39,637 nt of DNA. Origin: Coriobacteriia bacterium (lineage in GTDB: Bacteria > Actinomycetota > Coriobacteriia > Anaerosomatales > SLCP01). The DNA lies in NCBI GenBank assembly GCA_007125735.1, contig SLCP01000201.1, positions 1-39,637 of the forward strand. Reading direction: 5' to 3'. A program made the translations under genes and the position numbers. Below the pieces are notes generated by a model. The model made no database searches. It was not told where the DNA came from and saw only the letters and a list, made by a program, of their open reading frames with translations. Shown piece by piece: positions 1 to 39,637 of this stretch. Numbering within the stretch: position 1 is the stretch's first letter; each line of letters starts with the position of its first letter.

Positions 1-732
1 CGTGTGAGTCACGACGTGACCGACGATGTCGTTCACGCGCTCGCGACGGCGCAAGTAGATCTCGTCCCGCTCGCCTTCAGGCTCGATGCCGTGGCGCTCG
101 GCGACGTTCTCATCGCCTTCGAGGACGAGGAGTGCTTCGGCCCGCGTACCGACCCGCGCGGCCATGAGCACGAGCTGCTCTTCGAGCTCGTAGTCTGAGA
201 TGCCGCAACGGGCGTCGGCGATGGCGGCCTTGAGTTCGTCGATGCCTTTGCCCCGCACGGCGACGGTCTCGATGACGGGCACGCCGAGGAGGTCGGAGAG
301 CAGATCGCGATCGATGCCCACGCCGCGGGAGCGGGCTTCATCGGCCCTGTTGAGCGGCACGACCATCCGCTTGCCCATATCGATAAGTTGCAGCGTGAGG
401 AAGAGGTCGCGCTCGAGATGAACGGCGTCGACGACGTTGAGCACGACGTCGGCGTCCATGATCACGTCGCGGGCGACGCGCTCCTCGTCGTTGAAGGAGG
501 AGACGCCGTAGACGCCGGGGGTGTCGACGACGTCGAACTCACCGAGCTGTCCGCGCGTGAGCTCGACCGTCGTTCCCGGAAAGTTGCTGACGTCGACGTA
601 CGTGCCGGTCAGTGCGTTGAATACGACCGACTTGCCAACGTTGGGGTTACCCGCCAACACGAGCGTCGCCGCGCCCTCACGGTGCTCGAGTGGTGTGGGC
701 GCGTGGCAGTGAGCCGAGGTCTGCTCCGTCAT
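1..732 (-). CDS. feoB: Ferrous iron transporter FeoB, N-terminal G-domain part (gene runs off the left edge)
   Basis: Reverse-strand reading from the ATG at 732-730 gives MTEQTSAHC...LVLAGNPNVGKSVVFNALTG...FDVVDTPGVY, which carries the FeoB G1 (GNPNVGKS) and G3 (DTPG) motifs. The frame is open for 244 codons to position 1, so it is missing from the ORF track. It starts 1 nt after the feoA stop. Confidence 0.9.
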   Translation of the reverse strand, partial: MTEQTSAHCHAPTPLEHREGAATLVLAGNPNVGKSVVFNALTGTYVDVSNFPGTTVELTRGQLGEFDVVDTPGVYGVSSFNDEERVARDVIMDADVVLNVVDAVHLERDLFLTLQLIDMGKRMVVPLNRADEARSRGVGIDRDLLSDLLGVPVIETVAVRGKGIDELKAAIADARCGISDYELEEQLVLMAARVGTRAEALLVLEGDENVAERHGIEPEGERDEIYLRRRERVNDIVGHVVTHT

Positions 733-733
733 C

Positions 734-1009
734 TCAGTTGCGCTCCCCCACACGCCGGACATCGATCTTGCGGGCGAGGTTGCGACCGATGGCGATCTCC
801 TGCATGCCCGAACGCACGACCACGGGACCGGCCGGCACGCGGGTGATGCACGAGATGCACGCGCCCTCGGCCATGCCGAAGCGAAGCGCCGTGATGCGCG
901 CCATCTCATCGCCGATGGAAACGACCTCGCACGCATCGCCCCTGCGGAGCCGGTCGAGCGTGAGAGTCTCGGCCGTGGCGGCCGTTTCCTGCGTGTCGTG
1001 TGTCGCCAT
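734..1009 (-). CDS. feoA: FeoA family small iron-transport protein
   Basis: 91-aa ORF directly upstream of and coupled to feoB. The sequence is FeoA-like (VVSIGDEMARITALRFGMAEGA...V.VRSGMQEIAIGRNLARKI). AGGAGG lies 7 nt upstream of the ATG at 1009. Confidence 0.85.
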   Translation of the reverse strand: MATHDTQETAATAETLTLDRLRRGDACEVVSIGDEMARITALRFGMAEGACISCITRVPAGPVVVRSGMQEIAIGRNLARKIDVRRVGERN

Positions 1010-1248
1010 CGTCGCGCCTCCTGCGTGTAGGGCCGGACTTAGTGTGTGCTAACTATCGTGCACGGCCCATGCTACACGCACTCCGGAGCCCCCGTCAATA
1101 CCTCGCTTTACCCGGCACGCATCCGCAGCTGGATGCTGTCGCTGACAACCATCCTGCAGTTGGCTTACACTTGACGTACCGTCCCCGAACTCTCCGAACC
1201 CCGCGTTCCGAACCGCACGCATGAACGATAGGGCCCGATAGGAGCTCG

Positions 1249-3327
1249 ATGGCCGCCGAGGACCGCACGCCGCTCATTGCACGCCTCCTGCCGTCGAGTC
1301 TGCGCTCCCGGCTCACGCTTACCATCCTTCTTACGAACGTATCCCTCGTGACCGCCGGTGCACTCGTGCTGGCAGTGTTCGCCTCCATCGACCAGCCTGC
1401 GCGCCTCGAACGCGAGGCGTCGGCGGCTCTCGGCGCGGTCGCGAGGAGCATCGGCCACGAGATCGCGCTCGTCGACGCCATCGCTACGAGCGCTGCAGTG
1501 TCGCCAGGGTTTGGCAGTGACGCGTCACCGGATCCAACCGCGGAGGTCGGACGGGCCGTCACGCGGCTGGAGGGAGTGCTCGCCAACACGGAGAGCGACG
1601 CTGCGCTCCTGTTCGCACCCGATGGCCAGGTGCTCGCGGTGATCGGACAGGCTCCCGCGACCACACTCGCCGAGTCGCTCGTCCGGACAGCGGGTCTCGT
1701 CGAGGAGAGCGGGCTCATCGGCCTCGACGAACGCCGCCTTGCTGCCATGTCCGTGCGAACGCTCGGCTCGGCGGAGCACGGGTGGCTCGCGATCGTCCGC
1801 GAGATCGACATCGAGTCGCTTTCACGCGCATCGGTCGACTTCAGCCGCACGGGCCGCGCGGGCCCGGACGACACGCCGCTACCAGCGCTCCCGTCGCAGG
1901 CGTTCTCCACAGCCGTCGCGTCGCCCACGGGTAACGGGCTGCTCGTGAGGGGCGAGCTCGTCGGCATCGACGGGCGTCCCGCAGGATGGGTCGCGGTCGC
2001 TCTCGAAGACGAGCGGGGCTTCGCCGACCTCCTCGGTCTGTCGTTCCTCGTCGCCGCCGGGCTTGCCGTGGTCGTCGGGCTTATCGTCGGCGTCGGACTC
2101 ACGGTGCTCGTCCGCCAGCCCCTCGAAGCGCTCATCGCCCACGTGCGCCGACACGGGCATGCAGCGCTCGAGGGCCATGCGGTGACCCACCTCGAACGCG
2201 ACCCGATGCTGCCGGTCGAGTTCACGAATCTCGCCGATGTCTACGACGGCCTGCTCGAACACCTCGCCCGCCGCCAGGCGGAGGTGGCCGAGGCGACGAG
2301 CGCGCTGAGGTCCGCTGTCGACGACTCGTCCGAAGCGAAGCTCCTCGTGCGCGACGAGCGGGTGGCGCTCGTCAACGCCGCCGCCACCACCCTTCTCGGC
2401 ATCCCCGCCGGCAGCCCGCTCGCCGCATGGGACGATGTCCTCGAATCGCTTACGGTCGAAGACGAAGACGGCGCCTCACTCGCACCCGACGACCTCCTCG
2501 CTGCCGCCTGCGCCGCGCCTATCGTTGTGAAGCTCTCGCGCCCAGGACTCCCGACACGCTGGGTGGAAGTGCGCGCCGTCCGACATGACGACTCTCACGA
2601 GACGACGCTGCTCACCGGCCGCGACGTCACCGAGCAGCGCCGGATCGACGCCGTCCGTGACGAGATCGTCTCGCTCGTCTCGCACGACCTGCGTGCTCCG
2701 CTCACCGTTATCGGCGGCTACCTCGACCTACTCGAGCGTCCGCTTCCCGACGACACCCGTGCAGAAGCCGTCTCCTCGGCCCGGCGGAGCAAGGAGCGCA
2801 TGGAGGCCCTCCTCGAAGACCTGTTGACCGCCACACGCGCCGAGGAGCTCTTCACCCCTACAGTGCTCGAACCGGTCTCGCTCTCGGCGCTGGCCGAGGA
2901 GACTGCGGCCTCCTTCGAGCACGCCTCGGCCCACCGTATCTCGGCCACCACGACCGGGGACGGCATCGTGCTTGGGGAGGAGCGGCGACTGCGCCAGGTG
3001 CTCGTCAACCTCGTCACTAACGCCATCAAACACGCTCCTGAGACGGGCGCCATCAACATCGAAGTCGGATCCCGTGACGGCCGCGTCCGCGCGGCCATCC
3101 AGGACGATGGGCCCGGCGTCCCCGAGGCGGACCGGGAAGTCATCTTCGAGCGGTTCACACGGCTTGCCGACGGGAGCGAGAACCGTCCGGGCATCGGGCT
3201 CGGCCTCTACATCGTGCGCGCGATCGTGGAAAGCCACGGTGGCATCGTCAGCGTCGGGGACCGGCCCGACGGCAGCTCGGGCGCGCGGTTCGTCGTCGAC
3301 CTGCCCGAGGCGCCCCCTACCGCCTAG
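1249..3327 (+). CDS. Membrane-bound sensor histidine kinase (two TM segments, extracytoplasmic domain, HAMP/PAS-like linker, HisKA, HATPase_c)
   Basis: H-box SHDLRAPLTVIGGYLDLL, N-box LVNLVTNAIKHAP, G1 DDGPGVP and G2 GIGLGLYIVRAIVESHGG. GGAG SD before the ATG at 1249. No response-regulator gene is adjacent. Confidence 0.9.
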   Translation: MAAEDRTPLIARLLPSSLRSRLTLTILLTNVSLVTAGALVLAVFASIDQPARLEREASAALGAVARSIGHEIALVDAIATSAAVSPGFGSDASPDPTAEVGRAVTRLEGVLANTESDAALLFAPDGQVLAVIGQAPATTLAESLVRTAGLVEESGLIGLDERRLAAMSVRTLGSAEHGWLAIVREIDIESLSRASVDFSRTGRAGPDDTPLPALPSQAFSTAVASPTGNGLLVRGELVGIDGRPAGWVAVALEDERGFADLLGLSFLVAAGLAVVVGLIVGVGLTVLVRQPLEALIAHVRRHGHAALEGHAVTHLERDPMLPVEFTNLADVYDGLLEHLARRQAEVAEATSALRSAVDDSSEAKLLVRDERVALVNAAATTLLGIPAGSPLAAWDDVLESLTVEDEDGASLAPDDLLAAACAAPIVVKLSRPGLPTRWVEVRAVRHDDSHETTLLTGRDVTEQRRIDAVRDEIVSLVSHDLRAPLTVIGGYLDLLERPLPDDTRAEAVSSARRSKERMEALLEDLLTATRAEELFTPTVLEPVSLSALAEETAASFEHASAHRISATTTGDGIVLGEERRLRQVLVNLVTNAIKHAPETGAINIEVGSRDGRVRAAIQDDGPGVPEADREVIFERFTRLADGSENRPGIGLGLYIVRAIVESHGGIVSVGDRPDGSSGARFVVDLPEAPPTA

Positions 3328-4262
3328 CGGCCCTCGAGCGCGAGGCGGACGAGCCGCTCGCAGAGCTCGGGGAACTCCATGCCGGCGGCTCGGGCGGCAT
3401 CCGGAAGCAGACTCGTGGTCGTCATGCCGGGGATCGTGTTCGTCTCGAGCAGCCAGACCGTGTCCTCGGCGTCGACGATGGTGTCGGCACGCGACATCCC
3501 CCGGCACCCGAGCGCGCGGTGAGCCTCCACGGCGATCCGCTGGCACTCCTCGGCCACCTCAGGTTTCACGCGCGCCGGGATGATGTGGCGACTCATGCCC
3601 GGCACGTACTTCGACTCGTAATCGTAAAACTCGTGTTCGGGAACGATCTCGAGGGTGGGCAGCGCGATCAGCTCGTCGTTGCCGAGGACCCCCACGGTCA
3701 CCTCGACGCCCGCGACGAACCGCTCGACGAGCACGCTGTCGTCGAAGCGGAACGCCTCCGCGATCGCGGCGTCGAGCTCGGACGGCTCGTGTGCGATCGT
3801 CACGCCGAGCGCCGAGCCTTCGTTCGCGGGCTTGACCACCGTCTTCTCGCCGAGGGCGGCGGTGATGGCGGCGGTATCGGCCGTATCGCCCGGCCGCAGG
3901 TGCACGTAGTCGGGCGTGGGCAGCCCCGCATACGCGAAAAAGTGCTTCGACATCACCTTGTCCATCGCGAGCGCGCTCGCCAGCACGCCGGAGCCGACGT
4001 ACGCCATCCCCAAGAGCTCGAGCAGCCCTTGTACCGTACCGTCCTCGCCGAGCCGCCCGTGCAGGCAGATGAAGACGACGTCCGGTGCCGCATCGACGAG
4101 CTGGCCGATGAACGCCTCGTCGCGCGCATCGATCCGGACCACCTCGTGGCCGAGCGTGGCAAGCGCTTGCGAGACCTGCGCGCCGGTGTTGAGGGAGACC
4201 TCTCGCTCACCCGATCGTCCACCCATGAGGACCGCGACCGTTAGCGTTCCGTCTGCGTTCAT
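3324..4262 (-). CDS. ddl: D-alanine--D-alanine ligase
   Basis: 312 aa with an N-terminal VAVLMGGRSGEREVSLNTG, an ATP-grasp core and a C-terminal LETNTIPGMTTTSLLP, all typical of Ddl. Confidence 0.95.
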   Translation of the reverse strand: MNADGTLTVAVLMGGRSGEREVSLNTGAQVSQALATLGHEVVRIDARDEAFIGQLVDAAPDVVFICLHGRLGEDGTVQGLLELLGMAYVGSGVLASALAMDKVMSKHFFAYAGLPTPDYVHLRPGDTADTAAITAALGEKTVVKPANEGSALGVTIAHEPSELDAAIAEAFRFDDSVLVERFVAGVEVTVGVLGNDELIALPTLEIVPEHEFYDYESKYVPGMSRHIIPARVKPEVAEECQRIAVEAHRALGCRGMSRADTIVDAEDTVWLLETNTIPGMTTTSLLPDAARAAGMEFPELCERLVRLALEGR

Positions 4263-4296
4263 GCGCGCGCTCTCTTCTCGAAGGCGGAGAACAGCA

Positions 4297-4857
4297 TCAC
4301 AACATCCCCAGTCGGAGCGCGTCGATGATCACGAGAGCGACCCACCACGCGAGAACACCGAAGAGCGTGGCCGAGGCTCCCCTCACGAGTGCGGTCGTGA
4401 GCAACCCCCCTCGGCAACCGGGGGAGCTCGCGTACCACGCGAAAGCCCAGGTGAAGACCGCGAGCAGCGGTCCTATCGCGGTGAGCGCGACCGTTGCGAG
4501 CAGCAGGTTGGGGTAGGCCGGATTCTCGAGTGCCGGTCCGGTGGCGTCGGGGCCGGCGAGCAGGTAGACCGAGGCCGCCACGAGCGCGGCCCATAGCGTC
4601 AGGTAGACGAGGTAGGGCCACCACGCGACCGGCTTCGCCGCGGGGGTCTCGCACGGAGCGGTCGCGGGAGCGGTCGCTGGCTCGGGCTCGGGCTCGGGCT
4701 CGGATGCAGTGTCAGGCGCTGCCGAGGCCTCGGGCGGCGGCTCGGGCGCTGCCAGGGCCTCGGGCGGCGGCTCGGATTCCTCGGCATCCGGCTCTGCGGC
4801 GTCGGACTCCGTTGGCTCGGGCTCCTCGTCGACGCGGATCGCTGTCTCCTCGCTCAT
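4297..4857 (-). CDS. Hypothetical membrane protein with a Pro/Glu/Ala-rich N-terminal low-complexity region and a hydrophobic C-terminal half
   Basis: The ATG at 4857 (MSEETAIRVDEEPEP...) overlaps the MFS stop as ATGA (4854-4857). The C-terminal half has about 4 hydrophobic segments (WWPYLVYLTLWAALVAASVYLL, LLLATVALTAIGPLLAVFTWAF, ATLFGVLAWWVALVII). The longer ORF reaching 4959 would lie inside the MFS gene. Confidence 0.6.
   Translation of the reverse strand: MSEETAIRVDEEPEPTESDAAEPDAEESEPPPEALAAPEPPPEASAAPDTASEPEPEPEPATAPATAPCETPAAKPVAWWPYLVYLTLWAALVAASVYLLAGPDATGPALENPAYPNLLLATVALTAIGPLLAVFTWAFAWYASSPGCRGGLLTTALVRGASATLFGVLAWWVALVIIDALRLGML
4679..4775 (-). repeat. In-frame tandem repeats inside the 4297-4857 CDS
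   Basis: GGCTCG occurs 4 times at 4679-4702 (encoding EPEPEPEP). Two 30-nt units at 4716-4745 and 4746-4775 differ at 2 positions (encoding PEPPPEA[L/S]AA). A 12-nt unit GGAGCGGTCGC occurs twice at 4655-4677. Confidence 0.9.
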
Positions 4858-6365
4858 TCCACCTCTTCCCCCGACTCTCTTGCAGGCAAGTCTACGCGAG
4901 CCGGGAACCCTGCGTCGACCTCGATCGCGTCGGCATCGGTCGCCTCGCCGCGAGACCACGCGATAGCGGCGCCGAGCGCCGCGACGACGGCCGCAACGAC
5001 GAAGGCGGAGCGCATCGCGCTCACGAACAACTCCGCCTCAGCGCCGACGAGCACCGCCTCCGACGACATGAGGTCCGCGCCTCCGAGCCCGAGCGAGATG
5101 ACGAGCGCGGTGACCCCGACCCCGAACGCGATTCCGAGATTTCGTGCTTGACCCACGAGCGCTGACCCCACCCCGACGCGCGTGCGTGGTGTCGCACGGA
5201 GGATGTCGGCGGTGTTGGGCGCACTGAAGACCGAGAGCCCCGTGCCCACACCCACGAGCGCCAACACGATGAAGCCCGGATGGGTGTCGACCGCAATACG
5301 CGTCATCGCCGTGAGCGTGACCGCCAGGAGCACAAGCCCTGCCGTCGACAAGCGCCGGCTGCCCATCCGGTCCGACGCCCGCCCTGCCGCCGGTGCGAAG
5401 AGCGCCATCGTGAGCGGTGTCGCGGTGAGCAGGAGCCCCGCCGTCTGAGGCGCGAGGCCTTGGACTTTGAGCAGATAGAAAGGCATGGTGAACGTGACCG
5501 CGAACAGGCTCGTGAAGCTCAGCACCGCCGAGATCAGCCCAGCCGAGAAGCGCCACCTGCGAAACATGCCAAGGTCGACGAGCGGGTGCGCTACCCGCCG
5601 CTCGACGCGCACGAACACCATCCCCGCGACCACCGCGACGGCGGCGAGCCCGATCGTCGTAGGCGCGATGACCCCCGAGCGGGCCGTCTCGGAGAGCGCG
5701 AGCAGGGCCGATGTGAGCGTAACCGAGACGAGGGCGGCCCCCGCTATATCGAACGGCTCGGCATCCGGGCAGTCCTCGGGCAGCAGTGCCCGGGCCACTC
5801 CCGCCGTGACGAGCGCCAGAGGGATATTGACGAGGAAGATGCCTTGCCAGCCCCAGAGCGCCACCAGCGTCCCACCGAGCGCGGGCCCGATCGTAAGGCC
5901 AGCCGAGACGGCGAGACTGATCCAGCCGAGCGCCCAGCCGCGCCTCTGTGGCGGGAACGTGCGGCTGACGAGCGCGGGACCCGCGGCGAACATCGCGGCA
6001 GCCCCGATCGCCTGGAAGACCCTGGCCGCTATCAACCAGCCGAGCGACGGCACGAGCGCGCACGCAGCAGAACCCGTGGCGAAGACGAGGAACCCCGAGA
6101 CGTAGACGCGGCGCAGACCGTAGATGTCGGCGAGACGCCCCATCGCGAGCACGAACGACGCGGTCGTCAGCACGTAGGCAGTCGCAACCCATCCCACCGA
6201 CGTGAGGCGCGCGCCGAAATCGGCCGCCATCGCAGGGAGCGCGATGTTGACGATGCTCGAATCGAGCGGGGCGATGAACGTGCCGATGGTGAGTATCGCG
6301 AGAACCACGCGTTCGTCGACGTGTCTTCCGTCGCATACGAGCACTCGGTCGCGCTTCGCTGACAT
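4854..6365 (-). CDS. MFS transporter, DHA2 (EmrB/QacA-like, about 14 TMS) drug:H+ antiporter family
   Basis: 503 aa, hydrophobic throughout. The N-terminal motif LAILTIGTFIAPLDSSIVNIALPAMAADFG is typical of the EmrB/QacA subfamily. Confidence 0.9.
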   Translation of the reverse strand: MSAKRDRVLVCDGRHVDERVVLAILTIGTFIAPLDSSIVNIALPAMAADFGARLTSVGWVATAYVLTTASFVLAMGRLADIYGLRRVYVSGFLVFATGSAACALVPSLGWLIAARVFQAIGAAAMFAAGPALVSRTFPPQRRGWALGWISLAVSAGLTIGPALGGTLVALWGWQGIFLVNIPLALVTAGVARALLPEDCPDAEPFDIAGAALVSVTLTSALLALSETARSGVIAPTTIGLAAVAVVAGMVFVRVERRVAHPLVDLGMFRRWRFSAGLISAVLSFTSLFAVTFTMPFYLLKVQGLAPQTAGLLLTATPLTMALFAPAAGRASDRMGSRRLSTAGLVLLAVTLTAMTRIAVDTHPGFIVLALVGVGTGLSVFSAPNTADILRATPRTRVGVGSALVGQARNLGIAFGVGVTALVISLGLGGADLMSSEAVLVGAEAELFVSAMRSAFVVAAVVAALGAAIAWSRGEATDADAIEVDAGFPARVDLPARESGEEVE

Positions 6366-6516
6366 ACACCCGTCCCATCACATGGCGCTCGGCCATCCTC
6401 GGCAGAATATGGTGCTTTAGTGCGGTTTACGATCGTCTGGCACCGCATCGCGTCCGTCCGGCATAGTATGTGCGAGTGTATGGCCGAGACTCTCAGCCAA
6501 CGACGCGAGGTGAAGC

Positions 6517-7827
6517 ATGCACGACGATACGCCTGACACCCAGGATACCCCTTCTGACGCGCCCACAATGCCGAGTCCTCCGCAGCCCAACGCAGAGCCG
6601 TCCGTCCGCACGGGCACGTCTGCAGGAGCGGTCGTCGCGATCGCGCTCGCCGTCTCCCTGTTCGCCGGCGCCATCGCCGGCGGGTTCGGCGGTTTCGCGG
6701 GGGCGTGGGTCGCGCTGCGCGGCACTCCGGCGGGCGAGCCCGGCACGGTGCGTGTCGTGCCCGCAGAGACCGATGAGCCGGTCATCGCCGCCGCCGCAGC
6801 CGCGTTGCCGAGCGTCGTCAACATTGACGTGCGCGGCTCCGCCAGTCCGAGCACCGACGATTCGCTGCCCGAAGGCCACCCCGGTGTGCCGCGCCAGGGC
6901 AACGGCTCGGGCGTGGCCTTCATGGTCGCACCGGAGGGCGGCACGTACATCCTTACGAACGCACACGTGGTCAGCGACGCGGACACCGTGATCGTCAGTG
7001 GAACCGACCGGGAGCGCCACGAGGCGGAGGTCATCGGCGCCGATGCCGAGACCGACATCGCCGTGGTCAGAGTCGAGGTCTCCATCCCCACCATCGCCCT
7101 CGGGGACTCCGACACGATCGAAGTCGGCCAGCTCGTGACGGCCATCGGATCCCCGTTCGGCCTCTCGCACACCGTGACCTCCGGCGTCATCTCTGCAATC
7201 GGCCGCTCGATCACCACCGGCACCGGACAGCGCGGCGTCTACCCCCTCGTCGACGTCATCCAGACCGACGCGGCCATCAACCCCGGTAACTCGGGCGGCG
7301 CTCTCGTAGACCGCGAAGGTCGACTCGTGGGCATCAACACCGCCATCTTCTCGGAGACCGGTGTCTCTGGCGGGATCGGGTTCGCCGTCCCCGCCAACAC
7401 CGCGACCCGCATCGCCGACCAACTCATCGAGACCGGTGCCGCCGAGCATCCCTTCCTCGGCATCATCGGCCAGACCGTGACGCCTCCGTTCGCCGAGGCA
7501 GAGGGGCTTCCCGTCGAAGAGGGCGCCTACGTGGTGGACTTGACCGAGGGAGGCAAGGCGGCCGAGGCGGGCCTCACGTCGGGTGACGTGATCGTCGCGC
7601 TCGACGGCGTGCCGATCCGCACCATGGACGACCTTATCCTCGAGGTGCGCCGTCACGCGATCGGCGACATCGTCACGCTCGAGATCTGGCGCGACGGCGA
7701 GCAGATGGATCTCGAGATGGAGGTGGGTATCAAGCCTGCCGACCTCGAACTGCCGCAGCCCGAGATGCCCGACCTGCCAGACATGCCGGAGTTGCCGGAG
7801 ATGCCTGACGCTCCCGATACGGACTAG
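6517..7827 (+). CDS. htrA: HtrA/DegP-family serine protease (N-terminal TM anchor, trypsin-like domain, one PDZ domain)
   Basis: Catalytic triad contexts TNAHVV (His), DIAVVRV (Asp) and GNSGGALVD (Ser). PDZ segment GAYVVDLTEGGKAAEAGLTSGDVIVALDG. GAGGTGA SD before the ATG at 6517. Confidence 0.9.
   Translation: MHDDTPDTQDTPSDAPTMPSPPQPNAEPSVRTGTSAGAVVAIALAVSLFAGAIAGGFGGFAGAWVALRGTPAGEPGTVRVVPAETDEPVIAAAAAALPSVVNIDVRGSASPSTDDSLPEGHPGVPRQGNGSGVAFMVAPEGGTYILTNAHVVSDADTVIVSGTDRERHEAEVIGADAETDIAVVRVEVSIPTIALGDSDTIEVGQLVTAIGSPFGLSHTVTSGVISAIGRSITTGTGQRGVYPLVDVIQTDAAINPGNSGGALVDREGRLVGINTAIFSETGVSGGIGFAVPANTATRIADQLIETGAAEHPFLGIIGQTVTPPFAEAEGLPVEEGAYVVDLTEGGKAAEAGLTSGDVIVALDGVPIRTMDDLILEVRRHAIGDIVTLEIWRDGEQMDLEMEVGIKPADLELPQPEMPDLPDMPELPEMPDAPDTD
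7747..7824 (+). repeat. Imperfect 9-nt (3-aa) tandem repeat encoding the HtrA C-terminal tail
   Basis: Translation is ELP QP EMP DLP DMP ELP EMP DAP DTD, that is [E/D]-[M/L]-P units. Confidence 0.8.
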
Positions 7828-7854
7828 CGTACGCACGCACATCGCGCACGCACA

Positions 7855-7894
7855 GGGCCGCGCCGCTCGAGCGAGCAGCGCGGCCCTTGTTGTT
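7855..7894 (+). terminator. Rho-independent terminator candidate downstream of htrA
   Basis: Perfect 9-bp GC stem GGGCCGCGC (7855-7863) / GCGCGGCCC (7878-7886), followed by TTGTTGTT (7887-7894). It starts 28 nt after the htrA stop. Confidence 0.6.
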
Positions 7895-7914
7895 ACAGCG
7901 CGTGGGGCTTCAGG

Positions 7915-9276
7915 CTACGACCGGCGCGACTTCGTGAAGTAGTAGACGCCGACGCCTACTACCGCGATCAGCACCACGATAATGGTGACGAGCAGCAGCG
8001 GGTCGAGGCCCTCGGCGACCTCATCGACCGGCTCGGCGGGACGCGCCTCTGCGTCCGCATCCTCGGCACTCGTGAACACCGTGCCCGATGCTTGGGTCAT
8101 GGTGGTCGTGGGGATGTCGACGCCAGCGGCTTCAGCCATCTCCTCGGGAGCGGACCGGTAGTAGAGGGTCGCACTCAGCTCGAGGGCCCCGTCGGGCATC
8201 GTGACGTCCCACATCTCCTCGACCGATTCGCGCGGCGGGATGCGATCGTCGCTCTCTACGCCCTCGGCGAACCAGATCTCGGCAGGATAGTTGCCGTCGG
8301 CATCGTGGAACACGGTGTGGAACTCGCGGCGCCCGACCTCGAACGACTCGCCGTCCGGCCCGGTGGCCACGAGCTCGACCCACATGCGCCGCACGTCGGT
8401 GAGCCCGGTGGGCAGGTAGTGGCCAGCGCCGACGTTGGTGATGCGGACGCCGACAGAGGTCCCCTCACCGGGAGCCACGACATCCGGAGCAATAACCTCC
8501 ATCTCGGCCGCAGCCTGGAGGCGCTCCTCGGCCAGCTCCGCGTCGCCGAGGCCCGCGTTGCCGCCGGCGAACGTCATGATGTAGACGTGCTCGCGCTCAG
8601 GCGCGCCCGCCGCGACCCTGCCCGGGTTAGGCTTGGTGACGCCAGGACCGGGAGTCATGTGACAGTCCTGACACGTGATGCCCTCATCGGCATACGGGCT
8701 GTTCAGCCACTCGGTGTAGGTGCCCTCGAGCACGAGGTCGTTGACCGGATGGATCACCTGGTGGCACGAGCCGCAGAACTCTGCGCTTGTGTGCACCTCG
8801 GAGAACTCGGTTGCGTGCACGGGCGAGAATGAGTCCGTGAGACCGCCCCGCTTCGTGCCGTCCGGCGTCCACTCGAGCGACACGTTGCCCACGGGCTCCG
8901 TGTGCCCGGTGATCTGGTGACAGACGTCGCATGTCACGCCCTCAAGAGCTGCAGGAGAGAAATCTCCCGGGTCGCGCCCGAGCTCGCCCCACATCGCCGC
9001 TGCCGGAGAGTGACACGTCTCGCAGAAGTCGCCGATGGCCCCGTCGGTCTCCTCGTTGCCCTTGGCGAGCTTGTACTGGTAGAGCGGGTCGGTGATCGCC
9101 TGGGAGTGCATCGTCCGCGCCCACTGGTCGCGGAACTCGCCGTGACACCCACACCCCGTAGAAGCTTCGAACGCTCCCGGAGGTGCTGGTGGAAGTTCGA
9201 TCGCAAACGCCGAGGCTGCGAACACCAACGTCGCGGCCCAGACGCTCGCGAGTACGATCGACCTCTTGATTCCCAT
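7915..9276 (-). CDS. Multihaem c-type cytochrome with a signal peptide and a C-terminal TM anchor
   Basis: Four canonical CxxCH sites (CETCH, CDVCH, CGSCH, CQDCH) plus one CGCH site. N-terminal MGIKRSIVLASVWAATLVFAASAFA looks like a signal peptide. C-terminal LLLVTIIVVLIAVVGVGVYYF followed by KSRRS looks like a stop-transfer anchor. I prefer the start at 9276 (AAAGGGG SD) over the ORF-track start at 9318. Confidence 0.85.
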   Translation of the reverse strand: MGIKRSIVLASVWAATLVFAASAFAIELPPAPPGAFEASTGCGCHGEFRDQWARTMHSQAITDPLYQYKLAKGNEETDGAIGDFCETCHSPAAAMWGELGRDPGDFSPAALEGVTCDVCHQITGHTEPVGNVSLEWTPDGTKRGGLTDSFSPVHATEFSEVHTSAEFCGSCHQVIHPVNDLVLEGTYTEWLNSPYADEGITCQDCHMTPGPGVTKPNPGRVAAGAPEREHVYIMTFAGGNAGLGDAELAEERLQAAAEMEVIAPDVVAPGEGTSVGVRITNVGAGHYLPTGLTDVRRMWVELVATGPDGESFEVGRREFHTVFHDADGNYPAEIWFAEGVESDDRIPPRESVEEMWDVTMPDGALELSATLYYRSAPEEMAEAAGVDIPTTTMTQASGTVFTSAEDADAEARPAEPVDEVAEGLDPLLLVTIIVVLIAVVGVGVYYFTKSRRS

Positions 9277-9496
9277 GAAGGCCCCTTTCGTCGGCGCCTG
9301 TCCAGGAGCGCCGCACAACCGGCTATCGTGTTCGTACCCATCCGGCTCGACAACACTTCTCGCATCGCCTCCGGTCTACGAACCGCTTCGATTATCGCAT
9401 GTCGAAGCGCGGCCCGCTGTGGGATATACACCCCGTATACAGAATCCCCCGATGGCCCGCTCTACACGTGCGGGTCGCACAGAGAGGAGCCGGACG

Positions 9497-10003
9497 ATGG
9501 TCGAGATGTACCGCTGCAAGGGATGCGGGTACCTGCACGTCGGCCCCGCGCCCGAGATCTGCCCGGTGTGCGGTGCGCCCCAGAGCATGTTCGTGCTGCA
9601 GGAGGAACTGCCCGACCTCGAGGGCACGGAGACGCTCGAGAACTTGAAGGCGGCGTTCGCCGGCGAGTCGCAGGCGAATCGGATGTACACTCTGTTCCGG
9701 CGGATCGCCGAGCTCGAAGGCGCCCCCCAGTCGACGCTCGACGCGTTCGACCGGGCCGCCCGCGAAGAGACCGCACATGCACTCGGCCACCTCGCCTACA
9801 TGGGCGGGTTCGGCGAGACCAAGGCGAATCTCGAGACCGCAGCGTCCGGAGAGGACTACGAGTGCCAGGACATGTACCCGTCGTTCGCAGAGACTGCCAA
9901 ACGCGAGGGGTTCGACCACATCGCGTTCTACTTCCGCTCGGTAGGCAAGTTCGAGAAGGAGCACCGTGAGGAGTACCGGAAGGCCCTCGAAGACCTCGGG
10001 TGA
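9497..10003 (+). CDS. rbr: Reverse rubrerythrin (N-terminal rubredoxin-like 4-Cys domain, C-terminal di-iron ferritin-like domain)
   Basis: CKGCG...CPVCG lies at the N-terminus, followed by E/ExxH ligand motifs (FAGESQAN, REETAHA, GEDYE, FEKEHREE). AGAGGAG SD at 9483-9489 before the ATG at 9497. Confidence 0.9.
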   Translation: MVEMYRCKGCGYLHVGPAPEICPVCGAPQSMFVLQEELPDLEGTETLENLKAAFAGESQANRMYTLFRRIAELEGAPQSTLDAFDRAAREETAHALGHLAYMGGFGETKANLETAASGEDYECQDMYPSFAETAKREGFDHIAFYFRSVGKFEKEHREEYRKALEDLG

Positions 10004-11081
10004 GACGGGCACGCACGCGCCGCCCGACGCGCCACTCGCCGCCTTCGACCGTGCCGCTCTCGAACGCTGGCTCGCCGCCGAGGGCGTCCCGTCGTACCGC
10101 GGCGGGCAGATCCTGCGCTGGGCCTACCAGCGGGGCGCTTCCTCGTACGAGCAGATGACCGACCTGCCGATCGCCCTGAGGGAGACGCTCGCGTCGCGGA
10201 TGCCGCTGCACCTCCCCGTGCTTGAAGAACGTCTCGTCTCGGCTCTCGACGGCACCCGCCGCTACCTCTGGCGACTCGCGGACGGCGTGACCGTCGAGAG
10301 CGTGGGACTTCCCGCGAACGACCGGCTGACCGTCTGCTTCTCCACGCAGGCGGGCTGTGCGATGGGGTGTGCGTTCTGCGCGACCGGCGAAGGCGGGTTC
10401 GTGCGAGACCTCGGCCCCGGCGAGATGGCTCAGCAGGTGATGCTCGTGGGGGCGGACTTCGGGCAGCGCGTCACCAACGCCGTCGCGATGGGCCAGGGCG
10501 AGCCACTCGCCTGCTACGAAGCGACCCTCGGAGGCTTGCGGCTCATGAACGACGCCGACGCCCTCGGCATCGGCGCGCGCCACCTCACCGTTTCGACGTG
10601 CGGCATCATCGCTGGCATCGAGCGCCTCACCGACGAGCCCGAGCAGTTCACGCTCGCCGTCTCGCTCCATTCCGCGCGGCAGGCTACGCGCGATGCGCTC
10701 GTCCCGGCGATGCGCAACCAGCCACTCCCCCGCCTGCGCGATGCCCTCGTACGCTACGCCGATTCGACCGGACGGCGTCCCAGCCTCGAGTACGCGCTCA
10801 TCGCCGGCGTCAACGATGCGGCTGACGAACTCAGTGCCCTCGTCGAGTTCTGCCGAGGACTGCTCTGCCACGTGAACCTGATCCCCGTGAATCCCTCGGA
10901 GGGCACCGCGTTCGAAAGTCCGGCCTCCGGTCGCGCCGAGGAGTTCGTCGCCGCGCTCGAGCACTCAGGAACCGAGGCGTCGATACGGAAAGCGCGCGGC
11001 GTCGACATCGATGCTGCTTGCGGCCAGCTCACCCAGCGGCATGCCCTGCGAACCGAAAGCGACGTCGACCGCCTGGTGTAA
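9966..11081 (+). CDS. rlmN: 23S rRNA/tRNA (adenine-C2)-methyltransferase RlmN, radical SAM
   Basis: CAMGCAFCATG (CxxxCxxC) radical-SAM motif and a C-terminal region with GVDIDAACGQL, as in RlmN/Cfr. The only in-frame start before the conserved N-terminus is the GTG at 9966, which overlaps rbr by 38 nt. Confidence 0.88.
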   Translation: MRSTGRPSKTSGETGTHAPPDAPLAAFDRAALERWLAAEGVPSYRGGQILRWAYQRGASSYEQMTDLPIALRETLASRMPLHLPVLEERLVSALDGTRRYLWRLADGVTVESVGLPANDRLTVCFSTQAGCAMGCAFCATGEGGFVRDLGPGEMAQQVMLVGADFGQRVTNAVAMGQGEPLACYEATLGGLRLMNDADALGIGARHLTVSTCGIIAGIERLTDEPEQFTLAVSLHSARQATRDALVPAMRNQPLPRLRDALVRYADSTGRRPSLEYALIAGVNDAADELSALVEFCRGLLCHVNLIPVNPSEGTAFESPASGRAEEFVAALEHSGTEASIRKARGVDIDAACGQLTQRHALRTESDVDRLV

Positions 11082-14000
11082 GGCTGCACGCCGAGCCACT
11101 CGCCGGACAGCCGCCGCACACGTCGTCGCGCCAGGCGGTCAGCGGCTGGTACGGCTCGGCACCGATGCGTTCCCAGATACCAAGGATCGTGCGTTCTATG
11201 CTCGGTTGATGGGTGGCATCGAAGTCGAATTCGATCACCTCGGGTGCGCCGTGCGAGTCGACGACCTCCGGCCGAACGAAGCGAACCGCCACCGATGTCA
11301 CACCTTCGCGCAGCGCCGCAAGCGCGTAGCACTCCGCCTGCAACCGGTAGCGCGCGGCGAGCTCGTCTTTGGTTCCCCCGGTGCCGCTCTTGTAGTCGAC
11401 GATAAGTGCGGACGTGCTGTCGCGGGCGTACACGTCGATCGAGCCCACCAGCACCGGTCCGGCCTTCTGCCCGATACGAATGGCGAACGGGTGCTCGATG
11501 CCGCAACGAGGGTAATCGCTCACGAGCCCTGCGATATCGGAGGCTCTATAGCACACGACCGCCTGTTCGAGCCGCGCGCGCTCCTCGGCGGCAAGGCCGA
11601 ACGCGTCAGCGATCGACTCCACCCAGCCATCCGGCACGTCACGTGACGGGGCGCCCGCGCGCTGAAGCGCCACATGGAGCGCCGAGCCGAACCGCATGGC
11701 ATCGTGCGAAGCGGGCTGCCTGACGCTTCCCATCCGCCCGATCCGCTCCGCCCAATACCGAAGCGTGCAGCGTTCGTAGAGGGCAAGATCGCTGTAGGAA
11801 ACGCGCCCGGGAGGCGCTGGTGCCCTGACCGCCGCGCCACCGGGCGCGCCCGGCTCGGACGGTAGCGGTTGAGAGCATATCGTCTGCGCCGATACGGTCG
11901 TGGCCTCGCCCTCAGCCTGAGCCGTGCAACCGGCCACGTCCCTCCGCACGTCAACCCGCACCTGCACATCAGCGAGTTCGACTCGGGACTCGCTCTCTCT
12001 CGCCAACGCATCGGCGAGCACCGTCCCGTGCGCCTCGACGAGCCAGCCAAGCGGCGTATTCCGCTGCGTGTCGCAGAGCTTGTCGATCTTCTCCGAGCCG
12101 ACGAGAACGAGCACGTCCTCGGCCCGGGTGCACGCCACGTACAAGAGGCGCTTGGCCTCCTCGCTCTGCAGGTCGACTCCGTCACGGTCGACCTCCTTGA
12201 ACAGCTGCGTCTTCGTCGCAGCCCGAGACTGTGCGTCCGAGCGAGGGACCCAGGAGGCTGGCAAGCGGACCGCGAGCCGAGGATTCCCACACGCATGCGA
12301 GAGGCGCCAGAAGCCGCGCTGCTCGCTGACCGCGCACCGGCCGAGACCGGGGACTGCGACGACTGGGCACTCGAGCCCTTTGGCGGCATGCACGCTCATG
12401 ACCGTCACCGATCCGCCGCTGGCCCCTTCGCTCGTCGCCGGGCTCTCGTATCGACCGGCGGCTCGTTCAGCGTCGAGCGCGGAGAGAAACGCTGCCGCCC
12501 CTGCCCCGCCCGCCCGCTCGAACTGTGCGGCTTTGTCGACGAACTTCATCACGTTGGCCCTCGCAAGCCTACCCTTGACCCCCTGCTGAGCCAGAACGAC
12601 GTCGTATCCAACCTCTCGGACTGCCATCATCACGGCTACCGCGACCCCGTCGTCGCCCGCGCGGCGGGTCGCTCGCTCGATACACTCCGCCAGGTGAGCG
12701 GCCCGCCCGCCGAGGCATCCCCCGACCGCATGTTGCGCCTCGCCCAGCAGCTCGAACAGCGGGCGCGTGCGAGGCGAATCGCCGCTACCGGCGATGGTCC
12801 ACACATCGGCCCCACTGAGTCCCCCCATCTCGGAGAGGAGCCACTGAAGCAGCGCCCGGTCGTCGTAGGGGTTCGCGATCACAGCACAGAGCGCCCGCAA
12901 GCCCGCGAACACCGGCAGCGTGTAGAAGCGGTTTCCTCCCACGACCGTCGTAGGGAGGCCGCGCTGCTCGAGCTCTTCCGCAAAGGGAGTCGCATCCTGA
13001 TACTGACGAAGGAGCACGACCATGTCAGCCGGCTCGAAACCGTGTTCGCGAAGCTCGGCGAAGCGGTCCGCCACGATCGAGGCTTCAGCGCGCAACCAAT
13101 CGCACCGCTTAGCGCCATCAGACGTGTCGACGAACGCGATCTCGATGCGCGGCTCGCTTTGCGGGACACGAGCGGGATCCGGCTCCGCGCGCGCTGCACG
13201 CAGCTGATTGTCACGCTCACCGAAGAGCGCCTCGGAACCGAACGTCTTGTTGACGAACGCGATGATGTCCGCGTGCGAGCGGTAGTTGTCGTTGAGGTCC
13301 ACAAGGGCCGCGCCCTCGGCCCGCATGTGCTCCCGATGCTCCCGATAGACCACGACGTCAGCTCCACGAAACGAGTAAATCGATTGGCGTGCGTCACCCA
13401 CCGTTGCGAGGTCGGGGGCTCCCACGGACTCGATGAGTGCCAGCTGAAGGGCGTCGGTGTCCTGGAATTCGTCGACCATCACTGCCTCGAAGCGTGCACG
13501 ATACGCCTCCGCGACGTCCGGACGGCGCGCGAACAATCGAGCCGTGAGCACGATCAGATCATCGAAATCGAGCACGCTCCGATCTCGTTTCGCCTCCTCA
13601 TAGCAGACGAGATAGCGCGCAGCGAGTGCGGCCAGACCGCTCGCGAGCGGCCTCGTCACGGCCGATGCGCTCGCGTCGATCAGTTTGGATCTCGTGGCGC
13701 GTACGCGCTCGACCACCTCTGCAATCGCCTTCGCCGTTCGGTTCTGGGCCCCATAGTCGACGAGGGCTCGCCACAGATGCTCGCCGACATCGTGGCTTGC
13801 CAGGGACTCGTCTATCTCGCCGACGCGAAAGGCGAGGTCCTCGCATGCACGCGCGTGGGACGCAGCAGTCTTGCTCGTCTCGGCATGGGCCGTCAGCTCG
13901 TCTGCTGCGCCCCGGAAGAACGCCTCGGCCTTGAGGCGCACCTCACTGACGTCCACCACGTCCTCGAAGTCGATGTCCGCCGGTGAGAGCCCTCGCGAAC

Positions 14001-14520
14001 GCAGGGCGGCAACGAGGCTCACAGTCGCTGCGCGCACGTCGCCATACCCGTAGACCTCCAGTAGGCGGACGAGGTCCGCGTCGTTGCGGTCGAGCGAGAC
14101 TTCGGTTGCGGACTCGAACGCTGCGTTCGTCAGCTCCGCGAGCGTGACGTCGTCTGCGACGGCGAACGCCGGATCGAGGCCCGCTGCAAGCGCCTCTCTA
14201 CGCAGCACGCGGGAGCAGAACGTGTGTATGGTCGATATCCAGGCGCCGTCGACCTCCCGCGCAGCACGGTCGAGCCCGTTCACTCTCAGCACACTTCGCA
14301 CTCGCTCCGCAAGCTCAGCTGCGGCCTTCGTGGTGTACGTGATGGTGAGCAGGGCGCCGACTCGGTCTGCTGCCTCCTCCGGCTCGACCTCGGCGACGAA
14401 CGCCGCGAACCTCTCCGCGAGCGTCCGGGTCTTGCCCGAACCAGCCCCGGCTGTGATGAGCAGCCGCCCCGACCGGTGCTCTACGGCGCTCATCTGGCCC
14501 GTGTTCAGTTCGGCTCCCAC
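11029..14520 (-). CDS. addA: Helicase-nuclease subunit A (AddA/AdnB-like): UvrD/PcrA-type motor plus C-terminal RecB-family nuclease
   Basis: Q-motif LNTGQMSAVEH and Walker A AGAGSGKTRTL. Nuclease motifs GSIDVY, IVDYKSG and QAECYALA. I chose the GTG at 14520 (GGGGAGG 10 nt upstream, 12 nt after the addB stop). The alternative ATG at 14568 would overlap addB by 64 nt. Confidence 0.85.
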   Translation of the reverse strand: MGAELNTGQMSAVEHRSGRLLITAGAGSGKTRTLAERFAAFVAEVEPEEAADRVGALLTITYTTKAAAELAERVRSVLRVNGLDRAAREVDGAWISTIHTFCSRVLRREALAAGLDPAFAVADDVTLAELTNAAFESATEVSLDRNDADLVRLLEVYGYGDVRAATVSLVAALRSRGLSPADIDFEDVVDVSEVRLKAEAFFRGAADELTAHAETSKTAASHARACEDLAFRVGEIDESLASHDVGEHLWRALVDYGAQNRTAKAIAEVVERVRATRSKLIDASASAVTRPLASGLAALAARYLVCYEEAKRDRSVLDFDDLIVLTARLFARRPDVAEAYRARFEAVMVDEFQDTDALQLALIESVGAPDLATVGDARQSIYSFRGADVVVYREHREHMRAEGAALVDLNDNYRSHADIIAFVNKTFGSEALFGERDNQLRAARAEPDPARVPQSEPRIEIAFVDTSDGAKRCDWLRAEASIVADRFAELREHGFEPADMVVLLRQYQDATPFAEELEQRGLPTTVVGGNRFYTLPVFAGLRALCAVIANPYDDRALLQWLLSEMGGLSGADVWTIAGSGDSPRTRPLFELLGEAQHAVGGCLGGRAAHLAECIERATRRAGDDGVAVAVMMAVREVGYDVVLAQQGVKGRLARANVMKFVDKAAQFERAGGAGAAAFLSALDAERAAGRYESPATSEGASGGSVTVMSVHAAKGLECPVVAVPGLGRCAVSEQRGFWRLSHACGNPRLAVRLPASWVPRSDAQSRAATKTQLFKEVDRDGVDLQSEEAKRLLYVACTRAEDVLVLVGSEKIDKLCDTQRNTPLGWLVEAHGTVLADALARESESRVELADVQVRVDVRRDVAGCTAQAEGEATTVSAQTICSQPLPSEPGAPGGAAVRAPAPPGRVSYSDLALYERCTLRYWAERIGRMGSVRQPASHDAMRFGSALHVALQRAGAPSRDVPDGWVESIADAFGLAAEERARLEQAVVCYRASDIAGLVSDYPRCGIEHPFAIRIGQKAGPVLVGSIDVYARDSTSALIVDYKSGTGGTKDELAARYRLQAECYALAALREGVTSVAVRFVRPEVVDSHGAPEVIEFDFDATHQPSIERTILGIWERIGAEPYQPLTAWRDDVCGGCPASGSACSLTPGGRRRFRFAGHAAG

Positions 14521-17339
14521 GAAGGTGTCGCCTCCCCGCACACTCCCGTTATCGGGCAATAGCGGCATGCTCTTTCACCCCGCGGAGCCGGGTCGACCTG
14601 GCCCGCTCGCATGCCGTGAACTGCCACCGCAACCCGGTCCTGCGCATCGTCGATCAGTGCGGAGAACGCGGACGGGTCGACGGAGTCGGTGGAGACGCCC
14701 TGCGCACCGAGGTCTGCAGAGGCTGCGACCCAGGCCCCTCGGACCTGGAGCGAAGCAATCGACCGATAGACCGCGCCGACCGCCTGGCGACCCAGATTCG
14801 TGGCCGCAGCCGCAGCGTAGACGGGGAGCTGTACAAGTCCGTCACCTGCGAAACGCCTGTGGCCGGCTATCGTGGAGCCGGACTTGTAGTCCATCACGAC
14901 CAGCGAATCCGAGCTCGTGTCGATACGGTCGATCTTGCCCGCGAGACGCACGCCACCGAACACGAACGGTCGGCCTGACGCCGCTCCGAACGCGAACTCG
15001 TGCTCGGCCGGCTCGAATCCCGGCAGGAACGTTGCGTCGTCCCGCACGAGCGCCCTTGCCCGCTCGTGTACGGCGGCCACGGCGAAGCGCTCCTCGAGAT
15101 TCTGCGGGTGCATGCGCGCATGCGCGCTCAAGCCCTCCTCGACTTGTGCAAGAACCTCGAGGGCCTCCTCGATCGTATCCGAGGTCACCCGTGCCCTCCC
15201 CCGCTTGCGCCACTCTTCGTAGAAGCCGGCAAGGAGGGTGTGCGCGTGCGATCCAAGCTCTGATGCTCCCAGCTGAGAGTCGGCATCGCGCGCTTTCACG
15301 CCGTACACGATGAGCCAACTGCGCGGACACGCAAGGTACGTTTCGATCTCCGTGACCGAGAACTCCTCCCGCTCGCGCTGCGCGCGGATGAGGTCGGCCC
15401 GAAACCGCTGTTCTTGCGCTGTGTCGCAATCGCTTCCCGCCACACATGGCGCGCTCGATACCCGAGCTGACGCAGGGACGTACTCATGTGCGGACTCGCG
15501 AGTCGGCGGCCTCAGGTTAGCGGGCCCCCTCCGTGGTGGCACTCCGCTCTCCCGTTCCGTTTCGGTCCGATACAGATCGAGAATCTCATCGACGAATGGA
15601 GACGGAACGTCGCCTTCGCTGCCTGACAGCGTGGACGGGTGCACGAGCACGAGGCGCGCACGGGCTCGGGTCACGACCGAGTAGAAGATCAGGCGCTCGA
15701 GAAGAGCCTCGTCTGGCGAAGCAAGCGCCCCCAGACGCTCCGCCAGGAACCGCGAAACGGAATGCGTCTTGACCGGGGAGAACTCACTCCTGGACAGACC
15801 CCCGATCACGACCGCGTCGAAACGCCTTCCCTGCAAGCGCTTGGCCTCCGTGACGACCACCGACTCGGGCGACGGAGCCGGAACCGGCCCGACCTTCGCT
15901 CCTCGGATCGCTTCAGTGACCTCCGCCGCGGTGACATCCGGTCGCCTCAGTTCGAGAGCGGAGGTGACCGCCTCGCACACCACCGAATGCGCAGCCAGGT
16001 CGAGTAGGCCCTCCTCGGTCCCCGGTGGGTGTTCAGCCCGTGCGGACGCGATCAATATGTCTGCCAGTTCTTGCCATCTATCGGCAGTCTGGACGGTTAG
16101 GGGATCGCGCACCAGTGAACGCGCGATCGCGACCGCTCGCGCAGCGGCTCCACCTAGAGCGGACACTGCATCGAGGAGCGTCTGGCCCTCTACGCGATCG
16201 CGTCGCCAACGCATGTCTGCTGCGGCAACGCTTGTAGGCTCCGAACCCGAGTACGGGGTCGCAAGGAAGGCCAGTAGCCGGCTCCGGTTCGCAGCCGATG
16301 CGCTCACACAATCGAGTAGCGCCAGTAAGGCTGCGCCGTACCCGCTTCGCGAAAACGGGATGAGGATGTCGAGGTGGATGTCTACCCCGGCGTGCTCGAC
16401 AAGCCTGTGTAACGCGTGATGCCTGCGGGACGGATCTCTGAACGCGACCGCGATGCGATCGGGCTGCATGCCGGCGGCGATCCACGAGCTGACAACGTCC
16501 CCGATCAGCTCTGCCTCTGCGACCTCGTCAGCCGCGGCGGCGAACGACACCGCCCCGGTCGCCTCGATCGCAGCCCCCGGTCGATACAACTGGCGCTCTA
16601 TGCTGGCGAGCTCCACCTCGGTGCCTGTGCCCTCAGACGCGACGACGTGACGTGCGCCTCCCTCTGTCAGCCGAGTCACGAGCGGCTCGGTCGCTTCTGT
16701 TGCGGGATGGCCATGTTCCCAGGTCAGGGCCACCGTGACGCTGTTTCGCCGAGCCAGCCCCGCGAGAAGCCTCTCCTGGATGCCGGACAGGGTGGTGAAT
16801 CTGTTGGCGACGACCGGACCGTCCAGCGTCGGGGCACCTTCTGCGAGCATCGCCGCCGCCCCGAGCGGCTCGATCATGCCTTGCTCCTCACACACGTCGG
16901 CATAGCGTGCGAGAAGGGTGGCGATCTCACGGTCCCCTCCCCCGCAGCGCGCGACCGAGGCCGCCACCTCGGGCTCGAGTTGGCTTGCTACGTCGCACAG
17001 CACGTCCCTGAAGCCGGCCTCAGTCGCTACCGCCGCGTGCTCTGTCAGCGCGGTCCCGTCGATCGCGCGCGCCATCAATACGCGCCGCTCGAGGTGTGCC
17101 ACAAGCGCCCGACCATCCCCATGAAGAAGCCACAGCTCGGCGAGCCACCGGTCGAACGCTGACACGCGGACACCCGCGATATCCTTGTCAGCGAATTCGG
17201 TCTCGACACGAACAGCGTCCGGAAAGGTGGGGACGACGACCGTCGGGCACTCCCCCGCGTCAACGGCGCGGACCACCGTCTCGTACAAGAATCGCGTCTT
17301 ACCCGAGTTGGCTCCGCCTGTCACGACCGTGAGATGCAT
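14505..17339 (-). CDS. addB: Helicase-nuclease subunit B (AddB/AdnA-like) with a C-terminal RecB-family nuclease and a 4-Cys (Fe-S type) signature
   Basis: N-terminal GGANSGKT. C-terminal GKIDRID, VVMDYKSGS and QLPVYAAAA. Cys pattern YLACPRSW...CRYCPITGVC (C-Xn-C-X2-C-X5-C). AAGGAGAGGA SD before the ATG at 17339. Confidence 0.85.
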   Translation of the reverse strand: MHLTVVTGGANSGKTRFLYETVVRAVDAGECPTVVVPTFPDAVRVETEFADKDIAGVRVSAFDRWLAELWLLHGDGRALVAHLERRVLMARAIDGTALTEHAAVATEAGFRDVLCDVASQLEPEVAASVARCGGGDREIATLLARYADVCEEQGMIEPLGAAAMLAEGAPTLDGPVVANRFTTLSGIQERLLAGLARRNSVTVALTWEHGHPATEATEPLVTRLTEGGARHVVASEGTGTEVELASIERQLYRPGAAIEATGAVSFAAAADEVAEAELIGDVVSSWIAAGMQPDRIAVAFRDPSRRHHALHRLVEHAGVDIHLDILIPFSRSGYGAALLALLDCVSASAANRSRLLAFLATPYSGSEPTSVAAADMRWRRDRVEGQTLLDAVSALGGAAARAVAIARSLVRDPLTVQTADRWQELADILIASARAEHPPGTEEGLLDLAAHSVVCEAVTSALELRRPDVTAAEVTEAIRGAKVGPVPAPSPESVVVTEAKRLQGRRFDAVVIGGLSRSEFSPVKTHSVSRFLAERLGALASPDEALLERLIFYSVVTRARARLVLVHPSTLSGSEGDVPSPFVDEILDLYRTETERESGVPPRRGPANLRPPTRESAHEYVPASARVSSAPCVAGSDCDTAQEQRFRADLIRAQREREEFSVTEIETYLACPRSWLIVYGVKARDADSQLGASELGSHAHTLLAGFYEEWRKRGRARVTSDTIEEALEVLAQVEEGLSAHARMHPQNLEERFAVAAVHERARALVRDDATFLPGFEPAEHEFAFGAASGRPFVFGGVRLAGKIDRIDTSSDSLVVMDYKSGSTIAGHRRFAGDGLVQLPVYAAAAATNLGRQAVGAVYRSIASLQVRGAWVAASADLGAQGVSTDSVDPSAFSALIDDAQDRVAVAVHGMRAGQVDPAPRGERACRYCPITGVCGEATPSWEPN

Positions 17340-17388
17340 GCCGTCCTCTCCTTCGATGACGGCATCGTCTCACGCAGCTCCGACATGC

Positions 17389-17688
17389 TCACGAGGTGGA
17401 CTGGGCACGCGTGTAGCGCTGGACGCCTTCCCGTATCTCGCGGACCTTGCGCCATGCAACCTCTTCGTCGCGGCCGAGATAGTGATCTACCCTGCCTCCG
17501 AGCGTCTCGGCTGCTTCTTCGGCCCGTTCGGCCACCGAACGTGCGACCTCGGCAGCCCGTCGTGCTTCGACTGCAAGTCGACGTCTCGTCCGCTGCCCAC
17601 TTGTCGGCGCGAAAAGGATTCCGACGATGACTCCGAGGACGGCGCCGACGAAGAGCCCGATGACAAAATATTCGGTCTTGTATCTCAC
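17389..17688 (-). CDS. YtxH-domain small membrane protein
   Basis: 99 aa. The N-terminal FVIGLFVGAVLGVIVGILFAPTSGQRTRRRL matches the YtxH GxxxGxxxGxLxAPxSG signature, followed by a charged helical tail. The GTG start overlaps the parB stop (GTGA). Confidence 0.8.
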   Translation of the reverse strand: MRYKTEYFVIGLFVGAVLGVIVGILFAPTSGQRTRRRLAVEARRAAEVARSVAERAEEAAETLGGRVDHYLGRDEEVAWRKVREIREGVQRYTRAQSTS

Positions 17689-18566
17689 GTCGCCGCCTCC
17701 TGCGCCCCCTCGCCCGCTTCGCCTTCCACCAGAAGCAAGAAGATGCGCTCGAGCTCATCTTCTCCGTGGAAGTCGATCTCTATCTTCCCCTTGCGTTCGG
17801 TCTGCCTGACCCGGACACCAGTTCCCAGAATCTTCCTTAGCTTGCGCGCGACGATCTTGAACGACTTCGGTGTCGCGGGCCGCGGGGCACGTTCCGCCTG
17901 ACCTGCCGCGTAGAGGCGTGCGATGTTCTCCGTCTCCCGAACCGAGAGCCCCTCGTTCACCACCTTATGTGCCAGACGTGAGCGCGACTCCTCGTCAGGC
18001 ACGGTGAGGACCGCTCGGGCATGTCCCGCCGAGAGGCGACCTTCGTACACCATGGTCTGCACGTCTTCCGGCAGGTCGAGCAAGCGAAGGGCGTTCGTGA
18101 TCGTTGAGCGCGATTTGGACACCTTCTCCGCCAGCTCAGCCTGGGTCATCTGGTGCTCGGAGAGCAGGCGGCGATAGCCCCTCGCCTCTTCTATCGGATT
18201 CAGATCCTCACGCTGGAGGTTCTCGATAAGCGCGAGCTCGAGCGACTCTGACTCCGTGCTCGCCAAGACCCGCACGGGCACCCGCTCGAGACCCGCCAAC
18301 CGAGCCGCCCTCCAACGCCTCTCACCGGCGATGATCTGGTAGCCCTCGCCGTGGGGACGCACGATGATCGGCTGCAAGACGCCGACTCGGCGGACAGATT
18401 CGGCCAGCTCGGCGACGCCGTCTTCGTCGATATCGGTACGCGGCTGCTTCGGGTTCGGTGCGATCTGGTCCACAGCAATGTCGTGTATGTCTGAGTCGGC
18501 GGCCTCTTGTCCCGCGTTGGGAATCAGCGCCGACAGGCCGCGCCCCAGTCCTCGCTTAGTCGACAC
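17685..18566 (-). CDS. parB: Chromosome partitioning protein ParB (Spo0J)
   Basis: GLGRGLSALI, LQPIIVRP and IIAGERRWRAARLAG (ParB box). The GTG start overlaps the parA end by 11 nt. Confidence 0.95.
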   Translation of the reverse strand: MSTKRGLGRGLSALIPNAGQEAADSDIHDIAVDQIAPNPKQPRTDIDEDGVAELAESVRRVGVLQPIIVRPHGEGYQIIAGERRWRAARLAGLERVPVRVLASTESESLELALIENLQREDLNPIEEARGYRRLLSEHQMTQAELAEKVSKSRSTITNALRLLDLPEDVQTMVYEGRLSAGHARAVLTVPDEESRSRLAHKVVNEGLSVRETENIARLYAAGQAERAPRPATPKSFKIVARKLRKILGTGVRVRQTERKGKIEIDFHGEDELERIFLLLVEGEAGEGAQEAAT

Positions 18567-19353
18567 GGTCTATCACCTCCTTGGAGAGTGCCCGGTAGGC
18601 CTCGGCCCCTTTGCCCGAGGGGTCGTATAGAGTCACGGGTTGTCCGAAGCTGGGCGCCTCGGAGAGACGCACGCTGCGGGGAATCAGCACCTCGAATACC
18701 TTGTCGCCGAAGAAATCCCGCACCTCCTCGACCACCTGTTGCGACAAGCGTGTCCGCACATCGAACATCGTCATCACGACCCCGAACACCTCGAGCCGGG
18801 GGTTCAGGTGGGCCTTGACCAGTCGAACGCTGTCGAGCAGCTTCGACAAGCCCTCGAGCGCGTAGTACTCGCACTGGATAGGGATTACGAGGCCCTGAGC
18901 TGCGGTAAGTGCGTTAATGGTAAGCAATCCCAGGGATGGCGGGCAGTCGATGATCACGAAGTCGAAGTCGCCCAGCACCGGCTGGAGTATCGTCTTTAGG
19001 CGAGCTTCTCGACTGAGAGCGGAGACGAGCTCGATCTCAGCTCCTGCGAGCTGAATCGTCGCCGGCACTACGAACACATGTTCGATTTCCACGGGCTCGA
19101 TAAGGGCCTCGATCGGCTCATCACCGAGAAGGGCATCGTATACACACGCCTGGCGTTGGTTTTTGTTCAGTCCATACCCGGATGTGGCATTGCCCTGCGG
19201 GTCGAGGTCGACAAGAAGAACCTTTCGGCCAGCATCGCCTAGGCATGCGGCCAGATTCACCGCGGTCGTACTCTTGCCGACGCCGCCCTTCTGGTTGACG
19301 ACGGCCAGTACACGAGCTCCAGAGTTCGGGTGATCACACAACTCCTCAGTCAC
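18556..19353 (-). CDS. parA: Chromosome partitioning ATPase ParA (Soj)
   Basis: Deviant Walker A VVNQKGGVGKSTTAVNLA. 265 aa. GTG start with GGGAGGGGG upstream. Confidence 0.95.
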   Translation of the reverse strand: MTEELCDHPNSGARVLAVVNQKGGVGKSTTAVNLAACLGDAGRKVLLVDLDPQGNATSGYGLNKNQRQACVYDALLGDEPIEALIEPVEIEHVFVVPATIQLAGAEIELVSALSREARLKTILQPVLGDFDFVIIDCPPSLGLLTINALTAAQGLVIPIQCEYYALEGLSKLLDSVRLVKAHLNPRLEVFGVVMTMFDVRTRLSQQVVEEVRDFFGDKVFEVLIPRSVRLSEAPSFGQPVTLYDPSGKGAEAYRALSKEVIDRVD

Positions 19354-19448
19354 GTCCGACTCCCGCCCCCTCCCATTACGGCAATCACGGTCACGTTCCC
19401 GAGCCGACCACAGTATACGGTATCGCCGACCGTCGCGAAAGCAGGAAC

Positions 19449-20162
19449 CTAGGCGAGGGGACGGTGTTGCGCAACTCCATCACGACGGGGCAACGGGACT
19501 GAACTGTCCCCGCACTTCCTAAACACGACACACGAGCGAGCGTCCTCTCTGCCAACCAGCTCGTAGGTCCGGACACCCTCGAACTCCATTCCTGTCAATC
19601 CAGCGGCAGCACGGCCCGCCTCAAGCTCGCTTGGCTCGGGCTTCCCCTTCATCGCGAAGAGCTTTCCACCAGCTGAGAGAAGGGGGGATGCGAGCTCCAC
19701 CAGGGCAGGCAAGCTCGCGACCGCCCGTGCTGTCACCGCCGCAGAGAGGCCGGCCTCCTGTCGTGCAAGCGCCTCCGCTCTCCCCGCGAAGACCCTGATT
19801 TGGCGATCGAGGCCGAGGGAGCGAACTGTGTCCTCGAGATAGCGGGCCTTCTTGGCGATCGACTCGACGAGAGTCGTCTGACGCCCCGAGACGATTGCGA
19901 GCGGTACACCTGGAAAGCCCGCGCCCGAACCCAGATCCACCAGTGGGCCTTCTGGCGCCTCAGCGAGTTCACCAACGGGAGTCAACGAGTCGATGATGTG
20001 GAGCGACATGGCGGTGTCAAGATCGCGTATGGCGGTGAGGTTCATCCGCTGGTTGGCCTCCATGACCGCCTCAAGGTGACGGACCATGAGCACTACCCCA
20101 GCATCGTCAACCGCGACGCCCGCCTCGGCCAGTCTCTTCTTCAGTCTGTCGACGGTGCTCAA
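19449..20162 (-). CDS. rsmG: 16S rRNA (guanine527-N7)-methyltransferase RsmG (GidB)
   Basis: SAM-binding motif LVDLGSGAGFPGVPLAI and an N-terminal NLTAIRD. TTG start with GGGGG 5 nt upstream. Confidence 0.9.
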   Translation of the reverse strand: MSTVDRLKKRLAEAGVAVDDAGVVLMVRHLEAVMEANQRMNLTAIRDLDTAMSLHIIDSLTPVGELAEAPEGPLVDLGSGAGFPGVPLAIVSGRQTTLVESIAKKARYLEDTVRSLGLDRQIRVFAGRAEALARQEAGLSAAVTARAVASLPALVELASPLLSAGGKLFAMKGKPEPSELEAGRAAAGLTGMEFEGVRTYELVGREDARSCVVFRKCGDSSVPLPRRDGVAQHRPLA

Positions 20163-20190
20163 AGGTACCCCCTAGTCCGATATGCGTCAT

Positions 20191-20206
20191 GGTTTCACGT
20201 GAAACA
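20191..20206. promoter_or_regulatory. parS: parS centromere-like site (1 mismatch to TGTTTCACGTGAAACA)
   Basis: GGTTTCACGTGAAACA, which contains the palindromic core GTTTCACGTGAAAC. Confidence 0.85.
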
Positions 20207-20228
20207 TCTGTGCTTGCTGCAGGACGCA

Positions 20229-20244
20229 TGTTTCACGTGAAACA
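20229..20244. promoter_or_regulatory. parS: parS centromere-like site (perfect consensus)
   Basis: TGTTTCACGTGAAACA, a perfect 16-bp palindrome, 38 bp from the first site. Confidence 0.9.
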
Positions 20245-20265
20245 CACTGGCGTTCATCACCTGCC

Positions 20266-20294
20266 ACTATACGTCAGGGTCTCGCCACTTGCTA
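20266..20294 (-). promoter_or_regulatory. Candidate promoter for the rsmG-parA-parB transcription unit
   Basis: On the minus strand, -10 TATAGT lies at 20271-20266 and a weak -35 TAGCAA lies 17 nt upstream at 20294-20289. Both parS sites would fall in the leader. Confidence 0.35.
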
Positions 20295-20553
20295 CGCCAG
20301 GCTCGCGGAGCACACTTGCCCCGGGCGCCTGCTTGACGCTGATACGACATCCGGGGGCCTGTTGACTTACGGGCCCAACGTCCGTCCAAGCGGAGTTCCT
20401 GACAAGAGTTCGTGCTTCACTGCTTCCTGTCAGTCGTTCCGGCAACTTCAGGCGTGGAGGGCTGCTCTCCGCAACCTTCCGGCCCCTTACTCCCAGCCGC
20501 GCGTACACCGCTCGCGCCGCAGGCCAGACCTGCGGAACAGCCACCGATACGAA

Positions 20554-20586
20554 AGACGGCGCCTGGCCTGTCGCCTGACGCCGTCT
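20554..20586 (-). terminator. Terminator candidate downstream of jag
   Basis: 8-bp stem AGACGGCG/CGCCGTCT with an inner GGC/GCC helix. On the minus strand it is followed by TTCGTATCGG, only a moderately U-rich tail. It lies 50 nt after the jag stop. Confidence 0.45.
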
Positions 20587-20636
20587 CTATAGAACCCTGG
20601 GCCTGTCTCTGAGTCGGGGAGTGGGGAATCTCCCGA

Positions 20637-21419
20637 TCAGCGCTTGCGTGGCGAGACCACAACAGCGCGATACGGGTCGTCGCCCTCGCTCGCCGTCTGC
20701 ACGTTGGGGTCGTTGCGGAGCGCCATGTGGATGACACGCCGCTCGAGCGCGGACATCGGGCGGAGCTTCACCGCAGACCCCTGGCGAGATGCCCGGGCGG
20801 CTGCTCGGAAGCCGATCTCTTCGAGCTTCGCCTTGCGGCGATTGCGATACCCTTCGACATCGATGATGACCGGGTGACGGAAGCCGAGCCGCTTGTTGGT
20901 GATCGCGGAAGTCAGCACCTGGATGCTATCCAGCGTGCGCCCGTGTCGACCGATCAGGACCGCGAGGTCGCTACCCACGACATCGAGAATGATCTCCCCC
21001 TCGTCACCCTCGTACTCCTCTACCTCGGCCTCGATGCCAAAGGATTCGAGGATCACGTTCACCGTGTCGCCAGCGGCATCAGCGACGCTGTCCAGCTCTT
21101 CGTCGGTAAGGGTGGCCGGTCCTTCTGGTGCAATCGGATCGGGCGTCGCCTCCTGGTGCTCGACGATCGATACGTCGCCATCCTCGAGTGCCTCGCTCGC
21201 CATCTGTTCGGCACTCTCGATCTGCTTGACGAACTCCTCTTTGAGCCACACCCGCACCCGGGCTGCGCGCTCCGCGCCGAGTCCGAGGATCTTGCGAGCA
21301 GGCTCCTCAAGGACCTCGAACTCAACGGCGTCCTGCTGAACGCCGAGCTCGGCGAGCGCGGCGTCGATCGCCTCCTCGACAGTAGGACCCTCGCCGATAC
21401 TCTCACGTAGCATCGCCAT
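20637..21419 (-). CDS. jag: Jag/KhpB RNA-binding protein (Jag_N, KH, R3H domains)
   Basis: N-terminal GPTVEEAIDAALAELGV (Jag_N) and a C-terminal R3H region LRPMSALERRVIHMAL. The ATG at 21419 shares one nucleotide with the yidC stop (TGATG). The longer ORF to 21527 would overlap yidC. Confidence 0.85.
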   Translation of the reverse strand: MAMLRESIGEGPTVEEAIDAALAELGVQQDAVEFEVLEEPARKILGLGAERAARVRVWLKEEFVKQIESAEQMASEALEDGDVSIVEHQEATPDPIAPEGPATLTDEELDSVADAAGDTVNVILESFGIEAEVEEYEGDEGEIILDVVGSDLAVLIGRHGRTLDSIQVLTSAITNKRLGFRHPVIIDVEGYRNRRKAKLEEIGFRAAARASRQGSAVKLRPMSALERRVIHMALRNDPNVQTASEGDDPYRAVVVSPRKR

Positions 21420-22132
21420 CACGCTTCCTCTCTCTGTGTGAGGAACTTCATCTGTATCTGCTGCTGCCCGATGCCGAGCACGCTTGAAGTAACCCAGTAG
21501 AGGAGAACCCCCGCCGGGCTGATCCATCCGATGTACAACATCATCACGGCCATGATCCCGATGATCTGCTTCTGCTGGTTCTCGCCGGGCATGAACAGCT
21601 GCGGCAACCAGATGCTCAGACCGAACAGCGCGACGAGGGCGATGTAGGGGATCGTGGACAAGATTCCGACGTCAGCCCACACTGAAGCCGGCGTCGCGGT
21701 CAGGTCTGGTAAAATTATCCAGAAGCGCCTCATCGCCTCCTGCTGGACCTCTGGGAGGCCCGCGATGTAGTCAAGAAAGAGGCCCGGTCTGTCGGGAGTG
21801 CCGCCGAGCACCTGATAGAGAGCGATGAATATCGGCATCTGGAGGAGGAGGGGGAGGCAGCCACCAAAGGGGTTGATCTTGTTCTCCTGATAGAACTTCA
21901 GCGTTTCTTCTTGCAGCTTCTCCTTGTCGTCCTTGTACTTCTTCTGCAGCTGCTTGATCTTGGGCTGGATGCGCTGGAGCTCGTACATCGAGCGCGTTTG
22001 CTTGACGGTCAGAGGGATCATGAGCAAGCGGATCGCTACGGTAAGGAGAATAATGGCCACGCCGTAGTCGCCGGTGACATCATGTAGATACTGGAGTGCC
22101 GAGAAGATCAGTTCTTTTATTGTCTGCCACAC
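21419..22132 (-). CDS. yidC: Membrane protein insertase YidC (short Gram-positive type)
   Basis: 237 aa. PLTVKQTRSMYELQRIQPKIKQLQKKYKDDKEKLQEETLKFYQENKINPFGGCLPLLLQMPIFIALY is the conserved YidC/Oxa1 core. AGGAGGAGG SD before the GTG at 22132. Confidence 0.95.
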   Translation of the reverse strand: MWQTIKELIFSALQYLHDVTGDYGVAIILLTVAIRLLMIPLTVKQTRSMYELQRIQPKIKQLQKKYKDDKEKLQEETLKFYQENKINPFGGCLPLLLQMPIFIALYQVLGGTPDRPGLFLDYIAGLPEVQQEAMRRFWIILPDLTATPASVWADVGILSTIPYIALVALFGLSIWLPQLFMPGENQQKQIIGIMAVMMLYIGWISPAGVLLYWVTSSVLGIGQQQIQMKFLTQREEA

Positions 22133-22153
22133 GGGCGAGAACCTCCTCCTTCA

Positions 22154-22169
22154 TCCGCCGTCGACGGCG
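22154..22169. repeat. Perfect 16-bp palindrome in the yidD-yidC spacer
   Basis: CCGCCGTCGACGGCGG, immediately upstream (minus strand) of the yidC SD. Confidence 0.9.
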
Positions 22170-22193
22170 GTTCATGTGCTCAGCCTGCCTGCC

Positions 22194-22421
22194 TCAGGGC
22201 ACAGGGTCGTAGCCCCCGGGGTTCCATGGGTGGCACCGGATCACCCGGCGAAGCGCGAGCCAGCCCCCCTTGAGTACGCCGTACCGCTCCAAGGATATCA
22301 TCGCGTACGAGGAACAGGTGGGCGTGAAACGACACGACGGCGGAAGGAGTGGAGAGACCAGTTTCTGGTAACCGAGTACGAGCAGCACGGCCGCTCGTCT
22401 CGGAGCTCGTACCGCGCGCAT
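22194..22421 (-). CDS. yidD: Membrane protein insertion efficiency factor YidD
   Basis: [58 protein letters not shown] is the YidD signature. The ATG at 22421 lies 1 nt after the rnpA stop. Confidence 0.85.
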
Positions 22422-22422
22422 C

Positions 22423-22752
22423 TCAGAGCACCCCTGCTCGGCGCAGTGCCGATGAGATCGCGGCATCCAACTCTTCCGCCGGCGCTGTGCCGGTGTGGGA
22501 GCGAGCTATCAGCGCGACGTCGTGACCCGGCCACGGGGCACCAAGTCTCCGTGCAGCGGCACGCAGCACCCTTTTCGCCCGGTTTCGCGATACCGCGCCC
22601 CCGACCTTCTTGCCCGCAACGAACGCCACCCGTCCCACAGATTCGCCTTCTGCCTGTGTCGGGCACGCGCGTAGGACAACCAGCGGGTGGGCCGAACGGC
22701 GACCCTGCAGGAAGATGGTCTCGATCTCGCGGTTTGAGCGGACCGTACGCAC
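22423..22752 (-). CDS. rnpA: Ribonuclease P protein component
   Basis: [10 protein letters not shown]... followed by [25 protein letters not shown] (RNR motif). I chose the GTG at 22752 (GGAG 9 nt upstream), which gives 109 aa. The ORF-track start at 22845 would overlap rpmH by 62 nt. Confidence 0.8.
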
Positions 22753-22783
22753 AGTGGGCGCTCCAACGGTCCTCAGGGCTAAC

Positions 22784-22918
22784 TCAGGCCGAGAGGACCT
22801 CGCGGCCCTTGCGGCGACGGTTGGCCAGTATGCGCTGTCCGGCACGGGTCGACATGCGCTTGCGGAACCCGTGTACCTTGCTGCGCTTGCGATTGTTGGG
22901 CTGGTACGTCCTCTTCAC
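22784..22918 (-). CDS. rpmH: 50S ribosomal protein L34
   Basis: (V/M)[43 protein letters not shown], 44 aa. GTG start at 22918 with a GGAGGA SD. Confidence 0.95.
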
Positions 22919-22960
22919 GATTCCTCCGATTCCGGCCCCCACTGGGGGCAAAGCCCGACG

Positions 22961-22990
22961 ATTATAGCGATGCAGTTTCATGAGTGTCAA
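22961..22990 (-). promoter_or_regulatory. rpmH promoter
   Basis: Minus strand: consensus -35 TTGACA (22990-22985), an 18-nt spacer and consensus -10 TATAAT (22966-22961). The short leader contains a GCCCCC/GGGGGC hairpin at 22935-22949. Confidence 0.7.
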
Positions 22991-23035
22991 ACCTGAAGAC
23001 AGACTCTGCGCCACTCGTCAAATTGAGATGAAATC

Positions 23036-23086
23036 TGTGGACAGTGTGGAAAACCCAGGCACCGCGACCGGGAGCCCTGTGGATAA
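23036..23086. promoter_or_regulatory. DnaA-box cluster I (between the divergent rpmH and plus-strand promoters)
   Basis: TGTGGACAG at 23036-23044 (2 mismatches) abuts TGTGGAAAA at 23045-23053 (1 mismatch). A perfect TGTGGATAA (complement of TTATCCACA) lies at 23078-23086. All three share one orientation. Confidence 0.7.
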
Positions 23087-23100
23087 CGTCGCCTGCGGCG

Positions 23101-23129
23101 TTGTTGGTCGCGGGCCCTCTTGCTAGAAT
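23101..23129 (+). promoter_or_regulatory. Candidate promoter reading toward the ATPase-wHTH ORF and dnaA
   Basis: -35 TTGTTG (23101-23106), a 17-nt spacer and an extended -10 TGCTAGAAT (23121-23129). Confidence 0.5.
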
Positions 23130-23398
23130 CGGCGGCGACCGCTGGTTGTCCTGGCGTTCGAGTCGTTCCTTGAAAACACCTGCTCATAGCGTCTGTTCAC
23201 TACCGGATGGGTTCAACGCTCAGATGCCTGGGACACAAAATGCGACGGAACCCGATCGGTCTGCACTCGACCCGCACGACTGTCCACATGCGGTGGAAGC
23301 AGACGATAGGCTTTTCAACAGACCGGAAAGGCCGGGAAGGGTCCGCCCCCTCGCTACCCTGCGTACTCGAGGGTTCGGCGAACCGAAAAGGCGCGATC

Positions 23399-23430
23399 CT
23401 TTCCACAGCTGTGGAAATGCCTGTGGATAA
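23399..23430. promoter_or_regulatory. DnaA-box cluster II
   Basis: CTTTCCACA at 23399-23407 (2 mismatches, forward orientation), TGTGGAAAT at 23410-23418 (2 mismatches) and a perfect TGTGGATAA at 23422-23430. A further 2-mismatch box CTGTCCACA lies at 23280-23288. Confidence 0.65.
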
Positions 23431-23635
23431 CGGAGAAAACCGCACTTGAGGTTTGCTGTTTGCTTTCGGTGGACCCAGATCGTGGACCATGGCTACTCTC
23501 TTCAGCAGGTGTTCTGGAAGACCCGCAGTCACGGCAGTCCTGTTGACAGCCGGCGTTGAACACTCGCGCCGTGGTAAGGGTGGGGGAGCGTTGAAGTACT
23601 TCTTTCGTGATGGGATTCCGGGCGGCCCCGCGCTC

Positions 23636-24451
23636 ATGGAGCGGGGGCCCAGCACCCAAGACTCTCGGGGGCAGACCTCGGCTACGCGGTTCGCCGCCCC
23701 CACCCCCTCTGCCTGCGTCGCCCGGATCGCGGTCTACGAAGCTGCCGGGGCAGCACCGCGCACGGAGGACGTCTCCTCGGCCGAAGCGCTCGAGTTCATC
23801 GAAAGCGTTTCTTCTCGCGTGCACGCACTTTCTCGAGAAGCCGGCGGCTCGATGCCGTACACCGTAATCCGTGAGGTGGTCGAGAACTTCGTCCACGCCG
23901 ACTTCACCGAGCCGGTCGTCTCCGTCCTGGATTCGGGGACGACCATCCGCTTCGCGGACCAGGGGCCGGGGGTTCCGGACAAAGAGAAGGCCGCCCTGCC
24001 CGGGTATACCACGGCCACCGCCGAGATGAAGAATCTCATCCGGGGCGTGGGCTCTGGCCTTCCTATCGTCAGGGACTTCCTCGAGCACTGCGGCGGCGCG
24101 CTCATCATCGAAGACAACCTCGGCCGGGGGACCGTGGTCACCATCACGTCGGCCGGCTCGACCGCCACGCCTTCCCCCTCTCCCGACCTCAACGTCCCTG
24201 CGGCGGTGCGTCAGCCCCTGGCGCCCTTGCCGCCGATCAGCACCCGGCAGAAGCAGGTTCTCTCGCTCGTGCTCGAACTCGGCGAAGTGGGCCCCACTAT
24301 CGTCTCCCGAGAGCTTTCGGTGGCCCTGTCCACGGCATACCGCGATCTCGCTCAGCTCGAGAGCATCGGGTTCATATCGGCCGATGAGGCCGGCAAGAGG
24401 GCTCTAACCGAGGACGGTCTTCGATTCCTCGACAGCATGTTCGGACAATAG
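23636..24451 (+). CDS. Soluble GHKL-type ATPase (HATPase_c-like, no HisKA or TM) fused to a C-terminal winged-helix DNA-binding domain
   Basis: N-box-like REVVENFVHA, G1 DQGPGVP and G2 GVGSGLPIV. After a Pro/Ser linker comes STRQKQVLSLVLELGEVGPTIVSRELSVALSTAYRDLAQLESIGFI (wHTH-like). Third-position G+C is 47/60 in the first 60 codons from 23636. The start is uncertain: ATG 23636, TTG 23591 (GGGGGAG upstream) or ATG 23489. The stop lies 21 nt before dnaA. Confidence 0.75.
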   Translation: MERGPSTQDSRGQTSATRFAAPTPSACVARIAVYEAAGAAPRTEDVSSAEALEFIESVSSRVHALSREAGGSMPYTVIREVVENFVHADFTEPVVSVLDSGTTIRFADQGPGVPDKEKAALPGYTTATAEMKNLIRGVGSGLPIVRDFLEHCGGALIIEDNLGRGTVVTITSAGSTATPSPSPDLNVPAAVRQPLAPLPPISTRQKQVLSLVLELGEVGPTIVSRELSVALSTAYRDLAQLESIGFISADEAGKRALTEDGLRFLDSMFGQ

Positions 24452-24472
24452 GCAGTGTTTGGAGGCAGGTAG

Positions 24473-25885
24473 GTGAGTAGTATTACTACATCCTCAGAGG
24501 CTCATCGGGTGTGGGAGGACGTTCTCTCGGTCGTCCGATCGGAGCTCAATACCCCCACGTTCAAAACGTGGTTCGAGCACACGTCTCCGGTGGAAGTGTT
24601 CGAGGACCGCATCGTAGTCGGCGTTCAGAACGAGTTTGCGCGCGAATGGTTGGAGTCGCGCTATTCTGGGCTGCTGCGCTCTGCTCTCTCCCAGGTGCAG
24701 GGACGATCCATGGACCTCGAGTTCATCGTTCCTGAAGGATCTCTCTCCGAACAACCCGACGAGGGGCCTTCACCAAACGCTTCCGCGATAGCCGTCTCTG
24801 AGGAGCCCGGTCCTCCCTCCTTGAACGCCGCCGAGGAACCCTCGACTCTGAGTGGTTTCAACCCCAAGTATTCGTTCGACTCCTACGTCATGGGACCGTC
24901 GAACCAGTTCGCCCACGCCGCTGCCCTCGCGGTAGCGGAGTCTCCCGGTCGCGCATACAACCCTTTGTTCATCTACGGGGGAGTCGGCCTCGGAAAGACC
25001 CACCTTCTTCAGGCTATCGGGAGATACGTGCTGCTCGGCTTCCCTCACATGAAGGTCAAGTATGTGTCGACAGAGCAGTTCACCAACGACTTCATCAACT
25101 CTATCGGTGACCGCGACAGAAAGCGGATCGACGGCTTCCGTCGCCAGTACCGTACCAACGATGTGCTACTCGTCGACGACATCCAGTTCCTCCGCGGAAA
25201 AGAAGGCATCCAAGAGGAGTTCTTCCACACATTCAACGCTCTTCAGCAAGCCGGAAAACAGGTCGTTCTTTCATCAGACCGGCCCCCAAAGGACATCGAG
25301 AAGCTCGAAGAGCGGCTGAGGAGCCGGTTCGAGATGGGCCTCATGACCGATATCCAGCCTCCGGATCTCGAAACGAGAATCGCAATCTTGAGACGCAAGA
25401 TAGAGGCCGAGGGGCTGGACGTTCCGTTCGACGTCATCTCTTTCGTGGCCGACAGGGTCTCGTCCAACATCCGCGAGCTCGAAGGCGCTTTGATTCGGGT
25501 GGTAGCCTTCAGTTCTCTGACCCGCAGCCCGGTGACAGCCGAGTTGGCAAGAAGTGTCCTTAAGGACATCTTTCCTGAACGTTCTTCGCGGCCCATCTCC
25601 GTCTCCACGATTCAGAGAGAGGTGTCGAAGTACTACTCTATCTCTCTGTCGGAACTGACCGGAAACAAGCGATCTCAGAACATCGTCTACCCCCGACAGA
25701 TCGCAATGTATCTCTCACGAGAGCTCACCGACCTTTCGCTGCCGAGGATCGGCGCAGAGTTTGGCGGTAGGGACCACACCACCGTGATGCATGCACAGGC
25801 GAAGATCCAGAAGATGATGAACTCGGACCGTGAGGTCTACAACCAGATTCAGGCGCTCACGAATTCGATCAAACAGCGAAACTGA
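24473..25885 (+). CDS. dnaA: Chromosomal replication initiator protein DnaA
   Basis: Walker [20 protein letters not shown]+ core and C-terminal domain IV ([13 protein letters not shown]...[11 protein letters not shown]). GTG start at 24473 preceded by GGAGGCAGG. Confidence 0.97.
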
Positions 25886-26130
25886 CGATCACACCCACGA
25901 CCGTACGATATGTGGATAACGGTGTGTTTCGTAAGGGGATGGTTACTGGACTACATGAAGAAGGGGTTTCTTACGCTCTTCTCCTCGGGATAGTGTGGAC
26001 AGCGGGTACATTCTGTCAACATCTTGTACCCGGCCCCAATAGGGGTGCCAACCTCTACAGAGGTGTGTTTTCCACATGTTCCACAGCCCTTATTACTGCT
26101 GATACTCCGATATATAGAAAGGACGTAGTA
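25886..26130. other. oriC: Candidate oriC (dnaA-dnaN spacer): DnaA boxes, trio-like triplets and an AT-rich element
   Basis: Perfect TGTGGATAA at 25911-25919 and TGTGGACAG at 25994-26002. Abutting TTTTCCACA (26068-26076) and TGTTCCACA (26077-26085), then GCCC, then TTA TTA CTG CTG ATA CTC (26090-26107). The 26091-26130 stretch has 14/40 G+C by hand count, in a window that is about two-thirds G+C. Confidence 0.7.
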
Positions 26131-27237
26131 ATGAAGTTCTCTGTGTCCAAGGGTGAGTTGGCTGATGCTCTCAGTGTGGTAGGGAGGGCTCTATCATCGC
26201 GTTCGACGCTCCCTATTCTTTCAGGGATCCTCGTGTCAGCTGATGCTTCAGGGGAAGTCACCCTACAGGCTACGGATCTGGAGGTCTCCGTCAAAGAAAC
26301 GCTCTCTCTCGCTGGGGTCGAGAAAGAGGGAGCTGCCGTGTTACCGGGCAAACTCCTTGCAGATATCGTGCGGTCTCTCCCCGAAGCGGCGGTAACGATC
26401 GACGTCGACAAAGAGATGGCAGCGATCACATGCCTCCACTCCTCATTCGCCCTAAGGATCTTGCCGCACGAGGACTTCCCTAAGTTCCCGCAGGTAGAAA
26501 GCGACACGATGGTTTCGATACCCGCAGGTATCGTCAAAGAGACCATCAAACACGTGTCGAAGGCGGTTAGTAGAGACGAGACGAGACCGGTCCTCACTGG
26601 CATCCTTCTGACGATCGATGGACCTCAGCTGAAGATGGTGGCAACGGACTCGTACCGCCTCGCTGTCAAAGAGACAGAGATAGAAGGGGGTTCTTCTGAA
26701 GGACTGGAAGTGGTGATCCCGGCTAAGGTTCTCGATGAGGTAGCGCGCGTCAGTGCAGGAACAGAGGATATCTCGTTAGGGGTGGCAGAGAACCAAATAG
26801 TCTTCTCATTCGGCAGGACGGTGTTCGTCACGAGGCGGATCGATGGGTCGTTCCCAAACTATCGTCAGCTTATCCCGAAGGAATCGGAGACGAAGGTCAC
26901 TATGGCGCGCGAAGAACTCACGGCCGCCGTGAAGAGGGTCTCGATCCTTGCCCAACACAACACCCCTCTACGGATGAGCGTGAGAACAGAGGATCAGACA
27001 CTGAGTCTCTCGGCAACGAGTCACGAGGTCGGGGATGCTTCAGAGGACCTGATGGTAGCCGTGGAGGGGAGTGATGTGGAGATCGCCTTCAATCACATCT
27101 TCCTTCTCGACGGCCTTGCCGCTGCGGAAGGTGACGACATCGCGATAGATGTCGTGAGCCCCCTCAAGCCCGGAGTCCTGACCAGTCCGACCGACGACGG
27201 GTTTCTCTACTTATTGATGCCTGTGCGTTTGAGCTGA
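26131..27237 (+). CDS. dnaN: DNA polymerase III beta sliding clamp
   Basis: MKFSVSKGELADALSVVGRALSSRSTLPILSGILV... and a C-terminal LLMPVRLS. ATG at 26131 with AAAGGA upstream. The ORF-track start at 25912 would run through the DnaA boxes. Confidence 0.95.
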   Translation: MKFSVSKGELADALSVVGRALSSRSTLPILSGILVSADASGEVTLQATDLEVSVKETLSLAGVEKEGAAVLPGKLLADIVRSLPEAAVTIDVDKEMAAITCLHSSFALRILPHEDFPKFPQVESDTMVSIPAGIVKETIKHVSKAVSRDETRPVLTGILLTIDGPQLKMVATDSYRLAVKETEIEGGSSEGLEVVIPAKVLDEVARVSAGTEDISLGVAENQIVFSFGRTVFVTRRIDGSFPNYRQLIPKESETKVTMAREELTAAVKRVSILAQHNTPLRMSVRTEDQTLSLSATSHEVGDASEDLMVAVEGSDVEIAFNHIFLLDGLAAAEGDDIAIDVVSPLKPGVLTSPTDDGFLYLLMPVRLS

Positions 27238-27238
27238 G

Positions 27239-28366
27239 ATGAGCGAACGAGAGACGGTACGGATACGGACACTGGCTGTCCAAGCATTCAGGAATCACGA
27301 AGAGAGTACGGTCAGCCCAGGAAAGAGGAGTACGATCCTCGTCGGGCCCAACGCAGCAGGAAAGAGCAACCTGCTCGAGGCGGTCACACTCGCGGTCTCC
27401 GGATCATCGTTCCGCCCGTTCTCGTGGCCCGATGTAGTGATGGAGGGGCACGAACTCGCACGGGTGAGAGTCGACGCCGAGAGAGGAGCGCGAGCCGTGT
27501 CGGTGAAGCTACAGGTCGACTCGGCAGGGAAGAGGACATTCCAAGTCGACGGGAAACGCAAGAAGGGGCCCTCGGATGTCGTAGGGACCGTCCCCGCGGT
27601 CACGTTCGTTCCCGACGATCTCCAGCTCGCAAAAGGTCCAGCGGAAGCGCGAAGGAAGGCCGTCGACACACTGGGGTCTCAGCTCTCGAGCGCGTATGCA
27701 GCCTTACGCGCCGAGTACACACGGGTAGTCAGGCAGCGAACGGCCCTCCTCAGGCAAAGAGACACGGCAACGGAGCTCGGCGCCTGGGATGAGGCCCTTA
27801 CGACCATAGGAGCGGCGTTCTTCATCCACCGAGCCCGCCTCGCGACGAGGATAGAGCGCGTGATCGTACCCTTCTACGAGACGCTATCCGGCGGTGAAGA
27901 GGTGCGGCTTCGACTAGCGGCGTCGTGGGGAGGGGAGTCCGTGGCACCGCACGAATGGGCAGAGATGTCGCGAGATGAAGTGGAGCGGGTGATCACGGAA
28001 GCGATAGGGCGCAAGGCGCACGCGGAGAGGGCTCGAGGAATGACCCTCATCGGGCCCCACCGTGACGACATCGTGTTCACGGTCGAAGGGAGGACGGCGC
28101 GCGGGTTCGCCTCGCAGGGACAGCAACGGTCGCTCGCGCTGGCCTGGAAGATGGCAGAAGCCGAGGTCATAGGGGATGTTCGCGGACACACACCGGTCCT
28201 TCTTCTCGACGACGTAATGTCTGAGCTCGACGAGTCGAGGAGGGAGGCGCTTCAGAGGTTCGTGAACGGCGGCCCACAAGCGCTTATCACGACGACCAAC
28301 CTAGCGTACTTCGATGCGGGAGGCTTCGATGGAGCGGAGATCGTGGAGGTCCACGGTGTGCGCTGA
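27239..28366 (+). CDS. recF: DNA replication and repair protein RecF
   Basis: Walker A GPNAAGKSNLLEAV, signature SQGQQRSLALAWKMAE and Walker B VLLLDDVMSELD. It starts 1 nt after the dnaN stop. Confidence 0.95.
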   Translation: MSERETVRIRTLAVQAFRNHEESTVSPGKRSTILVGPNAAGKSNLLEAVTLAVSGSSFRPFSWPDVVMEGHELARVRVDAERGARAVSVKLQVDSAGKRTFQVDGKRKKGPSDVVGTVPAVTFVPDDLQLAKGPAEARRKAVDTLGSQLSSAYAALRAEYTRVVRQRTALLRQRDTATELGAWDEALTTIGAAFFIHRARLATRIERVIVPFYETLSGGEEVRLRLAASWGGESVAPHEWAEMSRDEVERVITEAIGRKAHAERARGMTLIGPHRDDIVFTVEGRTARGFASQGQQRSLALAWKMAEAEVIGDVRGHTPVLLLDDVMSELDESRREALQRFVNGGPQALITTTNLAYFDAGGFDGAEIVEVHGVR

Positions 28367-28934
28367 CCGAGCCGGAAAGCAGGTGCGCCTCGGCGACGCA
28401 CTGAAGGCACTCGTGTCGAGATCGGACGCCAACGGCACGGGGCTGGCCCAAGCGCGCATCGAATCGGTGTGGGAAGAGGTTGTCGGGCCCGAGGTCTCCC
28501 GGCACACCGCTCGCCTTGCCTTGAGAGAAGATGAGCTTACCGTTCACGTCGACTCACACACATGGGCGTCGGAGCTTTCGCTGATGGGAGAGCACCTGAG
28601 GGAGCGGGTTAATTCAGCTCTGGGTGAGAGCCTGGTTGGATCGGTCAGGTTTACTGTGTCCAAGGCTGTTGCAGAGCGAGAGAGCCGACGTCGCTCCGAA
28701 AGGGCCGTCAAGCGGGGATACGGGGGGGATCCGGTCACGCCGGAACCGCTCGGTCCCGAGGAGCGGGAGTGGGTGGAGCGCTCCGCAGACGCCATCCCGA
28801 GCGACTCTTTGCGCGAGGCGGCGATACGAGCGACAGTGCGCGATCTGGAGTGGAAAAAGGCCCGCGCGAAGCGCAAAGACTCGCAGGAGGGCTCTGGGGG
28901 GCCCACACGTACTAATTCGAGCGGTTTACCCTAG
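28356..28934 (+). CDS. DUF721-domain protein (DciA-like; the recF-gyrB spacer gene typical of Actinomycetota)
   Basis: IESVWEEVVGPEVSRHTARLALREDELTVHVDSHTWASELSLMGEHLRERVN fits the DUF721 pattern. The position between recF and gyrB matches Rv0004-type genes. GTG at 28356 (GGAGG 6 nt upstream) is chosen, with alternatives at 28314, 28329 and 28383. Confidence 0.78.
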   Translation: MCADRAGKQVRLGDALKALVSRSDANGTGLAQARIESVWEEVVGPEVSRHTARLALREDELTVHVDSHTWASELSLMGEHLRERVNSALGESLVGSVRFTVSKAVAERESRRRSERAVKRGYGGDPVTPEPLGPEEREWVERSADAIPSDSLREAAIRATVRDLEWKKARAKRKDSQEGSGGPTRTNSSGLP

Positions 28935-28940
28935 AGGTTG

Positions 28941-28949
28941 TGCTAGTAT
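28941..28949 (+). promoter_or_regulatory. Candidate gyrB promoter (extended -10)
   Basis: TGCTAGTAT. This is the same TGCTAG[A/T]AT form as the element at 23121-23129. No good -35 is present. Confidence 0.45.
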
Positions 28950-28951
28950 GA

Positions 28952-30928
<1,977 letters not shown>

Positions 30929-30943
30929 TCGGACGGGTACGTG

Positions 30944-31528
30944 ATGGCTGACCAGTCTCACAGGCGAAGCGCCAAGCCCTTCGAGCCGCCACCCTGGGAG
31001 AAGGAGCAATTCGAGGAACTTGCACGCGAACGTGAGCGGGCGGCGCAGGCAGCGGCAGAGGCGGAAGCCGCAGCGGCGCAGGCAGTGGCAGAGGCGGCTG
31101 CCGAGCACGAGCAGGCCGAGGAACAAAGCCCGGCCCCAGAAAGGCCCGCGGAACCCGCCGCCGTCGCGGCCGGCGCGGCACCGAAGGACGAGAAGCCAGT
31201 CGAAGCGTCGCCGAGCGTAGACACGAGCGAGGAGTCCGGGGAAGACGGGCTCGGCGATCCGCGGGTCGATGCGATGTTGATGATGCTCAAGGCAGAGGAG
31301 CCCGACACGGTATCGGGGATTTGGAAAGTGGGAATGGTCGCGGGCGCGTTCCTCGCGATGATGGGCCTCGTGCTCGTTGTGTGGGCGGGGGTCGCGCTCG
31401 CACGGACGCTCGAGGCGGGGCCGACGGCATACCTCGGGGCCGGGATCATGGGCCTCATGGGCGCAGGCCTCGTTGCCCTCGGGGTATGGCTGATCGTACG
31501 TAGTCTTCGGAAGCAAGGAGTGCTCTAA
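30944..31528 (+). CDS. Hypothetical membrane protein (acidic/Ala-rich N-terminal half, two C-terminal TM helices) embedded between gyrB and gyrA
   Basis: 194 aa. N-terminal PPWEKEQFEELARERERAAQAAAEAEAAAAQ... TM segments VGMVAGAFLAMMGLVLVVWAGVAL and AYLGAGIMGLMGAGLVALGVWLIV. It starts 15 nt after the gyrB stop (or GTG at 30941), and its TAA abuts the gyrA GTG. Confidence 0.7.
   Translation: MADQSHRRSAKPFEPPPWEKEQFEELARERERAAQAAAEAEAAAAQAVAEAAAEHEQAEEQSPAPERPAEPAAVAAGAAPKDEKPVEASPSVDTSEESGEDGLGDPRVDAMLMMLKAEEPDTVSGIWKVGMVAGAFLAMMGLVLVVWAGVALARTLEAGPTAYLGAGIMGLMGAGLVALGVWLIVRSLRKQGVL
31040..31097 (+). repeat. In-frame 25-nt direct repeat at 33-nt period (1 mismatch)
   Basis: GCGGCGCAGGCAG[C/T]GGCAGAGGCGG at 31040-31064 and 31073-31097, encoding AAQAAAEA / AAQAVAEA. 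Confidence 0.9.
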
Positions 31529-34132
31529 GTGGCAGAAGAGATGGCGGGTAGCACGGTACTACCCATCGAGATCCAGCAGGAACTTCGCGACAGCTTCCTC
31601 GAGTACTCCATGAGCGTCATAGTCTCGCGTGCGCTCCCCGACGTGCGCGACGGGCTCAAGCCCGTTCACCGACGCATCCTTTACGCGATGAACGAGTCGA
31701 ATCTCACCCCCGGGCGCCCGTTCAAGAAGTCCGCGTGGACTGTCGGTGAGGTCATCGGCAAGTACCACCCGCACGGAGACGCGGCCGTGTACGACACGAT
31801 GGTCCGCATGGCGCAGCCATGGGCCATGCGAGCGCCGCTCGTCGACGGGCATGGCAACTTCGGATCGGTCGACGGTGACTCCGCGGCGGCGATGCGCTAC
31901 ACGGAGGCGCGGCTACAGAAGGTGTCGATGGAGCTCCTCCGCGACCTCGACAAGGAGACCGTCGACTTCGGTCCAAATTACGACGAGTCCCTTCTCGAGC
32001 CGAAGGTCCTGCCGAGCCGCTATCCCAACCTGCTCGTCAACGGCAGCGCCGGCATCGCCGTCGGCATGGCGACGAACATCCCGCCCCACAATCTCGGTGA
32101 GGTCATCGACGCGACCACGATGCTCATCGACAACCCGGACGCGACCATCGAGGAGCTGATGGCGGTCGTGCCGGGTCCTGACTTCCCGACCGGCGCGATG
32201 ATCATGGGCGGTGACGGGATAAGGGACGCGTATACGACGGGACGCGGCTCGATCCGCGTTCGCGGCAAGGCGCACATCGAGCAGACGTCGACCGGGCGCA
32301 CACGCATCATAGTCACCGAGATCCCGTACGCCGTGAACAAGTCGAAGCTCGTGACCAAGATCGCCGAGCTCGTACGGGAGAAGAAGCTCACCGAGATATC
32401 GGACCTGCGCGACGAGTCCGACCGCAAGGGAATGCGCATCGTCATCGAGCTCAAGCAGGCATGCGTGCCGCAGGTCGTGCTCAACAAGCTCTACAAGCAC
32501 ACGCCGCTGCAGACGAGCTTCGGAATGAACATGCTCGCGCTCGTCGACGGCGTCCCGCGCACGCTCACACTCAAAGAGATCCTCGTGCACTACATCGAGT
32601 TCCAGAAAGAGGTCATCACCAGGCGCACGAAGTTCGAGCTGCGCAAGGCCGAGGAGCGCGCCCACATCCTCGAGGGCTACGTCATCGCGCTCGACAACAT
32701 CGACGAGGTCATCGCGATCATCCGCTCCTCGGCGGACGACTCCGAGGCCAAGAGCCGCCTCATCGAGCGCTTCGCGCTTTCGGAGGCGCAGACCGATGCG
32801 ATCCTCGAGATGCGCCTGCGCCGCCTCACCGGACTCGAGCGCTCCAAGATCGAAGACGAGCTCGCAAGCTTGCGCGAGCGCATCGCTTGGTACAAGAAGG
32901 TGCTCGGTGACGTGCAGCTCGTGCTCGACATCATCAAAGAGGAGATGGCCGAGATCCGGGCGAAGTTCGCCAATCCGCGCCGCACCGAGATCACCTCCAT
33001 CGCGCACGACCTCGATGTCGAGGACCTCATCGCCGAGGAGGACATGGTCGTCACCATCACCAAGGCAGGCTACGTCAAGCGGCTTCCGGTGGCGACGTAC
33101 CGTCAGCAGAAGCGCGGCGGCAAGGGCGTTGCCGGCGTGAACCTCCGCGAGAACGACTTCGTCGAGCACCTCTTCATCAGTTCCACCCACGACTACGTGC
33201 TCTTCTTCTCCTCGGCGGGCAAGGTCTACCGCTTGAAGGTCCACGAGCTGCCGGTCGGATCGCGCCACGCGCGCGGAACGGCGATCGTGAACCTGCTGCC
33301 GTTCGCCGCCGACGAGCGCATCGCCGCGGTCATCAACACCCGCGAGTTCGGGGCCGAGGACTACCTGCTCTTCGCGACGAGGCGGGGGATGAGCAAGAAG
33401 ACCGCGATGAGCGCGTACGACCGCTCGCGCCGCGACGGGATCATCGCCATCAACCTGCGGGCCGACGACGAGCTCATCTCGGTGCGCCGGGTCAAGTCGG
33501 GCGAGCGTGTCATGATGGTCTCGACGGCTGGCAAGGCGATCATGTGGGACGAGGCCGACGCGCGGCCGATGGGTCGCGACACCATGGGCGTGAAGGGCAT
33601 GGCGCTCAAGGGCGACGAGACGGTGCTCGGCATGGAGATCGCGCCCGTGGACAGCGAGCTGTTCGTGGTGACCGAGCGCGGCTACGGCAAGCGCACGCCG
33701 GTCGGCGACTACCCGGTGCAGAAGCGTGGCGGCATGGGCGTCAAGACGATCCAGGTCACGCCCAAGAAGGGGCCGCTCGCCGGGATGAAGATCGTGCAGC
33801 CCGACCACGAGCTCATGCTCATCTCCGACGAGGGCGTCGTCATCCGGGTGCGCGCGAAGGACATCTCCAAGCTCGGGCGCTCGACCCAGGGCGTCAAGGT
33901 GATGAACGTCTCCGAGACCGACCGGGTCCGCGCGATCGCGCGCGTCTCCGCCGGCGGCAAGAAGCGTCCGACACGCGTGGCCGAGGGCCAGGGGGTGCTC
34001 GGCGCCGAGGGCGGACCAGCTGGCGCGGACGCGGGAGCAGCGTGTCCCGCACCGAGCTCCGAGGCGGAGCGCGAGGCGGAGGCCGAGGCACTCGCGAGCG
34101 AGGAGTTCGAAGAGCTCGAGGGCGAGGAGTGA
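31529..34132 (+). CDS. gyrA: DNA gyrase subunit A
   Basis: [29 protein letters not shown], the catalytic Tyr context [11 protein letters not shown], a C-terminal beta-pinwheel region and an acidic tail. GTG at 31529 with AAGGAG 10 nt upstream (alternative ATG at 31541). Confidence 0.97.
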
Positions 34133-34797
34133 CGGGAGCGACGCACGGACGAGCTTCCGCGGTCGAGGTGGTGCTCTTCGACTTCGACGGGACTCTCGTC
34201 GACACGATCGAGCTCATCTTGACGTCGTTCCGCTACGCCACGACCACGGTGCTCGGCTCACCGCTGCCCGACCGGATGCTGCTCGACAACATCGGCGTGC
34301 CGCTCGCGCGCCAGATGCGCGAGTTCGCTCCCGAGCACGCCGAGGAGCTCGTGCGCGTCTATCGCGAGCACAACGCCGCGCACCACGACGAGCTCGCGCG
34401 CGAGTACCCCGGCACCCGCGAAGCGCTCGACGCGATAGCGGCGACCGGGCGGCCGATGGGCGTGGTGACCTCGAAGGGCTCGCGCATGGCACACCACGGG
34501 CTCGCGGTGTTCGGACTCAGCCACCACTTCCCGGTCGTCGTCACCGCAGACGACGTCGAGATCCACAAGCCCGACCCGTACCCGCTCGCGTATGCGGCGG
34601 CGCAACTCGGCGTCCCGCTCGAACGGTGCGCGTACGTCGGCGACAGCCCACACGACATGGCGGCCGCGCTTGCTGGCGGGGCGCTTGCTATAGCAGCGCT
34701 CTGGGGAGCGTTTCCGGCCGAGGAGGTTCTCGCGCCGGGGCCCCACCATGCGCTTGCGTCGATATCGGAACTGCCCGGACTTCTCGGCAGCCTGTAG
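34129..34797 (+). CDS. HAD-superfamily hydrolase (phosphoglycolate phosphatase / PpaX-like)
   Basis: Motif [12 protein letters not shown], motif II VVTSKG and motif III/IV K...[12 protein letters not shown]. The start is uncertain: GTG at 34129 (GTGA overlap with the gyrA stop) or GTG at 34168/34171. Confidence 0.8.
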
Positions 34798-34943
34798 CGA
34801 ACCGCGGTCGCCGATCACCGCCGGAACCGCGGGCGTGCCGATACTCGCGTTTCGTCGTAGGGTGGTGCGGGATACACGCCTCTTGCAGACAGGATCCCAC
34901 CGCGCAGAAGCGCTACATCGAGCAGGTCCGATGAGGAGGACTC

Positions 34944-36425
34944 GTGTCGTCGAAAACCAAAGTGATAGGTGCCGTTGCCGGGCTCTTGATCGTCGGGAGT
35001 ATCGCGGCAGCCGTCGCGTACAATGCGACACGTCCCGCAGCGACAGTGGACGTCGCGACTGCCGCGACCGGTGACATCGCGGTGACGGTGACCGCTGCGG
35101 GCAGTGTCGAGTCCGACGCCCGGGGCGACGTGTTCCCGCCCACCGCCGGCGTGCTCGCCGTGGTCAGCGTCGTCGATGGGCAGCGTGTTGTTGCGGGCGA
35201 GGTGCTCGCGACGCTCGATCCCGAGCCGCTCGACCTCGCGATAGTCCAGGCCGAGGCGGGGCTCGCCCAGGCCGAGGCGGGGCTGCGCGCGGTCGACGAC
35301 CAGGCGCCCGGAAGCGCCGAACTGCAGGCAGCACGAGCTGCCACCGACGCCGCATGGCAGGCGTATCGCTCGGCACAGGCCGCCGCCGCCGCCGTAAGCG
35401 ATCAGGCGCCGGGCGACGCCGAGAGGCGCGCCGCCGCCGCCGCGACCCAGGCCGCGCGCGCTGCCTTCGATCAGGCCGTCGCCGCCTACGATGCGCTCAA
35501 GGCAGCCTACGACTTCGCGCCGTCCCCCTCGGCCGAGGCAAGTCTGACCGCGGCTGGAGTCGCCCGCGACCAGGCTCGCGCCGCCTACCTCGGCGCGCAG
35601 GCGACCGAGCGCTCGCTTGCATCAGTCGACCTGTCGTCGCAGCAGGCTGCCACCGACGCCGGGGTCGCCCAGGCGCATGCCGCATACCTGAGTGCCAAGG
35701 CGCAGCAGGAAAAACTCGAAGACGCTGACGTGTCACCGCAGCGCGCCGCGGCACGCGCCGCACTCGAGCAGGCGCGCGAGGCGCTTGCGCTCGCCGAGTC
35801 GAACCGTGCGAAGGCCACGATGCGCGCTCCGGTCGACGGCACCGTGCTCTTCAATCCCCTCGGCACGCCCGCCGCCGACGGCACCGTCCCCAAAGCCACA
35901 CCCGGCGCTGCGGTAGCGCCCCAGGCCGCGGTCTTCACCGTCGTCAGGCTCGACATGGTTCGCTTCACGGCCGAGGTCGACGAGGTCGACGTCGCGCTCG
36001 TCGAGACCGGCATGGCGGCGATCGTGCGCCTCGACGCGCTGACCGATCGCTCGTTCGAGACGACCGTCTCGGAGATCCGTCCCGCGGCCACCTTCACCCC
36101 CACGGGAGGCACCGTGTTCCCGGTCTACCTGCGAGTCGCGGCATCCGATGTCAACGTGCTCCTCGGCATGAAGGGGGATGCCGAGATCGAGGTGAGCCGC
36201 GTCTCCTCGGTCGTGACGCTACCGATCGAGGCGCTTTTCGACGATGCCACGGGTTCGTACGTCTACACCATCACTGAGGACGACCGGCTCGTCCGCACGC
36301 CGGTCGAACTGGGTGCGCTGACCGAGTCGGTCATCGAGATCAGGTCCGGCGTGCGCGCAGGCGACCGGGTCGCACTGGCCGGGGCCGAGGAGTTGGCCGA
36401 CGGGATGCGAGTCAGTGTCAGATAG
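34944..36425 (+). CDS. HlyD/MacA-family periplasmic adaptor (membrane fusion protein) with a very long Ala-rich helical hairpin
   Basis: N-terminal TM VIGAVAGLLIVGSIAAAVAY, lipoyl-like VVDGQRVVAGEVLATLD, about 200 residues of Ala/Gln-rich helix, then ATMRAPVDGTVL and C-terminal beta domains. GAGGAGG SD before the GTG at 34944. Confidence 0.85.
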   Translation: MSSKTKVIGAVAGLLIVGSIAAAVAYNATRPAATVDVATAATGDIAVTVTAAGSVESDARGDVFPPTAGVLAVVSVVDGQRVVAGEVLATLDPEPLDLAIVQAEAGLAQAEAGLRAVDDQAPGSAELQAARAATDAAWQAYRSAQAAAAAVSDQAPGDAERRAAAAATQAARAAFDQAVAAYDALKAAYDFAPSPSAEASLTAAGVARDQARAAYLGAQATERSLASVDLSSQQAATDAGVAQAHAAYLSAKAQQEKLEDADVSPQRAAARAALEQAREALALAESNRAKATMRAPVDGTVLFNPLGTPAADGTVPKATPGAAVAPQAAVFTVVRLDMVRFTAEVDEVDVALVETGMAAIVRLDALTDRSFETTVSEIRPAATFTPTGGTVFPVYLRVAASDVNVLLGMKGDAEIEVSRVSSVVTLPIEALFDDATGSYVYTITEDDRLVRTPVELGALTESVIEIRSGVRAGDRVALAGAEELADGMRVSVR

Positions 36426-36435
36426 CGGATCGCCC

Positions 36436-37236
36436 ATGAGTGCCATGCCTGACAAAGGTGCATCGGTCGACGCGGGGTGCGATGAGGCCCGCACCGTGCT
36501 CGAGGCGCGCGCGGTGTCCAAGTGCTACCACCTCGGCGAGGTGGAGGTGCATGCGTTGCGCGGTGTCGACCTTTCGATCTGCGAGGGGCAGATGCTCTCC
36601 ATCATGGGGCCTTCGGGGTCGGGCAAGTCGACCCTGATGCACATCATCGGCCTGCTCGACCGTCCCTCGAACGGGAGCGTCGTCGTGGAGGGCGAAGAGG
36701 TCTCTCGCATGGCGCCTAACGAGCTCGCCGCCGTGCGCAACAGGCGGATCGGATTCGTCTTCCAATCATTCAACCTGCTCAGCCGCACCACTGCGCTCGC
36801 CAACGTCGAGCTGCCCCTCGTCTATGCGGGCGTCGCAGGCGCCGAGCGTACCCGCAGAGCCCAGGAGGCGCTCGAGCGCGTGGGCTTGGCGGACCGGATC
36901 GGCCACCTCCCCAACCAACTTTCCGGCGGTCAGCAGCAGCGCGTCGCCATCGCTCGCGCGCTCGTGACCGACCCGTCGATCGTGCTCGCCGATGAGCCCA
37001 CCGGCAACCTCGACTCGGCCTCGGGTATCGAGGTCATGAAGATCCTGCAGGAGCTCAACGAGCACGGCATCACCGTGGTCATCGTCACACACGACGACGA
37101 GGTCGCCCGCCACTCCCAGCGGATCGTGCACATTCGAGACGGCCGCATCGTCCGTGATGAAGCAGTCGCCGTGCGGATCCTCGCCGCAGAACGGGAGCGG
37201 CCCCTGGTAGACGAGGCGGAGGGCGTCGGGCTATGA
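36436..37236 (+). CDS. ABC transporter ATP-binding protein (MacB/LolD/FtsE-like)
   Basis: Walker A GPSGSGKSTLMHIIG, Q-loop, signature LSGGQQQRVAIARAL and Walker B IVLADEPTGNLD. Alternative starts are GTG at 36415 and ATG at 36445. Confidence 0.9.
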   Translation: MSAMPDKGASVDAGCDEARTVLEARAVSKCYHLGEVEVHALRGVDLSICEGQMLSIMGPSGSGKSTLMHIIGLLDRPSNGSVVVEGEEVSRMAPNELAAVRNRRIGFVFQSFNLLSRTTALANVELPLVYAGVAGAERTRRAQEALERVGLADRIGHLPNQLSGGQQQRVAIARALVTDPSIVLADEPTGNLDSASGIEVMKILQELNEHGITVVIVTHDDEVARHSQRIVHIRDGRIVRDEAVAVRILAAERERPLVDEAEGVGL

Positions 37237-38423
37237 ACGTGCTCGAGAGCTTCCGCATCGCGCTGCGCGCGCTCGGTGCCAACAAGGTGCGCAGCGCGCT
37301 CACCATGCTCGGCGTCATCATCGGCGTGGCGGCGGTCATCTTGCTCGTGGCCATCGGCAGCGGCGTGCAAGACGAGATCACCGGCTCGATTGAGGGCCTC
37401 GGCTCCAACCTCATGTTCGTCTTCGCAGGCAACTTCGAGGACGGGGGCGGCCCGGGCGGCGGCATCTCGATCCGGCGCCAGTTCACGCTCGACGACGCCG
37501 ATCTCGTCCAGCGACGTCTCGACTCACGCCACATCGTTGTACCGATCGTGCAAGGTCCGGCCACGCTGAGGGTCGGTAACCGCACGATGCGCACGACGAT
37601 CGCGGCGGGCAACGAGTTCTCCGACACCGTCTTCACCGCCGATTACGCCGGTGGCCGAGGATACCGGCGCAGCGAGGTGGTGGCGGCGTCCCGCGTCGTC
37701 ATCATCGGATCGAGCGTGCGCGACCGCCTCTTCCCGAACCAGGACCCGGTCGGGCGCACGCTCACCGTGAGCGGCCAGCGCTTCACGGTCATCGGCCACG
37801 TCGTCGCGCAGGGCGGCTCGCTCACCGGAGACCAGGACAATCAGATCTACATGCCGGTCACGACCGCGCAACGCCTGCTCGGTACGACCGACATCTCCTC
37901 GATCGTGGTCAAGGCGGAGACCGCCGACGAGGTGGACGCCGTCAAACGCCAAGTGGAGTCGATCATGCGACCGGCGTTCGGCGACGAGTTCACGGTGTTC
38001 ACGCAAGACCAGACGCTCGGGCTGTTCCAGGCGATCCTCGGGACGCTCACGTTCATGCTCGCGGGCATCGCCGGTATCTCGCTGCTCGTGGGAGGTATCG
38101 GCATCATGAACATCATGCTCGTGAGCGTGAGCGAGCGCACACGCGAGATCGGTATCCGCAAGGCGGTCGGAGCTCGCACCTACGACATCATGAGCCAGTT
38201 CGTGATCGAGGCGGTCTCGCTGTCGGTCGTGGGCGGGGCGATCGGGATCGCTCTCGGAGCTGCGGGCGCCGCGATACTGCAGCAGTGGGTGCCGACGGAG
38301 GTCACGGTGTGGGCGGTCGGGCTCGCCTTCACGTTCTCGGCGGCGGTGGGTATCTTCTTCGGCGTGTACCCGGCGTACAAGGCCTCGCGGCTCGACCCGA
38401 TCGAGGCGCTCCGCTACGAGTAG
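37233..38423 (+). CDS. ABC transporter permease, MacB-type (MacB periplasmic domain plus FtsX)
   Basis: N-terminal LRALGANKVRSALTMLGVIIGVAAVI and C-terminal RTREIGIRKAVGA...YPAYKASRLDPIEALRYE. ATGA overlap with the ATPase gene. Confidence 0.9.
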   Translation: MNVLESFRIALRALGANKVRSALTMLGVIIGVAAVILLVAIGSGVQDEITGSIEGLGSNLMFVFAGNFEDGGGPGGGISIRRQFTLDDADLVQRRLDSRHIVVPIVQGPATLRVGNRTMRTTIAAGNEFSDTVFTADYAGGRGYRRSEVVAASRVVIIGSSVRDRLFPNQDPVGRTLTVSGQRFTVIGHVVAQGGSLTGDQDNQIYMPVTTAQRLLGTTDISSIVVKAETADEVDAVKRQVESIMRPAFGDEFTVFTQDQTLGLFQAILGTLTFMLAGIAGISLLVGGIGIMNIMLVSVSERTREIGIRKAVGARTYDIMSQFVIEAVSLSVVGGAIGIALGAAGAAILQQWVPTEVTVWAVGLAFTFSAAVGIFFGVYPAYKASRLDPIEALRYE

Positions 38424-38458
38424 CGGCAGGTGAGTCGGGCGGCTGCGTAAGCGGCGCC

Positions 38459-38953
38459 CTACGACTGGAAGTCGCTCGGATCGACGTGGTCGAGGAACGC
38501 CCGGAACCGTTCGACCTCGTCCTCTTCGTCCTCCTCGGTCACCTCGATGACCGCTGCCTCCTCGAGGACCTGCTCGGAGAGGTAGATCGGCGAGCCGGTG
38601 CGCACCGCGAGCGCGATCGAATCGCTCGGCCGAGCGTCGATCTCTCGCTCGGCGCCCCCCTCGTCGGTCACGATGAGATTGGCGTAGAACGTCCCGCCCT
38701 CGATGCGCGTGATCTCGACGCGCGAGAGGGTCGCGCCCATCTGCCCGATGACGCTCGCGAGCAGGTCGTGTGTCATCGGGCGCGGGGGAGCGATGCCTTG
38801 CAGCGCGAGAAGGATCGCGGTGGCCTCGGCCTGGCCGATCCAGATGGGTACGAGGCGGCCCTCAGCGTGCGACTCGTCGACCGGGCGCAAGATGATGACC
38901 GGCTGGTTCGACACCGAGTCGACGCTCAGGCTCGCTATGCGGACGTGCACCAC
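38459..38953 (-). CDS. Bifunctional nuclease (BFN/DUF151) family protein
   Basis: PVIILRP...LVPIWIGQAEATAILLALQG...PRPMTHDLL...EIDARPSDSIALAVRTGSPIY is the BFN-domain pattern. GTG start with GGGAGG 8 nt upstream. Confidence 0.85.
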   Translation of the reverse strand: MVHVRIASLSVDSVSNQPVIILRPVDESHAEGRLVPIWIGQAEATAILLALQGIAPPRPMTHDLLASVIGQMGATLSRVEITRIEGGTFYANLIVTDEGGAEREIDARPSDSIALAVRTGSPIYLSEQVLEEAAVIEVTEEDEEDEVERFRAFLDHVDPSDFQS

Positions 38954-39050
38954 CTCATCGACCTCCCGTGTGGACCCTGGGCTTCTCTACACTACCTTCC
39001 ACTATGATACGACAGGGAATCGGAGGCCGCGCAGCACGAGGGGAGGGGTC

Positions 39051-39461
39051 ATGACCGACAACGGAACACGCGTGATCGAGGTGCGCACCTCGGCGCGGGA
39101 GACGCTCGTGGACGTCACGCGCGACGTCGCGGAGGAGGTCGCACGCTCGGGGGTGGCCGAGGGACTCGCGCACGTGTGGTGCCCGCACACGACGGCGGGG
39201 ATCACCGTGAACGAGGCGGCCGACCCGGATGTGGCCGCAGACATCGTCACCGCTCTACGCCGCCTCGTGCCGCCCGATGGCGGCTTCCGGCACCGCGAGG
39301 GCAACGCCGACGCCCACGTCGAGGCGTCGCTCGTGGGGAGCGCTGCGCTCGTGCCCGTGAGCGGCGGGCGGCTTGCTCTCGGGACGTGGCAGGGGGTGTT
39401 CTTCTGCGAGTTCGACGGGCCGAGGACACGGCGCGTGGAGGTCAGGCTTCTCGGAAGGTGA
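39051..39461 (+). CDS. YjbQ/UPF0047 family protein (secondary thiamine-phosphate synthase-like)
   Basis: LAHVWCPHTTAGITVNEAADPDV...HREGNADAHVEASLVGSA...LGTWQGVFFCEFDGPRTR. ATG at 39051 with a GAGGGGAGGGG SD. Confidence 0.9.
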   Translation: MTDNGTRVIEVRTSARETLVDVTRDVAEEVARSGVAEGLAHVWCPHTTAGITVNEAADPDVAADIVTALRRLVPPDGGFRHREGNADAHVEASLVGSAALVPVSGGRLALGTWQGVFFCEFDGPRTRRVEVRLLGR

Positions 39462-39501
39462 GAGCACGCGCCTGACCAGGGGTTGTGTGCTGGTTGTGCG
39501 C

Positions 39502-39530
39502 TTGACCGTCGCCCGGATGTCGGATATGGT
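39502..39530 (+). promoter_or_regulatory. Promoter for tRNA-Ile
   Basis: -35 TTGACC (39502-39507), a 17-nt spacer and -10 TATGGT (39525-39530), 30 nt before the tRNA 5' end. Confidence 0.6.
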
Positions 39531-39559
39531 ACGGGGGCGTTTCGCCCGCTCCAGGGCGA

Positions 39560-39636
39560 GGGCCCGTAGCTCAGTTGGTTAGAGCGCACGGCTGATAACC
39601 GTGAGGTCAGTGGTTCGAATCCACTCGGGCCCACCA
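39560..39636 (+). tRNA. tRNA-Ile (anticodon GAU), CCA encoded
   Basis: Cloverleaf folded by hand. Acceptor GGGCCCG/CGGGCCC, D stem GCTC/GAGC, anticodon stem CACGG/CCGTG with loop CT-GAT-AA, T stem AGTGG/CCACT with loop TTCGAAT, then discriminator A and CCA. Confidence 0.95.
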
Positions 39637-39637
39637 A

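Follow-up and report, generated by a model that had tools for sequence, protein, structure and literature searches.

A GHKL-winged-helix gene directly upstream of dnaA in Coriobacteriia and other bacteria: a candidate new regulator of chromosome replication

The DNA analysed here, a stretch of 39,637 nucleotides from a Coriobacteriia bacterium (the window), carries a gene that is flanked by rpmH and rnpA on one side and by dnaA, dnaN, recF and DciA on the other (Table 1). The distance from rpmH to the GTG start codon of dnaA is 1555 bp, in line with the 1.55 kb or so given in an earlier note on this DNA, and the gap holds an open reading frame on the dnaA strand whose product combines a GHKL-type ATP-binding domain with a winged helix. 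The same note had described this frame as ending 21 nt ahead of the dnaA GTG, with only the GGAGG of dnaA in between and no terminator hairpin, and the sequence reads exactly so; a scan of the junction returned no terminator-like or sigma-70-like site, and folding gave no significant structure there (z = 0.42).

Table 1. Features of the rpmH-dnaN region, in coordinates of the window
Feature	Position	Strand	Details
rpmH (ribosomal protein L34), divergent left neighbour	22784..22918	-	GTG start, GGAGG upstream on minus strand; ORF translation
Predicted rpmH promoter, sigma-70-type	22961..22990	-	TTGACA-18-TATAAT, 12/12 consensus matches
Upstream DnaA-box cluster 1	23036..23086	-	CTGTCCACA, TTTTCCACA, TTATCCACA, boxes on minus strand; conserved in L006
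Candidate extended -10, facing the operon	23121..23129	+	TGCTAGAAT; read from sequence; block conserved in L006
Isolated DnaA-box variant	23280..23288	+	CTGTCCACA; relaxed box scan
Upstream DnaA-box cluster 2	23399..23430		CTTTCCACA, ATTTCCACA, TTATCCACA; conserved in L006
GHKL-winged-helix gene	23591..24451	+	TTG start, TAG stop (24449-24451), 286 aa; first cistron of a putative dnaA operon
Variable N-terminal segment, aa 1-40	23591..23710	+	Predicted disordered, pLDDT 43-63; alignment
Bergerat-fold ATP-binding domain, aa 41-187	23711..24151	+	Pfam HATPase_c, AlphaFold pLDDT 84-97, Foldseek
Pro/Ser/Ala-rich linker, aa 188-215	24152..24235	+	Variable length; pLDDT <50 at residues 193-204
MarR/TrmB-like winged helix-turn-helix, aa 216-286	24236..24448	+	Recognition helix LSTAYRDLAQLE, wing tip G268-K-R270
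Junction, 21 nt	24452..24472	+	dnaA Shine-Dalgarno GGAGG at 24461-24465, nothing else
dnaA, 470 aa	24473..25885	+	GTG start (24473); ORF; tblastn identity 33-90% at 85/85 loci
dnaA-dnaN spacer DnaA boxes	25911..26085		At 25911, 25994, 26068, 26077
dnaN	26131..27237	+	ORF; followed by recF 27239-28366 and DciA 28314-28934

The reading frame between rpmH and dnaA is a genuine gene. Homologues of its product number 2114 at E <= 1e-3, clusters at 50% identity with E <= 1e-30 number 388, and an alignment of 83 sequences from several phyla displays a pattern of purifying selection, with 42 positions that are at least 95% identical. The start is placed at TTG 23591 because the N-termini of the homologues (MK[STY]F[FY]) and the codon statistics put it there, GC3 being 0.81 for 23591-24451 and dropping to 0.565 in the in-frame stretch that precedes it (23453-23590). 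This start yields a product of 286 aa and not of 271 aa, the count obtained from ATG 23636, so that the coordinate 23591 of the earlier note holds and its length of some 270 or 271 aa does not. Adoption of ATG 23636 would also remove the conserved N-terminus, and the longer versions that begin at TTG 23453 (332 aa) or at ATG 23489 (320 aa; the pick of gene callers, for P0001) were rejected on the MK.FF starts of the homologues and on the non-coding codon statistics of the extension. Two open reading frames on the minus strand (23354-24088 and 23734-24192) are viewed as artefacts of high GC content, as the conserved protein sits in the plus frame. In databases the members of the family go under 'histidine kinase' (the NCBI name) or 'hypothetical', and some carry the JGI label 'anti-sigma regulatory factor (Ser/Thr protein kinase)'; the present reading corrects the 'histidine kinase' label, a systematic mis-annotation, as well as miscalled start codons. 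Neither a family-specific paper nor a curated family or solved structure was found in the full-text literature and the databases, and the NCBIfam matches lie far below threshold (anti-sigma F, 19 against 135 bits), in keeping with the view that the protein stands outside the characterised families.

The product is, according to the structural models, a soluble one-component protein composed of a Bergerat/GHKL ATP-binding domain, a flexible linker and a MarR-like winged helix. At the N-terminus the MK.FF tip is kept in a Coriobacteriia-like group, the N-terminal motif being present at 39 of 85 loci. The ATP-binding domain opens with a beta hairpin (ARIAVYE...APR) and a helix (66-83), which are followed by the N box R94-E95-V-V-E98-N99-F-V-H102-A, the G1 box D123-Q-G-P-G127, a lid, the G2 box G152-V-G-S-G-L-P158 and G180-T-V-V-T184. 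The HATPase_c profile (PF02518) matches at E = 1.4e-9 and 38.8-39 bits, above its gathering cut-off of 26.4, and is above threshold in all 40 family members scanned. The nucleotide-binding motifs are intact, including the N box with its Mg-binding Asn, the DxGxG of G1 and the glycine loop of G2, and among the 83 aligned sequences E95, E98, N99, H102, D123, G125, G127, K131, G152-P158 and G180 are conserved to at least 95%. The Bergerat motifs named from the sequence alone (REVVENFVHA, DQGPG and GVGSGLP) were thus all recovered and are conserved in the alignment. The same reader had seen no phospho-accepting His domain, no receiver domain and no transmembrane segment, and here too the observations agree: HisKA, Response_reg or other accessory domains of histidine kinases were matched neither in the window protein nor in any of the 40 members scanned, and the maximum 19-residue hydropathy of 0.94 implies that there is no membrane segment.

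The linker varies in length across the alignment and is much longer in some members, where the protein is seen as two matched stretches. Beyond it, the last 70 or so residues, which had been suspected of forming a winged-helix DNA binder, adopt a MarR-like fold in the model. Modelled alone, this domain reaches a pLDDT of 91.4 with an H-H-H-E-E-H topology, and it superposes on MarR-type regulators at 1.0 A (TM 0.87); Foldseek returned Hpr/ScoC, MarR, Rv0880 and HpaR at TM 0.81-0.88 and about 1-2 A, with DNA-bound MarR-type regulators matched at TM up to 0.88. The Pfam scores of the window protein fall below threshold in this region (TrmB 17.5 against 25.6 bits, IclR 17.1 against 22), and those of several relatives rise above it (TrmB 34.5, HTH_24 31.2, IclR 31.3, and MarR as well). 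Arginines in helix 1 (R219), in the recognition helix (R251) and in the wing (R270) are at least 95% conserved among the 83 sequences. The recognition helix itself varies across the family, reading SSAHRALKKLEE in Slackia, and since it is not invariant a single universal DNA target is not implied. A possible beta-clamp-binding motif near the C-terminus, LDS[LM]F, was discarded, because the Gln-Leu that should lead it is missing and the model places it with confidence in a helix. The pTM of the whole AlphaFold model is 0.56, and the model therefore says nothing on crosstalk between the two domains.

The gene is tied to dnaA well beyond this genome. At least 563 species genomes matched the family motifs, and synteny was read at the best 80 of these and at 5 contigs; at all 85 of these loci dnaA lies directly downstream of the family gene and on the same strand. 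The loci span Coriobacteriia, including cultured Slackia, Thermoleophilia, other deep Actinomycetota, Armatimonadota and MAGs of Bacillota, and none of them shows the gene at a random position away from dnaA, which answers the question of neighbourhood conservation that the earlier note had raised. The domains encoded at the dnaA position are DnaA_N, Bac_DnaA and Bac_DnaA_C, and rpmH was matched by tblastn at 66 of the related loci. The pairing with dnaA is kept in Thermoleophilia, where rpmH is absent upstream, and at a locus (L074) where the pair has been inverted as a block. The gap to dnaA has a median of about 21 nt across loci, and at three loci the two genes overlap by 4-8 nt. Gene order between phyla decays fast unless it is functionally constrained, and a leading-cistron place before dnaA at every locus inspected, with DnaA identity down to 33%, ranks among the strongest genomic signals of partnership. 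The arrangement suggests a putative operon of the GHKL-winged-helix gene and dnaA, and as an alternative a promoter inside the former may drive dnaA on its own. An origin in mobile elements or defence systems was rejected: among 72,556 plasmids and 50,697 phages there was no full-length copy, the matches there being limited to generic haloarchaeal kinase domains, and the matches in PADLOC were confined to CasR/Csa3 regulators, by way of the winged helix, at 16-26 bits.

The surroundings of the gene have the appearance of a replication origin. Matches to the DnaA box TTATCCACA with at most one mismatch number 8 in the whole window, where 1.56 would be expected by chance and none of 100 shuffles reached 8, and 5 of them fall within 23045-23430 and 25911-26076; under a relaxed definition, 7 of the 22 boxes in 39.6 kb lie in 23036-23430 and 4 in 25911-26085. 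The strict and the relaxed counts both bear out the DnaA-box clusters that had been noticed upstream of the gene and downstream of dnaA, and the upstream clusters are conserved in the closest relative (L006). The AT-rich stretch at 26090-26125, which follows the spacer boxes, is probably the unwinding side of the origin, and the cumulative GC skew has its turning point at about 24-26 kb, which is consistent with an origin at this place. The spacers between rpmH and the GHKL-winged-helix gene hold a mean of 5.1 DnaA boxes, or 7.7 per kb compared with 0.93 per kb for the loci as a whole. The ribosome-binding site of the gene often has a box-like TGTGGAAAG right next to it, and the dnaA-dnaN spacers of relatives have TAGTAGTAATA-type repeats in common. 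The extended -10 candidate TGCTAGAAT may possibly serve as the operon promoter, judging from its sequence and position, and was not picked up by a consensus promoter scan. A k-mer search in two phylogenetic groups, with DnaA boxes masked, yielded no operator motif specific to the GHKL-winged-helix protein; the words left after masking were DnaA-box-like variants (TTNTCAACA) and A-rich words only, and TNTCAACA, the one other motif to emerge, could be no more than a weak form of the DnaA box. Short inverted repeats in the rpmH-gene spacer are weak, and the possibility that the 672-nt leader holds a riboswitch or other structured RNA was set aside, as the Rfam gathering thresholds passed only a tRNA at 39560-39633 in the window.

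Comparison with known systems provides parallels for the parts of the protein. Its top Foldseek match (E = 3.4e-6) is PDB 3lmm, the protein DIP2311 of Corynebacterium diphtheriae, which we take to be a COG2865-type 'predicted transcriptional regulator' of unknown function made of AlbA_2, HATPase_c_4-like and HTH parts. This is the only match that runs over some 265 columns, taking in the winged helix as well as the ATPase-like domain, and the only solved example found with an ATPase-like domain and a winged helix in this order. With a TM of 0.41 and an rmsd of about 15 A, however, the two proteins arrange their domains differently; they are 14-17% identical, DIP2311 has twice the length, and no match to AlbA_2 or HATPase_c_4 was obtained in the window protein (Pfam, E <= 1) or in 40 relatives. 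To our knowledge DIP2311 has no link to dnaA. Models of the CARF-wHTH proteins Csa3/CasR match the winged helix at E = 1e-6 to 1e-7, and Csa3 likewise places a nucleotide-binding domain N-terminal to its winged helix, whereas the present protein has neither the dimerisation helices of MarR nor a CARF domain, its ligand domain being a GHKL ATP-binding fold. The known regulators of DnaA and oriC are similar to it in their logic alone. DnaA is modulated by Soj, a DNA binder with an ATP switch, the response regulators Spo0A, CtrA and MtrA bind at origins next to DnaA boxes, and dnaA of E. coli is co-transcribed with its replication partner dnaN. No kinship in sequence or fold was detected with Soj (ParA), YabA, SirA, DnaD, Hda, DiaA, SeqA, HobA, CtrA, MtrA or Spo0A, and the statement that the protein is not like YabA, SirA, Soj, DiaA, Hda or SeqA can be upheld for each of them. 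None of these regulators is known to be a GHKL protein or to have its gene in first place on the dnaA transcript.

From its anatomy and its synteny, the protein most likely binds DNA under the control of ATP and regulates either the expression of dnaA or initiation itself, and among possible new regulators of chromosome replication it is a strong candidate. The suggestion of such a regulator in the earlier note is borne out in its structural and genomic parts, and its functional part is inferred from anatomy and synteny. In the specific form that we favour, and hold at slightly less than even confidence, the protein would be a promoter-proximal partner of dnaA, an ATP-switched winged-helix DNA binder that tunes dnaA transcription or DnaA assembly. 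Transcription of the unit with dnaA would begin among the DnaA boxes that separate rpmH from the gene, and the protein would bind DNA in the origin or dnaA-promoter region by way of its winged helix, probably as a dimer, its oligomeric state or DNA affinity being set by the ATP that the Bergerat domain binds or hydrolyses. By this means dnaA transcription, or the assembly of DnaA on the upstream boxes, could be tuned to the nucleotide and energy state of the cell, and the amount of the protein would stay proportional to that of DnaA because, under this proposal, both are made from the same mRNA.

Other explanations have to be weighed against this proposal. The NCBI name 'histidine kinase' points to an ordinary two-component sensor kinase whose response regulator is encoded elsewhere. 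The ATP-binding domain does share its Bergerat fold and the N, G1, G2 and G3 boxes with the CA domains of histidine kinases (PF02518; HK853, CpxA, WalK, KinB), it passes the Pfam threshold for HATPase_c, and such catalytic domains provide its best PDB sequence match (3d36, profile E = 3e-5) and dominate its Foldseek matches. The reading is nevertheless very improbable and is effectively refuted by domain content. A HisKA/DHp or other phospho-acceptor domain is found in 0 of 40 members, the sole conserved His is H102 of the N box, with no conservation at H78 or H166, and there is neither a sensor or membrane segment nor a response-regulator gene nearby. The NCBIfam histidine-kinase models all score 11-19 bits against cut-offs of 300-1200, whereas a true histidine kinase in the window (1249-3327) has HisKA and a HATPase_c match at 97 bits, and unlike in the histidine kinases the GHKL domain has here a DNA-binding winged helix as its fusion partner and a gene that is locked to dnaA. 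A second model is offered by the minimal stand-alone GHKL proteins SpoIIAB/RsbW (HATPase_c_2, TIGR01925), according to which the GHKL domain would have DnaA, some other protein of initiation or a sigma factor as its target. Once bound, the target would be either sequestered or phosphorylated on Ser/Thr (or Tyr), in both cases depending on ATP, and the winged helix would just park the GHKL protein at the origin or would act as an interaction surface. The layout of strand(s) and helix ahead of the E-x-x-x-N helix, without a DHp domain or a conserved His outside the N box, recalls these anti-sigma kinases, as do the weak matches to anti-sigma F (TIGR01925, E = 0.001; PDB 1th8/1til, E = 0.006-0.01, residues 76-172) and the JGI naming of some members; at least 95% of the 83 sequences keep Y49 of the N-terminal hairpin, and the tight or overlapping junctions with dnaA are typical for proteins that form complexes. 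These matches are, however, far under their cut-offs (19 against 135 bits for TIGR01925 and 12.2 against 27.4 for HATPase_c_2), genes for STAS/anti-anti-sigma proteins or sigma factors are absent from the window and from loci L001-L005, and the context is that of a replication origin. The protein moreover adds a winged helix, and the conserved basic residues in its recognition helix and wing favour genuine contact with DNA. We consider this second model unlikely.

A further reading sees in the protein a general transcription factor, or else a nucleoid- or segregation-type DNA binder, with targets elsewhere, which would be placed in front of dnaA only for the sake of its expression (origin-proximal dosage and growth-rate-coupled, DnaA-autoregulated transcription) and would have no role in replication. 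MarR-type winged helices are generic regulators, the Foldseek list of the winged helix also holds the FtsK gamma domain and AspA, which binds centromeres, FtsK_gamma is matched in 5 of 40 members, and a specific operator was not found in the origin region. Placement for expression would have to account for a pair that remains intact at 85 of 85 loci while DnaA identity falls to 33%, in spite of the change of upstream neighbour and the block inversion, and for junctions with dnaA that are short, down to overlaps; we therefore regard this reading as distinctly unlikely.

The proposal of an ATP-switched partner of dnaA can be extended beyond the present genome, although only tentatively. The family might represent an unrecognised, ancient class of initiation regulator, a GHKL switch that is translated together with DnaA, senses ATP and binds either the origin (possibly TNTCAACA variants interleaved with DnaA boxes) or DnaA itself, and that licenses or restrains initiation by energy state in Coriobacteriia, Thermoleophilia, other deep Actinomycetota, Armatimonadota and some Bacillota. 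This wider reading we regard as possible rather than probable. Most of what is understood about DnaA control comes from E. coli, Bacillus and Caulobacter, and we know of no described DnaA regulator for most Actinomycetota or Armatimonadota, the Coriobacteriia, Thermoleophilia and other deep Actinomycetota included, or for the Bacillota concerned. Were ATP status indeed coupled to dnaA expression or origin firing in this manner, it would constitute a new form of initiation control, operating through a GHKL switch and not through AAA+ or ParA chemistry. The gene is also carried by cultured Eggerthellaceae of the human gut, an example being Slackia isoflavoniconvertens DSM 22006 (RNM37064.1).

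Between rpmH and dnaA, which lie 1555 bp apart when the distance is taken to the dnaA GTG (about 1.55 kb in the earlier note), an ORF scan found a single long plus-strand ORF (23453-24451). Homologues align with N-termini of the form MK[S/T/Y]F[F/Y], the equivalent of which in the window, TTG-AAG-TAC-TTC-TTT, begins at 23591, and codon statistics give a GC3 of 0.81 from this codon onwards, inside the 0.65-0.91 of the neighbouring genes, and a non-coding character (GC3 0.565, GC2 0.674) for the in-frame stretch 23453-23590. On these two grounds the ORF holds a real gene, the GHKL-wHTH gene, with the limits listed below; the start and the host-like high GC3 claimed in the earlier note are thus confirmed, and its product of about 270 aa has to be lengthened. 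The 21-nt gap between the TAG and the dnaA GTG, with GGAGG inside it, is also as described there, and a consensus scan for terminators and RNA folding (z = 0.42) agree that no terminator and no unusual structure separates the two genes, the junction being operon-like in its sequence. Automatic gene callers place the start too far upstream (23453-23590 in the window), at ATG 23489 or inside the DnaA-box region, and the N-terminal extensions of the proteins P0001 (320 aa) and P0002 (417 aa) are translated origin DNA. Several long family representatives (P0226, P0265, P0225, and P0205) have unexplained N-terminal extensions of 170-225 aa without Pfam matches, which may be the same start-calling artefact. 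On the minus strand ahead of rpmH, a promoter scan detected TTGACA-18-TATAAT at 22961-22990, a 12/12 match to the sigma-70 consensus in a region of ~65% GC.

Features of the rpmH-dnaA region (nucleotide positions in the window) and of the GHKL-wHTH protein (residues, aa)
Feature	Position	Strand	Detail	Basis
rpmH	22784-22918	-		read directly from sequence
Second box class, example	23309-23318		CTTTTCAACA	
Second box class, example	23541-23549		TGTTGACAG	
GHKL-wHTH gene	23591-24451	+	TTG start, TAG 24449-24451, 286 aa	
GGAGG in gene-dnaA gap	24461-24465	+	gap of 21 nt	sequence
dnaA start	24473	+	GTG	sequence
Disordered N-terminus	aa 1-40			AlphaFold model
Beta hairpin	aa 42-48, 57-63			AlphaFold model
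Helix	aa 66-83			AlphaFold model
N-box helix	aa 90-102		R-E95-V-V-E98-N99-F-V-H102-A	AlphaFold model
G1	aa 123-127		D123-Q-G-P-G127, two strands lead in, lid after	AlphaFold model
G2	aa 152-158		G152-V-G-S-G-L-P158, then helix 156-166 and two strands (GTVVT)	AlphaFold model
Disordered Pro-rich linker	aa about 188-215			AlphaFold model
Compact C-terminal domain	after linker			AlphaFold model

The gene belongs to a large family, with 2114 homologues at E <= 1e-3 in a protein search and, among 50%-identity representatives, 388 clusters at E <= 1e-30 and 531 at E <= 1e-10 in a profile search; the database names of its members include "hypothetical protein", "ATP-binding protein", "histidine kinase", and "anti-sigma regulatory factor". 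With one genome scanned per species, matches came from at least 563 genomes. The best 80 of these include uncultured Coriobacteriia (the closest, SKMN01000028, with a DnaA 90% identical to that of the window), the cultured Slackia isoflavoniconvertens DSM 22006, Gordonibacter and other Eggerthellaceae, the deep Actinomycetota Ca. Hakubella, Geohabitans, and Fervidifonticultor, as well as Thermoleophilia, Armatimonadota, Bacillota MAGs, and "Bacillati ANGP1". When the loci of these 80 genomes and of five contigs were compared by tblastn with the RpmH, RnpA, YidC, DnaA, DnaN, and RecF of the window, and with gene calls, dnaA directly followed the gene, in the same orientation, in 85/85. Conservation of the neighbourhood among relatives, a check proposed in the earlier note, thus extends over several phyla, and by gene order the synteny with dnaA is obligate in this set. 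The distance from stop codon to dnaA start is estimated at about 21 nt in the median and at less than 50 nt in most loci, with overlaps of 4-8 nt in three; the few large estimates arise where the DnaA N-terminus has diverged too far for the start to be placed. Thermoleophilia have no rpmH within 4 kb upstream and keep the order of about six DnaA boxes, gene, and dnaA, and in an Eggerthellaceae MAG (L074, JAFSHA010000077.1, 1-8738) the gene-dnaA pair is inverted as a block between dnaN and rpmH (recF<-dnaN<- / gene->dnaA->rpmH->rnpA->yidC->), which may be a real origin inversion or an assembly artefact. Gene order in these two cases indicates that the gene is linked to dnaA, not to rpmH. No full-length copy was found in plasmid and phage collections.

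The surroundings of the pair fit a replication origin. Five of the eight window-wide matches to TTATCCACA (at most one mismatch) sit in 23045-23430 and 25911-26076, the eight comparing with 1.56 expected by chance and with none of 100 shuffles reaching that number; under a relaxed definition there are seven boxes in 23036-23430 and four in 25911-26085, so that both searches recover the clusters that had been noted upstream of the gene and downstream of dnaA. The cumulative GC skew turns at 24-26 kb of the window. Among 66 related loci the rpmH-gene spacer (median 700 nt) contains a mean of 5.1 DnaA boxes, or 7.7 per kb versus 0.93 per kb across whole loci, and at least two boxes in 97% of cases. 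The dnaA-dnaN spacers of related loci average 1.8 boxes and hold AT-rich TAGTAGTAATA-type repeats. With clusters on both sides, the layout (boxes, gene, dnaA, boxes) is what we take to be a split origin of Bacillus type, with the new gene inserted between the upstream cluster and dnaA; a promoter serving the pair would have to sit inside this presumptively DnaA-bound DNA. AT-rich TAGTAGTAATA / AGTAATAAGG-type repeats recur in 10-26 of 76 dnaA-dnaN spacers, and the window carries CTTATTACTGCTGATACT on the plus strand at 26086-26125; such repeats resemble the DnaA-trio or unwinding elements of Bacillus-type origins.

In many loci (for example L012, L023, L024, L037, L019, and L009) a DnaA-box-like TGTGGAAAG or a minimal GAAAG stands right next to the gene's G-rich Shine-Dalgarno sequence, 8-20 nt before the start; in the window a degenerate form, CGTGGTAAG, occupies about 23570-23578. 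The position of this element suggests that DnaA binds at the extreme 5' end of the operon or that the leader contains a conserved element. A search for a winged-helix operator, with DnaA boxes masked and recurrent words compared in two phylogenetic groups, yielded nothing beyond TTNTCAACA-type words. When each of the 18 possible single substitutions of the TCCACA core was counted, TCAACA stood out, with 48 copies upstream and 36 in dnaA-dnaN spacers (enriched ~10-fold and ~18-fold relative to the remainder of the loci), against 0.3 to 4.6-fold for the other 17. It defines a second box class, TNTCAACA, in the rpmH-gene and dnaA-dnaN spacers of the loci L001-L085, and such sites may be weak, low-affinity DnaA boxes or sites of another origin-binding protein.

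The protein combines familiar parts, an ATP-binding domain of histidine-kinase type being joined to a winged helix of MarR type. The Bergerat-fold signature recognised in the earlier note corresponds to a HATPase_c match (residues 90-186, 38.8 bits vs a cut-off of 26.4), the only Pfam domain above threshold in the window protein, and the N box, G1, and G2 are in place in an AlphaFold model built on 40 homologues (mean pLDDT 81.5). An alignment of 83 sequences from the fetched loci has 42 positions at least 95% identical, which include every nucleotide-binding element (E95, E98, N99, H102, and A103 of the N box; D123, G125, P126, G127, and K131; G152-P158; G180) together with Y49 and P56 of the N-terminal hairpin; the ATP site is therefore intact and under strong selection, and no degenerate relic. 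The C-terminal domain, folded alone, reaches a pLDDT of 91.4 with the topology H-H-H-E-E-H and superposes on Hpr/ScoC, MarR, Rv0880, HpaR, and IclR (TM 0.81-0.88, about 1-2 A). The winged helix suspected in the earlier note thus stands as a fold; as a Pfam assignment it holds only in relatives, where TrmB, HTH_24, IclR, and MarR pass, the TrmB and IclR profiles being sub-threshold in the window protein. Three arginines of the winged helix are likewise conserved (at least 95% identity, n=83), at positions expected to touch DNA: R219 (helix 1), R251 (recognition helix), and R270 (wing tip). The recognition helix itself varies (STAYRDL in the Coriobacteriia-like group, SSAHRAL in Slackia), so one universal target sequence is not implied.

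No well-characterised family accommodates this combination. NCBIfam has no model for it, its kinase and anti-sigma F models scoring 11-19 bits vs cut-offs of 135-1200, and the closest PDB match by sequence is at E = 3e-5. The top Foldseek match to the whole model, ahead of histidine-kinase catalytic domains, is the uncharacterised DIP2311 (3lmm; 265 columns, E = 3e-6, TM 0.41), the only solved protein aligned across both domains, in the same order. Tests for membership in histidine kinases, anti-sigma kinases, COG2865, and defence components failed, leaving generic GHKL and winged helix as the only definitions that apply. The full-text literature searched, outside which most subscription journals lie, contained neither a description of the family nor any gene consistently found as the first cristron ahead of dnaA. 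We class the protein as a putative one-component nucleotide-gated DNA binder whose tightly conserved link to the replication initiator is apparently new. The observation of the earlier note is confirmed, and its interpretation is partly supported: all the genomic and structural checks that it proposed favour it, the regulatory function being that of a candidate.

One possible role, which we favour tentatively, is that the protein binds DNA in the origin or dnaA-promoter region, that ATP binding or hydrolysis switches its oligomeric state or DNA affinity, and that it thereby tunes dnaA transcription or DnaA assembly, co-translation with DnaA keeping both proteins in proportion. Such a switch would follow a logic analogous to that of Soj/ParA, or of ligand-gated MarR and Csa3 regulators, without common descent. 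The tight gene-dnaA junctions would suit a kinase or anti-factor that, like SpoIIAB, is directed at a protein, here DnaA, and the weak anti-sigma F similarity also points to this; we consider it less likely, as the family thresholds failed, partner genes are absent, and the putative DNA-contact arginines are conserved. Less probable still is a regulator of unrelated targets that merely rides the dnaA transcript, which is hard to square with dnaA synteny in every fetched locus.

The absence of both a DHp domain and a phospho-acceptor His refutes a classical histidine kinase: HisKA, receiver, and HATPase_c_2 domains are absent from the window protein and from all 40 aligned relatives scanned, and a maximum 19-residue hydropathy of 0.94 marks a soluble protein, so that the earlier note was right to see no phospho-accepting His domain, no receiver domain, and no transmembrane segment. 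The window provides an internal contrast in a true sensor histidine kinase at 1249-3327 (+), with HisKA (50 bits) and HATPase_c (97 bits). That the gene-dnaA pair is so invariant will surprise a replication specialist, since we know of no DnaA regulators described for these groups. Cultured gut Eggerthellaceae carry the gene (RNM37064.1), which makes the putative role of an ATP-switched origin binder directly testable.

Elsewhere in the window, about 6-12 kb from the origin, lies a pair of large minus-strand helicase-nuclease genes of AddAB/AdnAB type (11029-14568 and 14505-17339), one with UvrD-helicase and PD-(D/E)XK domains and the other with PD-(D/E)XK alone. Three long minus-strand ORFs of 449-500 aa (6493-7842, 7915-9318, and 9462-10964) have no Pfam match at E <= 1e-5 and may be spurious or on the wrong strand, given the high GC and overlapping plus-strand ORFs. 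The sole Rfam match in the window is a tRNA gene at 39560-39633 (+; 77 bits).
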